From Candidatus Syntropharchaeum butanivorans (GTDB taxonomy: Archaea > Halobacteriota > Syntropharchaeia > Syntropharchaeales > Syntropharchaeaceae), in NCBI GenBank assembly GCA_001766825.1, contig LYOR01000001.1, positions 30,945 through 94,944 on the forward strand: a stretch of 64,000 nucleotides of DNA, in the 5' to 3' direction. The translations under genes were made by a program, and so were the position numbers. Shown here piece after piece: positions 1 through 64,000 of this stretch. The notes under the pieces were generated by a model. That model saw nothing but the letters and a program-made list of their open reading frames with translations. It searched no databases and was not told the origin of the DNA. How positions within the stretch are numbered: position 1 is the first letter of the stretch; each line of letters begins with the position of its first letter.

Positions 1-129
1 GTGGTGGGCATACAGCCGGCAGTCGCGCTGACGCTCGTGGAGCTTGGGCTCAGGATAAGCTGGGGGGTTAAGACTGCACTTAACCTTGAGAAAGGGCTTG
101 AAATCCTTAGAAAGAAGAAAGACAAGTGA
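1..129 (+). CDS. STAS-domain protein (RsbS-like anti-sigma-factor antagonist), C-terminal fragment; 5' end lies outside the window
   Basis: Frame 1 reads VVGIQPAVALTLVELGLRISWGVKTALNLEKGLEILRKKKDK* and is open to the window edge. The GIQPxVAxTLVELGL block is the canonical C-terminus of RsbS/RsbR STAS domains. It sits immediately upstream of an RsbT-like kinase. Confidence 0.6.
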   Translation: MVGIQPAVALTLVELGLRISWGVKTALNLEKGLEILRKKKDK

Positions 130-139
130 GGATCACAGG

Positions 140-538
140 ATGGATGAGCAGACCATCGAGGTGAGGAGGGATATTGATGTAATCCTGGCCAGAAACGTGG
201 GTAGGAAGATGGCAAATGAGATCGGGTTTGGAGAGCTTGATCAGACTCGCATTACAACCGCAATCTCAGAGCTTGCCCGTAATATTGTCATTCATGCAAA
301 CAGAGGGAAGGTTGTGATCAGAGAGATCCAGAAGGGGGATAGAAGAGGGATTGAGGTTGTCTGTACAGACGATGGACCCGGGATCGAAGATATAGAGGCG
401 GCACTCAGGGATGGCTATACAACTGCAGGAGGGCTTGGGATCGGTATGACAGGCGCTAAGCGACTGATGGATGAGTTTCATGTGGAGTCTGTCGTGGGAG
501 TCGGTACCACGGTCATCGTGAAGAAGTGGTTGAGGTGA
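140..538 (+). CDS. RsbT-like serine kinase (GHKL/HATPase_c; anti-sigma regulatory factor family)
   Basis: MDEQTIEV...ARITTAISELARNIVIHA...GGLGIGMTGAKRLMDEFHVES aligns almost position-for-position with Bacillus RsbT (QARITTAISELARNI ... GLPGVKRLMDEF). ATG at 140 is in frame with the 86..538 ORF; the gene ends 11 nt after the STAS fragment. Confidence 0.75.
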   Translation: MDEQTIEVRRDIDVILARNVGRKMANEIGFGELDQTRITTAISELARNIVIHANRGKVVIREIQKGDRRGIEVVCTDDGPGIEDIEAALRDGYTTAGGLGIGMTGAKRLMDEFHVESVVGVGTTVIVKKWLR

Positions 539-1110
539 GGCTCGGTCTTGCAACACGTCCTGCTATAGGGTACACCGAGAACGGTGATGGACACTTCGTT
601 GAGCAGTGGGATGGCAAACTCCTTCTTGCAGTATTTGACGGACTGGGGCATGGAAAAGTAGCAGCAGAGGCGGCAGAGAGGTGTCGTGCGGTACTCAAGC
701 AGGTTTATCAGCGTAAGATACCGGAGATCTTTGAGGTTTGTCACGAGGAGCTCAGAAGGATGCGGGGGGTTGTGATGGGGATTGCACGAATTGAGCTTTC
801 CACACTCCTGCTTAATTACGCGGGGGTGGGGAACATCACGATGAAGATCGTGGGGCATGAGGAGAACACACACCTGATCTCGATGGATGGAATCGTGGGA
901 TACAACCTTCCAGGTATCAGGGTATTCCCGTATCAGCTCACCAGGGGGGATATCATCATGATGTACACGGATGGGATCTCCTCCTCACACCTCTCAGGAT
1001 ACTCAAAAGAGAAGATCAGATCGTATGATCCTCAGATTCTTGCAGAAGAGATCTTAAATAGATGTTCTAAACCGGAGGATGATGCAACAGTCCTTATTCT
1101 TCACGTATAA
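526..1110 (+). CDS. PP2C-type serine phosphatase (RsbX/SpoIIE-like)
   Basis: 194 aa. LLLAVFDGLGHGKVAAEAAE and YTDGISS are PP2C/SpoIIE metal-binding blocks. Size matches RsbX. It overlaps the upstream kinase by 13 nt (translational coupling). Confidence 0.65.
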   Translation: MVEVRLGLATRPAIGYTENGDGHFVEQWDGKLLLAVFDGLGHGKVAAEAAERCRAVLKQVYQRKIPEIFEVCHEELRRMRGVVMGIARIELSTLLLNYAGVGNITMKIVGHEENTHLISMDGIVGYNLPGIRVFPYQLTRGDIIMMYTDGISSSHLSGYSKEKIRSYDPQILAEEILNRCSKPEDDATVLILHV

Positions 1111-1213
1111 TCGTAAGGTTCTGGTCACATACTTCCCAAAACCATGGTGAGCAATGTTATATAGATGTACATCAAAACTATTATCCCATTCTTAGAGGAT
1201 AGGAGGTAATGTG

Positions 1214-1501
1214 ATGAGCAGATGGTTATGGCCCCAACCTGATAAAAAGAACTGGCTCGTGGTTACAGATGTAAAGAAAGGGATAATAAGGGTGTATAAC
1301 GAGAAAGGAGACCTCTTAACAGAAAAGAAAGATTTAAGTGAGGTTGTGGTTCGATTAATCGAGAAGAATTTCTTCGATACGGTTGGGATAAAGCTCTCCG
1401 AGCTTGGCGATCCCCTGAATCCCGTGTTCAGGACCGAGGAAGAGACGGGGAAGGGTGAAAAAAAAGGGGGGTTCGTGGAGCCTGACCCTATGTTTGCTTA
1501 G
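1214..1501 (+). CDS. hypothetical small protein
   Basis: ORF 1211..1501 with AGGAGG 7 nt upstream of ATG 1214 and an upstream TATA-like ttatatag. No recognisable domain. Confidence 0.35.
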   Translation: MSRWLWPQPDKKNWLVVTDVKKGIIRVYNEKGDLLTEKKDLSEVVVRLIEKNFFDTVGIKLSELGDPLNPVFRTEEETGKGEKKGGFVEPDPMFA

Positions 1502-2829
1502 GATTCGAGGGCACCTATCAGTTTCACAACCTTTGATACAAGATCTTTCCCTTCTTTTCCCGTTATCCTGATCATTGGCTCCTTGCCCATCCCTCCCAGA
1601 TCATAGATCACATCCGGAACATGTCCAAGCCTTTCTATAACTGACCTAACACCCCAGTCCATTGTCCTCTCACCTTCTGGCTCATCCTCCCGTACAAACT
1701 CTGCCATCTCAAGTCCGATATCAGAGCAGGCCCTTATTATCTCATCACTGTATCTCACATTACAGCAGGCTCTCATAGCAGGATCAAACCGCATCATGGC
1801 GAGGATCACTCTCGCAATGTGGTCACTTGCACCGAACTCAACCGGGCCAACCTGCACGGCACGGTTACCACACCGGACAATCCTCCCGCTCACAGCAGCA
1901 ACGTCATCCCTGGTAGCAGCACCCGGGATTGCAACAGCGATGTTTGACCCAACCTCCGGGAGAAATGGGACGAAGTTGTGTCTCAGGACCTCATCTACGG
2001 CAGCTTTTACATCTTCAAGCACGAGGTATCTATCTCTATCGCGAATAAGGCGCCCGGCGTGGTTGAGTGGTATGAGGCCCTTACCCACAGGATGAGCAAA
2101 CCTCATCGCATCTACCACGAATCGTTTTGCAGCGTTTGCAGCATCAATGAGGCTTTTTCCAGTTGCAAGATTCGCTGCTAAAGCCGCGGTATACGTACAG
2201 CCTGTTCCGTGCCAGTCACCCTCGATAAGCCCAAGCTCCCCACCGATAGTGCTGAACCGCCCATCCTGATCAAGGAGAAGGTCTGCCCCTTCAAGGTGTC
2301 CTCCTGTGATTATCACATTCTCTGCCCCGATCTTCTTTATTGCAATTGCAGCAGCCCTCTCATCTTCAATCGCCCTGATCTCAATCCCTGTAAGCATCTC
2401 TGCCTCGGGTATGTTCGGGGTTACAAGATATGCATGGGGTAAAAGCTCCGTTTTCAGCGTTTCAAGTGCGTCCGTATCAAGAAGTACGCCACCTGTGGAT
2501 GATTTTATCACAGGATCCAGTATGAAGGGTACCCTGAAACCGGATAACTCCTCAGCCACAAGCTTTATCACGTCACTTCCACCGAGCATCCCCACCTTTG
2601 CAAGCCTTACGTCCATATCCTCCATGATCGCCCTGATCTGCGAGCGAATGAGATCTGGGGGGAGATCATACCGCCTGATGAAACTTACTGTATTCTGGAC
2701 TGTTACCGATGTAATGACCGAGGCCCCATATACACCCATTACCTCAAACGTCTTGATGTCTGCCTGTATTCCTGCACCGGCAGAGGGATCAGACCCCCCA
2801 ACTGTGAGAAGAACACCACCATGGGACAT
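1498..2829 (-). CDS. thiDN: bifunctional ThiD/ThiN protein (hydroxymethylpyrimidine phosphate kinase fused to archaeal thiamine-phosphate synthase ThiN)
   Basis: 443 aa. N-terminus MSHGGVLLTVGGSDPSAGAGIQADIKTF...GVYGASVITSVTVQNT is the ThiD/PdxK signature. The extra ~180 aa C-terminal domain fits the archaeal ThiDN fusion. Confidence 0.8.
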   Translation of the reverse strand: MSHGGVLLTVGGSDPSAGAGIQADIKTFEVMGVYGASVITSVTVQNTVSFIRRYDLPPDLIRSQIRAIMEDMDVRLAKVGMLGGSDVIKLVAEELSGFRVPFILDPVIKSSTGGVLLDTDALETLKTELLPHAYLVTPNIPEAEMLTGIEIRAIEDERAAAIAIKKIGAENVIITGGHLEGADLLLDQDGRFSTIGGELGLIEGDWHGTGCTYTAALAANLATGKSLIDAANAAKRFVVDAMRFAHPVGKGLIPLNHAGRLIRDRDRYLVLEDVKAAVDEVLRHNFVPFLPEVGSNIAVAIPGAATRDDVAAVSGRIVRCGNRAVQVGPVEFGASDHIARVILAMMRFDPAMRACCNVRYSDEIIRACSDIGLEMAEFVREDEPEGERTMDWGVRSVIERLGHVPDVIYDLGGMGKEPMIRITGKEGKDLVSKVVKLIGALES

Positions 2830-2841
2830 CGATAGCTTACC

Positions 2842-3717
2842 TTACGTTCCCCGGATCACCTTCTCATACTCGATTCTGCCATCATAAATGATATTGGCAC
2901 TACCTGTGAGGTAGGCACCCTCCTCATCGAGAGATACCTTCAGCACCCCACCGAGTGCATGCACCGTGATCTCCTTCGAGGGATCAATCAGTCCCAGCTT
3001 ATCCAGCGCGTACACCGCGGCTATTGCACCTGTACCGCATGACAGGGTTTCCCCGACCCCACGTTCGTACGTCCTGATATCAATATCATCCTCCTCATTC
3101 ACCTCGACGAACTGGACGTTCGTGCGCTTTGGAAAAGCCTCATGATTCTCGATCAGACTGCCAAGGTGGTCAACATCTGTCCGGTACAGGTTATCCACAA
3201 CAACCACAGCATGCGGGTTTCCAACATTAAGCGCTGTGATCTTGATCGTTCCGACCTCATCATTTATGAATAGGTCTGTATTGATCGCAAACTCCCCCTC
3301 CCCTTCCATCGGAATCAGATCCCGCCTGAACTCTGCACGTCCCATGAACACCCTCACCTCCTTGACAACCCCATCATTCAGGATCACCTCCGGGGTGATC
3401 ACTCCCCCCAGCGTCTCAACAGTCATCTTCGTATCCTTGACAATCCCCCGCTCATAGACGTACTTTGCAAAGCACCTCATTCCATTCCCACACATCTCTG
3501 CCTCAGAGCCATCGGGGTTGAATATCCGCATCTGTATATCGCAGATGCCTGAGGGAGATATGAAAATCACACCATCTGCACCAACAGAGAACTTTCTCGC
3601 ACACACACGCGATGCGAAGGTGGGTTTATCCAGCTCTGGGACCACTTCTCCGTCCATCTCATTGATAACGATAAAATCATTGCCAGTGCCCTCTACCTTT
3701 GTAAACTCAACCTCCAT
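2842..3717 (-). CDS. dapF: diaminopimelate epimerase
   Basis: 291 aa. FTKVEGTGNDFIVI near the N-terminus, an internal CGNGMRC and a C-terminal SCGTGAIAAV are the two-cysteine DapF fold repeats. Confidence 0.8.
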   Translation of the reverse strand: MEVEFTKVEGTGNDFIVINEMDGEVVPELDKPTFASRVCARKFSVGADGVIFISPSGICDIQMRIFNPDGSEAEMCGNGMRCFAKYVYERGIVKDTKMTVETLGGVITPEVILNDGVVKEVRVFMGRAEFRRDLIPMEGEGEFAINTDLFINDEVGTIKITALNVGNPHAVVVVDNLYRTDVDHLGSLIENHEAFPKRTNVQFVEVNEEDDIDIRTYERGVGETLSCGTGAIAAVYALDKLGLIDPSKEITVHALGGVLKVSLDEEGAYLTGSANIIYDGRIEYEKVIRGT

Positions 3718-3737
3718 CGCTTATACCTCCCCATCGA

Positions 3738-4370
3738 TCATACAAGCTCGGTAAACACGATCGTTCCAGAGATCTTCTTAACCCGAACCTTGACAACCTC
3801 ACCCTTTTTGTTGTATGGGATGTAGAAGATGTATTTGTCCATCCTCGCGATGCCATCTCCTTTGCTACCTATGTCCTCTATCTTGAGCTCATAGACACCT
3901 CCGACCTCGACAAGAGGCGCCTTTTCGATCCTCTTTTGCCTGCTCCGCTTGAGAATTGAGCGATGTGCCCCACATGCGTCACACTTCAGCATCGTTATCC
4001 GCCCACTCTTGAGCAGGTGTGTATCAGGGCTGCCGCACTCAGAACATATCACATACTCCTCAAGATATGAATCAAGGAGCTTCTCGATGTTCTCCGGGTT
4101 GAACTTCCCCTGAAAGATCGCCCTGCTACCCTCAATCCTCCCTGCGGTACCAAGCTCTCTTAAAAGATACTTCATGAGGTGATCGGGGTCGCGGTTGATG
4201 TAATCGACGATAACCCCGAAGTTCTCAAAGATGGACGTCTTGCCCTCGATGAAAACACTCGGTGCAGGGATTGCAAACCTCGAGGTGGTATCTGCAATCG
4301 TTGGTATCTGCTTCAAAGCCCGGTCAAGCAGGGCGATGTATCCCTCACGGCTTGTTGTATCCATCACCAA
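3738..4370 (-). CDS. eif2b: translation initiation factor aIF2 beta subunit with C-terminal TRAM domain
   Basis: 210 aa. Central C4 zinc ribbon CSECGSPDTHLLKSGRITMLKCDACGAH typical of e/aIF2-beta. The C-terminal ~60 aa (VYELKIEDIGSKGDGIARMDKYIFYIP...KVRVKKISGTIVFTELV) reads as a TRAM beta-barrel. Confidence 0.75.
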   Translation of the reverse strand: MVMDTTSREGYIALLDRALKQIPTIADTTSRFAIPAPSVFIEGKTSIFENFGVIVDYINRDPDHLMKYLLRELGTAGRIEGSRAIFQGKFNPENIEKLLDSYLEEYVICSECGSPDTHLLKSGRITMLKCDACGAHRSILKRSRQKRIEKAPLVEVGGVYELKIEDIGSKGDGIARMDKYIFYIPYNKKGEVVKVRVKKISGTIVFTELV

Positions 4371-4418
4371 AACCTCTTACCTCTTTTTTACTCCTGAGAC
4401 TGGAAGGTGAGGTTGAGA

Positions 4419-4584
4419 TGGGGCTGGTGCGATTCGAACACACGACCGACGGGTCTCTCCGATCATCAGTGCTCCAACGGATCATCATAACGAAAGATCG
4501 CGTCCGATCTTTCGATTCAGCAGACCCGTTGTTCATCATATTACCGCTGGAGCCCGTCGCCCTTCCTGACTAGGCCACAGCCCC
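4419..4584 (-). tRNA. tRNA-Trp (anticodon CCA) with a ~93-nt intron carrying a box C/D sRNA
   Basis: Reverse complement: GGGGCTGTGGCCTAGTCAGGAAGGGCGACGGGCTCCAG[intron]..CCCGTCGGTCGTGTGTTCGAATCGCACCAGCCCCA. Acceptor GGGGCTG/CAGCCCC; anticodon stem ACGGG/CCCGT with loop CUCCAG; T-loop TTCGAAT. Intron contains ATGATGA (C), CTGA (D-prime), TGATGA (C-prime), CTGA (D). Confidence 0.8.
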
Positions 4585-4640
4585 TTCAACCACGTCTTAC
4601 TACACGTCGTTATAATTATATCTTTCGGAGGGGCACACGC

Positions 4641-5954
4641 CTAAGGCGAGAGCCTTCGCATATCCCTCGGGAAAAGAACCGCTTCCCTGATGTTCTCAAG
4701 CCCGAGCATCGTCATCAGTAGCCGCTCAAGTCCCAGCCCCCATCCAGAATGAGGGGGGATTCCGAACTTGAAGGCACGAAGGTAGAACTCAAAGCTATCA
4801 GGGTTGAGCCCCATCGCATCGATCCTTGATATGAGCAGGTCGAGATCGTGTATACGTTCGGATCCTGAAGCAAGCTCCATCCTCGGGTGCATGAGATCAA
4901 AACTCAAAGATATCTCTGGATTCTCCGCAGGTTGCGTGTAATATGGCTTTGAATCAGTTGGCCAATCGGTTATGAAATAGTGCTCACCGATGAGCCTCCC
5001 AAGTTCATGCTCACAGGATGCAGAGAGATCATCTCCCCAGACAAGCTCTGAGAACTCCGGGTTATCCGTACTTTTTAGAAGATCTATCGCCTCTGTGTAG
5101 GTGATACGCCTGAAGGGAGTATCTGGAACCTCAATCCTGATATCAAGATCTGAAAGCTCCTTTTCACACTCTCTCTTCACAGATTCATAGACCCTTGCAA
5201 TCAGGTCCTCGAGTATCCTCATTACATCTTCATAATCCATGAAAGATGCCTCAATATCGATTGATGTCGCCTCATTGAGGTGTCTTGTTGTATCATGCTC
5301 CTCTGCGCGGAATATCGGAGCAATCTCCCAGACCCGATCAAAACCCGCGGACATCATGATCTGCTTGAATAGTTGAGGGCTCTGACTCAGGAATGCCTCC
5401 CTGTTAAAGTATGTTATCGGGAATAAAGCTGTTCCACCCTCTGTTGCAGTTGCAACGATCTTTGGTGTGTTTATCTCGATGAACCCATGTTCTTTGAAGA
5501 AGTTACGAATTGTATCAAGCACATAGCTCCGTATCTTAAATATAGCGAGAACTTCGGGTCTCCTGAGATCCATAAAACGAGAGTCGAGCCTTGTATCAAG
5601 CTCAGCCTTCACCTTTCCGGTTGGATCAAGGGGCAGAGGGGAGTCGGCATAACTCAGAACCCTGATCTCATGGGGCAGGATCTCATAACCACCGGGTGCC
5701 CGTTCATCCTCCTTGATGGTGCCTGTTACCCTGATCACGCTCTCTCTTGATATGTGCTTAACGATTCCAAGTAGCTCTGCTTCTACCCTCTTCTTGGGGA
5801 GTGTGACCTGAGCAAAACCCTCTCTGTCCCTGAGTATAAGGAAGGTGATCCCCCCAAGATCCCGGATCTCATGAACCCACCCCACCAGGGTTGCCTTCTC
5901 ACCAGCCATTGATGGATCGATCTCTGCTGTGAATCGCCTCTCCATGATACTCAA
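4641..5954 (-). CDS. aspS: aspartyl-tRNA synthetase (archaeal type)
   Basis: 437 aa. N-terminal OB anticodon-binding region followed by class II motifs (FRAEE..., GLGLERLLM). Overall the archaeal/eukaryotic short AspRS architecture. Confidence 0.85.
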
Positions 5955-5972
5955 GCTACTTCAGGGATGCTT

Positions 5973-6377
5973 TTAAATCTTTTTGCAAAGCTCCCTGATA
6001 CCTGTAACCTCTCCGTCACCCCTTCTGATCCTGGCATCAACCATCAGTGGTATAGCACCAGAGGTTTCATCAAACGAGGCCAGCCTCATTGAGTAGATGC
6101 TTGGTGGCATAAGCCCAATCCCTCGATGCTCCTCCTTACTGCTTCTCCCAGTAACTACTATCTTGCCGTTCTCATTGAACAGGGTGACATTCATCCCATC
6201 TTTGATACTCCACGCCTTCATATCCTCTTTGTCAAGATAAACCACGGCAGAGAGATCCTGGTACTCCCGGGAGATTCTTCCCCTGCATGATTCAGCAGAC
6301 TGGAAAATATCGGAGATGATCAGGATCTTTATCTCATACTCAGGTGCCTGTATAAGCCTTGATATACCTGCCATCAC
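5973..6377 (-). CDS. fwdD: formylmethanofuran dehydrogenase subunit D (molybdopterin dinucleotide-binding domain)
   Basis: 134 aa. VYLDKEDMKAWSIKDGMNVTLFNENGKIVVTGRSS..HRGIGLMP is a Molydop_binding beta-barrel. It overlaps the FwdB-like gene upstream by 4 nt. Confidence 0.65.
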   Translation of the reverse strand: MMAGISRLIQAPEYEIKILIISDIFQSAESCRGRISREYQDLSAVVYLDKEDMKAWSIKDGMNVTLFNENGKIVVTGRSSKEEHRGIGLMPPSIYSMRLASFDETSGAIPLMVDARIRRGDGEVTGIRELCKKI

Positions 6378-7537
6378 AACCCCTCCAGTATCCTCGTGAG
6401 GACTGCTTCGTCAGATGGGGTATCCCTCTTTATGCAGGGTACAAGTTCAAACTCAACCCCGTCCATCCGCATAGCAGATCCCCCATTATCGACCCCGGCG
6501 ATCCCGGTATGGATCACAAGATCTGCAATCTCGGTTGTTGGGGTATCTCTGGGATCAATTACGATTGTCTGAATATCAAGGAGCTTTTTTGAGAGAGAAT
6601 AGGGGAGATCGCTCATCGGGTCCGCTCCAACGATAAGAGCCGCATCTATCCCTCCATCAAGAAGTGCCCGGAGGAATGATCCCTCAATCTGCCTCTGAGC
6701 TCTTTTCATCATCTCAACAAACCCCCTCATGTTGTATCCCTTGACCATAGGTATGAGATAAAACTCCCCGTACTCATTGAGCCCCTCCATAAACCAGATC
6801 AGTTTGTCCATATCTCGATTCAATCCATGAATCAGCCCGGATCCTGCGAAAATAACCCCAAAATCCGCTTTCTTAATCTCATTAGAAAATTTTAAAAGCT
6901 CCTTTGATCCTGGAGGCTTTCCAGAGAGGATACCGAGAATTTCATCCATCAGAGCAGGATCTTGCCCTGGACTCACCTTGAGAAACTCCCTGCAGACCTT
7001 CGCGGTGGGAGATCTGTAGATATCAATCGAGATCGCGTACCTGTCAAACTCCCACCCCTTCTGTTTGTGCTCACCCCTGGGAAAATACGAGAACCTGGAG
7101 AGGTGGCGGGGCTGCGAGCTCATCGCATCAGAACCCCAGAATATACTTATATCAGCTCGATCTCTCACATCATCGAGTGTGCATGTCTTAATCCGGGATG
7201 AGACCACGAAATTGAGCAGGTCTCCATACCTGATGCTGGAATAGTCCTCGATCATACATCCAAGCTTCTCTGAGATCTTGATTGCAATACGCTGTGCTTC
7301 GATCGTTGTGTTATCAAGACCGAAGATTGCAGGGCTTTTTGCATTCTTTAGGATCTCGATTGCCTCATCTATTGCTGCATCAAGATCATATGCAGGATGG
7401 TCTGGATTCAAAAAGAGTGATGCTCCTTTCCTGCATGCGTTTCCAACCTCTCTTATCTCTGACTCCTCTATCACAACCTCTATATCATCACACAGGCATG
7501 AGCAGCCCGGACAGGTGGCTGTTACTTGGGTAGACAC
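6374..7537 (-). CDS. fwdB: formylmethanofuran dehydrogenase subunit B (molybdopterin oxidoreductase family)
   Basis: 387 aa. N-terminal Cys cluster TCPGCSCLCDDIEV..GNACRKG matches the FwdB/FmdB start (CPFCGxLCDDI). The rest has a molybdopterin-oxidoreductase fold. Confidence 0.7.
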   Translation of the reverse strand: MSTQVTATCPGCSCLCDDIEVVIEESEIREVGNACRKGASLFLNPDHPAYDLDAAIDEAIEILKNAKSPAIFGLDNTTIEAQRIAIKISEKLGCMIEDYSSIRYGDLLNFVVSSRIKTCTLDDVRDRADISIFWGSDAMSSQPRHLSRFSYFPRGEHKQKGWEFDRYAISIDIYRSPTAKVCREFLKVSPGQDPALMDEILGILSGKPPGSKELLKFSNEIKKADFGVIFAGSGLIHGLNRDMDKLIWFMEGLNEYGEFYLIPMVKGYNMRGFVEMMKRAQRQIEGSFLRALLDGGIDAALIVGADPMSDLPYSLSKKLLDIQTIVIDPRDTPTTEIADLVIHTGIAGVDNGGSAMRMDGVEFELVPCIKRDTPSDEAVLTRILEGL

Positions 7538-7616
7538 TTATATCACCCCATCTTACTTATTGAGTATCTTAAATCCATCTTCTGAGTTGACTTTTCACAA
7601 TCATCAAACCAGCTAT

Positions 7617-8078
7617 TCACACAAACTCAATCGCGCCTGAGGGGCAAGTCACGATACAGAGATCACAGAGGATGCGATTTTTCCCGAATCGCCTGCATTC
7701 ATGGACGTTGGAGGCAACAACAACCCCATCCTTGACCCTGAGGATTACCCGATCATTCGTGGGCCCCCTGCCAACGGCAGTACCATGCGGGTCATTTGCG
7801 ACATTAACAGGGCATGCAACGACACAGTTACCACATCCCGTGCATTTATCCGTGTCAATTACAAGCCCTGTCTCTGTAGCACCTTCAACCGTTTCAAATA
7901 GCTCCTGGAGCTTACTTAGCTTGTCTTTATACCTGTCCTCCTCAAAGAGTGGTGTGCAGGCCTCAAGCCCCACCTCGCCCCTTATCAGCTTTACGGCAAA
8001 TGCCATGCAGGTTGATTCGCCGCACTTCTTGCAGTTTGTCATCGGAAGAAGCTGGTAGACCTCCATCGGCGTTGGCAT
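7617..8078 (-). CDS. iron-sulfur protein: N-terminal Fe-S-cluster domain (CdhE/AcsC N-terminus type) plus 2x[4Fe-4S] ferredoxin
   Basis: 153 aa. MTNCKKCGESTCMAFAVKL resembles the PF04060-type Fe-S domain. CTGCGNCVVACP and CDLCIVTCPSGA are classic 4Fe-4S ferredoxin motifs. Probably the electron-transfer partner of FwdBD. Confidence 0.6.
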   Translation of the reverse strand: MPTPMEVYQLLPMTNCKKCGESTCMAFAVKLIRGEVGLEACTPLFEEDRYKDKLSKLQELFETVEGATETGLVIDTDKCTGCGNCVVACPVNVANDPHGTAVGRGPTNDRVILRVKDGVVVASNVHECRRFGKNRILCDLCIVTCPSGAIEFV

Positions 8079-8116
8079 GGATGAAACTTCGTATGAGAGA
8101 TGATAAGGCTTTTGAT

Positions 8117-8800
8117 CTACCTCTCTGTCTCAAAAGAGATCGCACCCCTGCGGTGGCCTCTTGCTCTTTTATCAAGAAGATGGCGGGGTGTAACGCTAAG
8201 TGCATCCTTTGCCTCCTCCTGATTCATACCAAGAAGCTTTGAGAGTGAGATGATCTCTCTTGGTGCCCTTATATCGTATATAGACGACGCGCCACTTGTT
8301 ACAACAACCTGCATACGGTACTTTCTCGCAAGCCTCACGTTCTCACGCATCATGAAAAGTGATCTTGTCCGCCTCTTCCCCCTCCCATGGATTATATCAA
8401 AGAGATTAAGCTCGAGTGCAACTCCCTTCTTTGAGCCGAGCCGCATCATGATGTGGTTCATTCTGCCAGGATGTGAGAGAAGATCAACCCTCGGGTCACC
8501 GAGGGCAAGACGATCTATCACCTCATCCCCACCATGGACCGCGAGAAGATCGACCATGGGTCGAAACTTTCCGATGAGCCTGACAAGTTCACGGGGCGAT
8601 GATGCCCGGATCTCAACACCCTGATAAATGCTGAACCCGGGGGGTGGCTCAAGGTCAGGGGAGGAATACCACATGTCAGAATGGTTCAGTATCACACATC
8701 CACTGAATCCGAACTCCGAGAGTTTCTCGACCATGAGCTCAATCTCATCCTCCCCGTCAGGCCTGACATGGATATTAAGGTCAATGTAAGCCCGTTTCAT
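8117..8800 (-). CDS. rnp3: ribonuclease P protein component 3 (Rpp30 homologue)
   Basis: 227 aa. The C-terminal block VVVTSGASSIYDIRAPREIISLSKLLGM parallels Pyrococcus Rpp30 [27 protein letters not shown]. The earlier VALELNLFDII block matches the PHP/TIM-barrel core. Confidence 0.7.
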   Translation of the reverse strand: MKRAYIDLNIHVRPDGEDEIELMVEKLSEFGFSGCVILNHSDMWYSSPDLEPPPGFSIYQGVEIRASSPRELVRLIGKFRPMVDLLAVHGGDEVIDRLALGDPRVDLLSHPGRMNHIMMRLGSKKGVALELNLFDIIHGRGKRRTRSLFMMRENVRLARKYRMQVVVTSGASSIYDIRAPREIISLSKLLGMNQEEAKDALSVTPRHLLDKRARGHRRGAISFETER

Positions 8801-9762
8801 CCTTCCACCTTGAAGTGATCGTATCCTGATGGAACGACCCTTTCTCCTGCGTTTTTCTCAACAACCCTCCCTATTACCGTGAAATCAACCACCTGCCTCA
8901 GCTCATTAACCCCCTCCGGCATAACGGTGAAGAGAAGCTCATAATCTCCACCGGCTGATAGCAGAAGCGATCTCAGATCATCAGCATCTTCCACAACCTT
9001 AAAAAGCTCACTTCTCACTGGAATTCTCTCCCAATCAATCTCAAACCCAACGTGAGACGCCCTCGAAAGATCGGCGAGTGAGACAGAGAGCCCATCGCTT
9101 ATATCTGTCATCGAGGTGACAAAGCCAGATCCGGAAAGCTTCAACCCCTCCTTTACACGAGGTACCGGCTCAAAAAGGGCTTTAACAAGAGGATCTGAGA
9201 GATCCACATCCTTCTCTCGCTCAATCAACCTCAAACCTCCCCCTGCAGATCCAAGATGCCCTGTAATGCAAAGAAGGTCACCAACCTTTGCACCGGATCT
9301 CCTGATGACCCGTCCTTCTCGTGCAACCCCGAGCACAAACCCGGTTAGCGTGATCTCATCATGTGCATCGAGATCTCCCCCGAGAACCCCAAGACCAAAC
9401 CTCAGCGCACAGGAGTGAATCCCTGAGAGAAGCTCCTTGAATGCTTCAACGCTGAACTCCGGGGGCACACCGATCGCGTCCACCATGAAAAGTGGCTCAC
9501 CCCCCATCGCAGCGATATCACTCAGGTTTACAGCAACAAGACTCCAGCCCATCTGGTAAGGGGTCATCTGTGGGGGGAAATCACTTTTCTCATGGAGCAT
9601 ATCGGATGTGAGAAGTAAACACTCTCCACCAAGCTCAACGACCGCACAATCCTCCTCTTGAGTCTCGAAATAAGATGAAACAAGCTCAATAAGTCTTCTC
9701 TCCCCAATATCACGAAGTAACCCGTTCAAAAGCCCCTCTCCTCCCAAGTGGTTTTGTTGCAT
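8797..9762 (-). CDS. AIR-synthase-related protein (ThiL/PurM/HypE superfamily; possibly a methanogen-marker-type protein)
   Basis: The ORF extends to 9957. The plausible start is MQQNH at ~9762 because upstream codons overlap the UbiD gene. DCAVVELGGECLLLTSDMLHEKSDF and TPYQMGWSLVAVNLSDIAAMGG are PurM-like N-domain motifs. Confidence 0.5.
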   Translation of the reverse strand: MQQNHLGGEGLLNGLLRDIGERRLIELVSSYFETQEEDCAVVELGGECLLLTSDMLHEKSDFPPQMTPYQMGWSLVAVNLSDIAAMGGEPLFMVDAIGVPPEFSVEAFKELLSGIHSCALRFGLGVLGGDLDAHDEITLTGFVLGVAREGRVIRRSGAKVGDLLCITGHLGSAGGGLRLIEREKDVDLSDPLVKALFEPVPRVKEGLKLSGSGFVTSMTDISDGLSVSLADLSRASHVGFEIDWERIPVRSELFKVVEDADDLRSLLLSAGGDYELLFTVMPEGVNELRQVVDFTVIGRVVEKNAGERVVPSGYDHFKVEG

Positions 9763-10966
9763 CGATCCCGACCTTGGTTGAGGTGCCATCTTCTGCTGCA
9801 GAGGGGTCGAGCGATGATCCACGTGCACCCCGGACCATAACAAGATCCTCATCCCATCTGACACGGGTTGCGATCGCATACTCAAGCTCGATCGGATCGA
9901 GTATATCGATATCCTCATCCACAACAACAACCTGTTTAAGACTTGGAGCTGCTGCAAACGCCGCGATTATCGCGTTCTTCCCATCTCCCTCTCTGACTTT
10001 CCGGATCGAGATCGCTGCATGGAGGTACGTGCACCCTCCCCTTGTGAGAATGACGTTTCTTGCATCAGCCACATGCCGGACCCCGCGCAGTATCACAGGC
10101 TCGTAAGGTACACCCATCAGAAGCTGGTGCTCCATGCCACCCGGGATTATGGAGTGATAGATCGGATCCTCTCTGTGATATATCTTATCAAGTGTTATCA
10201 CCGGCTCAAGCCTCACCCTGTCGTACGTTCCGGTTATATCAACAAAAGGCCCCTCCCTGGCACACTCATCTCTTTCGATCTCTCCCTCCAGCACGATCTC
10301 AGCATGGGGGACACATATACCATTATCAAGCCTGAACAGCTCAACCGGTCCACCTCGCAGGGCTGATGCATACTCAAACTCACGCCCGGGCTCAACCCTG
10401 GTAGCAGCAGCAAAGAGTATCACCGGGTCGGGTCCTATCACAATCCCAACTTTCAGCCCCTTTCCCTGCTCTTTTGCCTTTTTGTGAAGCATATATGTAT
10501 GTCTCGGGGGAACAAGCCTTGCAACAACTTTATTTTTCCCAATCACCATCATACGATGGAACGAGGCATTTCTAACACCATCAAACTCGGTTACAATGAT
10601 TCCTGCCGTGATGTACGCCCCACCATCCCGCTCAAAGAATCGCATTATCGGCAGGGTCGAGAGATCTGCACGCCTTATAACCTCCCTCGCAGGTGAGTCA
10701 TCAACGATCCTCACCTCGCCTTTAAGGGGAAGATCTGCAAGTCTGGGTGCAATTTTATCCGGTTCAACCCCAAGTACCCTCGAGAGGATCTCTCTTGATG
10801 AGATAAGGTTGATACACGCTCTCATCCCTGATAGATTCTTGAAGAGTATCGGACGCTCGATCTCTCTTGCAATCCTGCATGCATCAAGGTCACTTGATAC
10901 CGGATCATCGATCTCAACAAGATCTCCACGCTCTTTAAGCTCATTCATGAACTCCCTGAGCCCCAT
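9710..10966 (-). CDS. UbiD-family (prFMN-dependent) decarboxylase
   Basis: 418 aa. UbiD-fold blocks throughout, e.g. GGAYITAGIIVT, YEPVILRGV. Confidence 0.75.
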   Translation of the reverse strand: MGLREFMNELKERGDLVEIDDPVSSDLDACRIAREIERPILFKNLSGMRACINLISSREILSRVLGVEPDKIAPRLADLPLKGEVRIVDDSPAREVIRRADLSTLPIMRFFERDGGAYITAGIIVTEFDGVRNASFHRMMVIGKNKVVARLVPPRHTYMLHKKAKEQGKGLKVGIVIGPDPVILFAAATRVEPGREFEYASALRGGPVELFRLDNGICVPHAEIVLEGEIERDECAREGPFVDITGTYDRVRLEPVITLDKIYHREDPIYHSIIPGGMEHQLLMGVPYEPVILRGVRHVADARNVILTRGGCTYLHAAISIRKVREGDGKNAIIAAFAAAPSLKQVVVVDEDIDILDPIELEYAIATRVRWDEDLVMVRGARGSSLDPSAAEDGTSTKVGIDATKPLGRRGAFERVTS

Positions 10967-11791
10967 CTAAGAACCCCCAATAATCGTTGAAAGCGCAGCT
11001 GCAAGCTTAACAGCACCAGAATAACTCCCTCCAGCCCTTGACGTATCGACAAAGACTTTTCCAAGGTCATAATGTACTGCTGCCCCCCACGCGACCCCTT
11101 CCCCAAGGAATGTCAACGTCCTGAAGATGAGGTTGCCAGAAATACCATCAGGTGCAATTATAAGGTTTGAATCACGTACAGCATCCTCGATCAGGATCTC
11201 ATGGTGCACAGCCTGATACCCCATATCCGCGACGGCACCGATAAGAAGATCCCCCTCTCTCAGGGATTCATCAACCCGGGGACTTCTTCCCATATCCCCG
11301 ATCCTGCCTCCTGAGAGTATCCCCACCCTGACATCAAGACCCAGGCTTTCAAGCATCCATATCCCATTCTCAATCAGCCTGAGTCTTGCATCAAACCCGT
11401 CTCCCTCATCGATTCCAACGGGCGCAAAGAGGAATGGATCAGCGTCTTTTGGCTTGAGGAGTGCAACCCTTGCGAGGTTATCGATACCAGATACCTTCCT
11501 TAGATAGAGAAGTGTCTTTGATGCAGGGAGCGTCCCTCTCACAGCACCATCCACCTCCCCCCTCATAAGAAGATCTACAAGCTCACGTTCTGGCTCATCA
11601 GATATCATGATCTCAAACCCGGCATCAGATTCTATCTCAGCGCCTGAGACGATGAGAAGGTCTGCAAATCGCTCAACCTCAGTAAGCTCCTGGATTATAC
11701 GTGGATCGCTCATGCCGATGGCAATTCTGCACTCAGGTGGCAGGTTCTCCTCAACCATTGAGAAAATATCGCCCCTCCCCTTTGACTTCAT
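10967..11791 (-). CDS. phosphate acyltransferase-like protein (MtxX / methanogen marker protein 4-like)
   Basis: 274 aa. [20 protein letters not shown] resembles the Pta/Ptb family DGNSGN loop. This architecture is typical of methanogen MtxX. Confidence 0.5.
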
Positions 11792-12621
11792 GATATATCA
11801 CCCTCCTTTATCTTCTTCCGCCTCTCCATGAGGCTTTCAATGTAATCACACTGTTTACTCCAGTCGCACTCAATCGCCTTTTCCGGGCACATTAGCTCAC
11901 ATATGTAACACCTGTCACAGTCCTTTGTCCACCTGGGATATGGATCAAGAATTATTGAATCAACCGGGCATATCTCCGCACATTTCCCGCACCTGGTGCA
12001 TTTATCTTTATTGAGCTTGAACTCAGGAAACCACCTCTGTATCCCCTCAAACGTCCACATCCTGGCGGATTCGTTATCCCTCGTCCAGAAATCTGTCTTT
12101 TCCGGTGTATCAGGATCCCGCGCCTTCTCAATCAATCTCTCACCGAATCTTCTCGCCTGCTCAAGCTCTTCCTCTGTCGGATGGCCTGCTGAGCTCTCAA
12201 GATGACCCCCACGCCTTGAGTACATCTGGTGGACATCGTGTCCGATCCATCTATCGCACCCATCGATTATCTTAAGCCCCTTCTTATCCAGGACGAGCTT
12301 CATCTGATAGAGCGTTGATCCGGGATTGCCCCCGCTTGTACAGAAGAGAAACCCTTTGATCCCATCAAGCCTTGGAAACTCCTCGAGCAGGTGGAGTATG
12401 TGATACGGTGGGTGGAAATAGTAGACCGGCACACCAATTCCAAGAAGATCGTATGTGTGAAAATCAATCGTTCTTACAAGCTCCAGATCGCGGGCATACT
12501 TTCTCAGCTTGATGAGATCACAGGTATTTCCCCCACTTCTCAGGCCTTCTGCGATTCTTTTTGCGATCTTCTCCGTGTTTCCTGTGACACACTGAGAGTA
12601 GTAGAGGATGATACTCTTCAT
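11788..12621 (-). CDS. flavodoxin-domain protein fused to a 2x[4Fe-4S] ferredoxin domain
   Basis: The ORF runs to 12690; the likely start is MKSIILYYSQCVTGNTEKIA (a flavodoxin P-loop-like start). C-terminus carries CTRCGKCAEICP and CDRCYICELMCP. Confidence 0.65.
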   Translation of the reverse strand: MKSIILYYSQCVTGNTEKIAKRIAEGLRSGGNTCDLIKLRKYARDLELVRTIDFHTYDLLGIGVPVYYFHPPYHILHLLEEFPRLDGIKGFLFCTSGGNPGSTLYQMKLVLDKKGLKIIDGCDRWIGHDVHQMYSRRGGHLESSAGHPTEEELEQARRFGERLIEKARDPDTPEKTDFWTRDNESARMWTFEGIQRWFPEFKLNKDKCTRCGKCAEICPVDSIILDPYPRWTKDCDRCYICELMCPEKAIECDWSKQCDYIESLMERRKKIKEGDIS

Positions 12622-12647
12622 ACAGGGATGAATAGAGCCAGGAGGTA

Positions 12648-13550
12648 TTAAAGGCTTGACATGGTTGTGAGACTGACCCCGACGATACACCCCTCACCAA
12701 CGGCACTTGCAACCTGCCTGATACCCCCTGTGATATCCCCGCAGGCAAACACCCCATCCATGCTCGTTCTGCACCTGTGATCCACATTTACAAACCCTCT
12801 CTCATCAAGCTCAAGCCCGAGCTTCAGTGCAAGCTCATTGTTTGGAGCTGCTCCGGCCTCGATGAAGATGCCATCCACCCTCTCTGTGATCTCATTCCCT
12901 CTGAACCTGTAGCGAATCCCCTCGACAAGTTCATCTCCCATTATTTCAATTGGATCAACACCCTCCAGAACATCAACACCACGTTCATCAAGCCCCTTGA
13001 TGTAAACCGCCTCCGCGCGAAGGGCCTTTTTTGTGCACAGGATCTTCACATTGGCGAAAGAAGAGAGATAGTACGCAGCTTTGGCTGCCCCATTGCCGTA
13101 TCCAAGAACAAGAACATTCTTATCTCTGAACAGAGCACCATCACAGACTGCACAGTACGATACACCCCTGTGAAGGAGCTTATCCTCTCCTGGTATGCCA
13201 AGCCTCCTGGGACTGGCACCTGTCGCAATCACAAGCGCCCTGCCCTCATAGACCTCATCAAGTGTATTGGCCCTGAAGATATCGTTATGTCTTTCAAGAT
13301 CAAGGACACGAGCCGGTATGACTTCAGCTCCCCATTTTTTAGCCTGCTCCTCCATCTTCACAACGAGATCAATCCCCTCTCCCTCAAAGCCAGGGTAGTT
13401 CTCAAGCCGCCCACTCATCGCAAGCTGGGAGTCATATTTATCACCGATCACAGCAACTCTCTTCCCGCCCCTTGCAGTGTAAATCGCAGCAGTTAAACCT
13501 GCAGGACCTGCTCCCACGATGATAATATCCCACATCTTTTCCTCATTCAT
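12648..13550 (-). CDS. thioredoxin-reductase-like FAD/NAD(P)-dependent oxidoreductase
   Basis: 300 aa. [17 protein letters not shown] (FAD GxGxxG), the redox-active CAVCDG, and a second [10 protein letters not shown] nucleotide motif. Confidence 0.75.
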
Positions 13551-14454
13551 ACTCGATCGTTGCAGGAGGTTTTGGGGTTATGTCATACACGACCCTGGCG
13601 ACATCCGGTATCTCACCGGTTATACGGGAGGAGATCCTTCTTAGCCGATCCCATGGGATCTCAATCGGGCTTGCGGTCATACCATCCCTTGACTCTACCG
13701 CCCTGACCGCAACAATCCACCCATGCACCCTCACATCACCCTTGACACCGGTCCCCCTCTCAACAACAGCTGCAAATGCCTGCCATGGCTTGAACTCCCT
13801 GAGCTCCTCCTCAACGATCGTATTTGCACGTCTCACAACCTCAAGCTTCTCCCGCGTAACCTCTCCAATTATCCTGACAGCAAGCCCTGGTCCTGGAAAC
13901 GGCATCCTCTCCGATATCTCCGGGGGTAACCCAAGCTCTCGTGCAAGGATGCGTACCTCATCCTTGTACAGATCTGCGATCGGTTCAATGATCCCATCAA
14001 ACTCGATATTTATCGGCAGACCACCCACATTGTGATGGGATTTGATCCCTCCCTCAGACTCGATTCTGTCCGGATAGATCGTACCCTGGATGAGATATCT
14101 CGCCCCTACCTTCCTTGCCTCCTCCTCGAATATCCTGATAAATGTCTCCCCGATGATCTTTCTCTTTTCTTCGGGGTCAGAAACACCCTCAAGCGCCTTC
14201 AGGAACCTCTCTCTGGCGTCAACCACCCTCAGGTTCATATCTCCAAAGACCTCTCTGATCCTCTCAGGCTCCCCCTCCCTCATGAAGCCGGTATCCACAA
14301 AAATAGGTATAAGATCTTCTCCTATCGCCCTGTGGGCAAGTACAGCAGAGACAGATGAATCAACACCACCTGAGAGTGCGATTATGGCCTTTCCCCTGCA
14401 CTCCTCTCTGATTCTCTTCACGGCATCCTCGATGAGCTTTTTATAATCCATCAT
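13543..14454 (-). CDS. guaA: GMP synthase subunit B (ATP pyrophosphatase subunit)
   Basis: The PP-loop SGGVDSSV and a GMP-synthase C-terminal dimerisation domain are present. Start placed at MMDYKK. This is the archaeal split GuaA-B form. Confidence 0.8.
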
Positions 14455-14519
14455 ACTATCTCTTGGCCACACCGATTAAAAAAACCTTAGCCTCTCACCA
14501 CCCTTAGTTAAAAACAAGG

Positions 14520-14527
14520 TTTATATA
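14520..14527 (+). promoter_or_regulatory. putative archaeal TATA box with purine-rich BRE-like stretch upstream of the cetZ-like gene
   Basis: tttatata is preceded by aaaaacaagg in the 126-nt gap before ATG 14599. Confidence 0.25.
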
Positions 14528-14598
14528 CATGTGGTGTATATCTCATTTCTAAGAAAGGGTAAAAATAATGTGTTCGCTCATCTTAGGGGAGATGTCAT

Positions 14599-15753
14599 GT
14601 GAAGATATTTTTGATCGGCATTGGACAGGGTGGAGGGAAGATTGCTGATCTCTTTCTGGAATATGATAGAAGAACGAGGCATAACTGTATTACTCGTGCA
14701 ATTGCGATAAATACAGCCAGATCAGATCTTCTCGGGCTGAAGAACATCCCGATGGAGGACAGGATACTCATAGGAGAGTCTATTGTCAAGGGGCATGGTG
14801 TGGGAGCGGATAACGAGCTGGGAGCAAGAGTTGCAGCTGAGGATATATACACGATACAGAGTGCCATAGATCAGAGAGGGACCCATGAAATTGATGCTTT
14901 TCTCATCGTAGCAGGTCTTGGCGGGGGAACAGGCTCCGGAGGTGCACCGGTCATTGCACGTCGTTTGAAGAAGCTTTACGTTGAGCCGGTTTATGGCCTT
15001 GGCATCCTCCCTGCAAGGGATGAGGGAGGGCTTTACTCGTTGAATGCCGCAAGGAGCCTGATGACCTTCGTGAAGGAGGTGGATAACCTCTTCCTCTTCG
15101 ATAATGAGCCCTGGAAGAAGGAAGGGGAGAGCCTGGAGGATGCCTACGCCTTCATGAACGAGGAGATTGTGAGAAGATTCGGGATACTGTTTGGGGCCGG
15201 TGAGTCGAATGAGGTGGGTCAGGTTGTTGTGGATGCCGCCGAGATAATTAACACGCTGAGGGGTGGTGGTATCTCAACGGTCGGTTATGCGGTTGAAGAG
15301 GTGAGTAAGAAAAAGAAGGGGGGGTTATTCAAGCGGGTGAAGAGGGATAAGTCCTCGCTTGAGACGCTTGATGCAACAACAAAGATAACATCCCTTACAA
15401 GGCGAGCAGTGATGGGGAGGCTCACACTCTCATGTGACATCTCGAGTGCAGAGCGTGGTCTGATTGTTGTCGCAGGCCCTCCCGAGGAACTCAGCAGGAA
15501 AGGGATCGAGAAGGCAAAGTTATGGGTTGAGGAGATGATTCGGGGGACCGAGGTACGTGGTGGGGATTATCCTGTACCAAAGAGTGACTACGTGGCAGCG
15601 GTCACCGTCTTCTCAGGAGTGACAGACGTCCCGAGGATCAAAGAGCTCCAGGAGCTTGCTGTAAACGCGCAGAAAACGATTCAGGAGTTTGATAGCAAGA
15701 AAGAAGAGAAGCATGAGTCGCTCTGGCGTGATGATATCAAGCCTCTGTTTTAA
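14599..15753 (+). CDS. cetZ: tubulin/FtsZ-superfamily GTPase, CetZ-like
   Basis: 384 aa. N-terminal GIGQGGGK and the tubulin signature GGGTGSG. Domain order and length fit archaeal CetZ rather than FtsZ. Confidence 0.7.
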   Translation: MKIFLIGIGQGGGKIADLFLEYDRRTRHNCITRAIAINTARSDLLGLKNIPMEDRILIGESIVKGHGVGADNELGARVAAEDIYTIQSAIDQRGTHEIDAFLIVAGLGGGTGSGGAPVIARRLKKLYVEPVYGLGILPARDEGGLYSLNAARSLMTFVKEVDNLFLFDNEPWKKEGESLEDAYAFMNEEIVRRFGILFGAGESNEVGQVVVDAAEIINTLRGGGISTVGYAVEEVSKKKKGGLFKRVKRDKSSLETLDATTKITSLTRRAVMGRLTLSCDISSAERGLIVVAGPPEELSRKGIEKAKLWVEEMIRGTEVRGGDYPVPKSDYVAAVTVFSGVTDVPRIKELQELAVNAQKTIQEFDSKKEEKHESLWRDDIKPLF

Positions 15754-16556
15754 TGGAGGGAGAGATGATGACAAAGCTGATTCTGTTGCTGCTCATCCTT
15801 TCAGGTCTTGTTATACAGCCGGTGCTCGCTCTTGAGGGGGCATATCCCCCCTCGAGGTTTGTTGAGGCGTCATACACGATGGAGCCAGCGGGGATTATCC
15901 AGTTTGGAGAGCATGTTTGGGCAACGATCACCCTCACAAACTTCAGCAAAGAGATAAAGGAGTCGAAGTTCTTCTTCTACTCAGAGCTTGACGCTCCCCA
16001 GTGGAGTGTTACCGTGGATGGGGTCCAGGTACCATTTGAGCAGCCACTTGTAATCAACCACAGTGCGGAGACTGTGACAGTTGCACTCGCCGGTGTTGCC
16101 CCTGATACAGGTTACCAGAAGGATATCCTGATCGCAAGGATCGATGAGAACACAACGACAAATGATTACACCGTTATCACGATCAGGCGTACTCTCACAA
16201 GCAAAGAGATTTATGAGGTCCTGTCAGCGATAAACGAATCTCGAAACGCGATCGCGCGGGCAAATGCCTCCATCAGGAATGCATCCGTAGATGTTCAGGA
16301 TGCAGAGGATGACCTTAGGATGGCTGAAAGATACTTAGAAGATGCTAACAGTTACTACCTGCAGAAAGATCTTAACGCATCGCTTGCTGCAGCAAAAAAT
16401 GCCACAATCTATGCGAATAAGGCATATGAGCGAGTACAGAGGCTTGAATCTTCTGCAAGAATGATGAAATACGCCCTTCTGGGCGTTGTTGCGGTGGTGA
16501 TCATCGCGCTTCTCATCGTCATGTACAAGCGGTCCAGATGGGATAAGCTGAGGTAA
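15753..16556 (+). CDS. membrane-anchored extracellular protein (signal peptide, C-terminal TM helix), hypothetical
   Basis: 267 aa. Hydrophobic N-terminus LILLLLILSGLVIQPVLA; several N-x-S/T sequons; C-terminal helix ALLGVVAVVIIALLIVMYKRSRW. Its start overlaps the CetZ stop. Confidence 0.5.
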   Translation: MEGEMMTKLILLLLILSGLVIQPVLALEGAYPPSRFVEASYTMEPAGIIQFGEHVWATITLTNFSKEIKESKFFFYSELDAPQWSVTVDGVQVPFEQPLVINHSAETVTVALAGVAPDTGYQKDILIARIDENTTTNDYTVITIRRTLTSKEIYEVLSAINESRNAIARANASIRNASVDVQDAEDDLRMAERYLEDANSYYLQKDLNASLAAAKNATIYANKAYERVQRLESSARMMKYALLGVVAVVIIALLIVMYKRSRWDKLR

Positions 16557-16559
16557 GCT

Positions 16560-17471
16560 GTGTTGTTCGATAGACCGAATATAGGCTGGGAGAGTGAACA
16601 GCTCATAGAAGCCCTCAGCTCCAGGAACTGTATTACCAGAGCCACTGCTGCAGAAGTGCTGGGATCAAAGAAAGATAGGGTCGCGATCAAGCCGTTGTTT
16701 CGTCTGTTACGGGATAAGGACGGTAGTGTGAGATGGAGGGCAGCAGAATCTCTTGAATCTCTGATAGGCGATGAAGACATTGAGCTTCTACTTTCAGGGG
16801 TTAAAGATGAGCACGAAAGTGTGCGGTTCTGGTCTGTATATCTTCTGGGAAGGTGTAGATTCAGCAAAGATGTGGTTCCATATCTTATTTCTGCCCTTAA
16901 AGATGATAACCACGAAATTCGAGCGATTGCAGCACAGTCGCTTGAGCTTGTAGGAGATGAGCGGGCAATACCACCATTGCTTGAGGCGATGAGGGATGAG
17001 TGGAAGGGGGCAAGATTGAGTGTCTTTGGAGCGATCAAGAAGTTAGTTTCTGAGAATAAAAATAAGATTGACGCTGAACTGTTTTTGAAAGGGTTGGAGG
17101 ACGATTACCCTGATGTACGATTTGTTTCAGCATTTTTTCTCGGTGAACTCGGGGATTCACGGGCGCTTACCACTCTGCTTGACTTGATCGATGACATTAA
17201 TGAGGATGTAAATGTGCGGCAGTGGGCTGCATATGCTCTTGGCAGGATGGATGATGACAGAGCCTTTGTGCGTCTTATTGACCTCGTAAGGGGTGAGAGA
17301 AGCCCTGTTGTCAGGAGGATGGCGCTTCGCTCACTTGGAGAGATGGCGCTCAGGAACCCGGAGTACGTGAAACAGGCAGAAGCATGCATCACATCGGTTC
17401 TTGAGGATGAAGATGTGATCCTTCTTGGTCTTGCACAGGGTATGCTTGGAAGGTTGCAGAAGAACCGATAG
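16560..17471 (+). CDS. HEAT/PBS-lyase repeat protein
   Basis: 303 aa with ~8 tandem repeats of the DxxxxVRxxAAxALGxxGD type. GTG start 4 nt after the previous stop. Confidence 0.65.
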   Translation: MLFDRPNIGWESEQLIEALSSRNCITRATAAEVLGSKKDRVAIKPLFRLLRDKDGSVRWRAAESLESLIGDEDIELLLSGVKDEHESVRFWSVYLLGRCRFSKDVVPYLISALKDDNHEIRAIAAQSLELVGDERAIPPLLEAMRDEWKGARLSVFGAIKKLVSENKNKIDAELFLKGLEDDYPDVRFVSAFFLGELGDSRALTTLLDLIDDINEDVNVRQWAAYALGRMDDDRAFVRLIDLVRGERSPVVRRMALRSLGEMALRNPEYVKQAEACITSVLEDEDVILLGLAQGMLGRLQKNR

Positions 17472-17584
17472 AAGTGGTCTGATTCTGGCATCTGAAAAGT
17501 ATGCTGAGGATTTTAGAAAGATTTATTATCGAGCCAGAACCTAAATATCACGAATTTAAATGAGGTGATTGGTGAGGTGAAGAG

Positions 17585-19249
17585 ATGGATAGGTTAGAGG
17601 AGATAGAAAAAGAGGAGAGAGAGTGGGCGAAGCTCATAGAGGGATGTGAGCGAAAGCCAGAGTTCAAGACATACTCAGGTATACCTGTAAAGGCGTTATA
17701 TACGCCAGTGGATCTCAAGGACCATGACTATCTTGAGAAGGTTGGTTTTCCAGGAAAACCCCCCTATGTGAGAGGTGTCTACCCCACGATGTACCGGGGT
17801 AAGGTATGGACGACACGGATGTTCTCAGGATTTGGGACGCCTGAGGAGACAAATGAGCGGTGGAAGCTCCTTTACAAGGAAGGACAGACCGGGTTCAGTG
17901 CAGCGGTTGATTCACTGACACAGGCAGGGATGAGTCCGTTCGATCCAAGGGTTGGCCCAGAGGTTGGAACAGATGGTGTCCCGCTCTACTGTAAGCCGGC
18001 AGTTGCCGCGATGGTCGAGGGTTTACCGATCGATAAGATCGGGGTTGCACTGGTTGTTGAGGATGCGGCTGCGACGATCACAGCCTCGATGTACTTCAAC
18101 GTCTACATGGAACGGGGATTTGATCTCAAGACATGCATGGGAACAACCCAGAATGACCTCCTCTCAATGTCAATAGGGTGTCTGCAATACCGCTCGCTCG
18201 ATCCGGCCCACAGGCTGAAGCTTGCATGCGACCTGATCGAGTGGTGTACCGCGGATAAGAACGTGCCGAAGTGGAACCCGATAAACTTCACCACCTACAA
18301 CTATCGTGAGGGGGGTATTGACGCCATTCAGGAGCTTGCATTCGGGTTTGCGAACGCGATTGAGCATATAAATCACCTGCTTGAACGTGGAAGAAAGATA
18401 GAAGAGTTTGTCGGGAGGCTTGCATTCCATCTATCGGCCCACAATGACTTCTTCGAGGAGATTGCAAAGTACCGTGCCGCAAGGCGGATCTGGTACAAGC
18501 TGATGAAGGACAGGTATGGGGTAACAGACCCGCGTCTTCTCATCTTCAGGTTCCATATCCAGACCGCAGGCTCCACACTGACCCGGCAGCAACCGATGGT
18601 AAACATCGTGAGGATTGCGTATCAGGCGCTTGCAGCAGCCCTCGGTGGCGTCCAGTCGATGCACACAAACTCGTATGATGAGGCGCTCTGTCTCCCGAGT
18701 GAGGAGGCGGTGCTTCTGGCATTGAGGACGCAGCAGGTACTCAAAGAAGAGACGAACATCACGAACGTGATCGATCCCCTCGGTGGCTCGTATTACGTTG
18801 AATGGCTGACTGATGAGATCGAGGAACGGGTATGGCAGTACTTAGGAAAGATCGAAGAGGCCGGAGGGTTAACAAAGACGCTTGAGACCGGGTGGTTATA
18901 CAAGGAGATGACGACCGCGTTCAACAAGCGCAGAAGGATGATCGAGTCTGGAGAGGAGAAGGTCATCGGTGTTAACTGCTATGTTACCGACGAGGAGATC
19001 CCCATCCGTGTCTTCAGAACGAATCCGAACGCACAGGAGATAGAGAAGAAGCGGATAGAAAAGCTCATGGCAGAGCGGGATAACAGGAAGGTTGAGGAGC
19101 TGCTTGATAAACTCAGGAAGGTCTGTGAGCGCGAGGAGAATGTGATGCCGACTGTGATGGAACTCACCCGGGAAGGTGCGATAAACCAGGAGATATATGA
19201 CGTCTACAGGGAAGTCTGGGGTGAGTGGAAGGCCAATATAGTCTTCTGA
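17585..19249 (+). CDS. methylmalonyl-CoA mutase, large catalytic (substrate-binding TIM-barrel) subunit without B12 domain
   Basis: 554 aa with conserved MCM N-domain blocks (e.g. FTTYNYREGG); no B12 domain in this ORF. AGGTGA/AGAGATGG RBS upstream. Confidence 0.8.
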   Translation: MDRLEEIEKEEREWAKLIEGCERKPEFKTYSGIPVKALYTPVDLKDHDYLEKVGFPGKPPYVRGVYPTMYRGKVWTTRMFSGFGTPEETNERWKLLYKEGQTGFSAAVDSLTQAGMSPFDPRVGPEVGTDGVPLYCKPAVAAMVEGLPIDKIGVALVVEDAAATITASMYFNVYMERGFDLKTCMGTTQNDLLSMSIGCLQYRSLDPAHRLKLACDLIEWCTADKNVPKWNPINFTTYNYREGGIDAIQELAFGFANAIEHINHLLERGRKIEEFVGRLAFHLSAHNDFFEEIAKYRAARRIWYKLMKDRYGVTDPRLLIFRFHIQTAGSTLTRQQPMVNIVRIAYQALAAALGGVQSMHTNSYDEALCLPSEEAVLLALRTQQVLKEETNITNVIDPLGGSYYVEWLTDEIEERVWQYLGKIEEAGGLTKTLETGWLYKEMTTAFNKRRRMIESGEEKVIGVNCYVTDEEIPIRVFRTNPNAQEIEKKRIEKLMAERDNRKVEELLDKLRKVCEREENVMPTVMELTREGAINQEIYDVYREVWGEWKANIVF

Positions 19250-19256
19250 AGCCGGG

Positions 19257-19673
19257 GTGAGAATGATGGAGAAGGTGATAAGGGTCCTGATGTCAAAGCC
19301 CGGTGCTGATGGCCACTGGAGGGGAGCTGTGACCGTTGCAAGTGCACTGAGGGATGCAGGGATGGAGGTCATATTCGGCGGCTTCCAGTCAATTCCTGAG
19401 ATCGTTGAGACCGCAATCCAGGAGGATGTGGATGTGATCGGTATAAGCATCCATTCAATGGCGCACATGGCGTATGCAAAAGAGCTGATGGAACTTCTTG
19501 AGGAGAAAGGGGCAAAAGATGACTTTTTGGTCCTATTTGGTGGGATCATACCCGATGAGGATGTGCCAAAGCTCATGGAGCTTGGGGTGGCCGGTGTCTA
19601 TGGTCCAGGCACGCATACCGCAGATATCGTCCGTGATATAAAGGAGAAGCTCTCGGAGAAGCGGGCTGAATAA
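19257..19673 (+). CDS. methylmalonyl-CoA mutase B12-binding subunit
   Basis: 138 aa. DGHWRGAVTVASALRDAGMEV..GISIHS is the DxHxxG..GG cobalamin-binding Rossmann motif. 7 nt downstream of the large subunit. Confidence 0.8.
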   Translation: MRMMEKVIRVLMSKPGADGHWRGAVTVASALRDAGMEVIFGGFQSIPEIVETAIQEDVDVIGISIHSMAHMAYAKELMELLEEKGAKDDFLVLFGGIIPDEDVPKLMELGVAGVYGPGTHTADIVRDIKEKLSEKRAE

Positions 19674-19682
19674 GGTCTGCCC

Positions 19683-19703
19683 TTTTATTTTTCCTTTTTT
19701 TTT
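19683..19703 (+). terminator. oligo-T tract (archaeal intrinsic terminator candidate) after the mutase operon
   Basis: ttttatttttcctttttttttc immediately after the stop at 19673. A GGGGAGG ribosome-binding site for the next gene follows. Confidence 0.4.
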
Positions 19704-19717
19704 CAAGGGGAGGTTAC

Positions 19718-20215
19718 ATGAAGATTGGTGTGATCTCGGATACACACTTTCAGACAGGGCATGAGAGGCTACCGGAGGAGGTTGTTGAGGCGCTCTCTGA
19801 GGTTGACCTCATCATCCATTGCGGAGACTTCTGCGTTTATGGGGTGTTTGAGAATCTGAAGGGGATCGGTAAGGGGGAGGTCCTCGGGGTCTGCGGTAAC
19901 ATGGATTCTGAGGAGGTCAGAAAGGCGCTACCACAGCGAGTTGTTTTTGAGCTTGAGGGGCATCAGATAGGAGTCATACACGGAAGTGGACCACCTGATG
20001 GGATTAAAGAGCGGATAAGAGGTGCTTTCAGGGATATTGAAGGGATTGAGCTCATCATTTACGGGCACACGCACGCACCATCGAACGAGGTGGTTGAGGG
20101 TATACTCTTCTTCAATCCCGGGTCTCCCACAGATAAGATATTTGCAAAATACAACTCCTATGGCATCATCACTGTGGAAGAAGATGATATCACCGGTGAG
20201 ATCATTCAGATATGA
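19718..20215 (+). CDS. metallophosphoesterase (YfcE/MJ0936 family)
   Basis: 165 aa. GVISDTHF, HCGDF, GNMD, GHTH are the calcineurin-like phosphoesterase metal ligands. Confidence 0.75.
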   Translation: MKIGVISDTHFQTGHERLPEEVVEALSEVDLIIHCGDFCVYGVFENLKGIGKGEVLGVCGNMDSEEVRKALPQRVVFELEGHQIGVIHGSGPPDGIKERIRGAFRDIEGIELIIYGHTHAPSNEVVEGILFFNPGSPTDKIFAKYNSYGIITVEEDDITGEIIQI

Positions 20216-20633
20216 TCCTTTTTTCACCTCTGTAAAGGTTAAAATGCGCACTCCCGTAGTTTATAACCTCAACCACTTTGAAATACGCTGATAAATCCGC
20301 GATCTCACTCCCAAGTGGTTTCATGATTAGATCTGCCCCTACACTCGATGCAAGCTTTGCGATCGCTATCTGAAGCTCTTCTGGCGGCCTGATGGAATAT
20401 ATCAACCGCGCATTCCGGTAAATTTCAGGGTCAGGATGGAAGATATCGTCTTTTATGTAGTTTGGGGCACCGGGTATCGCCTCATCGATGATATCTGTCG
20501 TTGTGATCAGACACCCGGCCTCATGAAGATAACGTGCCACAGTTGTATTCCACCCAATCCCGACCTCGACCACACGCCCTGTATAATGCTTAAGTATGTA
20601 CTCGGCGATAGATCTCTCAAAGTCCCGGGTCAC
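20202..20633 (-). CDS. conserved archaeal protein (UPF0146-like)
   Basis: 143 aa. GRVVEVGIGWNTTVARYL..IYSIRPPEEL resembles the small methyltransferase-like archaeal UPF0146 family. Confidence 0.4.
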   Translation of the reverse strand: MTRDFERSIAEYILKHYTGRVVEVGIGWNTTVARYLHEAGCLITTTDIIDEAIPGAPNYIKDDIFHPDPEIYRNARLIYSIRPPEELQIAIAKLASSVGADLIMKPLGSEIADLSAYFKVVEVINYGSAHFNLYRGEKRIISE

Positions 20634-20684
20634 TGCGAACTGAATATGGTCGCCTCTGGGATAAACTTACCGGTGGATCGAAGA

Positions 20685-21158
20685 ATGATAAGGATCAGGT
20701 ACTTCCGGCCGGAGGACTTCAACCGGGTCGTTGAGATAGCAGAAGAGGCGAGATTAAACCAGGACCCCATGCTTTATCTTGAGCTCTACCAGCTCTTTCC
20801 AGATGGCTTCTTCGTTGCAGAAGATGATGGAAATGTCGTCGGATTTGTGATCGCGATAATGATGGTCGATGGCGGGGGGAGAATTTTTGCTGTTGCGGTG
20901 AAGAAAAGCCACAGAAGGAGAGGGATTGCAACCATGACGCTAAACGAGGCGTTTAAGATGTACAGGAAGAAGAAAACACCATACGTCCAGCTTGAGGTCC
21001 GTGTGGATAACTACCCTGCCCAGCGTCTCTACAGGGGCCTTGGATTTGTGGAGGTTGGTGTACTGCCCTCTTATTACTCAGATGGGACCGATGCACTGCT
21101 CATGAGGAAAGATCTTCAGGGTCCTTCTCAGCCTCACATCTCTGGTACGTTCGTATAG
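20685..21158 (+). CDS. GNAT-family N-acetyltransferase (RimI-like)
   Basis: Start moved to MIRIRYFRPED. Acetyl-CoA motif VKKSHRRRGIATMTL (Q/RxxGxG/A). The upstream part of the 20436 ORF overlaps the opposite-strand gene. Confidence 0.65.
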   Translation: MIRIRYFRPEDFNRVVEIAEEARLNQDPMLYLELYQLFPDGFFVAEDDGNVVGFVIAIMMVDGGGRIFAVAVKKSHRRRGIATMTLNEAFKMYRKKKTPYVQLEVRVDNYPAQRLYRGLGFVEVGVLPSYYSDGTDALLMRKDLQGPSQPHISGTFV

Positions 21159-21900
21159 CTCTTAAAAAGTCTATTCGTCTCAGCTCTGGCCAGAGTGGCA
21201 TGATAAAAGAGGCGGTACACTCGCTCCCACTCGCCTGCCACGGCAGGAAATTGCTTGTACGGATCTCCCCACCCGTTCTTATCATATGATCCACGTTCTT
21301 GTTCTGATAAAGGAACTCAGAAAGCGTCTCCTCTGTGATCGATTCCGGGGATAGCCCCCCTCTTTTTACCTCCTCTGCCATCTTGCGAAGCGCACAAACG
21401 ATCTCCCTCCTTCCGCTGTAAGCAAGTGCGATGTTAAGCTGCATCCCATCATAACCGGCCGTTGCCTCCTCTGCACGCTTCACCGCCTCCTGGAGCGATG
21501 TGGGCAGGAGATGTATATCTCCGATGACGCTTATCCTGACCCTGTTTTTATGGATTCGCTCATCTTTCCTCAGCTCATCGAGTTTCTTACCGATGAGCCT
21601 GAATATCTCTGCTTTTTCCCTATCATTCCGCTCAAAGTTCTCAATCGAGAAGGCATACAGTGTCAGCTGGGAGATTCCAAGCTCAAGCGACCACTCGAGA
21701 ACGTTTTCAACCACCTTAGCACCATAAAAATGACCCCTGTATGATACCTCCCCTATCTTCGAGGCATACCTCCGGTTACCATCCATTATTACAGCGATAT
21801 GTGCGGGGATCCTCGAACTCAGGACCTCTTTCTCAAGAGCCTTCTCATACCTGCCATAAACGAGCTTTTTCAGGCAATCCCCCACCTTTGGAAGCCTCAA
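21100..21900 (-). CDS. uppS: cis-prenyltransferase (undecaprenyl/di-trans,poly-cis-polyprenyl diphosphate synthase)
   Basis: 266 aa. HIAVIMDGNRRYA and FSIENFER are UPP synthase family blocks. Confidence 0.8.
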   Translation of the reverse strand: MRLPKVGDCLKKLVYGRYEKALEKEVLSSRIPAHIAVIMDGNRRYASKIGEVSYRGHFYGAKVVENVLEWSLELGISQLTLYAFSIENFERNDREKAEIFRLIGKKLDELRKDERIHKNRVRISVIGDIHLLPTSLQEAVKRAEEATAGYDGMQLNIALAYSGRREIVCALRKMAEEVKRGGLSPESITEETLSEFLYQNKNVDHMIRTGGEIRTSNFLPWQASGSECTASFIMPLWPELRRIDFLRAIRTYQRCEAEKDPEDLSS

Positions 21901-22226
21901 CCATCCTCACTCCCATAGTTCTCCATGACATATCGCACAAGTTTCCTGCACTCAGGCTTCACCCGATAGATCTTACGTCCACTGCGCGTTGAGATTGCAA
22001 GAATACCAAGCCTTGAGTTCATCGCACCAAGGGCCGCACAAACCCCCCGGTATGTTCTCCTGACCCCTTTCTTACCGAGACGCTCATAGAGCTCCTTAGT
22101 TGAGATGGACTCCTCGTCAAGGAGTATGCGCATCATAGCAAGCCTCATCCCATCTCCATCTCTCTTAAGATACTCCCTCAGCCGTTCTTCCATAAGTGCC
22201 CTTCGATCCGCCACCACCTCGCCCAT
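21897..22226 (-). CDS. small winged-helix protein, hypothetical
   Basis: 109 aa, basic, helix-turn-helix-like segment ISTKELYERLGKKGVRRTYRGV. Overlaps the uppS start by 4 nt. Confidence 0.4.
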   Translation of the reverse strand: MGEVVADRRALMEERLREYLKRDGDGMRLAMMRILLDEESISTKELYERLGKKGVRRTYRGVCAALGAMNSRLGILAISTRSGRKIYRVKPECRKLVRYVMENYGSEDG

Positions 22227-22375
22227 AGCAAAAGGGAGGTATCAAAACATGATTGATATAAACTTATCGCACGCTGTTCCCATCCGACCCGAGGATAGGG
22301 TTTGGGATTCATGGATCTCTCCCGGGGCATGAGTGGATGCGAGGCATTTAAAATAGGGGTGTATGAATATAGAGT

Positions 22376-23854
22376 TTGAGTATGAGAAATATCCTTGTTG
22401 TGACCGGGAAGATGGCATTTGAGACTGTTAAAGGGTATGTGGGTGGTCTGGCAGATGTTGTGATGGGAGACGTGGATGTAGCCGCACTTATAACTCCCAG
22501 AATCCTCAGGGACCTCCTTAAGGGTCTTGATCTCTCGAAGTATGACCTTATACTTTTACCCGGTAACGTCTCATCCGACTTTGACCAGCTTGAGGAGGAG
22601 TTCGGGGTCAGGATCAGACTTGGTCCACGCAACGCCCACGATCTACCCCATATCCTGAAAAAGATTGATGAGATTGAGCTCTCAAAGAGAAAACCTGCAT
22701 GTAGTTTCCTTGAGCCAGATCATGAGCAGATTCAGCGAGAGCTTCTTGAGCTTGAAGAGAGGAGTGTACCTGCATTCACAATTGACAGGGTCAAGATAGG
22801 GGGAAGTTCATCGATGAAGGTGATGGCTGAGGTCGTTGATGCGACAGGGCTCGATGATGATAAGCTGCGAGAACGGGTCAGATACTTCGCCCATGAGGGG
22901 GCAGATATCATCGATCTTGGTGTTGGGCTTGATGCAACGAGAGATGATGTGGCCCGTGCCGTCAGGGTTGCAGCATCAGCAACAGATCTCCCTCTAAGCA
23001 TCGACACGATGGACCCTGAGCTTATAAGAGCAGGGGTCGATGCAGGTGCAAGACTTGTCCTGAGTCTTGATAGCGATAACATCGGGGAAGTAGGGGGTTA
23101 TCTTGCAAATAAAGATGTTTCTGTGGTTGTTTTAAGTAGAAACGGAACTGATGAGCTTCTTGAGACAATTAAAACGGCAAAATCAGTTGGAATTAAAAAA
23201 ATAATCGCAGACCCTGTCCTTGCACCTTTGGGGCATGGTACCGTGAGATCGATCTGTGAGTGCTGGAAATTCAGAGCGTATGATCCAAGTACCCCGCTAT
23301 TTTTCGGCGTCGGTAATGTCACAGAGCTTCTTGATGCAGATTCAATCGGGGTAAACGCACTTCTTGCAGGGATCGGGATGGAACTCGGTGTCAGCATCCT
23401 GTTTACACCCGAGGCAAGCAGAAAGACTGCAGGAAGTGTAAGAGAGCTTGTAAAAGCATCGAGGATGATGAGACTCGCATCAAAAAGGCAGACCTCCCCC
23501 AAAGACCTTGGGATTGATCTTTTTGTGGCAAAAGAGAAGCGAATGCGGGAAGGAATCCCTGTCAGTGATAAAGCTCCGGTTAAAGTCATCACAGAGGAAG
23601 CCAAATGGGGGTCTGACCCCCTGGGGTACTTCAGGATAGGTTTAAAGGATGGGATGATCTATGTCGAACACAATACGCCCGATGGCAGGGTTGATGTCTT
23701 GGCAGGAAAAAGCGCAAAGGAGATTGTATCATACCTTGTGAAAGACGGGCGGATCTCGATGATTGATCATGGTGCGTATCTTGGTGTTGAGCTTGCAAAG
23801 GCAGAGCTTGCGTTGAGGTTTAAGAGGAGCTATGTTCAGGATGAGGAGATCTGA
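22376..23854 (+). CDS. pterin-binding (dihydropteroate-synthase-like) domain protein with extra N-terminal domain, methanopterin-pathway type
   Basis: 492 aa. Central DIIDLGVGLDATRDD..LSIDTMDPE matches the DHPS/pterin-binding TIM barrel (IIDxG..SIDT). Architecture resembles the methanogen MJ0107-type proteins. Confidence 0.55.
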   Translation: MSMRNILVVTGKMAFETVKGYVGGLADVVMGDVDVAALITPRILRDLLKGLDLSKYDLILLPGNVSSDFDQLEEEFGVRIRLGPRNAHDLPHILKKIDEIELSKRKPACSFLEPDHEQIQRELLELEERSVPAFTIDRVKIGGSSSMKVMAEVVDATGLDDDKLRERVRYFAHEGADIIDLGVGLDATRDDVARAVRVAASATDLPLSIDTMDPELIRAGVDAGARLVLSLDSDNIGEVGGYLANKDVSVVVLSRNGTDELLETIKTAKSVGIKKIIADPVLAPLGHGTVRSICECWKFRAYDPSTPLFFGVGNVTELLDADSIGVNALLAGIGMELGVSILFTPEASRKTAGSVRELVKASRMMRLASKRQTSPKDLGIDLFVAKEKRMREGIPVSDKAPVKVITEEAKWGSDPLGYFRIGLKDGMIYVEHNTPDGRVDVLAGKSAKEIVSYLVKDGRISMIDHGAYLGVELAKAELALRFKRSYVQDEEI

Positions 23855-24617
23855 GAGAACAAGGGTGATGATACTCCTTGAGGATCACAACATCCGTCCA
23901 AGCCCGAGAAAAAGCCAGCATTTCCTCGTTGATGAGGGTATCTTAGACCGGATTGTGGAGTACGGGGATGTTGGGCTCAATGATCGGGTGCTTGAGATAG
24001 GAGCAGGGGTTGGAAGCCTCACATCACGCCTCCTCAAGCGATCTGAGCATGTATATGCGATTGAGGTGGACTCCAGGTTATCAGAAATACTTAAAGAGAG
24101 ATGCGCTCAGGCAAATGTTATAAATGCCGATGCGCTGAAGATCGATCTCCCGGAGTTTGACAAAGTCATATCAAACCTCCCCTATTCAATTTCATCAAGA
24201 ATAACACTTAAAATATTAAAATCAGGTTTTAAAATGGGTATCCTGATGTACCAGGCAGAGTTTGTGAGAAGGATCACAGCGCCCCCGGGGACAAAAGAGT
24301 ATGGTAGGCTTTCAGTCTTCACGCAGGCACTTGCAGACGTGGAGATACTTGAGTCAGTATCACGGGATGCATTCTATCCAAGACCGGATGTCCACTCAGT
24401 ACTCATCAGGCTCAGGCCGAAGGAGGACGTGGTGGAGAATAAAGATCTCTTTCTCGAGTTTATCACGGGATTATTCTCAAACCGTAGAAAGCGCCTGTCA
24501 AAGGTGCTTGGCTCGATGGGGTACGATGTGAAAGATCTGGATGACGAAATCCTTGACCTCAGGCCGGATGAGCTTGATGTATCCAGGATCATCGAGCTTT
24601 ACAGGTCACTCATCTGA
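23832..24617 (+). CDS. rsmA: 16S rRNA (adenine1518/1519-N6) dimethyltransferase
   Basis: QHFLVD, LEIGAGVGSLT, NLPYSISS are the KsgA/Dim1 signatures. The true start may be an internal Met (MILLED). Confidence 0.8.
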   Translation: MFRMRRSERTRVMILLEDHNIRPSPRKSQHFLVDEGILDRIVEYGDVGLNDRVLEIGAGVGSLTSRLLKRSEHVYAIEVDSRLSEILKERCAQANVINADALKIDLPEFDKVISNLPYSISSRITLKILKSGFKMGILMYQAEFVRRITAPPGTKEYGRLSVFTQALADVEILESVSRDAFYPRPDVHSVLIRLRPKEDVVENKDLFLEFITGLFSNRRKRLSKVLGSMGYDVKDLDDEILDLRPDELDVSRIIELYRSLI

Positions 24618-25503
24618 ATGCAGCACTCTCTCGTATTCCTTCAGATCTTATCACGCTCAGGAGCATCTTGAAATGGGGGTTTCTGCTTATATCCACCCTG
24701 AACGCATCAAGCACCATCCCGGCAAACTCATCGTACCGCTTCTTCATCTCCCCCTCAAGCTCGATGTGGTGGAAGCTGAGATAACCATCGAGAAAGAGAG
24801 AGGAGTCCCCGATGAGCATCGCAAGATCATCCTCCTTATCCTCAGGTTTCCTGAAGTGCTTGAACTTCTCAAAGTCGATGAGATGCCATTTATCACCCTT
24901 CAGGAGTAAATGCTCTCCCTTGAGGTCGTTGTGCTTAATACCCTTCGACCATACGAGTGTGAGAAGCTCAACGAGGTTGTAAAGGTCAAGCCGCCTGATC
25001 TTGCCCAGTACCCAGTCCAGAAGGTACTCCTCGAAGTTGATCTCATGCTCGATGTACTCCATCCAGAAGTAGCCGTACACATCCCTGAAGTCCTTCTCAA
25101 GCCGTTTATCATAGAGGAAATAGTAAGGGGTTGGCATGTAGGGGATCTTGTAAAATTTGTAGTAGAGCGCCCAGAACTCCTTGTCACCGTCATGCTTTGT
25201 CATATGCTTCGCGATGACGTACATCTTCCTCCCTTCAAGGGTGTATATTACCCGAAAGATCCTGTGTGTCGCCCATATCCCGAATTTTGGTGGATAAAAA
25301 CCTTCTAAAGCTATAACTTTCTTTTCACCACTTTTCCCGGGGCAAATTCCAACAACACCATTCAATATCCTCTCAAGCTCGTTGATATCGAGAATATTGA
25401 TGGGAAGGGCCCCACTCGGTAACATCCGCTGCTGATCTGCGCCTGAGAGTCTTCTGAACTCCTCTGCAATACCTACCTTCGAGCTTATCTTAACCCAGGG
25501 CAT
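24610..25503 (-). CDS. atypical protein-kinase-like fold protein (Kdo/RIO-like)
   Basis: 297 aa. KHNDLKGEHLLL (catalytic loop HxDLxxxN-like) followed by HLIDFEKF (DFG-like). Confidence 0.45.
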   Translation of the reverse strand: MPWVKISSKVGIAEEFRRLSGADQQRMLPSGALPINILDINELERILNGVVGICPGKSGEKKVIALEGFYPPKFGIWATHRIFRVIYTLEGRKMYVIAKHMTKHDGDKEFWALYYKFYKIPYMPTPYYFLYDKRLEKDFRDVYGYFWMEYIEHEINFEEYLLDWVLGKIRRLDLYNLVELLTLVWSKGIKHNDLKGEHLLLKGDKWHLIDFEKFKHFRKPEDKEDDLAMLIGDSSLFLDGYLSFHHIELEGEMKKRYDEFAGMVLDAFRVDISRNPHFKMLLSVIRSEGIRESAAFR

Positions 25504-25533
25504 AACTCATCGATAAAATCTCATCATCCTTCT

Positions 25534-26046
25534 TTACTCCTTCTCACCATCAGAGGGTCTTCGTTCCTCCTTCCATCTCTTCCATTCACCCGCAATTTCT
25601 TTTATCTCTCTGATCTCACTCCTTTCTTCCGGGGCCTCCTCCTCCAGAAGCTCCTCTGTTTCAACTGGAGAAGGGGGTATTTCGGCGGCAACATCGGGAT
25701 CAGACTCATCTTTATGGTTTAAAGTACTTTCTGGAGCCGTAACAGCCTCCTCCTCACACACCTCTCCTAAATACCAGCTTATGAACTCTGTGTATGCCAC
25801 AACAGAGAGGAAGCCGACCCATATCGCGAGGAGGATATGGATGTTCTGGATCGAGATGGCGCCGTTCATCATTGAGACGAGTTCATATGAGAGGAGTTCA
25901 CCCATCCAGCCAGGGGCAACGAAGGCTCCAATGAGTGGAAGGAGTATCATAATAGCTGTACCAATCACTGTTGAGACGTAGGTTATCACAAGCCCCACAA
26001 GAACGGTGTATATGAGAATAAGCAGTATTGATACGAGAACCCCCAT
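25534..26046 (-). CDS. small membrane protein with acidic C-terminal tail, hypothetical
   Basis: 170 aa. Three or four hydrophobic helices, then a glutamate-rich tail (e.g. ELLEEEAPEERSEIREIKEI). Confidence 0.4.
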   Translation of the reverse strand: MGVLVSILLILIYTVLVGLVITYVSTVIGTAIMILLPLIGAFVAPGWMGELLSYELVSMMNGAISIQNIHILLAIWVGFLSVVAYTEFISWYLGEVCEEEAVTAPESTLNHKDESDPDVAAEIPPSPVETEELLEEEAPEERSEIREIKEIAGEWKRWKEERRPSDGEKE

Positions 26047-26049
26047 ATC

Positions 26050-27249
26050 TCAGGCACCTCCTCGCCTTATCAAAAGAGCGATCACACCCACAACCCCACC
26101 GATTACACCTCCAAGAATCAGGAATGCCTTGAGCAGGAATATACCCAGGGCTTTTCCTGTCAGGTTGCCTGCTGTATCAGAAGATGTATCTGATGTCTCA
26201 TTCTCTACCATCTCCCCCCGGTCAAACATCTCAGGCGGTGCTGGTTCGGCAGGTACGACCACTGGTGGGGGTGCTATCTCTTTCAGTCTGATCGTGAGAG
26301 GTCTCTCGATTGTGAAGCTTGAGGAAGTGGTTGAACCATTGAGGTTTGCCTCTGCCGTGTAGTTAAAAAACCCGGGGAAGCTCGATCCAGGGGTAAATCT
26401 TGCTGCAAGCAGGTTGAACCTCGCATTTCCGTTCTGATCTGTCATTGCGGATTTGACAGGGTTTCTCTCATCATCGAGTATCACAACCTCTGCCCCTGCT
26501 GCAGGCTCACCACTTAACGTTGTAACAGCGACGGTGAGGGTATTATAGATCTGGATGGATGTGTTACCATTTATGGTGAGGTTTGACCAGTTAAGGTATG
26601 AATCTGTGATCTTGATCAGTGTTCCAGTCCCAAGAAAGGGGCTCTTGATTGTGAGATCTCCGGTGAGGTTTGAGCGTGTAATGTTTATGTACTCTGCACC
26701 CTCCAGCCCAATAGATGATGCGTTAATCTCACCCCCATCCAGCCTCATGAAGACAGAGGAGAGGTTTATACACTCTCCGCTTATGGTTGAGCTGTACAGC
26801 TCTGCGATTCTTCCTTCAAATGTAAAGTTCGTGGATTGAACGAGTGAAGAGAGAAGGTGCATCCTTGTAGCCTGAAGTGAGATGATATCCGCGGTGAGAC
26901 TGGAGTTTTCAAGCTCAATACCCCGGATCATCTCCCCTTTCACCCCTGAGGTATTTATTGTGGATGAGTATGCGGCAAGGGTGGAGTTTTCACCCATATT
27001 GATCTCGGTACTCTCACCCTTCCACCGCCTTATACTCGCATTCTTCAATATGAGTACCCCATCCGGTTCAACTGTTACGTTGTGCCTCACAAAGATATCC
27101 TCACCCTCTATTACCATTGATTCCCCCTTCTCAACCACAAGCGAGTTCACACCCCTTGCAGCAGCAGGGGTAATCGAGTTTATGAAGAGAATTAGCAATA
27201 ATATGAATACTAAAGATGAAATATTAGATATTTTTCCACCAAACATCAT
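26050..27249 (-). CDS. secreted/cell-surface protein with beta-helix-like repeats, carboxypeptidase-regulatory-like domain and C-terminal TM anchor; heavily N-glycosylation-sequon-rich
   Basis: 399 aa. N-terminal signal sequence and many N-x-S/T sequons. GEPAAGAEVVILDDERNPVKSAMTDQNGNARF is a CarbopepD_reg-like block. C-terminal helix plus RRGGA. Confidence 0.5.
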   Translation of the reverse strand: MMFGGKISNISSLVFILLLILFINSITPAAARGVNSLVVEKGESMVIEGEDIFVRHNVTVEPDGVLILKNASIRRWKGESTEINMGENSTLAAYSSTINTSGVKGEMIRGIELENSSLTADIISLQATRMHLLSSLVQSTNFTFEGRIAELYSSTISGECINLSSVFMRLDGGEINASSIGLEGAEYINITRSNLTGDLTIKSPFLGTGTLIKITDSYLNWSNLTINGNTSIQIYNTLTVAVTTLSGEPAAGAEVVILDDERNPVKSAMTDQNGNARFNLLAARFTPGSSFPGFFNYTAEANLNGSTTSSSFTIERPLTIRLKEIAPPPVVVPAEPAPPEMFDRGEMVENETSDTSSDTAGNLTGKALGIFLLKAFLILGGVIGGVVGVIALLIRRGGA

Positions 27250-27419
27250 AAATTATTATTGTATCAAGATCTACTTTAACCTTTTTGCTGCTCTGATGGG
27301 ATCTTCCCCTGTGTGATCCGGGGTTTTCAGCGTGATCCTGCAGAAGAGTTGCCCACTCACCAGACCGTGGTTCACCCAACCCTTATAAGCTTCGAAGATA
27401 AAGCTAAAGGGGGATATCG

Positions 27420-28670
27420 ATGAGAGATGCTATTATCAGGGATGTGGAGCTTGCAGATGAGGGAGATGATCGTATTGAGTGGGCGAGGCGGCACATGCCG
27501 GTGCTCGGGCTTATAAAGGAGCGGTTTGAGAGAGAAAAACCGCTTGAGGGCGTCAGGATCGCTGCATGCCTGCATGTGACGGTTGAGACCGCGAACCTTA
27601 TAAGAACGCTTAAGGCTGGAGGGGCAGAGATCGCACTCGCGGGATCAAATCCCCTGAGCACACAGGACGAAGTTGCAGCAGCACTTGCCAGAGATGGTAT
27701 CTGGGTTTATGCGTTTCGCGGTAATGAGAAGGAGTACTATGAGTGCCTTGAGGCAGCACTTGAGATCAAGCCGGATGTGGTACTTGATGATGGTGCTGAT
27801 ACGATCGCACGCATCCATGAGCATCATCCGGATCTTATAGGTTCTGTTCGCGGGGCATGCGAGGAGACGACAACCGGGGTCATCCGTCTGAGAGCACTTG
27901 AAAGGTCTGGAAAGCTTGGTTTTCCTGTAATTGCCGTGAATGACGCTGAGACGAAGATGATGTTCGATAATCGCTATGGTACAGGACAGTCGACACTTCA
28001 CGGAATCATGAACGCAACCAACCTCCTGTTTGCAGGTAGAAAGGTCGTTGTCGTGGGTTTCGGGTGGTGCGGCAGGGGGGTTGCGATGCGTGCAAAGGGG
28101 CTTGGTGCGAGTGTGATCGTGGTTGAGGTGAACCCGAGAAAGGCGCTTGAGGCCGCGATGGAGGGGTACCAGGTGATGTCGATGCGTGAGGCTGCGAAGA
28201 TCGGGGAGATATTCATCACGGTGACCGGGGATAAATCGGTGATAAGGGGTGAGCACATCCAGCTCATGCAGGATCAGGCCGTTCTTGCAAACTCAGGCCA
28301 CTTCAATGTCGAGATTGCGATTGAGGATCTTGAGGCGCTTGCCACCTCAAAGAAACGGATAAAAGATGGGGTTGATGAGTACCTGATGCCCGATGGAAGG
28401 AGAATCTATCTTCTCGGGGAGGGGAGACTGATCAACCTGGCCGCGGCGTATGGACATCCCCCGGATGTGATGGATATGAGCTTCTCAAACCAGGCACTCG
28501 CTGTTGAGTACATCCTGAAGGCAGAGGGGCTTGAGAGGAAGGTTCATCGCGTCCCGCTTGAGATTGATGAGCGTGTCGCGGAGCTCAAGCTAAAAGCGAT
28601 GGGGATTGAGATCGAGGAGCTCACCGAGGAGCAGAAGGAGTACCTCTCATCGTGGGAGCTCGGAACGTGA
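27420..28670 (+). CDS. ahcY: adenosylhomocysteinase
   Basis: 416 aa. Rossmann NAD site [12 protein letters not shown] and SAH-hydrolase N-domain blocks. Confidence 0.85.
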
Positions 28671-28681
28671 GAGAATACCCT

Positions 28682-29446
28682 TCAGACCCCGAGTATCATC
28701 CTTGTTGTGTTCCTTATAGCAGGCCCGAGTCCGATAACAATCAGTGTGAGTATGAGGATCCCTCTGAGGTCCCTCTCAGCCTCCTCAGATAGTTCCCGCT
28801 CAAGCAGATAAAGAAGCGGCAGCAGGATGATGAGCTTGAGTGGGATCATCGGGAGAGCCGTATGCGTGTGTTCAACTATGAAACGCTCAAGAACGTGCTT
28901 TCCCTGATAAGAGAGAAGATCGACCCCGATGAACGTGCTTGATGCATCAAGTATGTGGGCGGTGAGGATCGCCATATTCTCCCACGTGGGCTTGATGATG
29001 CGGTCTGAAGCTCGAAGGATAAGGTACAGCGGGGCAATCGTTGAGAGGGTGATTATGAGAAGGCAAGGTAGCACCCAGGGGTTCAGAATACCTCCAGAGT
29101 GGATCAGGATCCAGAGGTTCAGGATGGTCCAGAGCGTGCCAGCTGAACCAAGCGGCAGGTGATATCCAGCATCAGGCATGAATCTGGCAAGCCTGATTGA
29201 TACAAGTAGAATCATGAGAACAGCGAAGAACATGAGAAAGTAGATCAACGGGGTTATGAGAAGGTAGGAGAGAGGAGGGGATACCAGGTTCGCGTCCTCT
29301 ATCACCCTGAGGGTTGATCCAACAAAGATATAAGGGATGAGTGAGAAGATGAATCTGGCGTCTATCCGTATATCAAGGGCTTTGAGCAGTTTAATGATGC
29401 CGAATATGCAGATTCCAAGCAGGATAGCCCATGTCAGTGTATTCAC
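28682..29446 (-). CDS. polytopic membrane protein (archaeal DUF63-like), hypothetical
   Basis: 254 aa, about seven predicted TM helices. Confidence 0.4.
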   Translation of the reverse strand: MNTLTWAILLGICIFGIIKLLKALDIRIDARFIFSLIPYIFVGSTLRVIEDANLVSPPLSYLLITPLIYFLMFFAVLMILLVSIRLARFMPDAGYHLPLGSAGTLWTILNLWILIHSGGILNPWVLPCLLIITLSTIAPLYLILRASDRIIKPTWENMAILTAHILDASSTFIGVDLLSYQGKHVLERFIVEHTHTALPMIPLKLIILLPLLYLLERELSEEAERDLRGILILTLIVIGLGPAIRNTTRMILGV

Positions 29447-29585
29447 AGGGTTGTATCCTGTATCATAGATGATCGGTTCGATGTAATACCTGAGTATGAG
29501 ATCCTTTACCGGCAGAAAACCACCTGAAAATCATCTGAAGGCGGGGTATATAAGCTTGTTGAGTGAGAGTCGCGCTCCAAAGTGG

Positions 29586-30617
29586 ATGCAGCTTCCACGG
29601 GAGATTCTCGTGGGTCATGGGACGATACGTGAGATTGGGCGCGTCTGCAGGAAACTTGGCCTCAGTGGATCTGCGATTGTTGTTGTAGATGATATCACAA
29701 AGAAGGTAGCAGGGGATCTGGTCTGTGAGACACTTGCCGATGAGGGATATGATTTTACGGTCTTTGTGACAGATTCAGTACGCACTGAGCGGATCGAGGA
29801 GGTTAAGATGCTTGGAGAGGAGGTGGGGGCATCATTTGTCATCGGTGTTGGTGGGGGAACGGTGATAGATCTTGCAAAGATCTCATCCTTCGAGATGAAT
29901 AAGCCATTTTTGAGCGTCCCGACCGCGGCGGCCCATGATGGTATCGCCTCTCCCCGGGCGTCTGTGAAGGATGGAGAGCAGTCTGTCTCGATGGCTGCTC
30001 AGTCACCGCTTGGTATCGTTGCAGATACCCAGGTCATCGCATCAGCCCCATCAAGGCTTCTTGCTGCAGGGTGTGGCGACATCATCTCAAACTTCACCGC
30101 GGTTATGGACTGGCGTCTTGCTCACAGGCTCAGGAACGCCCCCTACAGCGCTTATGCAGCCGCTCTCTCTGAGATGACCGCAAGGATGATCATCGAATCA
30201 TCAGACACGATAAAGCCGAATGTAGAGGAGTCTGTGAGGCTCGTTGTGAAGGCGCTCATCTCAAGTGGGGTTGCAATGAGCATAGCAGGCTCTTCGGCAC
30301 CTGCGTCCGGGTCTGAGCACAAGTTCAGCCACGCGCTCGATCGAATCGCACCCAAACCGGCACTGCATGGTGAACAGTGTGGGGTTGGTGCGATTATGAT
30401 GATGCACCTTCATGGAGGCGACTGGAGGGTTATAAGGAATGCACTCATCGATATCGGGGCACCTGTTGATGCAGCAGGGCTTGGAATAGATCCCGAGTAT
30501 ATCATCGAGGCGCTTACCATCGCGCACACGATAAACCCTGAGAGGTATACGATACTCGGGACCGGGATCACAAGGGATGCAGCAGAGAGGCTTGCATCCG
30601 TCACAAAGGTGATATGA
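29586..30617 (+). CDS. egsA: glycerol-1-phosphate dehydrogenase [NAD(P)+]
   Basis: Start placed at MQLPREILVGHG. The GGGxxxD-like nucleotide loop and Fe-ADH-like fold fit archaeal G1PDH. Length ~343 aa. Confidence 0.75.
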   Translation: MQLPREILVGHGTIREIGRVCRKLGLSGSAIVVVDDITKKVAGDLVCETLADEGYDFTVFVTDSVRTERIEEVKMLGEEVGASFVIGVGGGTVIDLAKISSFEMNKPFLSVPTAAAHDGIASPRASVKDGEQSVSMAAQSPLGIVADTQVIASAPSRLLAAGCGDIISNFTAVMDWRLAHRLRNAPYSAYAAALSEMTARMIIESSDTIKPNVEESVRLVVKALISSGVAMSIAGSSAPASGSEHKFSHALDRIAPKPALHGEQCGVGAIMMMHLHGGDWRVIRNALIDIGAPVDAAGLGIDPEYIIEALTIAHTINPERYTILGTGITRDAAERLASVTKVI

Positions 30618-30645
30618 GCATTATGATTACTATGGAGATGATAGG

Positions 30646-31185
30646 ATGGCTGAAGAGGTTGAAAGATCTGATAGTAAGTCTGAGATTGATCTATGGGAAA
30701 GGTTCAAATCAGATGAGATGGAGCCTGACACGCATGATGCTGAGGTGGTCGTGACACTGGTCGGGATGAGGCTTGCAAAGGAGGGGGTCGAGTTCATCTT
30801 TACGGGTGTGGCTGAGGAATGTGAGGCATGTCGGTTGCGTAACAGCTGTACAAACCTCGACGAGGGGAGGCGATACCGGGTTGTAAAGGTGAGAAGCGGG
30901 ACCGAGCACGACTGCCCGATCCATGATGGAGGGGTTATTGCTGTAGAGGTGATAGAACCCCCGATCAGGGCTGCGATCGAATCAAAGAAGTGCTTTGACA
31001 GATCTAAAATTATATATGATCCCGGGGTCTGCCGGTTCATCGACTGCGAGTTCAGAGACTTCTGTTTTGCCCCAGGACTTGTGAAGGGAGATAAATACAT
31101 CATACAGAATGTACTCGGGGATCTGGAGGACGGATGTAAGGATGGTCGGAGCCTCAAGCTGGTTGAGCTGAAGCGAGCTGTTTAG
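30646..31185 (+). CDS. conserved archaeal cysteine-rich protein (UPF0179-like), hypothetical
   Basis: 179 aa with CEACRLRNSC, DCPIHD, CRFIDCEFRDFC clusters. Stop abuts the next gene's start. Confidence 0.35.
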   Translation: MAEEVERSDSKSEIDLWERFKSDEMEPDTHDAEVVVTLVGMRLAKEGVEFIFTGVAEECEACRLRNSCTNLDEGRRYRVVKVRSGTEHDCPIHDGGVIAVEVIEPPIRAAIESKKCFDRSKIIYDPGVCRFIDCEFRDFCFAPGLVKGDKYIIQNVLGDLEDGCKDGRSLKLVELKRAV

Positions 31186-32106
31186 ATGAGCGAGATACGG
31201 AGGCACTACTTCCTTAATGAGTACTGTATCGTTGCATCCGGTAGAAAGAGACGCCCACATGACTTTGTGAAGAAGGATAAGGGGATCAGAACCTCGGCAA
31301 AGGACTGTCCTTTCTGCCCTGGTAACGAGAGTATGACCCCGCCTGAAAACGCGGTATACAGGCTTGGTTCTGGCAGACCATGGGATGTCAGATGCTTTGA
31401 TAACCTCTATCCCGCGCTGAACAAGCCGCACGGTTACCATGAGGTCATCGTCGATACCCCGGTGCATGACGGAAGCCCTGCTGGCTTCTCAGATGAAGAG
31501 ATGAACCTGATGGTGGAGGCTTACAGGGATCGGTTCGATTTTTACGCGAGGAAGGAAGGAATCTCCTATGTCTCGATCTTCAAGAATCATGGGAGGGAGG
31601 CAGGAGCATCGATCTATCATTCACATACGCAGCTGATTGCTCTTCCACTCATGCCACCAGAGATTGAGAGGGAAAGAAGCATCATCAAACGGCTTGATCG
31701 ATGCCCGTACTGTTCTATTGTTGATCAAGAGTCTGGATCAGACCGTGTGATCCTTGAGAACCGTGAATGGATCGCATTCTCTCCTTTCTACTCGCAAGTT
31801 CCCTTTGAGGTATGGATCCTACCAAGAAGGCATATAAACAACATCACCTATATGGACCAGGCTCAGACATCCTCCTTTATCAGGATCTTCAGGGATATTT
31901 TGAGCCGTTTAAGGGATGCGCTTGAGGATCCAGCTTATAACTACCATTTTATGCAGACAATCGGAGAGGATTACCATCTGAACATAAGGATCTTACCAAG
32001 AACGTCGATCAGAGCGGGATTTGAGCTTAATACAGGGGTATATATCATAACAGTCCCTCCAGAGGATGCAGCATCTTTTTTGAGGGAGGTCAGGGGGATT
32101 AGATAG
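31186..32106 (+). CDS. galactose-1-phosphate uridylyltransferase-family HIT nucleotidyltransferase
   Basis: 306 aa. CPFCPGNE zinc knuckle and the HIT-like IYHSHTQL; two half-barrel repeats as in GalT / ADP-glucose phosphorylase. Confidence 0.65.
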   Translation: MSEIRRHYFLNEYCIVASGRKRRPHDFVKKDKGIRTSAKDCPFCPGNESMTPPENAVYRLGSGRPWDVRCFDNLYPALNKPHGYHEVIVDTPVHDGSPAGFSDEEMNLMVEAYRDRFDFYARKEGISYVSIFKNHGREAGASIYHSHTQLIALPLMPPEIERERSIIKRLDRCPYCSIVDQESGSDRVILENREWIAFSPFYSQVPFEVWILPRRHINNITYMDQAQTSSFIRIFRDILSRLRDALEDPAYNYHFMQTIGEDYHLNIRILPRTSIRAGFELNTGVYIITVPPEDAASFLREVRGIR

Positions 32107-32335
32107 GGGCTCTCACCCTGTCTGTTAGCGTCCTCTCCTGCTATTAAGGGCTTCATAATCTTTATTAATGAAAAGATCACTTCCTGATCGTTGATACCCG
32201 GCGGTGTGATGGATGTGGCAGGTGTGTGGAGGTCTGCCCATCAGGAATGCTTGAGGTTCTACCTGATGATTATGACCGCCCGGTTGTGCGGGTTAAGGAT
32301 GGTTTATCAAGCTCGATCGGGTACGTCTGACCCCT

Positions 32336-34213
32336 TTATATGCTCCCCACAAACTTCGGTCGCTTTGACAGGAGTACTGGGAGTGATAGCGGCTTATAGG
32401 GCATATCCCCCTGTTCTGCCTCAAGCAGACGTTTGAGTTCATCCACAGTCATCCTGACTTTCTTTGGCGACCTGAGTGTTGACTCCTTTCTCACCGTGAC
32501 GGTCAAGGTACCCTCTTCAGCCTCTTTTTTACCAACAACCACCACATACGGTATCCATTCACGCCCTGCATTTCTGATCTTCTTCCCCACAGTCTCATCC
32601 CGATCATCAATATCCACCCTGAAGGGGAGAGAGGAGGCGATGCTTCTCGCATACTCAAGCTCTCTGTCTGATACAGGGATTATCCTGACCTGGGTGGGTG
32701 AAAGCCAGAATGGTAGCATGGGTAGAGCCCCATCTTTATCCATATCCATCCATGCCCGCTCAAGAAGCGCATACATACACCGCTCAATCGCACCTGATGG
32801 TGAACAGTGGAGGATGATCGGCTCAACCTGGCTGTTATCCTCGTCAATATATCTGATTCCATACCTTTCAGCATTCTCAACGTCGATCTGGACGGTTGAG
32901 AGTGCGCTCGCCTTCCCGAGTGCATCGATGAAGTTGAACTCAAACTTCAGAATGAAGTAGAAGAACCGTTCATCCCATATTTCAAGAAGGACGGGCTTAT
33001 CAAGGAGCTTTGCAAGCTCTTTTATGAAGTCCGCATGCTCATCATAGAAGTCCTGCGTGAATCTGATCGCAACCTCATAATCAGAAGGATCAAGACCTAT
33101 CTCTCGGAGCAGATCGATGCACATCCTGTACTGATCCCTGAACTCCCGGATCGCCTCGTCCATATTCCTGCATAATGTGTGCATATCCGGCATTGTGAAC
33201 GCCCTGAGACGTCTCAGGCCCACAAGCTCCCCACGCTGCTCTCTTCTGAAGCTGTATCTTGTAAGCTCGAACATCCTGAGGGGCAGGTTTTTGTATGAGA
33301 TACTCATGTCATGGTTCATCAGAAACTGACCGAAACATGCGGCAAACCTCAAAAACAACTCTTTTCCCTTCTGATCCCCCACAATCCTGTACTGTCTTGC
33401 TGGGAAACGCTCAAGATACTTTTTAAGCGTCGGATGGCCTGAATCATACATGATCGGGGTCTCAACCTCCATGGCTCCACTTAAAACTGCTTTAGATGTT
33501 ACAAACTCCTCAAGAAGCTTTTTTATGAGCCTCCCTTTGGGGTAATACCTCAGATTACCCGGATCAGACGCATCCTCATAATCTGCAAGCTCAAGCCTCC
33601 TCATGAGCTCAACATGAGGGGGTGGTGTATCAACGACCCTGCTCTTTGAGGCCTCATACTCAAGAAATGCCCTGAGATTCTCAAAACCGGTAAAATCAAA
33701 CCCGGATGGATCAAGTATCTCCCCACCGGGTGTAAGTATCATGATCCTTGACTCTGCCTTTTCTTCCGCCTCAAGCGCCTCTGTCAGGATCTCTTCTGGC
33801 CTTATCGCTCTTGAGAGCTCTGATAGCGGATGCCCTTTACACCTGAGCGTGAACGCCTTGTACCATCCGAAAGGGGCCCTCATAAGGTCAAAATCACTCT
33901 TAAGAATATCCTCCATTCTTTTAAGTGTGTATATCGCAGAATCAGGGCTTGCTAAGCTTGAACTCAGATGTGCGTATGGGTAGAGGACGATACGATCTGC
34001 ATTGACCTTTTCTGCAACCTCTCTGATCTCAGAAACCGCGTCATCAGCAGCTCTATCGAGGTTCCCCTCATCCTCTTTCTCAACAGCGATAAAGACCGCA
34101 AGTACGTCATCCATCCTCCCGGACCTTCTCTCATCATCGATTTTTTCCGCAACCCCGGTCTCCCTCTTAACCTCATACTCGAGATAATCTGCGTGTATAA
34201 GCAAAAGCCGCAT
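32336..34213 (-). CDS. thrS: threonyl-tRNA synthetase (archaeal type with N-terminal editing domain)
   Basis: 625 aa. N-terminal ~140 aa archaeal-specific editing domain, class II catalytic core, and a C-terminal anticodon-binding domain. Confidence 0.85.
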
Positions 34214-34214
34214 C

Positions 34215-35195
34215 TTACACCTCCGTTATATTTGAAAGAAGCGCTTCAAGCTGTATCTTCTCATTCGCACCCTCAAGAAGCCTCATATCAAAATCAGCCA
34301 TCGTGAGAACGACCTCCTCTATACGTCTTCCAAGAGAGGCCCTTCCTGATACAAGCACCTCATGGATCATACCAAGCACCTCTTCTCCCGTCAAACCCTC
34401 ATCGACCAGAAGCTCCTCGATCAATCTTGAAACCCGGACAGAGTCCCCCCTCATCCCGGCAGATATCAGCTCATCGATCCGCTCATCTGAGAGGCTGGGA
34501 AGCTCGCCTGTGAGTGCCAGATACTGGAGTGCATATATCGCATCCCCCATACTCCCTCCTGCACGAGATACGACCTCATGGATCAGCTCTTCATCGATCT
34601 TAACCCCTTCAGCAGCGAGTATCTCTCCAAGACGTCTCATGATGAGCCCGTCCCTGATTGGAGCAAGATACAGATTCAGCGCCCGGGATCTTAAAGGAGG
34701 AATAATCCTCGAGGGTCTTCTGGTTGTGAATAAAAACCTACATGTGCGATTATAACGCTCAATCATCCTTCTTAATGCGTGTTGTGCCTCAAAAGTGAGT
34801 GCATCTGCATTTCTGAAGAATATAACCTTAAAATCTGCTCCTATCGGCATGAGCGAGGCATACTCGTTTATGACCTCCTTAAAAGTCTCAATTACGGGCT
34901 TATTCTTATCATAGAAGTGCTCAAATCGATCTTCAGCCTCAAGATACGCCTTACCCCGGTTGAAAAAGTCTGAGGCATCTATCTCAACGAGGTTATCCTC
35001 AAATCTCTCGCCATAAAGTCCTTTTGCAAGAAGATAAACGAGTGTACTCTTTCCAACCCCTGCTCTTCCATGGAGAAGGAGGTTCGGGATGCTGCCCCGC
35101 TTGACGTACGACCTGAACCTCTCAACAACCGTACGCTGCCCCACCACCTCATCAAACGACCTTGGTCGGTACTTTTCGATCCAGATCTCACTCAA
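34215..35195 (-). CDS. rfcS: replication factor C small subunit (divergent paralogue, RfcS2-like)
   Basis: 326 aa. [16 protein letters not shown] (the clamp-loader start) with an AAA+ fold. Walker A is the variant [10 protein letters not shown]. Methanosarcinales-type second small subunit. Confidence 0.65.
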
Positions 35196-35907
35196 ACTGG
35201 ATCCCCTCCAGATCCCTCACACCATCCTCCCTCAGGACAAATTCGCATGATAGACCCTCCGGACGCGACCTGTGCTTTCTTATTATCGCCCTGCGCCTGC
35301 CGCCACTGAGTCTCTCAAGCTCAAGGATCGTTTTAGATGTGTACTCAAATATAAGACCGCCGATGGGGCATAGCTTCTCACTATCGATATCTGTGTAGAC
35401 CTGGTTTGTCACAACAGCGGCAAAGTTCCGTCTTCTTGCAAGCTCAAGGAGCGTGATCATCTGGGATCCAAGCTGGCGTCTCAGCTCCTTCCCGGTCTCA
35501 TCGTCAAGCTCGAGGCGGTAGAACATCGTTGCAGAATCAAGTACCACGACACCTATGTCCTCACTGAGGTTCTTGAGCTCTTCAATCGCGCTCTGCTGCT
35601 GATGAAAGTTGAGCGGTTCGAAGATCATCACGTTTGCCGCGATCTGCCTGAAGTTCTCACCCGCGATCTGCCTGAATCGCTCAGGGGACAAACCCTCGGT
35701 ATCGATATACACCGCTTTCTTTCCACGCTTGACACACTCAACAACAAGCTGAATGCATATATTCGTCTTTCCTGAGCCAGGCCCACCATAGATCTGAGAT
35801 ACAGCACCTGCTTCAAACCCCCCACCGAGAAGACGATCCAGGCTCCTGCATCCCGTCTGCCACCGTTCAATAACCGCCTCAAGCTCAGAAGAACGCTCCA
35901 TTCTCAC
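35188..35907 (-). CDS. radB: DNA repair and recombination protein RadB
   Basis: 239 aa. SQIYGGPGSGKTNICIQL (Walker A). A short RecA-core protein without the N-terminal HhH domain. Confidence 0.75.
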   Translation of the reverse strand: MRMERSSELEAVIERWQTGCRSLDRLLGGGFEAGAVSQIYGGPGSGKTNICIQLVVECVKRGKKAVYIDTEGLSPERFRQIAGENFRQIAANVMIFEPLNFHQQQSAIEELKNLSEDIGVVVLDSATMFYRLELDDETGKELRRQLGSQMITLLELARRRNFAAVVTNQVYTDIDSEKLCPIGGLIFEYTSKTILELERLSGGRRRAIIRKHRSRPEGLSCEFVLREDGVRDLEGIQFE

Positions 35908-36983
35908 CGCAGAAACTTCGTCTCAAAACCACGCTCCTGGAGTATCTCACGGGTGAGTCCTGTCAGGACAACCTCTGCAAATCTCAGATCCTCCACCGTC
36001 TTCGAGCCTGTCAGGAACATCGCGACCTTCAACTCCTCAAGCACCTGTCTTATTCGATCTATCACAGCATCAGCCCCTCTGAGTGCCGGCTCAACAAGTG
36101 GTAGTGCCATCCCACAGACCGTGGCACCGAGTGCGATCGATTTTGCGATATCGATACCACTCCTGACGCCCCCTGTTGCAATCACCGGTATCCCGAAGTC
36201 CTTGCATTCAACGATCGAGACGGTTGTGAGTATCCCCCAGTTCCAGAATGCCCGTCCAAGGTGCTCCTTCATCTCATTCCCCTCTGCCTTTGCACGATGC
36301 ACCTCAATACCCGCCCAGCTCGTTCCACCGGCGCCACCGACATCTATCGCGGCAACCCCTGCCTGAGCAAGCATATATCCAACCTTATGTGAGATCCCTG
36401 CCCCGGTCTCCTTGACGATGACAGGCACGTCAAGCCTCGTGCATATCCTGTTGATCGCGGTGATACACCCGATCGCGTTGACGTCCCCCTCAGGTTGTAT
36501 CGCCTCCTGGAGGAAGTTGAGGTGTATCGCGACCGCGTCTGCATCGATCATCTCAACGGCACGTTTCACCCCGCCAATACCGTACTTTGCAAGCTGTGGG
36601 GCTCCGATGTTGGCATACACAAACGCATCTGGTGCCACGTCCCGCACAACCCTGAATGATTCCTCCTGTTCTGGATCTTCAAGTGCTGCCCGCTGGCTTC
36701 CAACTCCTATCCCAATTCCAAGCCGCTTTGCAGCCTCTGCAAGGCTCCGGTTGACCTCAATGGTCTCTGGATGCCCGCCTGTCATTGATGCAATCAGAAG
36801 CGGTGCCTCAAGCTCCCTCCCGAGAAACCTTGTCTTAAGGCTTATCTCATTCATGTCAATCTCAGGGAGGGCGTTATGAATCAGCCAGACATCTTCAAAG
36901 CAGGATACACTATGCTCAACGTCCTCCTCTGCACATAGCCTCAGGTGATCAAGCTTCCTCTTTGATGTTGCGTTCAATCCCAT
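35904..36983 (-). CDS. fni: isopentenyl-diphosphate delta-isomerase, type 2 (FMN-dependent)
   Basis: 359 aa. RKLDHLRLC near the start, ASMTGG, and the glycine-rich [12 protein letters not shown] segment typical of the FMN-dependent TIM barrel. Confidence 0.8.
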
Positions 36984-37087
36984 GCACCTTTCATCGCTTT
37001 TACAATCATTCGGCAGGATGGGTTAAAGTCTTTTGGTAAGTAACCTACATATAGTATTGTAGAGGCCATAGACCAGGGAGGAGTTCT

Positions 37088-38227
37088 GTGGATCAGAAGG
37101 ATGAAAGATGGTTTGATAAGTACCATCCATATCTTGTCATGGTACTGATTGCCCTTTTTGCGGGTGGTATTGGCGGGATGCTCGGGTATCATGGGGCGAT
37201 GCATGAAAAAGTATCTCAGGAGAGGCTTTGTGCCATAAATCTCACATCAAGTGATGGAGCAATAGTTGTCGGGATATTTGAGGATGTTAAGCGTTCGATG
37301 GTCCATATAGAATCTTCAAGGACTAATATAAGCGGTATAAAGCATCCATTTCCGATAAACGGGACTGGTTCTGGCTTCGTTATAGAGTTCAATGGGTCAA
37401 GGTATATCCTGACAAACGAGCATGTGATAACAGAGGCCGATGACCTCAGGGTGACGCTATTTGATGGAACGAGGGTGGAGGCAGAGCTTCTTGGATCAGA
37501 CCCGATGACAGATATCGCTGTGATCAGGGCAGAGCTTCCAGATTATATCCCACCGCTCACACTCGGTGACTCTGACAGGATCCTCCCTGGTCAGCTTGCG
37601 ATCGCAATCGGTAACCCTTACGCGCTTGATAACACGATCACACTCGGGATCATCAGCGGGCTTGATAGAACAATCACAACAGAATCAGGATACACAGTTC
37701 ACGGGGTTATCCAGACAGATGCTGCGATAAATCCCGGAAACAGCGGGGGTCCACTTTTAAATGCAAGAGGGGAAGTTATCGGGATAAATAGCGCGATAAT
37801 GCCATTTGCAGAGGGTATAGGGTTTGCAATACCGATAAATACCGCGAAGAATGTATCATCCGAGATCATAAAGCACGGGAAAGTTATAAGACCGTGGATC
37901 GGTATTACAGGCGTGGATCTAACCCCTGAGCTGGCAAAGATGGCAGGGGTTGATCTTGATGGAGGGGTTCTCATCGTTGATGTCTTTGAAGGCGGGCCTG
38001 CAGATGAGGCAGGGCTTCGTGGCTCAGGGTCACATCTTGGGGAGGAGAACTTTGAGCCCGGAGATATAATCATCGGGTTTGATGGCAAGCAGATCAGGAC
38101 GATGGATGAGCTCATAAATGCGATTCTTCAGCATGAGGTGGGGGATGAGGTTGAGATCGTATATATCAGGGATGGGACCAGGATGAAGGCAGATGTGAGG
38201 CTGATGGAGAGACCTGGTGGGATATGA
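37088..38227 (+). CDS. HtrA/DegP-family serine protease with PDZ domain
   Basis: 379 aa. N-terminal TM anchor. Catalytic triad context TNEHV, D, GNSGGPLLN. C-terminal PDZ region. Confidence 0.8.
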   Translation: MDQKDERWFDKYHPYLVMVLIALFAGGIGGMLGYHGAMHEKVSQERLCAINLTSSDGAIVVGIFEDVKRSMVHIESSRTNISGIKHPFPINGTGSGFVIEFNGSRYILTNEHVITEADDLRVTLFDGTRVEAELLGSDPMTDIAVIRAELPDYIPPLTLGDSDRILPGQLAIAIGNPYALDNTITLGIISGLDRTITTESGYTVHGVIQTDAAINPGNSGGPLLNARGEVIGINSAIMPFAEGIGFAIPINTAKNVSSEIIKHGKVIRPWIGITGVDLTPELAKMAGVDLDGGVLIVDVFEGGPADEAGLRGSGSHLGEENFEPGDIIIGFDGKQIRTMDELINAILQHEVGDEVEIVYIRDGTRMKADVRLMERPGGI

Positions 38228-38265
38228 GGGGAAAATTTTATCTTAATCCTTGAATAGATGAGGCT

Positions 38266-39234
38266 GTGATGAGGACGGTATGGTTGCAGATGAGAATGGC
38301 CCTGGTTGTTGCAGCACTCTTTGCCATAATATACGCGTTCTTATCTCTCATCGCCTATGCTGCAGGGCTTGGGACCCCGATCGTTTTTGCCATCCTCGCG
38401 TCTGTTCTTGTTGGGTTCCAGTTTCTCATCGGCCCCAAGATCGTTGAGTGGTCGATGAGGGTGAGATACGTCGATGAGATGGAAGCACCTCGACTTCACA
38501 GGTTAATCGAACGGCTTGCAAGAGATGCAGGTATACCAAAGCCCAGGGTGGGAATTGCCGAGGTCCCGATCCCGAACGCGTTCGCCTTCGGTCGCTCGAA
38601 GCGAGATGCAAGGATCTGTGTGACACGGGCGCTTCTTAACATGCTTGATGAGGGGGAGCTTGAAGCGGTGCTCGGGCATGAGATCTCCCATATCAGGCAC
38701 AGGGATGTCGCTGTGATAACAGCTCTCAGCGTCATACCGATGATCTGTTACTTCATATTCCAGTCGTTCTTCTTCTCCGGCCTCTTTGGAGGGCGTGATC
38801 GGAACAACGCAGGTCTGCTCGCAGTTGCAGCAGTTGCTTTCATCGTCTACTTTGTCTCTAACCTCCTCGTCCTCTATGCATCAAGGATCAGGGAGTATTA
38901 TGCGGATGAGGGGAGTGCAAGGCTCACAGGGAAGCCACATGAGCTTGCATCAGCCCTGTATAAGATGATTTACGGTAGTGTGCGCGTGAAACGGGAGGAT
39001 TTAAGGGAAATTGAGGGAATAAGGGCATTCTTTGCGACAGATCCGGCTCGAGCACGGAGAGACATAGTAGACCTGATGAGTGCCGATCTTAACAGGGATG
39101 GCAAGATCGATCCCTATGAGCTTAGGCGGTTCTCAGCCGAAGCAGGGTCTGTGAGCACACTTGAGCGATTTATGGAGCTTTTCTCAACCCATCCAAACCC
39201 TGTAAATCGTATAAAAAGGCTTGGAAACCTTTAG
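38266..39234 (+). CDS. htpX: HtpX-like M48 zinc metalloprotease
   Basis: 322 aa. HEISHIRHRD contains HExxH. Four TM segments; M48 topology. Confidence 0.8.
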   Translation: MMRTVWLQMRMALVVAALFAIIYAFLSLIAYAAGLGTPIVFAILASVLVGFQFLIGPKIVEWSMRVRYVDEMEAPRLHRLIERLARDAGIPKPRVGIAEVPIPNAFAFGRSKRDARICVTRALLNMLDEGELEAVLGHEISHIRHRDVAVITALSVIPMICYFIFQSFFFSGLFGGRDRNNAGLLAVAAVAFIVYFVSNLLVLYASRIREYYADEGSARLTGKPHELASALYKMIYGSVRVKREDLREIEGIRAFFATDPARARRDIVDLMSADLNRDGKIDPYELRRFSAEAGSVSTLERFMELFSTHPNPVNRIKRLGNL

Positions 39235-39248
39235 CTTTAAAAATAAGG

Positions 39249-39266
39249 AAGGGGGTATACCCCCTT
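39249..39266. terminator. perfect 18-nt palindrome between convergent genes (bidirectional terminator candidate)
   Basis: aagggggtataccccctt is 9+9 self-complementary. It lies between the htpX stop (39234) and the stop of the minus-strand gene (39265). Confidence 0.35.
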
Positions 39267-40830
39267 AAAGCACACGCCTGCACATCCAGTCGATGAACCG
39301 ATCAAGCGGGTTCATGTTATGATGCAGGAATATGAACGGCCTCCTCCACCGGTGCTTGTACCCCGGAACCCTTGCAAGGAGGTGGTTTATCGGGTTAAGC
39401 ACAAGCGGCAGACACCTGTTCCACCATGTTCCACCGATTATATCCCATATCCAGTCACTCGGGTCAATCTCCCTGTACTCCTCCCTGCCCTCGATGATGT
39501 TATCAAACTCATCTCTAACAGGCCTGACAATGATCGGACGCTTGATCTTCGCACGCTCGTTTCTTGTGATCTCTCTCCACGGCCCCCTGCCACGGTTAAT
39601 GTGAGAGAACCTGAAGAGGATGTTAAGCAATTTATATGACTCCCCTCTGCATTCTTTGTAGAGTATCTCAGATAAGAGATACGGGTCAACGAGCCTCCCA
39701 AGCCCCTCACCAGGCCGGTTTCCATAGAGCCTTGCGGTTCTGATGTGCCGCTGCTTTCTGATGAGTGTATCTGGATAGAGGTCGTACCTGGTGGGATCAT
39801 CCTTGATCGTTGCAAATGCCTGTGATGTGACCGTGGGATCCTTTCCTGCGATGATCTGTGAGAGATCCTCAACCCCTTTCTTCTTTCTCTCCTCCTCAAG
39901 GACGTACTTTCTCCTCTTCTTGAGCTCAGCCCTCCATGCCCGCTGCTCAGGGCTTTTGTACTCCTCAATCTCACGCTTTATCTGCTCAAGCCATTTCTTC
40001 TTCCACTCTTTAAGCTCCTGCTTGACCTTTGCAATCCGTGCCTTTCGCTCTGCCTTCATCTGCTTTATCTCCTGCTTCTTGAGCCAGATCTCAGGGTATA
40101 TCTCCTTGGGCCAGCGGATATCAAATAACCGCCTGTACCTCCACTGATCTGCCTTGATCTTCTTGATATCAGCCTTTGCCTGCTGGATCTTTGTCCAGAG
40201 GATATAAATCTGCTCATCATAGCATGGCGGTACGTTGTGAAGGCATCGATCGATCGAGGCACACCCTGACAGCTGATGGTAACCCCGTAGACGGATCTTA
40301 TGGGTCCACAGGGTGTGGCCCGCAATCCAGCAGAAGATGTCTCCCCACGTCCAGAAGTTGTAGACGTGGTTGTTGATAAGCTCAAGGTCGTCGAACTGGC
40401 CCCTTGACCATGACTCAACCTCCATGCGATCGTTCCAGTTGTAAAGCGGTATCGCCTTGACGTAGTCCTGCCCTCTTATCGCAGGGAAGAAGGCTTTCCC
40501 ATCGAGCCATACAAACTCGGCGGTCTGCTGTCTGTATTTACGTGCGTGTATCCTGAGAAACTCCCACTTGAGCTCTGGCTTCTGGGTGTTGACCCAGCCT
40601 GAGGCTGTATCTGCCATCATGTTGATCTTGTTCGTCCTTGCAGGCTCTTCGTCAACCTCCTGACCCTCTGAGAGGGGGGAGCCGAACTTCGCAAACTTCT
40701 TCGGGAAGCGCTCTTTGAGCTCCTGAATAAAAGTCTCATCATCGTATTTTCCCTCGATGATGAGCTTCATGTACTTATCAGCCAGCTCCTTGTCCCTCTT
40801 TCTCCCAAAAATTCTCCCCATATCATCCAC
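39265..40830 (-). CDS. large Trp-rich hypothetical protein with central Lys/Glu-rich coiled coil
   Basis: 521 aa, ~20 tryptophans. Central KKIKADQWRYRR...KVKQELKEWKKKWLEQIKREIEEYK heptad-like stretch. No motif I can name. Last gene of a 3-gene minus-strand operon. Confidence 0.5.
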   Translation of the reverse strand: MDDMGRIFGRKRDKELADKYMKLIIEGKYDDETFIQELKERFPKKFAKFGSPLSEGQEVDEEPARTNKINMMADTASGWVNTQKPELKWEFLRIHARKYRQQTAEFVWLDGKAFFPAIRGQDYVKAIPLYNWNDRMEVESWSRGQFDDLELINNHVYNFWTWGDIFCWIAGHTLWTHKIRLRGYHQLSGCASIDRCLHNVPPCYDEQIYILWTKIQQAKADIKKIKADQWRYRRLFDIRWPKEIYPEIWLKKQEIKQMKAERKARIAKVKQELKEWKKKWLEQIKREIEEYKSPEQRAWRAELKKRRKYVLEEERKKKGVEDLSQIIAGKDPTVTSQAFATIKDDPTRYDLYPDTLIRKQRHIRTARLYGNRPGEGLGRLVDPYLLSEILYKECRGESYKLLNILFRFSHINRGRGPWREITRNERAKIKRPIIVRPVRDEFDNIIEGREEYREIDPSDWIWDIIGGTWWNRCLPLVLNPINHLLARVPGYKHRWRRPFIFLHHNMNPLDRFIDWMCRRVL

Positions 40831-40885
40831 CTTCTACCCTTTTAATGATTATAATTGCCCTCAAAAATATAAGGGTGTGGGACGA

Positions 40886-41125
40886 TCACTCCTCCACCTG
40901 GATGAGATACTGGTTTGCACAGACCGGACACTCTGGATCAGGGATCCATTCACCCTCCTTGTAGAACGTCGAGCAGTTCGGGCACTCGTAGGCGTTGTTT
41001 CCCTTCGGCATGAGCCTTATCCTGTGCCCGCACCTGCAAACCGGACAGACCGGAACAATCTTTAACTCAGACTCATCACCCTTCCAGTCACACGCGTTAC
41101 AGTAGTATTTCGTCATATCGATCAC
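40886..41125 (-). CDS. small multi-CxxC zinc-ribbon protein
   Basis: 79 aa: CNACDW, CPVCRCGH, CPNCS, CPVCAN, i.e. four CxxC pairs forming two zinc ribbons. Start abuts the stop of the upstream gene. Confidence 0.5.
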   Translation of the reverse strand: MIDMTKYYCNACDWKGDESELKIVPVCPVCRCGHRIRLMPKGNNAYECPNCSTFYKEGEWIPDPECPVCANQYLIQVEE

Positions 41126-41974
41126 CTACTCCTCCTCTTTCTTACCAACTGCACACATGTTAGCGCATGCCACACACTTCGGGAACCATCCAAGTGCTTC
41201 ATCCCATTCAAGAAGCTCATCGAACTTGACGTACTTGCTCCTGTACTCATCAATCTTCTCCATCGCATCTTCAGCATTTGTCCAGTCATACGGGGGCTCA
41301 TCGAGTCCTGTCGCCTTTACTCCACCCATTATGCCCCAGAGACACCGGTTCCTATTGAAGTTGTACGGTGGATAGTTATCCTCACTGATCGCGGATGTCG
41401 GGCATGCCTCAAGCCCGGACTTATCATCTGTTGCGACCTTGTTGACGAGCTTCGGGCCGTCCGGCTCTAAGGGTGCGTTGGTGACGATACTTGCAAGCAG
41501 TATCCTCGGACCAAACTCAGGTGTGAGGAAGAGATTCTCTATACCCTCCTCTCCAAGGCCCGCCTGGGTTGCTATCGCCTTGTGGCATGGCTGATGCAGC
41601 TGGGCTCCACCCACCTGTTGCTTCCGATCAAACGGATAATTCACCTCGATCAGCTTCGCATCGTAGCCTTTCTCCTTGAGGAACCCTACGATCCTCTTCC
41701 CCATCAGGTTCACTTCCCGTTCCAGTGTGAGGTATGTTGGCCCAAAACCTGTCATGAATATATACGGATCTTCTTCCTCGTCAAGCTCCAGAACGCCTTC
41801 CGGGAAGGCTTTTGCGATCGATATAACAGATTTTGCATCACTGACGAAATCCGATGGAGCGAAGTCTTTCTGCTGGGGTGGATACGTCACAGACTCGGCG
41901 CTTGCCACGCCTATCTTATCCAACCCTATCGAAAGCCCATAATTGATCAGCTCTTGCTTCAGATCATCTGCCAA
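41126..41974 (-). CDS. QueG-like (epoxyqueuosine-reductase / reductive-dehalogenase superfamily) protein with degenerate Fe-S motifs
   Basis: 282 aa. MADDLKQELINYGLSIGLDKIGVASAE, AKSVISIAKAFP and TQAGLGEEGIENLFLTPEFGPRILLASIVTNAPLEPDGP parallel B. subtilis QueG ([73 protein letters not shown]). The two CxxCxxCxxxCP ferredoxin motifs are not intact. Confidence 0.55.
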   Translation of the reverse strand: MADDLKQELINYGLSIGLDKIGVASAESVTYPPQQKDFAPSDFVSDAKSVISIAKAFPEGVLELDEEEDPYIFMTGFGPTYLTLEREVNLMGKRIVGFLKEKGYDAKLIEVNYPFDRKQQVGGAQLHQPCHKAIATQAGLGEEGIENLFLTPEFGPRILLASIVTNAPLEPDGPKLVNKVATDDKSGLEACPTSAISEDNYPPYNFNRNRCLWGIMGGVKATGLDEPPYDWTNAEDAMEKIDEYRSKYVKFDELLEWDEALGWFPKCVACANMCAVGKKEEE

Positions 41975-42112
41975 TTAGATACCTCCTTCCTAACCTTTAG
42001 TGTATACCGCTAAACAGCATATAATACTTTCCATCTTGGCACACACCCAAGGTGGCACGTGGCACATCAAACTTCTCGCACATAGTATATATACATATTC
42101 TTTTATCATAGT

Positions 42113-43042
42113 GTGATGGACGTCAGGAGGTTTGAGGGTGGACTCCTCGGGCTTGCGGTAGGAGATGCACTCGGGATGCAGGTTGAAGGTTCAAGTGATC
42201 CCGGGTATATCCGGGACTACGGTGATGCAAGGCCTGACTCTGTAAATGCAGGACTTAAGGCAGGGCAGTACACAGATGACACAATTCAGATGCTCATATT
42301 GACTGAATCAATCCTTAAAAGTCATGGATTTAATATTGAGGTCTTTGTATCATCCCTCATTGAGTGGGGGAAGGAGATCATGGCTAATATAGAAAGGGCA
42401 CGGGGAATCGGTCCAACAAGCCTTGAGGCAATCACGAACCTTCTTGATGGGGTGGACTGGATGAGATCCGGTGGGTTTGGACCCACATGCGGATCCGCGA
42501 TGAGGGTTGCCCCGATCGGTCTCCTGTATCATCGCAACTTTGATCTCATAGCAGAGATTGCAGCATGTTCAAGTATACCCACACACAGAAGTCCCGAATC
42601 GATAGCCGGGGCTGTTTCAGTGGCTGTAGCGGTTGGAGGGGTCACCTCAGGGCTTGAGATAGAAACCTCGATCATAAAATCTGCGGATTATGCAGAGAAA
42701 CACTCAAAGATACTTGCAGAGAAAATCCGCCTTGCGGTATCACTCAAGAATGAGCCGCCTGCAGAGGCGTTCAGCAAGATCGGGAGATCTGTCCTTGCTG
42801 CTGAGGCTGTTCCTGCTGCAATGTATGCCGCACTTTCTGGGGAAAGTTTTGAGGATGCACTCCTGATTGCTGTCAATCATGGTGGAGATACAGACTCAAT
42901 CGGTGCTATGACCGGGGCGATAAAGGGCGCCTATCACACGATCGATGGCATCCCCCTCAAGTGGCTCATCAAGCTTGAGGACTGTGAGGAGATAAGATCA
43001 TCTGCAAAAAGGTTATATGCTCTATGTGAGAGTGTGTTCTGA
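42113..43042 (+). CDS. ADP-ribosylglycohydrolase family protein (DraG-like)
   Basis: 309 aa. GLAVGDALGMQVEG near the N-terminus and a GGDTDSIGAMTGAI near the C-terminus are the two metal-site motifs of the family. Confidence 0.75.
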   Translation: MMDVRRFEGGLLGLAVGDALGMQVEGSSDPGYIRDYGDARPDSVNAGLKAGQYTDDTIQMLILTESILKSHGFNIEVFVSSLIEWGKEIMANIERARGIGPTSLEAITNLLDGVDWMRSGGFGPTCGSAMRVAPIGLLYHRNFDLIAEIAACSSIPTHRSPESIAGAVSVAVAVGGVTSGLEIETSIIKSADYAEKHSKILAEKIRLAVSLKNEPPAEAFSKIGRSVLAAEAVPAAMYAALSGESFEDALLIAVNHGGDTDSIGAMTGAIKGAYHTIDGIPLKWLIKLEDCEEIRSSAKRLYALCESVF

Positions 43043-43554
43043 TGGGAACATGGGAGGAGCACAGAGAGGGGGCCAGGAAGCAACTTGACATCTCGCTTGT
43101 TACAATCTCAACATCCAAGTATCTGGATCGCACAAAGAAGGATATATCCGGGGAGATCGCCCGCAATCTTCTTGAGAAGACCGGACATCGTGTTCTCTCG
43201 ACCACCATCATCCCTGATCGGAAGGACATGATAAGAAGGGAGCTACTCCGCCTCCTGATCTCAGATACAGATGTGATCATCACAAGCGGGGGAACAGGGC
43301 TCACTTCCGATGATATCACGATCGAGGCGATAACGCCCCTCTTCAAGAAGGAAATACCGGGATTTGGTGAGCTCTTCAGGAGGCTGAGCTATGATGAGAT
43401 CGGGGGAGCATCAATGTTAACCCGTGCAGCCGCCGGGGTGATTGAGGGTAAGCTTGTCATCTGTCTACCTGGCTCTCCTGATGCCGTGAGGCTTGCACTT
43501 GAGAAGATCCTCCTGCCAGAGCTCCCCCACCTCATGCGGCATATCTCAGAGTAG
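43042..43554 (+). CDS. moaB: molybdenum cofactor biosynthesis protein B (MoaB/MogA family)
   Basis: 170 aa. ITSGGTGLTSDD (the GGTG motif) and a MogA fold. Start overlaps the previous stop. Confidence 0.75.
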   Translation: MGTWEEHREGARKQLDISLVTISTSKYLDRTKKDISGEIARNLLEKTGHRVLSTTIIPDRKDMIRRELLRLLISDTDVIITSGGTGLTSDDITIEAITPLFKKEIPGFGELFRRLSYDEIGGASMLTRAAAGVIEGKLVICLPGSPDAVRLALEKILLPELPHLMRHISE

Positions 43555-43602
43555 ATTTTGATCCAAAGCTTATTTAAGTAAGGCGTGAGTTGAGGTACAA
43601 CT

Positions 43603-44844
43603 ATGGGCAGATACACGAGGTACGTAAGTTTATGGCTCCTCTGCACCACGCTTATACTTGTATCTATCAACCCTGCAGGTGGCGCCACGACCACTGAGCC
43701 CACCGTGATGGTCACAAACTACACGATTGATCCTGCTATTTTCATCCCAGGTGATAGAGGGACACTGACTGTCACAATCACAAACCGGGAAGCCTCATCA
43801 TCCCAGACGTTGACCACGACAAGCACAACCTCCACCACGACAACATCCACGACCTCAACCTCAGAGATCAAGACGAGGATCGAGGATGTCCGGCTCTATA
43901 CCTATAGCAGAGGTATCGGGTCGGTCAGAGAGGACATGAAGCGGGTTGTCTATGATAAGCCCGGGGCACTTGCACCTGGTGAGAGCATCACGCTGACCTT
44001 CCCGCTTGAGGTGGATGTTGAGGATGGGAGGTACCTGCTGGAGGTGAGGATCGCGATCGAGGACGGGATCAACGTCCGCTACCCCATCCTGATCACGGTC
44101 GATAGCTCAGCGGTTGAGCCTATCCTGATCGATATTCCCGATGAGATCTCGCTCAAGGGATCACGGGTGATCCAGCTTGCGGTTGCAAATACAAGGGCAA
44201 ACCGTGTCAAGGGTGTCAGGATCACACCACACGCTGAGAACTTTGAGTTTACACCTGAGAGCATCTTTATCGGGGAGATGAAATCAAACGAAAAGAGGAG
44301 GGTTAACTTCACACTCACACCGCTGAGACCAGGGTCATCTACGATCACGTTCAACGTCGAGTACAGGAACGGGGATAACCTCCATACCGTCTCACTCACC
44401 CGGGAGGTTGACGTGGTTGATCGCGACGATCTCAGGGTCATACTCGTCTCATGCCCTGGGGTGATACCAAGGGGTGGGAGCGGGAAGATAGAGCTTGATG
44501 TTGCAAACGGCAGATCGAACGATCTATCAAGCGTGCGCGTTATCCCGATACACGACGAGGCGTTCAGGATTTACCCGAGTGAGGTCTTCATCGGCGATAT
44601 GGAGCAGGACGATATATTCACCGCGGAGTTTGAGATCCATCCAACCACAGCCGCATCAGGTCTTGAGAATATATCATTCAAGGCGGTCTTCAGGGATATG
44701 GGTAACGATAAGCTATATGAGACAAATCCTCTTGTTGCCAGGATCAGAATCGAGGAGAATGGTGAGGATACACCTGGCTTTAGCATCATCTCCATTCTGG
44801 TTGCGCTTTTCATTGCAGGATTCATTATATTCCGGAAGAGGTGA
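43603..44844 (+). CDS. cell-surface protein with Thr-rich linker, CARDB-like Ig domains and PGF-CTERM sorting signal
   Basis: 413 aa. Signal peptide; TTTSTTSTTTTSTTSTS linker; repeated Ig-like blocks. C-terminus is TPGFSIISILVALFIAGFIIFRKR, i.e. the PGF tripeptide, a TM helix and basic residues (an archaeosortase substrate). Confidence 0.7.
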   Translation: MGRYTRYVSLWLLCTTLILVSINPAGGATTTEPTVMVTNYTIDPAIFIPGDRGTLTVTITNREASSSQTLTTTSTTSTTTTSTTSTSEIKTRIEDVRLYTYSRGIGSVREDMKRVVYDKPGALAPGESITLTFPLEVDVEDGRYLLEVRIAIEDGINVRYPILITVDSSAVEPILIDIPDEISLKGSRVIQLAVANTRANRVKGVRITPHAENFEFTPESIFIGEMKSNEKRRVNFTLTPLRPGSSTITFNVEYRNGDNLHTVSLTREVDVVDRDDLRVILVSCPGVIPRGGSGKIELDVANGRSNDLSSVRVIPIHDEAFRIYPSEVFIGDMEQDDIFTAEFEIHPTTAASGLENISFKAVFRDMGNDKLYETNPLVARIRIEENGEDTPGFSIISILVALFIAGFIIFRKR

Positions 44845-45052
44845 GTACTGCCTTTAATGGTTTTGTCCAGTTGAAAACCCATCAACCATAAATGGGTAAC
44901 GAAGCCCTACCTGTGATGGGTATTTCAGATTGAAGCAGGAGGGGATCGAGGAGAGGATAAATGCAAAAGGTGCCAGATGCTTCGGTGGGGAGGAAAGAGC
45001 ATTCGTTTGTGTTCAGGTAACTTTTATCAACCTCTGAATATAATAAAGATGT

Positions 45053-45340
45053 ATGCCAGATCAAATCTCACCCCCAGATCCTGGATACGAAGGTTCAAGG
45101 TTTCTTGCATGGCTATCAAAGCATGGAGGCATTCAGAATTTAAAAAGCTGTAAAAGCAAATGTGAACAGCTCGGGTTAAATATTGACACAATCCTCAGAG
45201 AATGGGGCACAGAGCGTATAAGGATCAATTTAAGCAGGGGAGAAAAAGTGGTTGTTTTAGTAGATAAGGTGTGGGCAGGTCAGTGGACAAGATATTATGA
45301 CACTTTTATTCCCCACCACAGACACTGGAAAAGAATATAA
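45053..45340 (+). CDS. hypothetical small protein in AT-rich islet
   Basis: 95-aa ORF in a low-GC stretch. No recognisable motif, so the coding call is weak. Confidence 0.2.
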   Translation: MPDQISPPDPGYEGSRFLAWLSKHGGIQNLKSCKSKCEQLGLNIDTILREWGTERIRINLSRGEKVVVLVDKVWAGQWTRYYDTFIPHHRHWKRI

Positions 45341-45400
45341 TTTTTCAGTTACCGAAAAGATTTAATACAGTTATGAAACATATCTACATATCTAATATAT

Positions 45401-45922
45401 ATGGTGATTATGATGAGTGAAGAGACTCCCCGGCTCCCAGAGGAACTGGAAAGGTATGTGGATAAGCCATACGGCGGCATCTTTGGGGACTCTGTAAGGA
45501 TAAGAATCATCGAGGAGATTGTAGCAGATCCTTACCGCGACTACCGCCCGAAAGACTTTGAAAAAATGTTTGGGGCTTCACCACCTACCATCAGAAGAGT
45601 TCTCAATGACCTTACGGCGCTTGGCTTACTTATAAAGGATTCACGCGATGTACAGCACCCGGTTTATCGCCCGAACCTGCGATCAAAGAAGATTATTGCA
45701 CTGACGTTTCTGGCTTATGCAGTAGTAGATGATAGAGACCACACGAAACTCATGGATGAAGCTATCTGGGATTACTACTCTAAAGTACTGAAAGAGGAAT
45801 TTGAACCTCTTGCAATTGCCACTACCCTGAGTTACGAAAATACAGGCAGAACCTGGAGAGGTTTTAGTGATATTAAGAGTATCACCGAAGAAAGCTGTAT
45901 CCTTGCAGTAGCGGAGGCCTGA
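45401..45922 (+). CDS. winged-helix transcriptional regulator, hypothetical
   Basis: 173 aa. N-terminal wHTH-like segment (RIRIIEEIVADPYRDYRPKDFEKMFGASPPTIRRVLNDLTALGLL) plus C-terminal domain. Confidence 0.45.
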   Translation: MVIMMSEETPRLPEELERYVDKPYGGIFGDSVRIRIIEEIVADPYRDYRPKDFEKMFGASPPTIRRVLNDLTALGLLIKDSRDVQHPVYRPNLRSKKIIALTFLAYAVVDDRDHTKLMDEAIWDYYSKVLKEEFEPLAIATTLSYENTGRTWRGFSDIKSITEESCILAVAEA

Positions 45923-45926
45923 GCTG

Positions 45927-46259
45927 ATGGAACATGAGGAAGGTGAGGAACGTACTCCTGAGAAAGGGCACATACGGGTCGCAATTGATCTCAGGAGTTT
46001 GTATGAATTCGATCCAGAGGATGTGTCAGTAGATATCTCTGTTGTACGTTACTCTAACCTCGCATATATCCAGGTTTCACATCGAGATGTTCATATCGAT
46101 TTTCTGGAGATGCCTGGCATCAAAAAAGACGGTAAAACTCGCATCAATGGAACACGGATTTATATGTCCCATGCGGCGGCTCAGAAGCTTGCCAGGGAGT
46201 TAAACGAGGTTTTAGAACGGGTTCATTCCAGCGGTGGGATGGAGAAATACCAGGGCTAA
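45927..46259 (+). CDS. hypothetical protein, co-oriented partner of the regulator above
   Basis: 110 aa, starts 5 nt after the previous stop. No motif I can name. Confidence 0.4.
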   Translation: MEHEEGEERTPEKGHIRVAIDLRSLYEFDPEDVSVDISVVRYSNLAYIQVSHRDVHIDFLEMPGIKKDGKTRINGTRIYMSHAAAQKLARELNEVLERVHSSGGMEKYQG

Positions 46260-46422
46260 AACCTTTTTCTATCACAAAATGTCAATCCTCGTAAGTTTCA
46301 ATTTGTTTGTGTTTAGGTAGTATGTAGGTAAGTAGGTAGGTAATATTGTTGAATTAAGAATATTTTGACATAAAGCTTATATACCGTAAAATCAATGTTG
46401 GGGATAATGGAGGTGAGAATAT

Positions 46423-46614
46423 TTGACTGAAGAGCGTGCCATTGTCAGTGTTATTGTTATTGTGGGGATTCTATTATTATTTGCATACACTCTTTTTCAA
46501 CTGAGCAAGTATGCAGATATGATGGCCGGGGCCTTTAAGAGTGTTGCACTCCTCGGCGTGGTTGCAGTAGTAGCCATAGCTGCGGGTATTGCACTAAAAA
46601 GGATGGTTAGTTAA
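46423..46614 (+). CDS. small single/double-pass membrane protein, hypothetical
   Basis: 63 aa, two hydrophobic helices (VIVIVGILLLFAYTLF, ALLGVVAVVAIAAGIAL). Confidence 0.3.
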   Translation: MTEERAIVSVIVIVGILLLFAYTLFQLSKYADMMAGAFKSVALLGVVAVVAIAAGIALKRMVS

Positions 46615-46939
46615 GTCACTCGGAGAAGAGGTAAAAAAAGGTTAACGCAGAGATGGCTGTGGTAGTAGTTCCACCAAACCACTTTATCACCGAACCTCAC
46701 TCCCGGCAACCCCCTCAAACGGCCTCTGCAGATCCAATCCCCTCATCCATCTTGCTTACAGGCTCGATGAGCTCCTGTTTACTCATCTGGCATAGCATCT
46801 GGTGATGAAGTAGCGTATCGCGGCTTTGTTTTATCTGAGATGGGGGATTGATCAGGTAACTTCCCTGCGTTTTCTACCCCACGCTTGAACTCGTGGACAT
46901 GGATGAATAAAAAGAAGAGGGCTTTAAACCTGGTGATCT

Positions 46940-46952
46940 AAGCCGCTGGTGG
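46940..46952. repeat. attL-type direct repeat: 13-nt copy of the tRNA-Thr 3' end
   Basis: aagccgctggtgg is identical to 58380..58392. That copy is the 3' acceptor strand, discriminator and part of the T-stem of the tRNA-Thr gene. Chance expectation for a 13-mer in 64 kb is ~0.001. Confidence 0.6.
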
Positions 46953-47049
46953 ACATGTTAAAACCACACCATAAGCTTGCCACTACCCCGTTATTTTCCA
47001 TCAATAAAAAGGTTGTGGTTTAATACCGATAATCCATAAGGATATAATC

Positions 47050-47205
47050 ATGGAAGGCTTAAAAAGATATCGGGTGCATGAGGTCAAGGGATCACTCAAG
47101 GTATCGCTGCCACGTGTGCTTGCTCAGGCTGTGGGTATCAGGAAGGGGGATGAGGTTGTGTGGGTCATCACGAAGGAAGGTTTGACCCTAAAGAAGATTT
47201 CTTGA
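47050..47205 (+). CDS. AbrB/MazE-type (SpoVT-AbrB swapped-hairpin) small DNA-binding protein
   Basis: 51 aa MEGLKRYRVHEVKGSLKVSLPRVLAQAVGIRKGDEVVWVITKEGLTLKKIS. This is the looped-hinge-helix pattern (KxSxxGxxxIPxxxR..GxxxGDxVxV). Below the ORF-track cutoff. Overlaps the antisense ORF 47124..47645. Confidence 0.45.
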   Translation: MEGLKRYRVHEVKGSLKVSLPRVLAQAVGIRKGDEVVWVITKEGLTLKKIS

Positions 47206-47645
47206 GTTAAATCCTGTCCTCTTCCATCCAATAAAGGACATACTCCACATAACCCCATACTCATCCGGTGCTTTCTTGGACAGGGTTGACCTGTCCACAC
47301 ATCAAAGAGGACAAAGGGGTTACCTGCCTTTGCCTTCTCCCACTCCTTCTTTATCTCTGGATCCTGCTTTGCTACCTCAAGGATCTTCTTAGCCTTCTTC
47401 ACAGTCTTATCTGAGATGAGTAAGCCCTGGTCTCTGGCTTTTTTGACTGCTAACTCAATGGATCTTCCTTTGTCTTCGGTGGGGGGTTCTTGACCCACCA
47501 CCGAACTTTTGAAGAGAGGTTTACCATTTTTATCTTTACCTGCTAATTGAGTAGCCTCTTGCCTCCTCCTTGCTCTCTCCTCCTCAATCTCTGCAAGCTT
47601 AAGGACAACTTCGGCTTTCTGTGCTGTGGTGAGGTGTCTTCTCAT
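47124..47645 (-). CDS. basic DNA-binding-like protein (ParB/KorB-type HTH resemblance), hypothetical
   Basis: 173 aa. N-terminal LTTAQKAEVVLKLAEIEEERARRRQ..KTVKKAKKILEVAK. The C-terminal third has low complexity and overlaps the AbrB-like ORF, so the 3' end may be mis-called. Confidence 0.35.
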   Translation of the reverse strand: MRRHLTTAQKAEVVLKLAEIEEERARRRQEATQLAGKDKNGKPLFKSSVVGQEPPTEDKGRSIELAVKKARDQGLLISDKTVKKAKKILEVAKQDPEIKKEWEKAKAGNPFVLFDVWTGQPCPRKHRMSMGLCGVCPLLDGRGQDLTQEIFFRVKPSFVMTHTTSSPFLIPTA

Positions 47646-47943
47646 AATGCCTCAAAAATGGCATATTTTTCACACCTCAGGTATCATAATACCCCCTCCC
47701 CTTCGAGATGCTCGAAAAACCCCTATTTTGAGGCTGTGGGTGGAGCAAAAAAAGTTGTCAAGGAGGTAACCGAGAGGCAAGCTTATCATTGCTCCACCCA
47801 CGATGGCACACAGCTCCCTTATTCCGGGCGGTTGCCCCGCAGCACAGGCTGCCACACCAGTGGTATTCAACCGCTGTTCATGGCGCTTGTTCTTACGCGG
47901 CATGGATGCCAACCCTCACGCCCACCAATGGATTAAGTGTGAT

Positions 47944-48288
47944 TCACACTGATTCGCCGCCGCCACCGAGGCCCCTGATGCTATAGATGATGATGCCTGC
48001 CATCAATGCAATCACCACGATGAGCATCATAGCCCACCCAGTGTTCATGACAGAAACGACCTTCTGTGAGGCTGTGTAAAACTCGCTGCTCTGGTCAATT
48101 GAAGCGATGTCATACACCTGATCGGCGACATAAACAGAGATCGCGCCGATGATCACGATGGTGAAGAGAACCATGCCAATCGTTGATACACTATCAACCT
48201 GCGCGCAGTGATCCTGCATGAACCTTCTTGCCTCAGCCTTTGCCGCTTCCATGATAAGCCTGCACCTGTCAACTACATGACCAAGCAT
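47944..48288 (-). CDS. two-helix membrane protein, hypothetical (element-encoded)
   Basis: 114 aa, two long hydrophobic helices, GGGGESV tail. Confidence 0.35.
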   Translation of the reverse strand: MLGHVVDRCRLIMEAAKAEARRFMQDHCAQVDSVSTIGMVLFTIVIIGAISVYVADQVYDIASIDQSSEFYTASQKVVSVMNTGWAMMLIVVIALMAGIIIYSIRGLGGGGESV

Positions 48289-48373
48289 ATCTGTTTCACC
48301 TCCATTAACACGATTAAATATTATCCATTACTATTTAAACCTACTCCTCTCTCGAATCAACTTCACACACAAT

Positions 48374-50083
48374 TTATCTACGATTTTTTGTTCTTTTTCT
48401 TCTTCCCGACTTCACACCGAGCATCTCCAATGGTGTGGCAACCGGGGCCACTTCCCCGAACCCGAATGCCCCGAGGTATGTGGATATATCCTTCTTTTTC
48501 TGCTTCCTGGGCTTCCGCTTTTTCGTTGGTGGCCTCCCCGGTGGTTTTTGACGTGGGGTGAACGTGACTGGCTCAATCCTCATATCCGGAAGATACAAAA
48601 CACGCGGGCGTGATGTCACCGCCTGCCTGACCTGCCTGAAAACATCAGCAAGCGGCTTGCTTTGCGCTTTGGTTTTGCTTGATGTCTGGGTTTTTGTTTC
48701 TACTGTGGGGGTAGATACAACCTCGATGATGGATTGAGTTTTTCCCTCCCCCTGTGGGGTTTCCTGTCCTGTAGTTTCCTGCCCTGTAGTTTTTCTTGTG
48801 AATGATGGTACAGGTATTGTTGGTGTCTTGCCTGATGCGCGTGCTTTGAAGCGGGGTGTGCCTGCAGCGCCAAGCATACCCATAAATGTTTCAATACCGC
48901 CACGAGCCGGTATGCGTGGCTTGGGCTTTGACTCGATGACCATCTTTTTAGCCCTGGGTCGTTTTATATCTTCAACAACAGACTTTGCAGCCTTATTCAC
49001 ATCTTGCCCAACTCTCTCAAAAATATCCCTGAGTCTGGCTTCTCTGATCATCGATTCAAGCCCACGATCAAGCTCAAGTGTCTTGACCCTCCTTGTGGCT
49101 GTTCGTGTTTCTGTTCGTGTCTCTGTTCGTGATTTAAATGCAGTGGCCGGCTTCCGTGTCCTTCTGTATGCAGATTTACCAAACCTATTCATCCACCTCT
49201 CCTGTGGGGTCTCCCGCCCTGTGGTCTTTTTCGGGCGTTCGTGTACAGATTTACCAAGCTTATCTGCCCATTTCTTAAACTCAGAAGGCTTTGGCTCAAA
49301 CCCAAACAGCTTTTTCAAATCCGGTGTGAGCTCAACAAAGTAATCCCCGGGTATTGCCTTACCACCCCATCCAATCTCAGGACGCCTCACCCCGCCTATC
49401 TTCTCTCTGAACCGTGGGAGATAGGGTTTCTCAGTAAACACACTATATCGGGGCTTTGCACCAAAGTATATGCCCTGGCGTGGTTTATGTCCGACTCTAA
49501 GCTTTCTGTATCCATATCTCACAGCATGAATCTGGGGTCTCTCGAACCTGGCTTCCTCATAAAATGGCTTGACCAGCTCAAAACCCCACGCTGGCTTCGT
49601 CTTTGGTGTGAAAGGCTGTACAGTACCACCCTTACCCTTTGGTGTGTCACTTATCCCTATTAGGGAGCCTTTTCTTGCACCAGTACCACGTGGCTCAAAT
49701 TGTTTGAAGGTTTCTTTTCCAAGGAAATACCCCTTCACATCTGCGAGTTGTGACATGTATTTCTCATAAGCGGCGATATTCCCAAGTGATACTTCCTTCT
49801 TCGTGGTTTCTCCAATCCTGTATATGTCACCGGAGACCTTCGTGGTTTTAGTTGACACCTTAACACTTTTTACCACAGGTTTTGTGCCAAACACAAGGGC
49901 TTTGTAATCCACTTTAACCGGTTGCCCTTCCTCCATGATTCTCGAAAACTCGGTTTTTCCAACCAGCGGCTTGCTTTTCGATCCCCACCTGATACCCAGA
50001 CCTTCATATTCAGGTGTTGTGATTCTGACCGGCTTTGGTGCATGCTCAACAGCCTTTCCCCCTACCTTACCAAAAAACCACAT
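48374..50083 (-). CDS. very basic repeat-containing protein, hypothetical (virion/nucleoprotein candidate)
   Basis: 569 aa, Lys/Arg/Pro/Gly-rich. Internal tandem repeats RTETRTETRTATRR and TTGQETTGQETPQ, matching DNA repeats near 49100 and 48770. C-terminal KKRKPRKQKKK. Confidence 0.5.
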   Translation of the reverse strand: MWFFGKVGGKAVEHAPKPVRITTPEYEGLGIRWGSKSKPLVGKTEFSRIMEEGQPVKVDYKALVFGTKPVVKSVKVSTKTTKVSGDIYRIGETTKKEVSLGNIAAYEKYMSQLADVKGYFLGKETFKQFEPRGTGARKGSLIGISDTPKGKGGTVQPFTPKTKPAWGFELVKPFYEEARFERPQIHAVRYGYRKLRVGHKPRQGIYFGAKPRYSVFTEKPYLPRFREKIGGVRRPEIGWGGKAIPGDYFVELTPDLKKLFGFEPKPSEFKKWADKLGKSVHERPKKTTGRETPQERWMNRFGKSAYRRTRKPATAFKSRTETRTETRTATRRVKTLELDRGLESMIREARLRDIFERVGQDVNKAAKSVVEDIKRPRAKKMVIESKPKPRIPARGGIETFMGMLGAAGTPRFKARASGKTPTIPVPSFTRKTTGQETTGQETPQGEGKTQSIIEVVSTPTVETKTQTSSKTKAQSKPLADVFRQVRQAVTSRPRVLYLPDMRIEPVTFTPRQKPPGRPPTKKRKPRKQKKKDISTYLGAFGFGEVAPVATPLEMLGVKSGRRKRTKNRR

Positions 50084-51615
50084 TGCTGCAAGATCACCGG
50101 CAAGCTCAAAAACTCACCCGGCTCTCCCCTGAGCTTCTCTGGAGCTGTTTTAACCCACTCTTTTGTGCTTGTCACAACCTCCTTGCCTGCTGCAACCGGC
50201 CCCTCTGTTACCGCAGTCTCTGCAAGTGCCCCCAAACCAACCACATCGCGCGTAAAAGCAATCGGGAACATCACCATTGATTCCGGTCCTGCACTGTGCC
50301 TGTATTTCTTCTCCCCCCATGCCTCAAGCTTGAGTACGGCCTTATGGAACGGTCGTTTTTCCTTCTCTATCTCCTTTTCAAGGGCTTCTTTTCGTAGCTT
50401 ACGCTCATGTAATTCCTTCTTCTTTGCCTCCTGCTTAACAATATACTCACGTGAATACCCGATGAGTTCGCGGTACCCCGGTGGTAGTACCTTTATCTCC
50501 TTCGGTATTTGTTCAGGGGAGGCTGTCACACGTGCTGGTGGTTGATAATATTCCATTACAGTGGGTGATGTCTCCTTCTGCTTCCCTGCCTTTTTATACC
50601 ACTCAGGTGGAGTGGTTGTCACACGTGCTGGTGTTGGGGATGGAAGGGGTTTGCCGGAACCTATTACAATATCCTCAAAACTCAGATACCCTTTCTTTTT
50701 AGGCTGCTGCTGCTTTTGTGGCTGTGGTTTTGGCTTTGGCTTTACCGGCTCTGTCCAAGTTGCTATAAGCTCATTTTGCTTGCCAAGTGAGAAGGAAAAA
50801 GGTACATCAGCGGGTATGAGCTTCTTCACATTCTTCGCAGCCTGCTCATAAGCCTGCCGGATGGATTTTGCCACAGCTTCAAACTCCTTGAGCCTACCAC
50901 CGGCCCATGCAGGAGCCTTGATGCCATATTTTTTACCACCAAACTCAACTTCTGTCCTGACCTGCTTTGCAACACGTGATGGATAATCACCACGCTCAAG
51001 CTTCCATTGAAGTATGCCAAGATACTCAGATTTGGTAGGAGGGTTTGGAAGTGGTACAAAGGTTGGCTTGCCATGCTCCCACAGCACAGTACCCCATTTA
51101 TAGCCAAGTGCTCGTGCAACATCAGGTGGGTTTGCAGCAGCACCCATCATCTGTACCTTGCCATCCTCAATCTTAACCCACATGCCGCCTGAGTGGGTTT
51201 GGGATGGCTTGATGGGGGGTCTTCGTTGTGTGGGTGTTCCTGACTCCGGGATATAGAGAATACCATACTTTGTTTGAACCTGTTTGTACCACGTGCCGCT
51301 GAGCTTTATCCTGCCCATTGGCTTTCCTCTGCCGGCCCTGTACTCCTTCATCATCTTCTCTTTTCGCTCACGCTCCCGCCGGATTCTCTTCCTCCTCCTT
51401 CTCTCACGTTCTGCCTTCTCACGTGCAATTCGCTGCTCAATCTCCCTCCTCTTCCTCTCAAGCTCTGCCTGCTGCTCTGCACGATATCGCTTGAGGGCTT
51501 CCTCACGCATGAGTGAGGGGTAGATGGGTATATCACGCTGGATATCTTGCTTCAGCTTCTGGTATTCGGATTCGCTCAGTTTCATGATATCTCCCTCAAC
51601 ATTCAATCTCCACAT
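50062..51615 (-). CDS. basic coiled-coil protein, hypothetical (element-encoded)
   Basis: 517 aa. N-terminal charged helix (KRYRAEQQAELERKRREIEQRIAREKAERERRRRKRIRRERERKEK), PKPKPQPQKQQQPKKK linker, second helical region. Overlaps the previous gene by 22 nt. Confidence 0.5.
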   Translation of the reverse strand: MWRLNVEGDIMKLSESEYQKLKQDIQRDIPIYPSLMREEALKRYRAEQQAELERKRREIEQRIAREKAERERRRRKRIRRERERKEKMMKEYRAGRGKPMGRIKLSGTWYKQVQTKYGILYIPESGTPTQRRPPIKPSQTHSGGMWVKIEDGKVQMMGAAANPPDVARALGYKWGTVLWEHGKPTFVPLPNPPTKSEYLGILQWKLERGDYPSRVAKQVRTEVEFGGKKYGIKAPAWAGGRLKEFEAVAKSIRQAYEQAAKNVKKLIPADVPFSFSLGKQNELIATWTEPVKPKPKPQPQKQQQPKKKGYLSFEDIVIGSGKPLPSPTPARVTTTPPEWYKKAGKQKETSPTVMEYYQPPARVTASPEQIPKEIKVLPPGYRELIGYSREYIVKQEAKKKELHERKLRKEALEKEIEKEKRPFHKAVLKLEAWGEKKYRHSAGPESMVMFPIAFTRDVVGLGALAETAVTEGPVAAGKEVVTSTKEWVKTAPEKLRGEPGEFLSLPVILQQCGFLVR

Positions 51616-51868
51616 TAAAATATGCAGATCTCTTATAAAACTGTTTGGTGTGTGATTTACAATTCAAAAAATGAAAAAAGAGGGTGATAATCCCCCTCAA
51701 GTGTATATTTCCACACCACAATCGTCTAATTTCTCCCTTACAAAGGGAGAACCCCGCAGCCGCTCCATAATCGTCTCAAAGATCGAAAACGCTGCATTCA
51801 AGTCATTGTCCTCGATCTCGATTGCAAGCACATCCTCGCCGATTGAAAGCTGAATCCTGGCCATTCAA

Positions 51869-52084
51869 TCATCCTCCTGGTAGATTGCAATCAGGATGAT
51901 GTATTTGGGTTTTTTTCCGGAGCATCTCTCGAAGCTCGGCGTAGGCTTCACGTCTCTGCTGCCCATTATTATGCTTCCCCGGGGGCGCATAAGTCTGAAG
52001 TTGCTCCCATGGACTGCAATTCTCGCAGAATTCGGTGCCGGCCGTCGGACACCCGCAACAGAAGCACCATGTGTCTTTCATCAT
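51869..52084 (-). CDS. small zinc-finger protein (element-encoded)
   Basis: 71 aa with CFCCGC, CENC and a C-terminal HHPDC. Confidence 0.35.
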   Translation of the reverse strand: MMKDTWCFCCGCPTAGTEFCENCSPWEQLQTYAPPGKHNNGQQRREAYAELREMLRKKTQIHHPDCNLPGG

Positions 52085-52548
52085 CTTCTATCACCTCCAT
52101 TAAAGCTAAAATCATCTTTCTCCTGGGGTGTCTTAATGTTAAAATGATGCTTTAACATTAAGACCCTCTCTCCTTCTTCTGTGAGACAGACCTTTTTGAT
52201 CTGTGGTCTCAAAATCTCGATATGTGGGTAAACACACCCTTTTTTTGTTTTAAATTCCAATTTTACAAGCCCCTTTTCTTCCAAATTTCTGAGCGACCGG
52301 CTAAAACTCACAGCAAAGCTTGGGATGTGACCCCTCCCATAGGCAAGTGCAGCAGCCGTTTTCAACCCTCTGTAATTGAGTTCCCCACCACTATCATTGA
52401 GAATCTTTAGAATTACAAGCTGTAACCTACTGAGTCTTCTATCTGGCTTGGGTGGGTTTTCCTCCTCGTTTCTCATCTTTTCCATTAAATCGAGGAAGAG
52501 GAGGTCAAGAGGAGTTTCCCCCCGATCTTTTTCTCTCCGTGGCCACAT
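52081..52548 (-). CDS. winged-helix DNA-binding protein (element-encoded)
   Basis: 155 aa. LSRLQLVILKILNDSGGELNYRGLKTAAALAYGRGHIPSFAVSFSRSLRNLEEKGLVKLEF has a MarR/PadR-like wHTH pattern. 4-nt overlap with the upstream gene. Confidence 0.45.
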   Translation of the reverse strand: MWPRREKDRGETPLDLLFLDLMEKMRNEEENPPKPDRRLSRLQLVILKILNDSGGELNYRGLKTAAALAYGRGHIPSFAVSFSRSLRNLEEKGLVKLEFKTKKGCVYPHIEILRPQIKKVCLTEEGERVLMLKHHFNIKTPQEKDDFSFNGGDRR

Positions 52549-52552
52549 CCAT

Positions 52553-52834
52553 CTACCCCCTTACTTCCGACGCATCATACGTTTTAATGCATCGAAGGGA
52601 CCAGTCAAACGCTTTAACTTGGCCTATACCATGACTGGCAAGCACATACCCTTTAGGCGGGGATCCTTCGAGAACCCAGAGTTCCACCCTGTAGTTATCC
52701 TCTTCGTATGAGTCCGGTGGACTCGCTCTTAACCACGCTCGTGATGTTTCATCCTTCCCTTCATATCGTCTGACTACGACCCGCTTTGCCTTTTCAATCA
52801 GTTTTTTCATTGTTTCCTCATACATTAACATCAC
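52553..52834 (-). CDS. hypothetical small protein (element-encoded)
   Basis: 93-aa ORF immediately downstream of the replication gene; no motif I can name. Confidence 0.3.
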   Translation of the reverse strand: MMLMYEETMKKLIEKAKRVVVRRYEGKDETSRAWLRASPPDSYEEDNYRVELWVLEGSPPKGYVLASHGIGQVKAFDWSLRCIKTYDASEVRG

Positions 52835-55775
52835 CTCCGTTCAAATCCGTGAAAATCATACCGAGAGCGCTACGGAGGGTTAGATCATTTGGATCTCTCT
52901 TGAGAAGGCCTAACAGCTGCAACTGGCTTGTCGCAGCCTCAATGAAGCTGTCCCGCTTTTTGTTGTTCAGGAGCTGCTTGTTGTGTTGTATGAAGTCTTT
53001 GAGCTTTCGTATTATTGTGTTGAGGTCATCGGTGCCGGTGATTGGATCAGCAATACCCCGACCCTTAAGGGTATGCATTTCTGCGTCCGGTTCGTCCACT
53101 TCGCCCGGGCCGGACGCACCGGGCGCAAAGGACGCAAGATTGACATTACTAAGGGGGTGGGGGTGAGAGTGATTATTGTTACTCTTTTTATAGATGTTGA
53201 TGAATCGCTCTCCTGACTTCCCGCGCTCAATCATCACTCCAATCGCTGCAAGGTTGGTCTTAAGCCGTTCAAGCTCCTCTGAAAGCCCTTTGGGCGAGCC
53301 TTTCCACTCCCTCGATCGTCTGTCCACCCCAAGCTCTTTTGCCTTAAGATTGAAAATCTGTAACAGCTCGCTTGCCGTCCCCTGCCACTGCCGTTCACCA
53401 TCCAGGAAGTTGTGTCTGATCCCCTCCTCATTAATGTAATATCTATCGTTAATCAACGCAAGCAATACACTCCCCATTATCGAGCTCTCAACGACCCGGA
53501 TATTGTCGTCACCCTTCGAGCTCAAATAATCCTCCAAGAATGTTCCTGCCTCATAACCAAGCGCTCTCAAACACGCTTCGCCCACCTCTGCGTAGTCAAA
53601 CATACGTACCTCACCCGGGATCCTGATTTTTTCGCTCTTGAGTACCCTCAGTGTCTTTGAAAGGAGATCGAGAAGCGCACCGAAGAGCTGTGGTTTTGTT
53701 GCTTCAAACACCTGTTGTAGTCCTCGCTCGCTCCTGTTATCCTCACGCCTCGTCAGTTTGAAAAATAAGCTTCGATCCACCACATCTGGCCGGTATAGTG
53801 GAATTAATATGCCGTTCAACACGATAGCCCGCTTGTAATTGTAGATCACTTCATCCTCGTCTGTATAAAGTGCCCGCTTTGTCTCTCCTGCCCCCGTGAC
53901 AGCCCTTGCGAGGACGTCTGACTGCCAGTCCCTGATCATACCCTCATTATCGAAAACTGCACAGTAATGGTGGAATAACGCAATGATCATGTCATTATCC
54001 CTCGTTGGCATCCTGAGTGTTTCAGTTTTCGATGGATCAATCAAATCTTTAATCCATTTGGAGAATGTGGTTTTTCTGGAACCGTGCTGACCGTAAAACA
54101 CTATAATCGGTCTTGGAATCTCCGGGAAGAAGTATGAGATGACCGCTGTGAGGAGAAGCCGCCTATCTCGCTCGTTTTCAATCGTGAAAAAGTCCCAAAG
54201 CCGTTCAATCCTACCACCGTGCTCCGGTCTCGCCTGTGGTCGTTGATGCTGTTCTCTTCTGAAAAGAATGGGTGGATCTGTGGTGATTCTCCACCCGCTC
54301 TCATCAATCTCAATAACCTCACCGGCCTCGTTTGCAAGGTCGTAATAGATCTTGCCGTTAAACTCACCGATCCTGTTCCACAGGTAGAATTGGCTGCCGT
54401 CAAACCTCGCAATGCCCGACAGGGTTGTTGTTGCCGTCGTCAACGCTTCATTACTCAATGTTTTTTGTTCGGCTTCCCACCACACCCGAGCGAGCCACTC
54501 TTTAAATTCACGTGATCTGATCCTCAACGCCCGTGTTCCCTTTTCGTTTTCGATGATCGCATGTGGTTCGTCGTATTGATCGCAACCGATTCCTTTGAGA
54601 AGACTCAGGGCGAGAGAAACGAGTCTGTCGTTTTGAGACTTTGGCTTTGAACCCCCTTCCTTGGTCGATTCTTCGCTTTTTGTGTTTTTCCTTTCCTTAC
54701 ACAGCTCACAGAGATGACTCACAAGAGAAGCGCAATCCCGCTGTATCGTTGCACACCTGTGAGGCCGTATCCCCCTCACCCTGGTCCGATCAATGTGTGA
54801 TTGTGTGACCGCCGAATCATAATCTGCCTGCAGTTTGAAGACCTCGTGAATCTCCTGATCTGTATATCCTGCTGCAACGAGCTCAGCAACCAGCGCAAGC
54901 CTGAAATGATGCCCATCTCCGCCTGTGAGCTGCCAGCGCTGCTCTATCGCCTGTTTAAAACACGGGCGTAGCTCCCCTTTCACCTCTGGTGGATTTGCGG
55001 GCTGTACATCTCTCTCAACCTCAAGATTCAGGATATAATCTCTCAATCGCTCATCTTCACTTCTCACAAGTGGATCAACAGCATAAGAAAGCCTGTGCGG
55101 TCTCTCTGGTGTATCCTCCCCCTTTATCGATCTGGTGCCGATCACCTTGATGATGCGCGGTAAATCACCGATGTTATCGATCTCTGCGCGATCGTTCTCA
55201 AACTTCTCTTTGATTAGCTTCTGGAATGCCTGGAGCTTTGCCTGTACCGCTTCCCTGTTCTCATCGTCAAGCTCGATGGGTGGAATTCCTGACCATAGCT
55301 GGAAGCCGTTGCCGCTCATACACTTGATGGGTCTATGGAACCCCTGAGACTCAAACCACTCGATGATCTGATCTGCAACCTCCTCAGCCTTCTCAAGCTC
55401 CTCATCCGTTGCTGGCTGCTTGCTGTCTGGTCGTCTCGCATCAACATCGATGATCGATGCATTCACAGCTGCTATATCCTCAGCCCTCCCCCTTCGCTGC
55501 TTTCGTGGATTGATACCGACATAGACGTTATAATCACCATTAAGCTGCCTGCATCGATCTACAAAGTCATCCTCGTCCTTCACAAAGTAAATTACTGGCT
55601 TCTTCTCCCCGTTCGGATCGATTCCTCGGATCTCGGTGAGTGATTGGTGTGCTAAGAATCGGTAGACCTGTCTGACAGTCAGAGCATCAAACTCTAAGCC
55701 TCCGTGTGCTGAATCGAAAGGCTTAAGTATGCTGGTATCCGGAGATGTATTTGTAAAGCTCTCATCTTTGTCCAT
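52818..55775 (-). CDS. replication protein: archaeo-eukaryotic primase-polymerase (PrimPol) domain fused to D5/SF3-type P-loop helicase
   Basis: The ORF runs to 55865; the likely start is MDKDES. N-terminal PrimPol block YVGINPR..ASIIDVDAR (acidic DxD). Middle Zn/primase-C region (CATIQRDCASLVSHLCELC). C-terminal Walker A VFYGQHGSRKTTFSKW and Walker B-like CAVFDNEG. Confidence 0.7.
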   Translation of the reverse strand: MDKDESFTNTSPDTSILKPFDSAHGGLEFDALTVRQVYRFLAHQSLTEIRGIDPNGEKKPVIYFVKDEDDFVDRCRQLNGDYNVYVGINPRKQRRGRAEDIAAVNASIIDVDARRPDSKQPATDEELEKAEEVADQIIEWFESQGFHRPIKCMSGNGFQLWSGIPPIELDDENREAVQAKLQAFQKLIKEKFENDRAEIDNIGDLPRIIKVIGTRSIKGEDTPERPHRLSYAVDPLVRSEDERLRDYILNLEVERDVQPANPPEVKGELRPCFKQAIEQRWQLTGGDGHHFRLALVAELVAAGYTDQEIHEVFKLQADYDSAVTQSHIDRTRVRGIRPHRCATIQRDCASLVSHLCELCKERKNTKSEESTKEGGSKPKSQNDRLVSLALSLLKGIGCDQYDEPHAIIENEKGTRALRIRSREFKEWLARVWWEAEQKTLSNEALTTATTTLSGIARFDGSQFYLWNRIGEFNGKIYYDLANEAGEVIEIDESGWRITTDPPILFRREQHQRPQARPEHGGRIERLWDFFTIENERDRRLLLTAVISYFFPEIPRPIIVFYGQHGSRKTTFSKWIKDLIDPSKTETLRMPTRDNDMIIALFHHYCAVFDNEGMIRDWQSDVLARAVTGAGETKRALYTDEDEVIYNYKRAIVLNGILIPLYRPDVVDRSLFFKLTRREDNRSERGLQQVFEATKPQLFGALLDLLSKTLRVLKSEKIRIPGEVRMFDYAEVGEACLRALGYEAGTFLEDYLSSKGDDNIRVVESSIMGSVLLALINDRYYINEEGIRHNFLDGERQWQGTASELLQIFNLKAKELGVDRRSREWKGSPKGLSEELERLKTNLAAIGVMIERGKSGERFINIYKKSNNNHSHPHPLSNVNLASFAPGASGPGEVDEPDAEMHTLKGRGIADPITGTDDLNTIIRKLKDFIQHNKQLLNNKKRDSFIEAATSQLQLLGLLKRDPNDLTLRSALGMIFTDLNGGDVNV

Positions 55776-55783
55776 ATTTTTTT

Positions 55784-56035
55784 TCACCTCCCCACAATCC
55801 TCACACCGTTGTGAGGCACGATTTGGACCAACCCTGCATTCTCCATCGCGGTGAGGAGATCCCACACCTCGCCCCTTGTGAGCCTGAAATAAGGTGAAAG
55901 AATCCTGTAAACCTCACCGAAGCGTATTATGCCTGAACGTGTCCTGTTTTTTGCTTTTTCGTCAAGTAGCTTAGTTGCTTTTACCAGGAACTTCGGTACC
56001 TGCTTCTTTTCCTCGATGAGAACTACTGGATCCAT
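55784..56035 (-). CDS. small winged-helix DNA-binding protein (element-encoded)
   Basis: Start set at MDPVVL, with GGAGG 8 nt upstream on the coding strand. IIRFGEVYRILSPYFRLTRGEVWDLLTAMENAGLVQI is a wHTH-like segment. Confidence 0.45.
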   Translation of the reverse strand: MDPVVLIEEKKQVPKFLVKATKLLDEKAKNRTRSGIIRFGEVYRILSPYFRLTRGEVWDLLTAMENAGLVQIVPHNGVRIVGR

Positions 56036-56088
56036 GTAGGGTTCCTCCTTCTTTTTTTCCAACCTCTTCCAACCATTTCCCAAGAAAT

Positions 56089-56256
56089 TCAAAGACTCGC
56101 TGCATCCTTTTCACCTTCTGTCATCTCGAGGATCTTTCTCATCCCAGCTTCAATGAAAGCGCTCCGGGATATTACTCCGTTCCGGGTCTGTCGTGCGCGG
56201 TCAATCTTCTCAAGCACCTCGGGACTCATCGCGATGTTTACTATTTTGCGGGTCAT
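56089..56256 (-). CDS. ribbon-helix-helix (CopG/Arc/MetJ-type) regulator (element-encoded)
   Basis: 55 aa MTRKIVNIAMSPEVLEKIDRARQTRNGVISRSAFIEAGMRKILEMTEGEKDAASL. Beta-strand then two helices, RHH pattern. Below the ORF-track cutoff. It is the first gene of the minus-strand replication operon. Confidence 0.5.
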   Translation of the reverse strand: MTRKIVNIAMSPEVLEKIDRARQTRNGVISRSAFIEAGMRKILEMTEGEKDAASL

Positions 56257-56330
56257 GTTTCAAACCTCCAATTTCTACAACAAAAATGGGGAAACTTATA
56301 TATATGTGTTAATAACAAATAGTTTGTTAG

Positions 56331-57125
56331 GTGATCGAAATGCCAACGAAAACGACTCTTGAGAATATCTTAGACAAACCCAATATCCTCAAAATCCTTT
56401 GCTCCTGGGAGGGTAGGAAGGAAGAATGGCTCAGATGGAGTGAAATCAAAAAACAGACAGGTCTGGTAGATGTTGAGGTCAGCCGGGGCTTAAATGCGCT
56501 TGTTAAATTCGGGCTGCTTGAAAGAAAACTTAAGGGCAGGACTGCCTACTACAGACCGACCTTTGAGTTTATCAGAGAAATACTCAGATCCAGTGATATC
56601 GGCTTTATCAAAAAATTTCCGAAAGAAGAGATTGATCCTGGTCCCTTTGATCCTGAAAAAGGCTATTCCTCGACTATTTATACAATTCTTCCAGACCTTG
56701 ATAAGCACGAAAAAACGGAAATAGAAGAGAAACTCTCAGAGGTTTTTTCAGCCCTTGACTCTTTTGCAGAGGTGCTGAATCAAATCTTCATGAAAAAGTA
56801 TCTCACGGATCTCTACGAAAGCCTTGAAGAGAACCTCGCTGAAGTAACTGAAAAAGAGAAGTGGTTATATGAGCTGCTCGATCCGGAATCAAAACTATAC
56901 GACCTGCTCGCGGGATCAGAAAAAAACAGGAAAGGAGAGATATACAAAAAACTCATTGATATCTGTGTGGCGATGGGGCTGGAACCAACGCCCGATAACA
57001 TCGTGGCGCTTGTCCATCATATTTTTAATGCGAGAAGGAGGTATTCTTATCCCCTTGGTATCGTGTGGCGATATCAGTTTGATCTTGAGAAGCAAATTAA
57101 GAGGAGAGCTCGGGAAGGAATCTAA
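56331..57125 (+). CDS. winged-helix protein (possible element regulator), hypothetical
   Basis: 264 aa. N-terminal WLRWSEIKKQTGLVDVEVSRGLNALVKFGLLERK wHTH; acidic helical C-terminal domain. Divergent from the RHH/Rep operon. Confidence 0.45.
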   Translation: MIEMPTKTTLENILDKPNILKILCSWEGRKEEWLRWSEIKKQTGLVDVEVSRGLNALVKFGLLERKLKGRTAYYRPTFEFIREILRSSDIGFIKKFPKEEIDPGPFDPEKGYSSTIYTILPDLDKHEKTEIEEKLSEVFSALDSFAEVLNQIFMKKYLTDLYESLEENLAEVTEKEKWLYELLDPESKLYDLLAGSEKNRKGEIYKKLIDICVAMGLEPTPDNIVALVHHIFNARRRYSYPLGIVWRYQFDLEKQIKRRAREGI

Positions 57126-58318
57126 AACTCAAAGAGGTCCTCCTCTCCTCTTTCCTTTACTACATTAAAAAACAACCTCTTCACGTCGGGATGTTTTTCA
57201 GCCAGCTTTTCAAGGAATGCGATCAGGACGTCTTCAAACCTGTCTTCCCTGCTGTAATCTCCATCCAGGGGCAGGTAACACCTCTTACAAAACCGCACAC
57301 CCGGCTCATTCACCTCACCACACCGCGGGCATTGGTCAGGCTTGAAAGCCGTTCCGTTCTTCCTCTTCTCATCCCTAATACCGTGCATTGCAAGAAGCGC
57401 ATCATCCACGTCCCGCCCGCTCAGGTGGACATACACCGCCGCCATCTCCGATGACTGTTCCCACCCAAAACACTCTTTCATTTGGGCCTCTGTCAGGTGA
57501 GATGCAAGGTGTGTTGCCCGTGCATGTCTGAAAGAGTGTGGATTTACCCGCTTCTTAACCCCTGCCTTTTTAGCAAGCTGCCTCAATGTCCTTGCTACAA
57601 AACCGTAGCTTAAATGCTCATTCTTCCACTTCGGGTTGTTCGGTGTCGGTATCTTCCTCCAGAGGTAAGCTTCTGGATCGTCCTTCATGGGATGCTCCTC
57701 TATCCATGCCTGAAGAGCCGGTACCGACGTGATCAGTCTCACCCTCCTGCTCCCAGTCTTCCCGTGCACATGCAGGACCGCACCATATTGATCAAACTCC
57801 AGGTGCTTGAGTCTGAGTGGCAGGAACTCCCCGATCCGGCAACCTGATTCATATAATGCAAGCACGAAAGCACGATCCCTTGTGTTGTATGCCACACCAG
57901 CCATCGCCTTGATCTCCTCCTCTGTCAGGATCTCATCAGGAAGTTTTGAGCCTGTCCTCACCGGCTTGATCTTCAGATCCTCAACAAGATCATCCTTCCC
58001 GATAAATCGCAGGTACTTTCTCAGGATGACCTTCTTATCATGCTTGGACCACTCCGAAAAATCACCCATCTCAATTGAGAGGATGAGCCGCCTGATGTCA
58101 TCCTCACCTGCCTCCCTGAATGACTTGCCAAGCTCCCTTGACAGTGGGCGTAGAGTGAATAGATATTTGAGCAGCCTGGATGACCCGATCCCATCCATCA
58201 TCGCGCTCTCACAGAACCGCCTCACATCCTCCCTGTCATCAGGATGTATGCCCTCGAGAATCTCCTCAAACTTCTCTCTAAACAGCTTATCCTGCTTATG
58301 TACATCTGCTTTAACCAT
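57122..58318 (-). CDS. tyrosine recombinase / integrase with C-terminal zinc ribbon
   Basis: 398 aa. Catalytic signature R..(RIGE), HSFRHARATHL (HxxR), AAVYVHL (Tyr nucleophile). A C-terminal CPRCGEVNEPGVRFCKRC zinc ribbon. Lies 62 nt from tRNA-Thr. Confidence 0.75.
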   Translation of the reverse strand: MVKADVHKQDKLFREKFEEILEGIHPDDREDVRRFCESAMMDGIGSSRLLKYLFTLRPLSRELGKSFREAGEDDIRRLILSIEMGDFSEWSKHDKKVILRKYLRFIGKDDLVEDLKIKPVRTGSKLPDEILTEEEIKAMAGVAYNTRDRAFVLALYESGCRIGEFLPLRLKHLEFDQYGAVLHVHGKTGSRRVRLITSVPALQAWIEEHPMKDDPEAYLWRKIPTPNNPKWKNEHLSYGFVARTLRQLAKKAGVKKRVNPHSFRHARATHLASHLTEAQMKECFGWEQSSEMAAVYVHLSGRDVDDALLAMHGIRDEKRKNGTAFKPDQCPRCGEVNEPGVRFCKRCYLPLDGDYSREDRFEDVLIAFLEKLAEKHPDVKRLFFNVVKERGEEDLFEF

Positions 58319-58379
58319 ATCAATCCGTCCTCTGCCTCCATCGGATATATATGGCAGAGGCTTATGATGTGGTTAAAAC

Positions 58380-58392
58380 AAGCCGCTGGTGG
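58380..58392. repeat. attR-type direct repeat (within the tRNA-Thr 3' end)
   Basis: aagccgctggtgg is identical to 46940..46952. Confidence 0.6.
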
Positions 58393-58452
58393 GATTCGAA
58401 CCCACGACCTGCTGATTACGAGTCAGCCGCTCTTCCACTAAGCCACAGCGGC
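58381..58452 (-). tRNA. tRNA-Thr (anticodon CGU)
   Basis: Reverse complement: GCCGCTGTGGCTTAGTGGAAGAGCGGCTGACTCGTAATCAGCAGGTCGTGGGTTCGAATCCCACCAGCGGCT. 72 nt. Acceptor GCCGCTG/CAGCGGC; anticodon stem GCTGA/TCAGC with loop CTCGTAA; T-arm GTGGG-TTCGAAT-CCCAC. Confidence 0.85.
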
Positions 58453-59418
58453 AGGAGGAATAAGCTCCACCCAGACTCCTCGATCCTCCTTCTTCGCGAG
58501 ATTATAAATAAGTTCTGCGGTTGCAGCATCCTGGATCGCAAGACCCGTCGAGTCAAAGAGTGTGATCTCATCAGCCCGGACCCTTCCAGGCTTCTTACCT
58601 GCAACAATCTCCCCAAGCTCAGCCCAGACGTGGTCCCGGGAGATGATCCCCCTCTTTAACGGAACGTTTATCTCACCACCGTTTGACGCCTGTTCGATCT
58701 CATCCACAACAACTTTTGCATCCTGAATTATTCTGGGATCAAGCTCCTGCTTACCGGGTGCATCAGACCCAATGGCATTGATGTGTGCCCCTTCACCGAT
58801 CCATTCCCGCCTTATGATCGGTTTTCTGGCGGGTGTAGTTGTTGAGAGGATGTCACATGCTGAGACCTCCTCAAGCGGTGCATAAACGATATTGTACCCT
58901 GAAGCATCTCTTTTAAGCTGCTGCATTTTCTCCTCTGAGATATCATATATCTTCACAAGATCGATATCAAAGACCTCAGATATCGCCAGAAGCTGTGACC
59001 TTGCCTGGACTCCACATCCCACAAGACCGAGTGTACTTGAATCGTTACGTGCAAGGTATTTTGAGGCAACGGCAGATGCAGCCCCGGTCCTGTACGTTGT
59101 AATGAGTGTTCCATCCATCACTGCAAGCGGGAAACCGGTTCTGGCATCATTCAGTATCACAACCGCCATCACAGTCGGATAACCACGGTTCTCTGGATGT
59201 GAGTTGACCCACTTGAGGGTTGCACATCTTCCGATCCGGGCAGGCATCGCCCTGAAATCCCCAGAAAACTCAGGGAGATCGAGGTAAACCTTCGGTGGCA
59301 TCCTGCACAACCCTTCTTCAAATCCTCTGAATGCGTTCTCAACAGCCTCGATTACCTTCTTCATCTCGATAAGGTCTTTGATATCCTTATGCATAAGTAT
59401 GAGCGTCTCTTCCCTCAT
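58438..59418 (-). CDS. ornithine-cyclodeaminase/mu-crystallin family protein (archaeal alanine-dehydrogenase-like)
   Basis: 326 aa. Rossmann LGLVGCGVQARSQL and the OCD_Mu_crystallin fold. The last 5 codons overlap the 5' end of tRNA-Thr. Confidence 0.7.
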   Translation of the reverse strand: MREETLILMHKDIKDLIEMKKVIEAVENAFRGFEEGLCRMPPKVYLDLPEFSGDFRAMPARIGRCATLKWVNSHPENRGYPTVMAVVILNDARTGFPLAVMDGTLITTYRTGAASAVASKYLARNDSSTLGLVGCGVQARSQLLAISEVFDIDLVKIYDISEEKMQQLKRDASGYNIVYAPLEEVSACDILSTTTPARKPIIRREWIGEGAHINAIGSDAPGKQELDPRIIQDAKVVVDEIEQASNGGEINVPLKRGIISRDHVWAELGEIVAGKKPGRVRADEITLFDSTGLAIQDAATAELIYNLAKKEDRGVWVELIPPAAVA

Positions 59419-60482
59419 TAAAAGACTTCCACTCTATCTTTTCTCATACAGGCAATGATATCAGAAGCTGTGGCCCTTCTGACGACGCTTCTAACCGGAT
59501 CTTTAAAGCCCTGCATATTTAAGCTTTTCCTGGATATAACTGTAATATCAGCATCTCTCCCCTCCATAATCCCGCAATATCCGGGATCAGCAAGGATCTT
59601 TCTCCCGTTTATCGTTGCCATTCTCAGAACCTCTCGATCATCAAGACGATAAACTTTTGAGAGAAACTCCATCTCTGTGAGAACGTCGGGCGAGTTCAGC
59701 ATCACGTTGTCAGTCCCGATACCGGTGAGAATTCCTGTATCAAGCATGCTAAGAAGGGGAGGTATCCCGACGCCGGTTAGAAGGTTTGACCTGATACAGA
59801 TGACAAGTGGGATATCAAGATCTGCCATCCGCCTGATATGACGTGTATCTGCATGGACCATATGTACAACGTGGTCAGGGTGAAGATCGAGCGCATCATC
59901 GATATCAGACCCATCGATCTCACCGGCATGGATTGCAAATGGCATACCGAGCTCTCTGGCCCGCTCTCTCATCTTTAAAAGCTCTTCTGGATCTGAATCA
60001 CCCGCCCCACTCACCCCGATACCATCCATAACATCCGGTGCAACCTCCTCCCTCCCAAATATCAGAGATTCAATGTTCATCCCGGATAAGGCAGCTCTCA
60101 GTGCCTCTGCACCGAAAGATCCCCCTTCCCTGAAGTCAGCAAAGAGTGATATCCCTGACCTTATCATCTGCATGATACTCACTCGCATCGAGTCTATGAG
60201 GGTCTCACGGTCAATATCTGCGAGAAGACGATGTTTCAGACCATGAGGTGGCTTCACAAGCTCATCAAGCGGCAGGTGTGGTGGATCTTTAAAAAACGAA
60301 TCTCCGATGTGTGTGTGTGCATTGACAAGCCCTGGTATGATGATCCCATCAATGACCGCATCAACCCCGCTTCCAGATCCAACCTCCTTTATGATCCCTT
60401 TCTCAACCACGAGGTATGAATCGGTCAGAACCTCAAGATCCTCCCCATATATGATGGTACCGGCCAGTATAACCTCACTCAT
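59418..60482 (-). CDS. amidohydrolase-family protein (chlorohydrolase/deaminase-like)
   Basis: 354 aa. GLVNAHTHIGDSFF (HxH metal site), later HAGE and a C-terminal D. Cytosine/guanine/MTA-deaminase-like TIM barrel. Confidence 0.65.
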   Translation of the reverse strand: MSEVILAGTIIYGEDLEVLTDSYLVVEKGIIKEVGSGSGVDAVIDGIIIPGLVNAHTHIGDSFFKDPPHLPLDELVKPPHGLKHRLLADIDRETLIDSMRVSIMQMIRSGISLFADFREGGSFGAEALRAALSGMNIESLIFGREEVAPDVMDGIGVSGAGDSDPEELLKMRERARELGMPFAIHAGEIDGSDIDDALDLHPDHVVHMVHADTRHIRRMADLDIPLVICIRSNLLTGVGIPPLLSMLDTGILTGIGTDNVMLNSPDVLTEMEFLSKVYRLDDREVLRMATINGRKILADPGYCGIMEGRDADITVISRKSLNMQGFKDPVRSVVRRATASDIIACMRKDRVEVF

Positions 60483-62149
60483 AGACCAAGCTCAGAATGA
60501 AGCCAATCTCCAAGCTCATCGATCGCCACCCGGACCTGCTCCATCGAATCCCGGAATCTCACGGTGACGGTATCATCTTCAAGCGTCTCATAGTCGATCG
60601 TGATGCAGAAAGGTGTCCCAATTTCATCCTGTCGTCGGTATCTGCGTCCGATTGTGCCAGATGCATCATACTCAACGATAAGACCCTGCCTCCGAAGCTG
60701 GCGATGGACATCTCGCGCAACCTTGACAAGCTCATCTCTTGCACCAAGAAGCGGAAGTACACACGCCTGAATCGGTGCGATAGAAGGGAGAAGTCTCAGA
60801 ACCACCCTCCTCTCCCCTTCAACCTCCTCCTCACTGAATGCATGCTCCAGAACCGCATAGAAGATGCGATCTATCCCAAACGAGGGCTCAATAACATGTG
60901 GTATGAGCCGTTCACCGCTAACCTCCTCCCGCACCTTCACACACTCAAACATATCCGGTGTGATCGTAACCTCCCTCCCCTCAAGCTCAAGCACGATCTC
61001 CTGATCTCCCACCTCATCGGGATCCATCGCCTCAAGTGCTGCCACAATACGCTTCGCATCCTGCTTGAACCTTGGGCCGATCACCTCCATCTTCGGTTTT
61101 ATCTTCCGCTTTTCGATGACTTTTGGCTTATCGTAGGCCATAAAAACACCAAGATCCACTTTTGATGCTTCCTGGTGTGCCTTAAGGTCATAATCTGTCC
61201 TATCTGCAATTCCAACAACTTCGATCCAGCCCAATCGATCCAGCAGAACCTCAGCATCCCAGCAATCTGATGCATAGTGAGCCATCTCATCCAGCATATG
61301 CTGCCTGAACCTCAGACGATCCTCTGAGATCCCGACAGCTGTAAGGAAGCGATAAGTGAGGTGTATATGGTATGCAAGAAGTTCATGTGCGATTATACCC
61401 TCTCTCACAGCATCAGCAAGCCTCCAGCGTGTGGGTTCATCCGCACCCCGGGGGAGAAGGGTTAAGACCTCATCTTTCACAAGATCAAAGCCCGGGTGGG
61501 TTTTTTCCTGAGGATTTACAAAGATCTCAGCCTCTGCCTGTGTAAACTCCCGGAGCCGTATCAATCCCTGCCTCGGAGATATCTCATTTCTGAAAGCTTT
61601 TCCTATCTGTACAATCCCAAACGGTATCTTCTCCCTGAAGAACCTCAAAAGCCTCGGGAAATCCACAAAGATTCCCTGTGCAGTCTCAGGTCTCAGGTAC
61701 CCTGCCCGTTTTGATCCAGGGCCAATAAAGCTCTTAAACATCAGGTTGAACTCAAATACATCTCCAAGCTCACCATCACATACCGGACATCTATCCCCGA
61801 TATGATCGGCTCTGAAGAACTCCTTGCATGATTTACACTCAACGATTGGGTCTGTGAAGCTTGCAAGATGGCCCGAAGCACGAAATATCTCCTCAACTCC
61901 GATGATCGGTGTCTCGATCTCATAGAACCCCTCTCCAATGACGTAAAACCTCCGCCATAAATGCTCGATATTCCTCTTTAATGCCGCGCCCAGTGGACCA
62001 TAGTCATAGAAGCCCGCAGTCCCACCGTATATCTCAAAGGAGGGCCATAAAAAGCCTCTTCTCTTTGCAAGCTCCATGACCTCTTCATAGATGTCCATGA
62101 GCCAATTAAAGGTGGGATGGTTAAAATATCTTCTCCCATCCCTGTCCAT
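60479..62149 (-). CDS. glyS: glycyl-tRNA synthetase (archaeal/eukaryotic-type, class II)
   Basis: 556 aa. N-terminal FEIYGGTAGFYDYGPLG, class II motifs 2 and 3, and a C-terminal anticodon-binding domain. Confidence 0.85.
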   Translation of the reverse strand: MDRDGRRYFNHPTFNWLMDIYEEVMELAKRRGFLWPSFEIYGGTAGFYDYGPLGAALKRNIEHLWRRFYVIGEGFYEIETPIIGVEEIFRASGHLASFTDPIVECKSCKEFFRADHIGDRCPVCDGELGDVFEFNLMFKSFIGPGSKRAGYLRPETAQGIFVDFPRLLRFFREKIPFGIVQIGKAFRNEISPRQGLIRLREFTQAEAEIFVNPQEKTHPGFDLVKDEVLTLLPRGADEPTRWRLADAVREGIIAHELLAYHIHLTYRFLTAVGISEDRLRFRQHMLDEMAHYASDCWDAEVLLDRLGWIEVVGIADRTDYDLKAHQEASKVDLGVFMAYDKPKVIEKRKIKPKMEVIGPRFKQDAKRIVAALEAMDPDEVGDQEIVLELEGREVTITPDMFECVKVREEVSGERLIPHVIEPSFGIDRIFYAVLEHAFSEEEVEGERRVVLRLLPSIAPIQACVLPLLGARDELVKVARDVHRQLRRQGLIVEYDASGTIGRRYRRQDEIGTPFCITIDYETLEDDTVTVRFRDSMEQVRVAIDELGDWLHSELGL

Positions 62150-62152
62150 CTT

Positions 62153-63835
62153 TTATGGAGCACTCATCCATCTTCTCAGAAGATAGATCGAGGACAGGAG
62201 GAGGAAGATCATGATGATGAGGATTATGACCATCTTCAGCGATATCCTGCCTCTATTCCAATCATCCAGAAACACATCACTGTAGTATTTACCGAGATCA
62301 GGGTTCTCGATGATGATCCCAATCTCCCTGTTGTATGTGGGGCTATGCCTGTTCCAGTTTATCGATGATATCAACACCTTCTTTCCATCTACGATAACAC
62401 CTTTATTATGGATCTTTCTGATTCCATCAAGCACGGCAAGCTTTGCTTCAAGATTCAGACCTTCACGGCGCGCGATACCATTCACATACCTGCATAGCTC
62501 ATCGTTATCATCACGCCCATCCAGATGGTACCACATCGAGTCAACGAGGATCTTGACCTCGACCCCTCTTCTTGCAGCATCAATTGCTGCCTCAAGGTAG
62601 GGGTTCTCACACTCCTCCCATCTTCTTCTTATGTAGGCCTGTTCGATGTAAAGCGTCTCATTTGCAGACTCAATCATCCTGATTATCGTATCGTAGTTGA
62701 GGCTGTTATCAGGTGCAATGATAAGCTCCATCCTGAAGCTCCCATTTATATCAATCGGATCAAAACCCCTTCTGTGGCGTGAAAAAATCTTTTTATCACG
62801 CTTTACTACTCCTTCTGGTAACTCTTCAACCTTTAAATCAATACCATGACCCCAGTCGTACTCAAAGACTGACAGAAGATCTGAAAAGATCTCCTCACTC
62901 CTTATAACAGCCCCCCACCCCCTGTTTCCAGCAAACCCCTGGGGTGGGAAGCCACCATCATTCCAGTTCTCAGATGAGATTATGACCGTATCATCATCGA
63001 TCAACGCATACTTCGCATGGTGGAGGCTGTAAAGCGTGGTATCTGCAAACCGCACGTGCCCACCATGAGCTGCAATCTCCCTGATGAGATCAAGCTCAAG
63101 CTCACTCACTCCCCCGACAGGATCCTGTTCCAGGAGAAGATACACTGTGCCACCCCGGTCAAGGGTATCAATGAGTGCACGCTCAATCTCATAGCTCTCA
63201 AATGTGTAAACACTCGCTCTGATGATAGACGCGTTCATGATCTCCCCAGTAAGCACTTCGAGGCTTGAGTCAGGTGATACAAAGGCTGTGATATTGCATG
63301 AGGCACTTCTTACAGGCGGCATGAAGTTTGACTGCCCCAGATAGTACTCCCGCAGTGGAAGCCACTCATAAGCAGTGTCTGTATCCTCATTGAGATAAAA
63401 TCTCCTGAATATACGGTTCTCTCTCGCTTTACCCAGCCCTCCACCACTCCATCCCTCTCCCTCGTAATCTGAGTCTCCGTAAATTACACAGTCGAGGATT
63501 TTTCCGTTCCTATCAAGTAATAAGACCTCATCCCCGCTGTTTTTTAGTGCAACCCCGCAGGATGGGAGGTCTATCCTGTATGAGGATCCTAGAGGTAGAT
63601 AGGTACATGGCGGTACTGTGATCCTCCCCTCCAGGTCTGTGATGACGAAGCCTGAGATGTTCATCCGCTGGTTCGTGGGGTTGGAGATTACAAGATACTC
63701 CCCTCGATCACCGGGTGTGGCAGGGTTTGGGAGAAGCTCAAGAATCACGGGGTGATCTATCGATGCGGATGATGGTATCGCGATACATGATAATAAAAGA
63801 AGAGAGATGATGAGTTGTGCAGGGTTAACCCTCAT
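62153..63835 (-). CDS. secreted lamin-tail-domain (LTD) protein fused to phospholipase-D-like domain with two HKD motifs; C-terminal TM anchor
   Basis: 560 aa. Signal peptide; LTD block ILELLPNPATPGDRGEYLVISNP..DLEG; HHAKYALIDDD and IHNKGVIVDG are the HxK(x)4D motifs; C-terminal MVIILIIMIFLLLSSIYLL. Confidence 0.6.
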   Translation of the reverse strand: MRVNPAQLIISLLLLSCIAIPSSASIDHPVILELLPNPATPGDRGEYLVISNPTNQRMNISGFVITDLEGRITVPPCTYLPLGSSYRIDLPSCGVALKNSGDEVLLLDRNGKILDCVIYGDSDYEGEGWSGGGLGKARENRIFRRFYLNEDTDTAYEWLPLREYYLGQSNFMPPVRSASCNITAFVSPDSSLEVLTGEIMNASIIRASVYTFESYEIERALIDTLDRGGTVYLLLEQDPVGGVSELELDLIREIAAHGGHVRFADTTLYSLHHAKYALIDDDTVIISSENWNDGGFPPQGFAGNRGWGAVIRSEEIFSDLLSVFEYDWGHGIDLKVEELPEGVVKRDKKIFSRHRRGFDPIDINGSFRMELIIAPDNSLNYDTIIRMIESANETLYIEQAYIRRRWEECENPYLEAAIDAARRGVEVKILVDSMWYHLDGRDDNDELCRYVNGIARREGLNLEAKLAVLDGIRKIHNKGVIVDGKKVLISSINWNRHSPTYNREIGIIIENPDLGKYYSDVFLDDWNRGRISLKMVIILIIMIFLLLSSIYLLRRWMSAP

Positions 63836-64000
63836 AAAGCACGCTTCCTCCAGCTATCACAATGCGTATATCATCTCTTGATGAAAGATAGACGTTGTAT
63901 GGGTCATCTTTCTCGGTTGTAACCGCTATAATATCCGCACACTTACCGGGCTCAAGCGATCCTGTCTGATCCTCCATCCCCAGTGCCTTTGCCCCATTTA
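63826..64000 (-). CDS. amidohydrolase-family protein, C-terminal fragment (5' part lies beyond the window)
   Basis: Minus frame reads ..GAKALGMEDQTGSLEPGKCADIIAVTTEKDDPYNVYLSSRDDIRIVIAGGSVLYEG*. GSLEPGKxADIIAV is the typical amidohydrolase C-terminal strand. Confidence 0.5.

What the first reader, a model, noticed from the sequence alone, without database searches (positions are those of the whole stretch)
1..1110. Bacterial-type stressosome output module (RsbS-RsbT-RsbX) in an archaeon that has no sigma factors
The kinase is strikingly similar to Bacillus RsbT (ARITTAISELARNI; G.KRLMDEF). It is preceded by a STAS C-terminus of RsbS type and followed by a translationally coupled PP2C phosphatase of RsbX size. 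In bacteria this module controls sigma-B through partner switching. Archaea lack sigma factors, so the downstream target here is unknown. It could be a transcription factor, a CetZ/cytoskeletal output or a metabolic enzyme.
Basis: partly seen in the sequence, partly recalled or inferred. Interest (0 to 1): 0.55.

Follow-up and report, generated by a model that had tools for sequence, protein, structure and literature searches.

The report
Bacterial-type stressosome operon in an archaeon
The window starts inside a complete, intact four-gene "minimal stressosome" operon (rsbR-rsbS-rsbT-rsbX) in the butane-oxidising archaeon Candidatus Syntrophoarchaeum butanivorans; reviews already note such modules in some archaea, so what remains open is which protein the released kinase acts on.

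Summary
Window 1-129 encodes the last 42 residues of an RsbS-type STAS protein. Window 140-538 encodes a 132-aa RsbT-type kinase, 52-58 % identical to proteins named RsbT. Window 526-1110 encodes an overlapping 194-aa RsbX-type PP2C phosphatase. The source is Ca. Syntrophoarchaeum butanivorans, and the locus sits among typical archaeal genes. Identical contigs supply the rest upstream: the full 119-aa RsbS and a 280-aa RsbR. It is therefore a complete rsbRSTX module, not only an output part. All phospho-acceptor and catalytic residues are invariant across five archaeal orthologous loci (four Syntrophoarchaeales lineages plus Methanoperedens). By homology, RsbR and RsbS form a scaffold that holds RsbT, stress-triggered phosphorylation releases RsbT, and RsbX resets the system. 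No RsbU_N, RsbV or RsbW gene, further STAS, kinase or PP2C gene, or other recognisable signalling gene lies within about 10 kb upstream or 64 kb downstream. In Methanoperedens the same module is followed directly by an RsbU_N-GAF protein. FtsZ adjacency is not conserved. A conserved small ORF downstream has its own promoter-like TATA box, and its homologues elsewhere are not linked to stressosome genes. Published papers already state that rsbRSTX occurs in some archaeal species. This is a new member of a known kind.

The parts
1..129 (+). 3' end of rsbS: the last 42 codons plus stop of a 119-aa single-domain STAS protein. The gene starts 231 nt before the window (L001 9631-9990).
   Evidence: the fragment's best PDB hits are RsbS chains; the full protein P0002 matches Listeria RsbS at 2.7e-27, B. 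subtilis RsbS at 3.8e-26 and Moorella MtS at 2.9e-25, end to end. Ser56 in VDSF aligns with the Listeria phospho-site S56 and is invariant in 5 archaeal orthologues.
140..538 (+). rsbT: a 132-aa GHKL-type Ser/Thr switch kinase.
   Evidence: Pfam HATPase_c_2, 3.1e-13. It is 52-58 % identical over the full length to proteins named RsbT by NCBI or JGI, and 53 % with no gaps to the Peribacillus deserti protein that NCBI names RsbT. The N-box E44/N48, the G1 box D78-G-x-G81 and the G2 box G97GLGIG102 are present and invariant in archaeal orthologues.
526..1110 (+). rsbX: a 194-aa single-domain PPM (SpoIIE-type PP2C) feedback phosphatase. Its GTG start overlaps rsbT by 13 nt; an alternative GTG at 535 overlaps by 4 nt.
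   Evidence: Pfam SpoIIE, 1.5e-11. PDB best hits are Moorella MtX 3zt9 (6.7e-22) and B. subtilis RsbX 3w40 (2.1e-10). The acidic residues D21, D38, D149, D185 and D186 are invariant in archaeal orthologues.
1111..1210 (+). Spacer between rsbX and the small ORF. It holds a conserved archaeal TATA-like box (GTTATATAG, about 1155-1163) preceded by a conserved (C)GTGGTGA(G/A)CA block, and a GGAGG ahead of the start codon.
   Evidence: in an alignment of four Syntrophoarchaeales loci, the TATA block is the only strongly conserved part of the spacer. Its role as a promoter is inferred, not shown.
1211..1501 (+). Conserved small ORF of 95-96 aa, kept next to rsbX in all Syntrophoarchaeales loci examined. 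It is probably an independent gene, and membership of the module is not shown.
   Evidence: It is 76-77 % identical between species and is also adjacent in S. caldarius. The family comprises about 42 clusters of 68-127-aa proteins. Homologues in other archaea are not next to stressosome genes. The AF2 model has four strands plus a helix with pLDDT above 93 for residues 1-62. There is no structural match in the PDB.

Best explanation
The window begins inside a complete, functional rsbR-rsbS-rsbT-rsbX operon, the 'minimal stressosome' of bacterial type. It is chromosomally fixed in Ca. Syntrophoarchaeum butanivorans and conserved throughout the Syntrophoarchaeales.

Mechanism, inferred by homology to the Bacillus, Listeria, Vibrio and Moorella systems:
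- RsbR (a helical N-terminal sensor domain plus a C-terminal STAS domain) and RsbS (STAS only) co-assemble into a large scaffold that sequesters the kinase RsbT.
- On a stress signal, RsbT phosphorylates RsbS-Ser56 and RsbR-Ser176/Thr210 and is released.
- Free RsbT then binds, or phosphorylates, an effector protein.
- RsbX dephosphorylates the STAS proteins and resets the complex.

Archaea have no sigma factors, and no effector is encoded next to the operon. The effector must therefore be encoded elsewhere in the genome. Most likely it is a signalling protein with an RsbU_N-like docking domain, as found directly downstream of the orthologous module in Methanoperedens.

Shown here: gene content, gene order, overlap of the reading frames, homology, conservation of all key residues, and archaeal context. 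Inferred: complex assembly, the phosphorylation cycle, the nature of the signal and the output.
For: - Complete R-S-T-X order, with a 4-nt rsbR/rsbS overlap, a 10-nt rsbS-rsbT gap and a 13- or 4-nt rsbT/rsbX overlap.
- RsbR matches V. vulnificus RsbR (7o0i, 7.2e-35) and Listeria RsbR (1.9e-33).
- RsbS matches RsbS chains at up to 2.7e-27.
- RsbT is 52-58 % identical to named RsbT proteins.
- RsbX is closest to MtX and RsbX.
- The phospho-acceptors S56 (RsbS) and S176/T210 (RsbR), the kinase N, G1 and G2 boxes and the phosphatase acidic residues are invariant in five archaeal orthologous loci whose proteins are only 43-86 % identical. This indicates purifying selection.
- The same operon, with the same downstream synteny (small ORF, ThiDN, DapF, aIF2-beta), occurs in five further Syntrophoarchaeales loci, L008, L009, L012 and L014 among them, drawn from independent samples.
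- The module's GC content (0.495) equals that of its flanks (0.50).
- Methanoperedens carries rsbRSTX followed at once by an RsbU_N-GAF protein, a dCache-GAF protein and a MEDS histidine kinase.
- Locus L020, from an organism I could not identify, has an RsbU_N-HisKA-HATPase gene between rsbT and rsbX.
- The literature describes the same cycle and the same four-gene module with varied outputs (PMC9237108).
Against: - No effector was found. There is no RsbU_N, STAS, HATPase_c_2, PP2C or other recognisable signalling gene in the 64-kb window plus 10 kb upstream, nor in the flanks of the other Syntrophoarchaeales loci. The rest of the genome could not be searched.
- The RsbR N-terminal domain reaches Pfam RsbRD_N only below threshold (E 1e-3 to 7e-3, in 3 of 6 orthologues) and gives no PDB hit by profile. 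The sensor type is therefore unresolved.
- Nothing biochemical is known for any archaeal module.
- Recent B. subtilis work, to judge from its title, finds stress sensing that depends on RsbT but not on the stressosome (PMC11821858, title as listed). Even the bacterial model of where the signal enters is therefore not settled.
Confidence: 0.8

Rival explanations
1. The conserved small ORF immediately downstream (window 1211-1501) is the archaeal output. Released RsbT would bind or phosphorylate this 95-aa protein, which has a beta-meander plus helix domain, a flexible linker and a conserved C-terminal EPDPMFA peptide. This would make a five-gene system with a new type of effector.
For: The ORF is adjacent to rsbX in every Syntrophoarchaeales locus examined, whereas the upstream neighbour of rsbR varies. 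It is as conserved as the module proteins, at 76-77 % identity. No oligo-T terminator is visible between rsbX and the ORF. It forms a confidently predicted domain with a conserved C-terminal motif.
Against: The spacer holds a conserved TATA-like box about 50 nt upstream of the ORF's start, which suggests an independent promoter. Three homologues of the family in other archaea (L015, L018, L019) have no STAS, kinase or PP2C neighbours. Methanoperedens has the module without this ORF. The ORF shows no similarity to RsbU_N or to any known fold.
Confidence: 0.1
2. This is a simple RsbV/RsbW-like or SpoIIAA/AB-like partner-switching pair that does not assemble into a stressosome. The kinase would act as an anti-factor for some archaeal protein.
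For: The best curated NCBIfam model for the kinase is SpoIIAB (60.7 bits, below its cut-off of 135). GenBank names the proteins generically, as anti-sigma regulatory factor and anti-sigma factor antagonist.
Against: No RsbT model appears among the NCBIfam matches, so that ranking is uninformative. By direct comparison the kinase scores 157-172 bits against RsbT proteins and 37 bits against SpoIIAB. Both STAS proteins match RsbS and RsbR far better than SpoIIAA-like TM1442 (E about 5e-3). The two-STAS arrangement (RsbR with a sensor domain, plus RsbS), together with RsbX, is the stressosome signature (PMC9237108).
Confidence: 0.06
3. The module regulates cell division or cell shape through the neighbouring tubulin homologues (FtsZ divergent from rsbR, CetZ 13 kb downstream).
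For: FtsZ is transcribed divergently from rsbR, sharing a 152-nt intergenic region. A CetZ gene lies at window 14599-15753.
Against: FtsZ adjacency exists only in S. butanivorans. Three other Syntrophoarchaeales loci have ribosomal protein S8e there, and S. caldarius has unrelated genes. The adjacency coincides with a rearrangement that moved the TFIIE-alpha / HD-CGI121 block to window positions around 29-35 kb. CetZ is separated from the module by more than 10 housekeeping genes.
Confidence: 0.03
4. Artefact or relic: a bacterial contig mis-binned into an archaeal MAG, or a decaying horizontally acquired cassette without function.
For: All close characterised relatives are bacterial, and the module is patchy among archaea.
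Against: The genes lie on the same contigs as archaeal marker genes in at least six independent assemblies. GC content equals that of the host. All four ORFs are intact, with invariant catalytic residues, across lineages that have diverged to 58-86 % identity. The archaeal RsbT proteins group together in a neighbour-joining tree: Syntrophoarchaeales 98 %, the Methanoperedens group 100 %, and both together 74 % bootstrap. This speaks for long residence in these archaea.
Confidence: 0.01

Closest known systems
Moorella thermoacetica MtR-MtS-MtT-MtX stressosome module (PDB 3zt9 MtX, 2vy9 MtS)
   Same: It is a four-gene R-S-T-X arrangement in a thermophilic anaerobe. MtX is the best solved-structure match of the phosphatase (6.7e-22), and MtS matches RsbS at 2.9e-25. 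From my own knowledge of the Quin et al. 2012 paper (cited in PMC4976288), its output is not sigma-B.
   Different: In Moorella the effector gene adjoins the module (a diguanylate cyclase, from memory). Here no effector gene is adjacent, and the host is an archaeon.
Vibrio vulnificus rsbRSTX 'minimal stressosome' (PDB 7o0i)
   Same: It has the same four-gene module without sigB, rsbU, rsbV or rsbW. The VvRsbR STAS domain and linker give the best PDB hit for the archaeal RsbR (7.2e-35). The output partner was not proven there either (PMC9237108).
   Different: Vibrio RsbR carries a haem globin-coupled O2 sensor and is followed by two-component genes (VvD1 and VvD2). The archaeal RsbR has a different, RsbRD_N-like helical domain that matches Pfam only below threshold, and no two-component genes are adjacent.
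Bacillus subtilis / Listeria monocytogenes stressosome (RsbRA/RsbR1-RsbS-RsbT, with RsbX) of the sigB operon
   Same: The four proteins are homologous, and the phospho-sites are conserved (Listeria RsbS S56 and RsbR1 T209; T175 is replaced by Ser). RsbT is about 47-53 % identical.
   Different: There is no RsbU-RsbV-RsbW-SigB cascade and no sigma factor in the host. rsbX follows rsbT directly. No RsbR paralogue was seen in the 74 kb examined.
Candidatus Methanoperedens rsbRSTX locus (L010, L011)
   Same: It is the closest relative outside the Syntrophoarchaeales, and also archaeal. Identities to the S. butanivorans proteins are RsbS 67 %, RsbT 58 %, RsbR 50 % and RsbX 43 %. It groups with the Syntrophoarchaeales clade in the RsbT tree with 74 % bootstrap.
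   Different: Methanoperedens keeps an adjacent candidate output: an RsbU_N-GAF protein, then a dCache-GAF protein and a MEDS histidine kinase. The Syntrophoarchaeales loci lack it and have the small ORF instead.

Membership tests
rsbRSTX minimal stressosome module | An RsbS-type antagonist: a single-domain STAS protein of about 120 aa with the conserved phospho-acceptor Ser (B. subtilis S59, Listeria S56). | tested here: met
   P0002 is 119 aa and aligns end to end with Listeria, B. subtilis and Moorella RsbS (E 2.7e-27 to 2.9e-25). Ser56 in VDSF aligns with Listeria S56 and is invariant in 5 archaeal orthologues. Only the last 42 aa lie inside the window.
rsbRSTX minimal stressosome module | An RsbR-type co-antagonist: a variable N-terminal sensor domain plus a C-terminal STAS domain with conserved phospho-acceptor Thr residues (Listeria T175 and T209). 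| tested here: met
   P0001 is 280 aa and is encoded just upstream of the window. Its STAS domain and linker match V. vulnificus and Listeria RsbR (7.2e-35 and 1.9e-33). T210 aligns with T209, and S176, also phosphorylatable, aligns with T175.
rsbRSTX minimal stressosome module | An RsbR N-terminal domain of a recognised sensor class (non-haem globin RsbR_N / RsbRD_N, haem globin, PAS or LOV). | tested here: inconclusive
   Pfam RsbRD_N gives E 0.0024-0.0065 for this protein and reaches E 0.1 or better in 3 of 6 orthologues (best 9.5e-4). All are below the gathering score. A profile search of the PDB found nothing significant.
rsbRSTX minimal stressosome module | An RsbT-type switch kinase: a GHKL (HATPase_c_2) protein of about 133 aa with N, G1 and G2 boxes, closer to RsbT than to RsbW, SpoIIAB or sensor histidine kinases. 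| tested here: met
   HATPase_c_2, 3.1e-13. It is 52-58 % identical, at E 1e-41 to 1e-43, to proteins named RsbT. SpoIIAB in the PDB scores only 37 bits, RsbW 17 bits and histidine kinases at most 18 bits. E44, N48, DxGxG and GGLGIG are present.
rsbRSTX minimal stressosome module | An RsbX-type feedback phosphatase: a single-domain PPM of about 190-200 aa with the metal-binding acidic residues, encoded directly after rsbT. | tested here: met
   It is 194 aa. Best hits are MtX 3zt9 (6.7e-22) and RsbX 3w40 (2.1e-10). D21, D38, D149, D185 and D186 are invariant. The gene overlaps rsbT by 13 or 4 nt.
rsbRSTX minimal stressosome module | Assembly of RsbR and RsbS into a complex of about 1.5-1.8 MDa that binds RsbT, with stress-dependent phosphorylation and release. 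| not testable with these tools
   This needs biochemistry or cryo-EM. It is inferred only from homology.
rsbRSTX minimal stressosome module | An associated downstream effector. It is often, but not always, an RsbU_N-containing signalling protein; the literature says most modules with a globin-coupled RsbR sensor lack a detectable RsbU_N (PMC9237108). | tested here: not met
   No RsbU_N, GGDEF, HisKA, REC or further STAS, PP2C or kinase gene lies within 10 kb upstream or 64 kb downstream, nor in the flanks of other Syntrophoarchaeales loci. The feature is met in the Methanoperedens relative. It is not a defining feature of the core module, and the whole genome was not searchable.
SigB partner-switching cascade (RsbU-RsbV-RsbW-SigB) | Presence of the RsbV antagonist, the RsbW anti-sigma kinase and a sigma-B gene linked to the module. 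| tested here: not met
   None is present in the 74 kb examined. Archaea lack sigma factors (established knowledge). The locus is not a member of this extended cascade.

The most novel reading that the evidence does not exclude
In Syntrophoarchaeales the stressosome kinase has been rewired to an archaea-specific effector that carries no RsbU_N domain. One candidate is the conserved neighbouring small protein of the WxWxQP...DPMF family. Another is a component of the archaeal basal transcription or alkane-oxidation machinery. Either would be a new output class for partner-switching signalling in a domain of life without sigma factors.
Probability: 0.15. Interest if true: 0.65.

Novelty: new member of a known kind. 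Interest (0 to 1): 0.3.

Why it matters
No archaeal stressosome has been studied experimentally in the literature I could search. This locus is a compact, clearly intact example in an environmentally important alkane-oxidising archaeon. It would be a reasonable entry point for asking what stressosomes control when no sigma factor exists. The sister arrangement in Methanoperedens, with an adjacent RsbU_N-GAF protein, gives a concrete hypothesis to test. That such modules occur in archaea, and that most rsbRSTX modules signal to something other than sigma-B, is already in the literature. The finding therefore extends a known distribution and does not reveal a new system.

Tried and rejected
- A scan of GTDB genome contigs with the kinase returned only one distant spirochaete hit (L007).
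- A search for RsbU_N proteins with the Methanoperedens domain returned only Methanoperedens-like fragments. It says nothing about Syntrophoarchaeum, because the word-index search is insensitive at that distance.
- An offline phmmer search of RsbR, RsbS, RsbT, RsbX and RsbU_N against all six-frame ORFs of the window and of all fetched loci found no extra paralogues.
- A profile search of the PDB with the RsbR N-terminal domain gave only noise.
- A single-sequence AF2 model of the small ORF was poor (pLDDT 50). The model built from an alignment was good, but Foldseek against the PDB gave no hit better than E 0.25.
- I looked up Peribacillus deserti RsbT expecting a canonical sigB operon. It lies in a secondary RsbR/S/T cluster without sigB, so it serves only as a named relative.
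- FtsZ or CetZ as the output was rejected on synteny.
- A direct-repeat search for att sites of the putative integrated element found nothing convincing.
- The sigma-70 promoter scanner was not used, because it does not cover archaeal promoters.
Full report
**What is in the sequence**

The first 1.1 kb of the window holds three co-directional reading frames.
- Window 1-129 is the last 42 codons of a gene that runs off the window start.
- Window 140-538 encodes a 132-aa protein with an ATG start behind a GAGGA.
- Window 526-1110 encodes a 194-aa protein. Its GTG start overlaps the preceding gene by 13 nt. A second GTG at 535 overlaps by 4 nt and was chosen by some gene callers.

The 42-aa fragment has RsbS chains as its best PDB matches: B. 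subtilis 6jhk at 1.2e-7, Listeria 6qcm at 4e-7 and Moorella MtS at 1e-6. RsbR chains come about six orders of magnitude weaker.

The 132-aa protein is a GHKL ATPase of the anti-sigma-kinase type. Pfam HATPase_c_2 scores 50.3 bits against 43.8 bits for HATPase_c. In NCBIfam, SpoIIAB scores 60.7 bits and sensor histidine kinases at most 17.8 bits.

The 194-aa protein is a single-domain PPM phosphatase (Pfam SpoIIE, 1.5e-11). Its best solved relatives are the stressosome feedback phosphatases Moorella MtX (3zt9, 6.7e-22) and B. subtilis RsbX (3w40, 2.1e-10).

**Whose genome it is**

All proteins are exact matches to GenBank and UniRef entries of Candidatus Syntrophoarchaeum butanivorans. Eleven public contigs carry the identical kinase.

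One of them, L001, is identical to the window at 9968 of 9969 overlapping bases and extends 9.9 kb further upstream. The neighbouring genes are archaeal housekeeping genes. They include aIF2-beta with a TRAM domain, ThiDN, DapF, AspRS, RNase P p30, Spt5-NGN, SecE and FtsZ. The window also holds a match to the archaeal C/D-box sRNA family sR3, overlapping a long tRNA match.

The module's GC content (0.495) equals that of its flanks (0.50). Contamination or mis-binning is excluded.

**What lies upstream**

The contigs show a complete operon.
- rsbR encodes 280 aa (L001 8792-9634).
- rsbS encodes 119 aa and overlaps rsbR by 4 nt.
- rsbT follows after a 10-nt gap.
- rsbX comes last.

RsbR matches the linker and STAS domain of V. 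vulnificus RsbR (7o0i, 7.2e-35) and nearly the whole Listeria RsbR1 (1.9e-33). Full-length RsbS aligns end to end with Listeria, B. subtilis and Moorella RsbS (2.7e-27 to 2.9e-25).

The kinase is 52-58 % identical over its full length to proteins that NCBI or JGI name RsbT (Herpetosiphon, Peribacillus, many metagenomic sequences; E 1e-41 to 1e-43). SpoIIAB scores only 37 bits.

**Functional residues**

The following residues are present.
- RsbS Ser56, which aligns with the Listeria phospho-site S56 named in PMC8942246.
- RsbR Thr210, which aligns with T209, and Ser176, which replaces T175.
- In the kinase, E44 and N48 (N box), D78-x-G-x-G (G1) and GGLGIG (G2).
- In the phosphatase, D21, D38, D149, D185 and D186.

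All are invariant in five archaeal orthologous loci. Across those loci the proteins have diverged to 67-86 % (RsbS), 50-77 % (RsbR), 58-72 % (RsbT) and 43-63 % (RsbX) identity. This is the pattern of a working system under purifying selection.

**Distribution and origin**

The same operon occurs in the following archaeal sources.
- Two loci of unnamed Syntropharchaeales (L008, L009).
- Syntrophoarchaeum sp. GoM_oil (L012).
- S. caldarius (L014).
- A further JGI contig.
- Candidatus Methanoperedens (L010, L011).

I built a neighbour-joining tree of the 120 best RsbT hits plus two RsbT sequences translated from fetched loci. In it the Syntrophoarchaeales sequences form one clade and the Methanoperedens group another. 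In a bootstrap on a 48-sequence subset these clades are supported at 98 % and 100 %, and the two together at 74 %. This gives moderate support for one acquisition in, or exchange between, these related archaeal lineages. The protein is short and the method simple, so I treat this as a lead.

**The output**

This is the real open point. Within the 64-kb window and the 10 kb upstream there is no second STAS, GHKL kinase or PP2C gene, no RsbU_N domain and no other recognisable signalling gene. This rests on:
- Pfam tables from the contig look-ups;
- Pfam scans of most remaining ORFs of at least 150 aa;
- phmmer against every six-frame ORF.

The flanks of the other Syntrophoarchaeales loci are equally empty.

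In Methanoperedens the module is followed at once by three genes: a 799-aa protein with an N-terminal RsbU_N domain and several GAF domains, a dCache-GAF protein and a MEDS histidine kinase. In locus L020, from an organism I could not identify, an RsbU_N-HisKA-HATPase gene sits between rsbT and rsbX. RsbU_N is the domain through which RsbT activates RsbU in Bacillus (PMC9237108).

The most economical inference is that the Syntrophoarchaeum RsbT also acts on a signalling protein, one encoded elsewhere in the genome. I could not search the rest of the genome, and a word-index search with the Methanoperedens RsbU_N domain found only Methanoperedens proteins.

**The neighbours**

*FtsZ.* It is divergent from rsbR only in S. 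butanivorans. Three other Syntrophoarchaeales loci have ribosomal protein S8e, preceded in two of them by TFIIE-alpha and HD-CGI121, and S. caldarius has unrelated genes. In S. butanivorans the TFIIE-alpha / HD-CGI121 block sits at window positions around 29-35 kb, so a rearrangement created the FtsZ adjacency. CetZ is 13 kb away. There is no support for a cytoskeletal output.

*The small ORF.* The 95-aa ORF after rsbX (window 1211-1501) is kept in every Syntrophoarchaeales locus and is 76-77 % identical between species. It belongs to a family of about 42 clusters of 68-127-aa proteins. The family shares a WxWxQP...G.I.VY...IE.NF core and a C-terminal DPMF/Y motif. The predicted fold is four strands plus a helix, with pLDDT above 93, and it has no PDB match.

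Three points argue against a role in the module.
- The spacer before the ORF holds a conserved TATA-like box.
- Three homologues in other archaea have no stressosome neighbours.
- Methanoperedens lacks the ORF next to its module.

I rate it an unlikely effector, at about 0.1.

**Comparison with what is known**

The locus meets every sequence-level criterion of the rsbRSTX 'minimal stressosome'. Published work describes that module as widely conserved in bacteria 'and even some archaeal species', and as coupled to diverse, often unidentified, downstream modules rather than to SigB (PMC9237108; PMC10014275 citing Pane-Farre 2017; PMC8942246). It is not a member of the extended RsbU-RsbV-RsbW-SigB cascade.

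GenBank already labels the genes as anti-sigma factor antagonist, anti-sigma regulatory factor and SpoIIE. I found no paper that discusses the module in Syntrophoarchaeum, and none that characterises any archaeal stressosome.

**Verdict**

The finding is real, correctly identified and well delimited, apart from being cut by the window edge. It is a new member of a known kind, and its archaeal occurrence was already noted in general terms.

Its value is as a clean archaeal test case for what a stressosome controls without sigma factors. The Methanoperedens RsbU_N-GAF arrangement offers a testable lead.

Interest is 0.3. The most novel reading not excluded is a rewired, archaea-specific effector, with probability about 0.15.

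Noticed in passing
window 1211-1501 (+): An uncharacterised family of small archaeal proteins (68-127 aa, about 42 clusters at 50 % identity). It has a conserved WxWxQP...G.I.VY...IE.NF domain, confidently predicted as four strands plus a helix, then a variable acidic/basic linker and a C-terminal DPMF/Y motif. There is no Pfam hit and no PDB fold match. The spacer upstream holds a conserved TATA-like box.
   Followed up: partly
window ~43600-58452: A run of eight or more ORFs without Pfam hits, one of 1015 aa with a weak PHROG hit. It ends in a tyrosine integrase (57122-58318, minus strand) directly beside tRNA-Thr(CGT) (58381-58452, minus strand). GC content is lower and AT skew is strongly negative. 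This is probably an integrated mobile element or provirus. No att repeat was found.
   Followed up: partly
window 4419-4584 (-): Rfam finds a tRNA match spanning 166 nt that overlaps a match to the C/D-box sRNA family sR3 (4464-4544). I read this as a tRNA with an sRNA-bearing intron, the archaeal tRNA-Trp type of arrangement. ARAGORN did not call this tRNA.
   Followed up: no
L001 7503-8639 (upstream of window) and window 14599-15753: Two tubulin-family genes lie near the operon: FtsZ divergent from rsbR, and a CetZ (Tubulin + CetZ_C) 13 kb downstream. The FtsZ adjacency is specific to S. butanivorans and results from a rearrangement. The TFIIE-alpha / HD-CGI121 / FGAR-AT block that lies upstream of rsbR (beyond the S8e gene) in two other Syntrophoarchaeales loci sits at window positions around 29-35 kb here.
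   Followed up: partly
L010 8963-14454 (Ca. Methanoperedens): rsbRSTX is followed by a 799-aa RsbU_N + multi-GAF + coiled-coil protein with no recognisable enzymatic output domain, then a dCache-GAF protein and a MEDS-HisKA-HATPase kinase. This is a candidate archaeal stressosome output chain.
   Followed up: partly
L020 4853-7889: A variant module from an organism I could not identify. It has a PAS-STAS RsbR, RsbS, RsbT, then an RsbU_N-HisKA-HATPase histidine kinase inserted between rsbT and rsbX.
   Followed up: no
window 17585-19660: Genes for the large subunit and the B12-binding subunit of methylmalonyl-CoA mutase, next to HEAT-repeat and CetZ genes. This may be relevant to butane or acyl-CoA metabolism in this organism.
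   Followed up: no

Follow-up and report, generated by a model that had tools for sequence, protein, structure and literature searches.

The window analysed here, a 64,000-nucleotide stretch of the genome of the butane-oxidising archaeon Ca. Syntrophoarchaeum butanivorans, carries on its minus strand three consecutive open reading frames, A, B and C, and the first two of these form a conserved two-gene module of Syntrophoarchaeum, Alkanophaga and related unclassified archaeal MAGs. Profile and structure comparison place gene A in the class-III cobalamin superfamily (QueG/RdhA/CblC). The reading that we favour on balance, with modest confidence, is of a conserved A-B module linked to the activation of alkyl-CoM reductase, next to which gene C forms a separate unit. 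The pair is probably a corrinoid/[4Fe-4S] reductase module, its functional link to alkyl-CoM reductase activation being drawn from the gene neighbourhood in two lineages.

All three are real genes, under purifying selection with dN/dS values of 0.05–0.13, and their neighbours in the window (Table 1) are housekeeping genes, with a divergent ADP-ribosylglycohydrolase gene upstream of A and a convergent HtpX gene downstream of C. At NCBI, gene A is OFV66793.1, labelled “4Fe-4S ferredoxin” or “epoxyqueuosine reductase”, and gene C is SBU_000084, labelled “hypothetical”. A literature search for the locus tags SBU_000084-86 returned nothing relevant, and no expression or proteome data for the three genes were found in the literature, including the Alkanophaga supplementary tables. 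The TTG start of gene A is conserved and has AAGGAGG 7 nt upstream. The preliminary description of this DNA had the trio tightly packed, which is true of A and B, where the stop codon of A (41126–41128) is followed without a gap by the GTG of B at 41125, with the ATG of B at 41116, but not of B and C, which are parted by a spacer of 55–64 nt that holds a conserved TATA-like box.

Table 1. Features of the A-B-C locus, in positions of the window
Feature	Position	Strand	Description
Gene A	41126..41974	(-)	282 aa, TTG start; QueG/RdhA class-III cobalamin superfamily member
Gene B	40886..41116 (ATG, 76 aa) or from GTG 41125 (79 aa)	(-)	Double zinc ribbon
Gene C	39265..40821 (518 aa) or from GTG 40830 (521 aa)	(-)	Basic, Trp-rich
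B-C spacer	40831..40885	(-)	TATA-like box, conserved
Divergent intergenic region 5' of gene A	41975..42112	(-)	Two A/T-rich boxes, conserved
Palindrome at 3' end of gene C	39240..39266	(-)	AAGGGGGTATACCCCCTT then CCTTATTTTT

The homology of gene A to QueG that had been proposed at the outset was borne out. Gene A scored 41.4 bits (E 8.7e-11) against the QueG model TIGR00276, without reaching its curated equivalog cutoff of 200 bits, and 34.7 bits (E 1.7e-8, residues 128–214) against the reductive dehalogenase model TIGR02486, without reaching its cutoff of 160 bits. A profile search of the PDB recovered QueG 5d08 (E 3.7e-20) and PceA (E 1.1e-12), and hhalign aligned gene A with QueG at a probability of 99.7 % (E 8.6e-26). 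Foldseek with an AF2 model of gene A, in which the N-terminal domain is confident and the ferredoxin half has pLDDT values below 50, placed QueG first (3e-11), then PceA, NpRdhA and MMACHC; the best 46 matches were all QueG or RdhA, with MMACHC next. The match to the QueG N-terminus, described as nearly residue-for-residue, is of that quality for about the first 25 residues, but overall identity is 31 % over ~236 aligned residues. Gene A is not QueG, since it reaches 41 bits against a 200-bit cutoff and lacks the HEAT domain, the D-Y-H motif and Asp134. It ends 8 residues past its last Cys, whereas QueG sequences run ~130 residues longer at the C-terminus and carry PF13646 and PF03130 domains there. 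To our knowledge the host archaeon does not make queuosine, and a QueG-superfamily protein in such an organism agrees with the earlier suggestion of a repurposed enzyme. Literature searches combining QueG or epoxyqueuosine reductase with Syntrophoarchaeum, MCR or ACR gave nothing relevant, and another short QueG-like protein (P0026) was set aside as uninformative, its context being unrelated.

The Fe-S ligands of gene A were compared with those of B. subtilis QueG, whose Cys198, 214, 240 and 243 ligate the cobalamin-proximal cluster (PMC5175355). These residues align with C191, C211, C267 and C270 of gene A, which, together with C274, are invariant throughout the family. The claim that both ferredoxin motifs had decayed thus applies to the first three Cys of motif 1, the distal-cluster triad, which are replaced by A181, D184 and G187, but not to the proximal-cluster ligands, which are intact. 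In addition, the Pro following the last Cys is Ala, the Pfam Fer4 models no longer give a significant match to gene A, and five of the eight cluster-ligating Cys are present, where relatives in other genera have all eight. Loss of the distal triad is limited to Syntrophoarchaeum; Alkanophaga and four other lineages retain CxxCxxCxxxCP, relatives at 47–54 % identity have intact double motifs, and P0010/P0011 show an intermediate Cys-to-Asp state in the triad. Despite the loss of the distal Cys, dN/dS of gene A is 0.08. In the corrin site, the class-III Tyr above the corrin is retained, on alignment only, as Y81 (Tyr105 of QueG), a position that family members fill with Tyr or His, and the basic residue below it as K132 (Arg141 of QueG). 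Asp104-Tyr105-His106 of QueG, in contrast, reads T80-Y81-L82 in gene A, so that of these three only the Tyr is kept, and the catalytic Asp134 is aligned by hhalign with Q120. Because the proximal ligands are invariant and Y81 and K132 are retained, a redox and cobalamin role for gene A appears more likely than the non-redox role that had been deduced from a supposed loss of its clusters.

Gene B has the four CxxC pairs of the zinc-ribbon protein first described next to gene A (C6/9, C24/27, C45/48 and C63/66), all of them invariant. No significant match to it was found in the PDB or Pfam, the best being zinc finger 2 of IFT121 at 19 bits, under the cutoff. It lies directly 3' of gene A in 13/13 loci examined, which belong to alkane-oxidising Syntropharchaeia or to unclassified archaeal MAGs and metagenome contigs; as for co-occurrence of the whole trio, C is found at the A-B locus only in Syntrophoarchaeum. 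The gene A family is small: a search of 5.8 billion proteins yielded ~10 clusters (90 % identity) and a GTDB scan detected it in 7 archaeal species, both searches being limited by pattern and k-mer matching. The only named taxa in which it was seen are Syntrophoarchaeum and Alkanophaga, which are oxidisers of multi-carbon alkanes with Acr, and its other loci are in unclassified MAGs or on metagenome contigs.

The neighbourhood of the pair in two other lineages points to its possible function. The MCR activation complex includes component A2, and Mmp5, Mmp6 and Mmp15 are encoded in the MCR activation operon (PMC12176620; bioRxiv 10.64898/2026.03.18.712670). In a lineage of tar-biofilm MAGs, PqqD-Mmp6-Mmp5-Mmp15-Mmp15 genes stand directly upstream of A-B-TRASH on the same strand, with divergent mcrBA alongside in 3/4 of these loci; the assignments to Mmp6 (TIGR03272, 138 bits against a cutoff of 126), Mmp5 (225 against 140) and the two Mmp15 (689 and 650 against 456) all exceed their cutoffs. 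In loci L019-L021, a gene for component A2 (TIGR03269, 570 bits against a cutoff of 517) ends 46 nt upstream of A. The proteins of the Mmp-linked and A2-linked lineages are just 61–63 % identical, and the two settings may descend from one shared ancestral arrangement. In other lineages A is preceded by gaps of 70 nt and 46 nt, which leave room for separate promoters. In this window, in Alkanophaga and in loci L009 and L022, the pair is not beside mcr, mmp or atwA, and when the proteins of the L004 cluster were searched against the window by tblastn, only A and B matched and no mcr or mmp genes were found. Shared synteny between loci L001 and L010 was considered and rejected, as a FabK-like gene alone is common to both and their other neighbours differ.

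Since A-B directly follows MCR-activation genes in two separate lineages, its most likely role would be that of an accessory reductase in the activation or maturation of alkyl- or methyl-CoM reductase. Gene A would be a minimal class-III cobalamin enzyme without the HEAT domain or the catalytic Asp/His of QueG, predicted from homology alone to bind a base-off corrinoid, which the retained proximal [4Fe-4S] cluster would reduce, and a substrate other than tRNA would then be converted by Co(I)/Co(II) chemistry. As the distal relay cluster is lost in Syntrophoarchaeum, electrons would there pass from a partner straight to the proximal cluster. Gene B, as a two-site Zn ribbon, would be the obligate partner and may serve as an adaptor or docking subunit, and the ATP-dependent Mmp15 or A2 are plausible donors of low-potential electrons or energy. 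Gene C, whose product is basic, Trp-rich and largely helical, adjoins the pair in this genus and would lie outside the conserved module. A bolder version, which is conceivable but doubtful, makes A-B a hitherto unrecognised corrinoid-dependent player in the alkyl-CoM reductase biology of Syntropharchaeia, either as a Co(I) reductase working with A2/Mmp15 or as the missing enzyme that removes the alkyl group of alkyl-CoM by way of a Co-C intermediate. The former would place A-B in the ATP-driven activation, repair or maturation of ACR. On the bolder version, a rewired route of electron delivery would be marked in Syntrophoarchaeum by three changes, the distal cluster and the TRASH gene being lost and the Trp-rich protein C gained.

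An alternative that we regard as unlikely is that A-B processes or reduces corrinoids, as a CblC/MMACHC-like dealkylase or a cob(II)alamin reductase that feeds Co(I)/Co(II) corrinoid to an adenosyltransferase or to the corrinoid methyltransferases, of which these archaea have many; the pair would then transform no substrate within the ACR system. MMACHC, which is among the structural matches of gene A, shares the base-off corrinoid-binding fold with the QueG class (PMC4646009), and genes for the CobA adenosyltransferase (TIGR00708, 172 bits against a cutoff of 168), a MetE-like methyltransferase, uroporphyrinogen-III methyltransferase and CfbE lie within 1.5–8 kb of A-B in L019-L021, as do MtaA-like genes ~4 kb from it in L022. 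These nearby genes, however, differ from A-B in strand or transcription unit, what directly precedes the pair is A2 or Mmp15 and not cob genes, and a housekeeping corrinoid reductase would be expected well beyond one archaeal class and in more than the few clusters and species in which this family is found.

It is less probable still that A-B attacks alkyl-S-CoM by means of Co(I), with formation of an alkyl-cobalt species, as the first step in turning alkyl-CoM into acyl-CoA. The restriction of the named family members to Acr-carrying alkane oxidisers would suit such a reaction, a Co-C intermediate has been proposed for QueG (PMC4646009), and the step from alkyl-CoM to acyl-CoA is explicitly stated to be unknown (PMC10322722). 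Against it, the A-B operon contains no methyltransferase, Aor or beta-oxidation genes. The family, a small one, was undetected by the pattern- and k-mer-limited searches in other groups that bear Acr (Ethanoperedens, Methanoliparia, Hadarchaeota and Bathyarchaeia), and the model of gene A, poor in its C-terminal half, offers no obvious hydrophobic substrate channel to assess.

Gene C requires separate treatment, as its relation to the pair bears on a further alternative. The protein was initially described as having 521 residues, about 20 tryptophans and a central charged coiled coil, and as belonging to no family, all of which the analysis upheld: there are 23 Trp (4.4 %), a pI of 9.6, a central charged helix at ~246–318 and a KADIKKIKAD motif, and no significant match was found among Pfam, NCBIfam, PHROG, PADLOC and PDB profiles, those to DUF5401 and YidC being non-significant. 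When 1.84 billion representative proteins were searched exhaustively by HMM, 16 hits resulted, mostly fragments, of which at least one looks spurious (a 1,299-aa CHU_C protein). A rerun of the profile in a k-mer-indexed search, whose candidate list is saturated by Lys-rich words, brought back the same 3 proteins and no more, and from a metagenome scan came nothing beyond the same species and a fragment of 2 kb. The family HMM found no paralogues in the window, and the absence of relatives in IMG/VR lends no support to a viral origin. The AF2 model, built on a 10-sequence alignment, has a mean pLDDT of 44. Gene C is a very rare, Syntropharchaeales-specific family, for which no relatives of known function were detected.

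The intergenic sequences bear on whether C is expressed with the pair. In the B-C spacer, CCCTTATATTTTTG (40875–40862) and ATTATAATCATTAAAA (40855–40840) are kept across three Syntrophoarchaeum lineages in which synonymous sites are saturated, and GAAGGTGGA precedes the ATG of gene C; the boxes may be an archaeal TATA/BRE promoter from which C is transcribed, an oligo-T stop that ends the A-B transcript, or both at once. The conserved A/T-rich boxes AAAGTATTATATGC (42030–42017) and ATAAAAGAATATGTATATATAC (about 42106–42085) upstream of A are candidates for the promoters that serve A-B and the divergent ADP-ribosylglycohydrolase gene. The “perfect palindromic terminator” at the end of the trio is indeed a perfect palindrome of 18 nt, AAGGGGGTATACCCCCTT, with CCTTATTTTT after it; it overlaps the TAA stop of C and lies within the 30-nt gap between C and HtpX, but as a hairpin it is thermodynamically ordinary (z = -1.1; 32/200 shuffles as stable). 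In other Syntrophoarchaeum loci the downstream gene overlaps C, so there is no room for an equivalent.

According to the original proposal, gene A is a decayed QueG relic without Fe-S clusters and with a non-redox role, and A-B-C is one operon with a shared function, which now seems improbable. It accords with the loss of three of the four distal-cluster Cys and of the Pro, the lapse of the Fer4 match, the coincidence in one lineage of distal-cluster loss and the gain of C, and the invariant A-B-C order in at least seven Syntropharchaeales assemblies and in three species with differing downstream flanks. A relic is at odds with the invariant proximal ligands and C274, with the intact relatives and with the low dN/dS. 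A single operon, for its part, is at odds with the lack of C at the locus of the pair in all other lineages, with distant homologues of C that occur in unrelated contexts, unlinked to A-B, and with the conserved TATA-like box in the spacer, and for these reasons C is probably a separate unit with its own promoter. The single trio thus gives way to a conserved pair and a third gene confined to the genus, although, given the invariant order despite differing flanks, gene C may nonetheless be coupled in function to the pair.

A reading of gene A as a small reductive dehalogenase of the cytoplasm, or as some other xenobiotic reductase, is highly improbable. TIGR02486 does match residues 128–214, and gene A is matched to PceA and NpRdhA both by structure and by profile, but its TIGR02486 score falls far short of the cutoff, the protein has 282 aa against 450–700 aa for the dehalogenases of solved structure, QueG is closer by every measure, and an rdhB or rdhT-type neighbour was seen at no locus.

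We know of only two characterised chemistries among class-III cobalamin enzymes, epoxyqueuosine reduction and reductive dehalogenation, and the class would, if this reading is true, be widened by a third subfamily, minimal and archaeal, whose partner is an obligate Zn-ribbon protein. All named members of this subfamily are alkane-oxidising archaea, and the repeated proximity of A-B to A2 and Mmp5/6/15 makes it a concrete candidate in the questions of how divergent alkyl-CoM reductases are activated and matured and of how acyl-CoA arises from alkyl-CoM. The stepwise loss of the distal cluster, from Cys to Asp to absent, offers a natural experiment on electron entry into class-III enzymes, and with gene C the very rare protein families under constraint gain a further member.

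Of the known systems, QueG (5D08/5D0A/5T8Y of B. subtilis; 5D6S of S. thermophilus) is the closest, with the same nitroreductase-like corrinoid domain followed by a ferredoxin domain, strong likeness over the first 25 residues and in the AGxG...TPEFG...TNxPxEPD core, and the same proximal-cluster Cys, Tyr above the corrin and basic residue below. Gene A differs in the missing C-terminal tRNA-binding HEAT domain, the change of D-Y-H to T-Y-L and of the catalytic Asp134 to Gln120, the distal cluster gone in Syntrophoarchaeum, a C211-C267 insert 27 residues longer, a host not expected to make queuosine and a Zn-ribbon partner that is always present. With RdhA, PceA and NpRdhA it has in common the class-III chain from two [4Fe-4S] clusters to a base-off corrinoid, the conserved Tyr and a profile-level match at residues 131–199, whereas it is much shorter (the matched PDB chains have 464–725 aa), scores far under the RdhA cutoff and has no RdhB or RdhT partner gene nearby. 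MMACHC/CblC shares the corrinoid-binding fold (structural match E about 7e-4), but has no ferredoxin domain and negligible sequence similarity (14 %). Gene C has only a generic charged, coiled-coil-like helix in common with anything described. A and B have no homology to the described components of the MCR activation complex (A2, McrC, Mmp3/7/17, with Mmp5/6/15 as operon partners), and we know of no A-B pair in methanogens; their likeness to the MCR activation system lies in the two lineages where A+B(+TRASH) comes immediately behind A2 or Mmp6-Mmp5-Mmp15-Mmp15 and shares their strand.

The locus followed here consists of a QueG-like gene (A), a zinc-ribbon gene (B) and a Trp-rich gene (C), which are real genes that are still uncharacterised. 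Gene A is 100 % identical to a Candidatus Syntrophoarchaeum butanivorans protein, and a cluster look-up placed it at OFV66793.1, labelled "4Fe-4S ferredoxin" or "epoxyqueuosine reductase", and gene C at SBU_000084, labelled "hypothetical protein". The TTG start of gene A, with AAGGAGG 7 nt upstream, is kept in two other Syntrophoarchaeum loci, and selection between Syntrophoarchaeum lineages is strongly purifying on all three genes (dN/dS 0.05-0.13, dS > 0.9); gene A is not a decaying pseudogene. The neighbours are ordinary housekeeping genes, with ThrRS, RFC, RadB, type-2 IPP isomerase, an HtrA-like protease and HtpX on one side and ADP-ribosylglycohydrolase and MoaB on the other. Also in the window is a 413-aa protein with a hydrophobic segment at its N-terminus, a linker rich in Thr and Ser and a transmembrane anchor at its C-terminus. 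It is probably a cell-surface protein; it has no Pfam match but a conserved counterpart in another Syntrophoarchaeum species.

Coordinates of the features discussed, in the window and in the loci of relatives (L numbers)
Feature	Sequence	Coordinates	Strand	Remarks
Three consecutive ORFs	window	41974-39265	minus	A, B, C
Gene A	window		minus	282 aa; TTG start
Gene B	window	ATG at 41116	minus	76 aa; alternative GTG at 41125, immediately after the stop codon of A
Gene C	window	ATG at 40821 or GTG at 40830	minus	518 aa or 521 aa
413-aa protein	window	43603-44844	plus
413-aa protein homologue	L006	7829-9058		second Syntrophoarchaeum species
TRASH-domain gene	L004	9137-9283		PF08394
TRASH-domain gene	L005	9128-9274		PF08394
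TRASH-domain gene	L019	2974-3117		PF08394
Divergent mcrB/mcrA	L004	997-4069		tar-biofilm Halobacteriota MAG
Divergent mcrB/mcrA	L010	3020-6070		tar-biofilm Halobacteriota MAG
Divergent mcrB/mcrA	L011	2991-6063		tar-biofilm Halobacteriota MAG
Small membrane proteins beside distant C homologue	L017	1926-2413		predicted
Small membrane proteins beside distant C homologue	L018	8674-9051		predicted
Mobile-element-like region	window	47100-58452	minus
Tyrosine-integrase-like gene	window	57122-58318		phrog_216, E 1e-24
tRNA-Thr(CGT)	window	58381-58452
Intron-containing tRNA	window	4419-4584	minus	Rfam tRNA, 45.9 bits

The conserved unit is the pair of A and B. Across 5.8 billion proteins and a GTDB set with one genome for each species, family A turned up in only some ten clusters at 90 % identity and in seven archaeal species, the hosts being Syntrophoarchaeum, Ca. 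Alkanophaga liquidiphilum and volatiphilum, a "Syntropharchaeia archaeon" and unclassified Halobacteriota or Methanobacteriota MAGs. Directly 3' of A, a protein of 72-89 aa carrying four invariant CxxC pairs was present in 13 of the 13 loci examined; these B homologues are 52-86 % identical to B of the window, for which there was no significant Pfam or PDB match. Outside Syntrophoarchaeum and Alkanophaga the conserved third gene encodes a 47-48 aa TRASH-domain metal-binding protein (30.3 bits), and the window yielded no homologue of it.

Gene A is homologous to class-III cobalamin enzymes but is not QueG, and together with B it represents a new, narrowly distributed variant of these enzymes. 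It scored 41 bits with the QueG equivalog model (cutoff 200 bits) and 35 bits with the RDH model (cutoff 160), while the A-family profile found B. subtilis QueG (E 3.7e-20) and PceA (1.1e-12) in the PDB, and profile-profile comparison with hhalign aligned residues 2-274 to QueG at 99.7 % probability. The AlphaFold model is confident in the N-terminal domain and has pLDDT < 50 in the ferredoxin half; a structure search with it returned QueG first, then PceA, NpRdhA and MMACHC. The nearly residue-for-residue match to the QueG N-terminus reported in the preliminary description reflects about the first 25 residues, the pairwise identity to a QueG being 31 %.

In B. subtilis QueG, Cys198, 214, 240 and 243 ligate the cobalamin-proximal cluster and Cys188, 191, 194 and 247 the distal one (PMC5175355). 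Both clusters of QueG are surface-exposed (PMC4646009). Mapping by hhalign and family alignments places the proximal ligands of A at C191, C211, C267 and C270, all invariant in the family, as is C274, the equivalent of Cys247; the remaining distal triad is replaced by A181, D184 and G187. The two motifs, CxxCxxCxxxC(P) and C...CxxCxxxC(P), are both present in Alkanophaga, L009 (a further A+B locus), the tar-biofilm MAGs and L019. Two relatives of A, P0010 and P0011, are intermediate, with Asp in place of the second Cys; the window protein has Asp at that position too. In the aligned family, loss of the distal cluster is confined to Syntrophoarchaeum. Residues of the cobalamin site are kept in the alignment, with Y81 equivalent to the class-III Tyr (Tyr or His across the family) and K132 to Arg141 (Lys or Arg). 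The decay of both Fe-S motifs noted earlier is therefore true of the distal relay and not of the cofactor-proximal cluster, and the non-redox function proposed from lost clusters is unsupported, since the proximal ligands and the corrin-facing residues remain.

The neighbourhoods of the pair in other genomes make a link to alkyl-CoM reductase (ACR) activation credible. Four loci from tar-biofilm and related MAGs carry, on one strand, PqqD-like, Mmp6, Mmp5, Mmp15, Mmp15, A, B and the TRASH-domain gene, with all Mmp assignments above curated cutoffs, and in three of the four this cluster lies head-to-head with a divergent mcrB-mcrA pair, whose McrA scores 537 bits (cutoff 768). In the tar-biofilm Halobacteriota MAGs mcrB and mcrA stand back to back with 9-26 nt separating them, mcrG is neither between them nor next to them, and the activation genes facing them form a partial second set (PqqD-like, Mmp6, Mmp5 and two tandem Mmp15 copies). 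A second lineage (L019-L021), whose A is 61-63 % identical to that of the first, has MCR component A2 on the same strand 46 nt upstream of A (TIGR03269, 570 bits; cutoff 517), followed in order by A, B and TRASH. A2 is one of the subunits of the complex that activates MCR at the expense of ATP (PMC12176620). Mmp5, Mmp6 and Mmp15 belong to the same "MCR activation operon", and a possible role as transient ATPase partner has been considered for Mmp15 (bioRxiv 10.64898/2026.03.18.712670). That the pair has different MCR-activation neighbours in two lineages is unlikely to be chance, although both settings could still descend from one ancestral arrangement. The pair is isolated from such neighbours in the window, Alkanophaga, L009 and L022.

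Gene A has the fold, and every ligand needed, for one [4Fe-4S] cluster beside a corrinoid site; it is under constraint, and B accompanies it at every locus examined. It would bind a base-off corrinoid and receive electrons at the proximal cluster, where in Syntrophoarchaeum they would enter directly because the distal cluster is gone. B may dock A to a partner or substrate, and the module would help to activate or mature ACR/MCR, the ATP-coupled low-potential step plausibly coming from the ATPases A2 or Mmp15. The strongest rival is a CblC-like corrinoid-processing or cob(II)alamin-reducing role, to be set beside the MMACHC match and the CobA adenosyltransferase, MetE-like gene, uroporphyrinogen-III methyltransferase and CfbE near the second-lineage pair; the Mmp and A2 neighbours point to activation. 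A less likely rival is direct Co(I) chemistry on alkyl-CoM. A dehalogenase-like role for A is suggested by the PceA and NpRdhA matches and disfavoured by the RDH score.

Gene C (pI 9.6, 23 Trp, no hydrophobic segment) has a conserved core, KADIKKIKAD...W.YR...RWP..YPEIW, a central charged helix of varying length and a conserved C-terminal region (GLGR..P.LLSEI..KECRG; G.G.W+E; RP..PSD). As first reported, it could be placed in no family, with no match in domain libraries or the PDB; its AF2 model is unusable (pLDDT 44), and an exhaustive HMMER search of 1.84 billion representative proteins gave 16 matches, mostly fragments; the weakest, to a protein of 1,299 aa with a CHU_C domain, is probably spurious. 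Distant homologues of full length (24-35 % identity) occur in unrelated contexts with no A-B nearby: one adjoins FabK-like and acyl-CoA dehydrogenase genes, another small membrane-protein genes, and a third lies between a GTPase/OapB pair and U32 peptidase, DUF5402 and MtaA-like genes. Some of the small predicted membrane proteins flanking distant homologues (105, 50 and 125 aa) overlap the C homologue, and the family might, judging from such neighbours, act at the membrane. Gene C lies 3' of A-B only in Syntropharchaeales, where the order is invariant: it is kept in three species-level lineages, each with a downstream flank of its own, and in at least 7 assemblies the NCBI accessions of A and C are exactly 2 numbers apart. 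TRASH loss, distal-cluster loss and gain of C all coincide in Syntrophoarchaeum, which is suggestive but amounts to a single evolutionary event. The preliminary description of the locus was largely right and went wrong in taking all clusters as decayed and the trio as one conserved operon; a cluster-less A-B-C operon accommodates the gene order in Syntropharchaeales and is made unlikely by the invariant proximal ligands and the pairs without C.

The B-C spacer (55 nt) shows much stronger conservation than synonymous sites do and contains CCTTTATATTTTTG and ATTATAATCATTAA. This is compatible with a candidate archaeal TATA/BRE promoter driving C, with an oligo-T signal that ends the A-B transcript, or with the two together. 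The perfect palindromic terminator described at the end of the trio exists as an 18-nt palindrome plus T-run in the gap of 30 nt between the trio and the convergent HtpX gene. Its folding energy does not stand out from that of shuffled sequences (z = -1.1), and other Syntrophoarchaeum loci have no room for an equivalent. Transcription in archaea terminates chiefly at oligo-T tracts, so TTATTTTT matters more here.

Elsewhere in the window, and not including the A-B-C locus, a region with strongly negative AT skew looks like an integrated mobile element. Its tyrosine-integrase-like gene adjoins tRNA-Thr(CGT) and is preceded by ORFs of 173, 80, 114, 569, 517, 155 and 1015 aa, none with a Pfam match; K+R makes up 20-22 % of two very basic ones, and the 1015-aa protein has a weak match to phrog_9660. 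The intron-containing tRNA, for which ARAGORN gave no call, holds the C/D-box sRNA sR3 (RF01133, 59.6 bits) within its intron.

In QueG, D-Y-H plus Asp are strictly conserved, the Tyr being the sole active-site residue common to all class-III enzymes (PMC4646009), and the B. subtilis enzyme has catalytic Asp134 and His106, with Arg141 under the corrin (PMC5175355). Gene A is without the substrate-specific parts of QueG: in place of Asp104, His106 and Asp134 it has T80, L82 and Q120, and unlike QueG it has no HEAT domain.

Follow-up and report, generated by a model that had tools for sequence, protein, structure and literature searches.

An integrated element at a tRNA-Thr gene of Candidatus Syntrophoarchaeum butanivorans: probably an integrative plasmid with virus-derived cargo

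The pSSVx and pSSVi elements of Sulfolobus are plasmid-virus hybrids with a satellite-like character. A free archaeal plasmid of 12 kb, pH6Ac, encodes an ORF that resembles the helicase half of the replication protein considered below. Topo VIII has been found only in free and integrated plasmids, and a copy from Ca. S. caldarius is among those reported (PMC7671362). Spindle-shaped archaeal viruses, in turn, possess capsid proteins that are small, alpha-helical and highly hydrophobic (PMC9894754). The genome of the butane-oxidising archaeon Ca. Syntrophoarchaeum butanivorans contains an insertion of 11,440 bp (46953-58392 of the window, i.e. the whole 64-kb stretch of DNA analysed) that can be compared with each of these systems. 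It is an element of an ordinary kind, in which an integrase and a primase-helicase are accompanied by partly broken virus-like cargo. Given its plasmid-type backbone and the partly decayed, incomplete state of this cargo, it is most likely an integrative plasmid; we consider it probable that the segment is such a cryptic integrated element with virus-derived cargo rather than an autonomous virus. Its boundaries and att-like sequences are as follows:

46940..46952, no strand: attL core, left copy of the 13-bp direct repeat (exact), at the junction distal to the tRNA
46962..46976, plus strand: left terminal inverted repeat AACCACACCATAAGC, 9 nt inward of attL
49958..49977, plus strand: third att-like sequence TCCAACCAGCGGCTTGCTTT, from the repeat search, within the split gene
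58329..58360, no strand: inverted repeat CCTCTGCC-N16-GGCAGAGG around a TATATAT box, read from the sequence
58360..58374, minus strand: right terminal inverted repeat AACCACATCATAAGC, 5 nt inward of attR
58380..58392, no strand: attR core, right copy of the 13-bp direct repeat, equal to the tRNA-Thr 3' end
58381..58452, minus strand: tRNA-Thr(CGU), the integration target (attB), from ARAGORN and Rfam RF00005

The preliminary description had recognized two exact copies of a 13-mer, the second being the 3' end of the tRNA-Thr gene, and a repeat search, ARAGORN and Rfam all recover this arrangement. The core, AAGCCGCTGGTGG, has no third exact copy in the 64 kb, which disposes of the concern that it might be a common genomic word. 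With up to one mismatch allowed, 0.08 matches are expected by chance, and three or more were seen in none of 100 shuffles. Identity between the left and right junctions spans exactly 13 bp. As the tRNA gene lies on the minus strand, the right repeat comprises its final 12 nt plus one further nucleotide; the tRNA is still full length with the element inserted (73.6 bits against RF00005, model positions 1-71). Inside each end lies one copy, in inverted orientation, of the 15-mer AACCACAYCATAAGC, which occurs only twice in the 64 kb (chance expectation 0.14). The two terminal inverted repeats are mismatched at a single position, and the Ca. S. caldarius copy of the right one differs by 1 nt. The left repeat is a probable integrase-binding site of attP. 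The third att-like sequence equals attR at 18 of 20 positions and is inverted relative to both attL and attR; it is the sole further att match in the 64 kb when up to three mismatches are allowed, and none of 100 shuffles gave any.

A search for the same tRNA-Thr locus without the insert was successful both in near-identical genomes and in one other species. In three near-identical assemblies (L104, L105 and L106) the flanks are joined via a single copy of the core, leaving the site precisely empty, with identities of 99.93% and 100% over flanks of 11 kb and 5.6 kb, and a second Syntrophoarchaeum species (L008) has the site likewise empty around a single core copy. As near-identical genomes lack exactly this element, the insertion is real and recent, and the gene cluster is not part of a conserved chromosomal core. 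The empty junction (L106) and contigs of the element (L108) derive from one and the same sequencing run, SRR3679449. A small cluster of SNPs and indels close to attL separates the empty-site alleles from the occupied one, a pattern equally consistent with two co-existing strains and with no current activity. A search for the attP junction that a free circle would have turned up neither contigs nor reads crossing it in the sequence data covered. Together with the intact integrase and the rarity of the 13-mer, the empty sites bear out the earlier proposal of a plasmid or provirus integrated site-specifically at tRNA-Thr between 13-nt att repeats. All ORFs named in that proposal were found where it had placed them, and those closest to the tRNA are as follows:

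52818..55865, minus strand: replication protein, 1015-aa ORF (annotated as 989 aa, SBU_000103)
55784..56092, minus strand: 102-aa basic protein, possible wHTH, common to the Ca. S. caldarius sister element
56089..56256, minus strand: ribbon-helix-helix-like protein, 55 aa (PF01402, E 0.0075)
56257..56339, no strand: AT-rich divergent intergenic region with a TATATATA box, read directly from the sequence
56340..57125, plus strand: 261-aa protein (264 aa from an upstream GTG) with an N-terminal Csa3-type winged helix
57122..58318, minus strand: tyrosine integrase, 398 aa (PF00589, E 2e-20)

The integrase adjoining the tRNA is, as first described, of the tyrosine family. It is intact, with catalytic residues assigned by motif (R161, K187, H261, R264, W286 and Y296) and a C-terminal zinc ribbon, to which zinc-ribbon families match at residues 323-347 and whose cysteines by motif are Cys330, 333, 344 and 347. 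Against the XerA profile it scores 97.5 bits, under the 220-bit cutoff. The inverted repeat CCTCTGCC-N16-GGCAGAGG lies between attR and the integrase start, is also kept in the Ca. S. caldarius element, and is a putative promoter or operator of the integrase. The region separating the genes for the RHH-like and 261-aa proteins (local GC 0.43) is a putative bidirectional promoter. The 261-aa protein shows the expected wHTH, matching the PADLOC Csa3 wHTH over residues 10-83 (E 4.1e-7); the Ca. S. caldarius gene in the equivalent position is unrelated, and we regard this protein as a candidate element-specific regulator. The proposed RHH protein does match PF01402, but so weakly as to fall under the Pfam cutoff. 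The 102-aa basic protein retrieved no family in the domain-family search, and in tblastx it is 63% identical to positions 9682-9975 of the sister element (L001).

The replication protein comprises an AEP primase (~60-290), then a helical, Cys-rich domain resembling the PriL-CTD (~300-392), then a D5-like SF3 helicase (~410-900). This upholds its initial assignment as a PrimPol-SF3 helicase, through both the AEP fold match and the homology of the helicase. An AF2 model of residues 1-440 (pLDDT 79) matches the folds of the RepB' primase, CAPP Prim-Pol, LigD-Pol and PriS (E 3e-7 to 1e-3). The protein also has weak PriL matches (E 2e-4). Motifs include D140, D142, SGNG184-187, D230, D234 and a Walker A at 592-599; homologues bear PF19263, PF08706 and PF03288, and a profile match links the protein to the SaPI5 primase-helicase 7OLA (E 2e-7). 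The pH6Ac ORF is 28% identical over 497 aa (E 6e-59), and the helicase half matched 31 plasmid records, pH6Ac among them, versus 4 phage records.

At the same tRNA, Ca. S. caldarius carries a sister element with an integrase 85% and a replication protein 75% identical; flanking host genes, at 62-76% identity, fall below these backbone genes. The same junction lies beside the same tRNA in a 410-kb contig. The cargo of the sister element is unrelated: Topo VIII is present, along with none of the virus-like cargo genes. As its far end was not found, this picture of a shared backbone with different cargo is incomplete. The backbone (integrase, small DNA-binding regulators at a divergent promoter and replication protein) is by these relations of plasmid type, since it is common to an element with Topo VIII. 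The earlier view that the gene repertoire fits no nameable family was thus too strong, in light of both this shared backbone and the pH6Ac match. The cargo lies in the other arm:

47124..47645, minus strand: 173-aa basic protein; residues ~82-112 match a gene of L088
47944..48288, minus strand: two-helix membrane protein, 114 aa (hydropathy windows at residues 28-41 and 76-92)
48374..50083, minus strand: C-terminal half of the split large basic gene, 569 aa, pI 10.6, by alignment to an L090 ORF
50062..51615, minus strand: N-terminal half of the split large basic gene, 517-aa ORF; homologues are single long ORFs
50106..50112, minus strand: 1-nt deletion splitting the big-protein gene, GAGTTTTTG^AGCTT

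The two large ORFs are indeed basic (pI 10.6 and 9.9); however, they do not represent separate proteins, as was first thought, but are, on the alignments, halves of one frameshifted gene. The 517-aa protein, which probably starts at Met11 (position 51585, giving 507 aa), contains a coiled coil and, after it, a 130-aa domain that is conserved. It has 15 homologues, mostly of 1249-1910 aa, and aligns at 75%, 73% and 62% identity with undivided long ORFs of the virus-like metagenome contigs L088, L089 and L090, respectively; its AF2 model is poor (pLDDT 56) and gave no fold match. Residues 389-508 of the 569-aa protein align at 60% identity with residues 775-885 of the undivided 965-aa L090 ORF, and its C-terminal motif recurs in P0052 and at the C-termini of the large homologues; among 5.8 billion proteins its sole match is its own record. 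Where the homologues read PGDFLEVMTDIASMWALGKVGAKA, the alignment gives PGEFL in the 517-aa frame of the element, continuing as ELAGDLAAMWFFGKVGGKA in that of the 569-aa ORF. At the deletion this sequence is matched by L108, an independent Logan contig. A single read set underlies the frameshift, which might be specific to that population. Start codons and Shine-Dalgarno-like motifs are retained in either half, and the gene, although split, may thus be functional.

The 114-aa protein is a two-helix membrane protein by hydropathy, as previously described, and a candidate virion or membrane protein. It has no significant family match itself; its homologues in L088 and L089 are 72% identical and lie ~5 kb upstream of the big-protein gene, and that of L088 weakly matches phrog_11172, a 'virion structural protein' (E 0.0015). 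The 173-aa protein, whose gene overlaps at its 3' end with the AbrB gene on the opposite strand, had been called ParB-like, a label that finds no match in Pfam, PHROGs, NCBIfam or PADLOC. It is 87% identical over 31 aa to L088:19-339, but the homology stops past 'KAKAG', and it is probably truncated or recombined. Hence this cargo, in which a 1-nt deletion interrupts the large gene and the homology of a third gene breaks off midway, is evidently partly decayed.

In the virus-like contigs the split gene has intact homologues (at least 965 aa) adjoining many small two-helix membrane proteins, a DnaA-like ATPase (phrog_5484, E 4e-13) and a DUF2341 adhesin, and L006 and L090 carry a 13-gene module. 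Most of this module is missing from the element, including its ATPase, spike-like and adhesin genes and further membrane proteins. The intact homologues leave some likelihood to the suggestion that the basic proteins may be virion components of a novel virus, while the broken gene and the absent module speak against it here.

Based on the known workings of the tyrosine integrase family, we infer that a circular form would carry an attP in which the core AAGCCGCTGGTGG lies between imperfect inverted repeats, GCTTATGATGTGGTT ... AACCACACCATAAGC, likely bound by the integrase. The enzyme would recombine attP with the same 13 bp at the tRNA end (attB), duplicating the core and restoring the tRNA to full length. 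Replication of the free form would fall to the single large protein with its AEP primase, PriL-like domain and D5-like helicase. The cargo arm (~47310-51615), comprising the large basic gene, the gene for the two-helix membrane protein and a portion of a third, was presumably acquired from a virus-like element, the direction of acquisition being equally presumptive.

Since the cargo is 72-75% identical to genes of virus-like contigs and bears a weak likeness to a virion family, some probability attaches to a virus or satellite lifestyle. The element might be a satellite-like plasmid-virus hybrid that replicates and integrates by itself and has kept a few virion genes for packaging by an L088/L090-type helper virus of Syntrophoarchaeum, in functional analogy to pSSVx and pSSVi. 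The plasmid-type backbone, the small size, the occurrence of empty and occupied sites within one culture and a cargo drawn from a larger virus-like module that is itself conserved (72-75% identical to L088/L089) would all fit; but a helper would be needed in the same culture, the frameshifted large gene and truncated second cargo gene look like decay more than selection, and the likeness to pSSVx is one of analogy, making this reading unlikely. We similarly doubt that the element represents an entire small provirus, belonging to a new spindle-shaped or pleomorphic archaeal virus, in which the 114-aa protein would serve as the major capsid or membrane protein, with the basic gene supplying an internal DNA-binding or terminal virion protein. 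The 114-aa protein does have the architecture of spindle-virus capsid proteins and a homologue matching the virion PHROG, and relatives of the big protein neighbor two-helix proteins, the ATPase and the adhesin. Against this, the element lacks these partners and the spike-like protein, its big gene is split, none of its proteins gave a capsid-fold or viral-family match, the related contigs are not in IMG/VR, and the sister element combines the same backbone with a plasmid marker and none of these genes.

Gene decay, the SNP cluster dividing occupied from empty alleles and the lack of an attP-spanning contig could alternatively point to a defective, immobile remnant, in which case the island would be a fossil and its presence or absence no more than a marker separating two strains. 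This is quite improbable, as both cores are perfect, the terminal repeats are nearly so, neither the integrase ORF nor that of the replication protein is shortened, the catalytic motifs of both being intact, and flanks otherwise 99.9-100% identical imply a very recent insertion or loss. Finally, the genome is metagenome-assembled and Logan assemblies of the same runs hold the element on separate contigs, as might be seen had a chance repeat, mis-assembly or binning fused plasmid DNA to the chromosome. However, a 13-bp overlap is too short for an assembly join, the repeat is non-random, both junctions have precisely the form that attP x attB recombination would give, and the sister species shows the same junction within its 410-kb contig, leaving such an artefact hardly credible. 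The integrative plasmid thus preferred also encodes several smaller proteins:

47050..47205, plus strand: AbrB/MazE-type (SpoVT/AbrB) DNA-binding protein, 51 aa (PF04014)
51697..52834, minus strand: four small genes (55 aa, acidic; 71 aa, Cys-rich; 155 aa, possible wHTH; 93 aa), ORFs with Shine-Dalgarno-like motifs

In tblastx the four small genes matched neither the sister element (L001) nor the virus-like contigs L088-L090. The 155-aa protein has only weak Csa3/CARF-HTH matches (E 0.008-0.04), and the zinc finger proposed for the 71-aa protein has its cysteine pattern and nothing beyond that. No partner toxin gene is found near the AbrB/MazE gene, the product of which, as previously noted, is of the AbrB type and matches PF04014 above the cutoff (E 6.4e-7, 29.7 bits).

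Examination of the window for the 13-mer AAGCCGCTGGTGG recovered exact copies at only two positions, 46940-46952 and 58380-58392, against 0.08 matches expected by chance in 64 kb when up to one mismatch is allowed. These copies bound an element of 11,440 bp (46953-58392), and all of the ORFs named in its preliminary description were found in the window, which comes from Candidatus Syntrophoarchaeum butanivorans. The features on which the following account depends are:

46940-46952: left copy of the 13-bp core (attL)
48374-50083, minus strand: 569-aa ORF, the same as SBU_000097
50062-51615, minus strand: 517-aa ORF
52818-55865, minus strand: 1015-aa replication protein, 100% identical to SBU_000103
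57122-58318, minus strand: tyrosine integrase of 398 aa, ORF intact (PF00589)
58380-58392: right copy of the 13-bp core (attR)
58381-58452, minus strand: full-length tRNA-Thr(CGU) gene (ARAGORN and Rfam)

Given the placement of the tRNA gene by both ARAGORN and Rfam, the right-hand repeat consists of the last 12 nt of tRNA-Thr plus one base. Comparison of the left and right junctions showed that their identity extends over exactly 13 bp. The same tRNA-Thr locus without the insert, proposed earlier as a check, was located in a third species and in three further assemblies. The third species, Syntrophoarchaeum sp. 12019_3 (L008), emerged from a scan of species-representative genomes with the neighbouring ornithine-cyclodeaminase-like (OCD) gene; its genes for GlyRS, an amidohydrolase, OCD and tRNA-Thr run, in this order, straight into the genes found on the left side of the element in the window. 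Window positions 62133-58380 align with L008 7282-11039 and positions 46952-46686 with L008 11027-11340, and the overlap of these two alignments is exactly the 13-bp core. The three assemblies, retrieved by exact-protein look-up of the flanking DUF3467 gene, are L104 (Logan SRR7787535), L105 (GCA_011052865.1) and L106 (Logan SRR3679449). In them a single copy of the core joins window 35927-46952 (99.93% identity) directly to 58380-64000 (100% identity), and they thus represent near-identical genomes that lack precisely these 11,440 bp. From one run, SRR3679449, come the empty junction (L106) as well as a contig of the element (L108, identical at 100% to window 47074-54849), so that occupied and empty states coexist in this material, either as two co-existing strains or through active excision, both of which are possible. 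No contig spanning the circular attP junction was found among the Logan contigs of the element, L108 and L109 ending 120 nt and about 150 nt short of the element ends, and exact look-ups of the integrase and the AbrB protein for such contigs gave no match. There is little doubt that the element was integrated by its own tyrosine integrase at the 3' end of tRNA-Thr.

The ends of the element contain a 15-mer, AACCACAYCATAAGC, which is present in only two copies in the window, 9 nt inside attL and 5 nt inside attR, in inverted orientation. In the predicted circle, whose junction can be reconstructed as ...GGCAGAGGCTTATGATGTGGTTAAAAC-AAGCCGCTGGTGG-ACATGTTAAAACCACACCATAAGCTTGCC..., both copies would flank the core as an imperfect palindrome, which is the layout expected of integrase-binding sites at an attP. 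Between attR and the start of the integrase gene there is a further inverted repeat, CCTCTGCC-N16-GGCAGAGG, which encloses a TATATAT box; like the arm, it is conserved in a sister element from Ca. S. caldarius.

The integrase matches PF00589 with an E-value of 2.1e-20 and 73.6 bits (cutoff 27.1 bits), placing it in the tyrosine recombinase/phage integrase superfamily, and its catalytic residues R161, K187, H261, R264, W286 and Y296 could be located by motif. An archaeal integrase of the SSV type (type I) has attP within its own gene, which is split on integration. As the gene is intact here, with the att core 61 bp ahead of its start codon, the protein is not of this gene-splitting type; an intact gene with att outside it is also the arrangement of pNOB8-type (type II) integrases, membership of which would further call for sequence clustering with the pNOB8-type enzymes. 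Identity with the XerA chromosome-dimer resolvase (NCBIfam NF040815) was considered and rejected, the score being 97.5 bits (E 9e-28) against an equivalog cutoff of 220 bits. The integrase is a relative rather than an orthologue of XerA, with an additional zinc ribbon (CxxC...CxxC) at its C-terminus.

The 1015-aa replication protein, when compared on its own with Pfam, gave no match at E 0.01. An AlphaFold model (AF2) of residues 1-440, built from 19 homologues (pLDDT 79), matches the RepB' primase, the CRISPR-associated Prim-Pol (CAPP), LigD-Pol and PriS with probability 1.0 and E-values from 3e-7 to 1e-3. The acidic motif residues D140, D142 and D230/D234 are conserved, and motif II reads SGNGFQ, a Gln replacing the usual His of SGxGxH. 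[quoted passage not shown] Residues 269-379 show weak similarity, far under the cutoffs, to the NCBIfam PriL models (E 2e-4 to 4e-3), and phrog_9660 matches residues 300-389 (E 9e-10); the model has helices at 301-393 (pLDDT 74-90), and cysteines occur at positions 302, 371, 378, 386 and 389. This Cys-rich helical region (about 300-392) may be described as weakly PriL-like and would fit the linkage of PriCT/PriL Fe-S domains to the primases of mobile elements (PMC5862659). Homologues of the protein carry PF19263 (DUF5906), PF08706 (D5_N) and PF03288 (Pox_D5), the family profile matches the SaPI5 primase-helicase 7OLA (E 1.9e-7, profile positions 471-784), and a Walker A motif is found at residues 592-599; the C-terminal half is a superfamily 3 helicase of the D5-like/DUF5906 kind. 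Records matched by this helicase half came from plasmids in 31 cases versus 4 from phages.

Three small genes surround a divergent AT-rich intergenic region and encode a weakly matching RHH protein, a small basic protein, which is common to this element and the S. caldarius one, and a 261-aa protein with a Csa3-type winged helix. The AbrB/MazE-type protein at the left end, in which a MazE/AbrB domain was found, is better read as a stand-alone AbrB-type regulator, since there is no adjacent toxin ORF; its opposite-strand neighbour has no family match. The 173-aa protein had been called ParB-like, a label that finds no support: there is no match for the protein in Pfam (E up to 0.01), PHROGs, NCBIfam or PADLOC. 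The defence-system models of PADLOC gave matches of the wHTH type only, and no CRISPR arrays were found in the 64-kb window.

The closest counterpart of this backbone is the sister element of Ca. S. caldarius (LYOS01000002.1, around SCAL_000570), a species of the same host genus, from the same enrichment culture and in the same sequencing run. Its target is likewise tRNA-Thr(CGU), with an unchanged 13-bp core beside which the arm and the hairpin are nearly identical too, and the two elements are 85% identical in the integrase, 75% in the replication protein and 63% in a small wHTH protein; the flanking host genes of the two species are only 62-76% identical. Past the replication gene nothing is held in common, the S. 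caldarius element continuing with a Topo VIII gene and further genes, whereas the present one has four small genes and virus-like cargo; the regulator genes opposite the integrase are likewise unrelated. The S. caldarius Topo VIII (859 aa, HATPase_c and TOP6A Toprim) was already reported by Takahashi et al. 2020 (PMC7671362), according to whom Topo VIII is confined to free and integrated plasmids. No Topo VIII gene (fused Bergerat ATPase and 5Y-CAP/Toprim) is present in 46953-58392. At the far end of the S. caldarius element, neither a second att core nor a copy of the inverted repeat was found within 15.5 kb or in the 22.8-kb locus. In that locus (L001, 13306-22826) Topo VIII is followed by three unannotated genes and then by a DUF499 protein and a PglZ-domain gene, a BREX-like defence pair. 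A tyrosine integrase, a relative of the replication protein (1170 aa) and a Topo VIII-like gene (878 aa) also occur together on an unrelated contig (L003, Logan SRR21359517 contig 38, 6256-17992), which suggests that elements combining an integrase, a primase-helicase and Topo VIII form a wider family. It is mainly on account of this association of related backbones with Topo VIII, in the S. caldarius element and in L003, that we call the backbone plasmid-type.

Archaeal elements that integrate into tRNA genes and combine a tyrosine integrase with a primase-helicase are of a well-known kind, and we take pRN1/pSSVi-type plasmids, with a tRNA-targeting tyrosine integrase and an AEP primase fused to a helicase, to be examples of such kin. 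Another relative is pH6Ac, a free plasmid of Methanothrix harundinacea 6Ac (NC_016637.1) that is similar in size (11,991 bp); its 1124-aa ORF aligns with the helicase half of the replication protein at 28% identity over 497 aa (E 6e-59), and it also encodes an RHH protein, but it has no annotated integrase and no other genes in common with the element. Kazlauskas et al. 2018 (PMC5862659) described AEP primases of this kind in elements with direct repeats at their ends, for the most part inserted at tRNA genes. The archaeal integrative plasmids and AEP elements of that study follow the same logic of an integrase, an att repeat at the 3' end of a tRNA gene and one large primase-helicase with a PriCT/PriL-like helical domain, putative in the present case, after the primase domain; the present element differs from them in that its replication protein has no detectable sequence membership in the named primase families and in that its integrase ends in the unusual zinc ribbon.

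The cargo arm includes the 517-aa and 569-aa ORFs, which the preliminary description had taken for two separate large basic proteins; they prove to be one gene split by a frameshift, with an intact single ORF in relatives. For the 517-aa protein 15 homologues were found, mostly of 1249-1910 aa; the sole match of the 569-aa protein among 5.8 billion clustered proteins is its own record. Several lines of evidence unite the two: the 569-aa protein ends in a motif (a poly-Lys run, then TYLGAFGFGEVAPVATPLEMLGV) that is also found at the C-termini of the large homologues; one homologue, P0052, matches both proteins; and metagenome contigs carry the gene as a single ORF. In a metagenome scan, a 965-aa protein of contig L090, encoded by one ORF, is 62% identical to the 517-aa protein and then 60% identical to residues 389-508 of the 569-aa protein, and contigs L088 and L089 gave identities of 75% and 73%, the ORF continuing for more than 865 aa. 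Overall, the N-terminal 500 aa of the large basic protein are 62-75% identical to the L088-L090 homologues.

Alignment across the junction with intact homologues points to a 1-nt deletion at about 50106-50112, and the independent contig L108 has the same sequence at this site. Programmed -1 frameshifting was considered as an alternative, given a perfect slippery heptamer, T_TTT_TTG, at 50071-50077 (minus strand) in the 22-nt overlap of the two ORFs, where a -1 shift enters the 569-aa frame. The homologue alignment places the change of frame at GAGTTTTTG^AGCTT, about 36 nt upstream of the heptamer, and a simple 1-nt deletion is therefore more parsimonious. The structure model of the 517-aa protein is poor (pLDDT 56) and has no match better than E 0.06 in BFVD or PDB; tblastn of this protein and of the 114-aa two-helix protein against INPHARED gave no match. 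Members of the large basic protein family (P0040-P0053; window 48374-48500) range from 443 to 1910 aa and have an N-terminal domain in common, their centres being long, of low complexity and highly variable. Most full-length members have a poly-Lys/Arg stretch near the C-terminus and, after it, a segment rich in aromatic residues that closes with ...P..E(L/M)(L/F)G. Within the 569-aa ORF of the split gene, a third att-like sequence at 49958-49977 agrees with attR in 18 of 20 nt and has the opposite orientation to attL and attR; 100 shuffles of the window yielded no such match. It lies near the point where the similarity of the split gene to intact homologues fades, and may represent a pseudo-att site or the breakpoint of an old recombination.

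The cargo has its counterparts in four virus-like metagenome contigs:

L088: Ga0180301_10000255
L089: Ga0136651_10003938
L090: Ga0190338_1000020
L006: Ga0434945_004805

In these contigs the big gene is one ORF inside a module, and none of them has the backbone of the element. In L006 (1-12399) and L090 (1-12651) the big gene belongs to a conserved module of 13 or more genes, none of them annotated. Among the products of this module are a DnaA-like ATPase (phrog_5484, E 3.8e-13), a 1255-aa DUF2341/CarboxypepD_reg adhesin, a C-terminally anchored, glycosylation-rich spike-like protein and several two-helix membrane proteins, of which one has a pilin-like SPVIG motif. A DnaA-like AAA+ ATPase is a core gene of fuselloviruses; no counterpart of it is found in the element. 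The major capsid protein of spindle-shaped archaeal viruses (Fuselloviridae-like, Itzamnaviridae-like) is small, alpha-helical and highly hydrophobic, and of a type specific to the family. L088 and L089 encode a 72%-identical homologue of the 114-aa protein, which has two hydrophobic helices and no significant Pfam or PHROG match, and the homologue in L088 weakly matches phrog_11172, 'virion structural protein' (E 0.0015). L088 also encodes part of the 173-aa protein, the homology ending in mid-gene. A minimal 182-aa tyrosine recombinase comprising the catalytic domain only (L088 343-891; PF00589, E 1e-16) and a 515-aa PMT_2-type glycosyltransferase are further products of this contig, which of the virus-like contigs is the closest to the cargo genes. 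The module contigs are absent from IMG/VR and INPHARED, and searches of IMG/VR with the replication protein, the primase alignment and the big-protein alignment returned nothing except two marginal 65-aa primase matches. We regard the L006/L090 module as probably representing an undescribed archaeal virus group. By analogy with the spindle-shaped viruses described for ANME-1, a sister order (PMC9894754), the virus-like contigs, which look viral, may possibly be spindle-shaped. The element itself has only some of the genes of this module, and these are in part broken.

We consider it probable that the element is an integrative backbone of plasmid type that bears a decaying cargo fragment derived from a virus. 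That it is a complete small virus is unlikely: the weak virion-structural match of the L088 two-helix homologue would speak for such a reading, and the frameshifted large gene and the absence of most of the module speak against it. A helper-dependent plasmid-virus hybrid, which would accommodate both the plasmid-type backbone and the cargo that is akin to L088-L090, is no likelier, the same broken gene weighing on it. An immobile remnant, with which the split gene would agree, is very improbable, the integrase being intact and both copies of the core perfect. The strongest version, an active plasmid-virus hybrid of an alkane-oxidising archaeon, integrating and excising at tRNA-Thr in the Butane50 culture and packaged, alone or with an L088/L090-type helper, by means of the two-helix and large basic proteins, seems to us unlikely. 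Were it nonetheless true as a whole, the two-helix and large basic proteins would constitute a new family of archaeal virion proteins, and the inverted att-like site in the large gene would be a second integrase substrate rearranging the element.

With a plasmid-type backbone bearing decaying viral cargo as the preferred reading, the two elements present a plasmid backbone whose cargo is exchanged between species living in one culture, a virus structural fragment standing in one where the other has Topo VIII. The element also draws attention to a family of very large basic proteins, as yet uncharacterised, that occurs in virus-like contigs. Our literature search turned up no Syntrophoarchaeum mobile element, only the Topo VIII gene of the sister element having been noted, and no description of this element or of the cargo protein family. 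The findings leave the knowledge of how such elements work unchanged; their value is descriptive, in the swapping of cargo and the new large basic protein family, and practical, in a defined att/integrase/replication system. The testable parts in hand are the exact attL, attR and attB sites, a reconstructable attP, an intact integrase and a single-protein replication module, and the occupied and empty alleles apparently coexist in an existing enrichment culture. With all of these at hand, the element is a candidate starting point for an integrative or shuttle vector in short-chain-alkane-oxidising archaea, for which we know of no genetic tools.

The DNA to the left of the element has features of its own. 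The occupied allele differs from the three empty-site assemblies by five substitutions and two indels, all of them within 46786-46878, about 95 bp beside attL, and at these positions it matches the other species. About 650 bp left of attL, a 1.4-kb segment (44914-46288) encoding a 95-aa ORF, a 173-aa ORF and the DUF3467 gene has a GC content of 0.43 against about 0.50 for the host, and is 96.8% identical to L008 11323-12685, the surrounding host DNA being only 70-79% identical. The sequence comparison suggests either a recent exchange between species or an unusually constrained block beside the tRNA hotspot; a degenerate older att copy left of the element was sought as an explanation for the 97%-identical segment and none was found. 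Elsewhere in the window, at 4419-4584 (minus strand), there is a second tRNA gene that was missed by ARAGORN, a full-length Rfam tRNA (45.9 bits) with a long intron containing a C/D-box sRNA (RF01133 sR3, 59.6 bits) at 4464-4544, an arrangement known from archaeal pre-tRNA-Trp.
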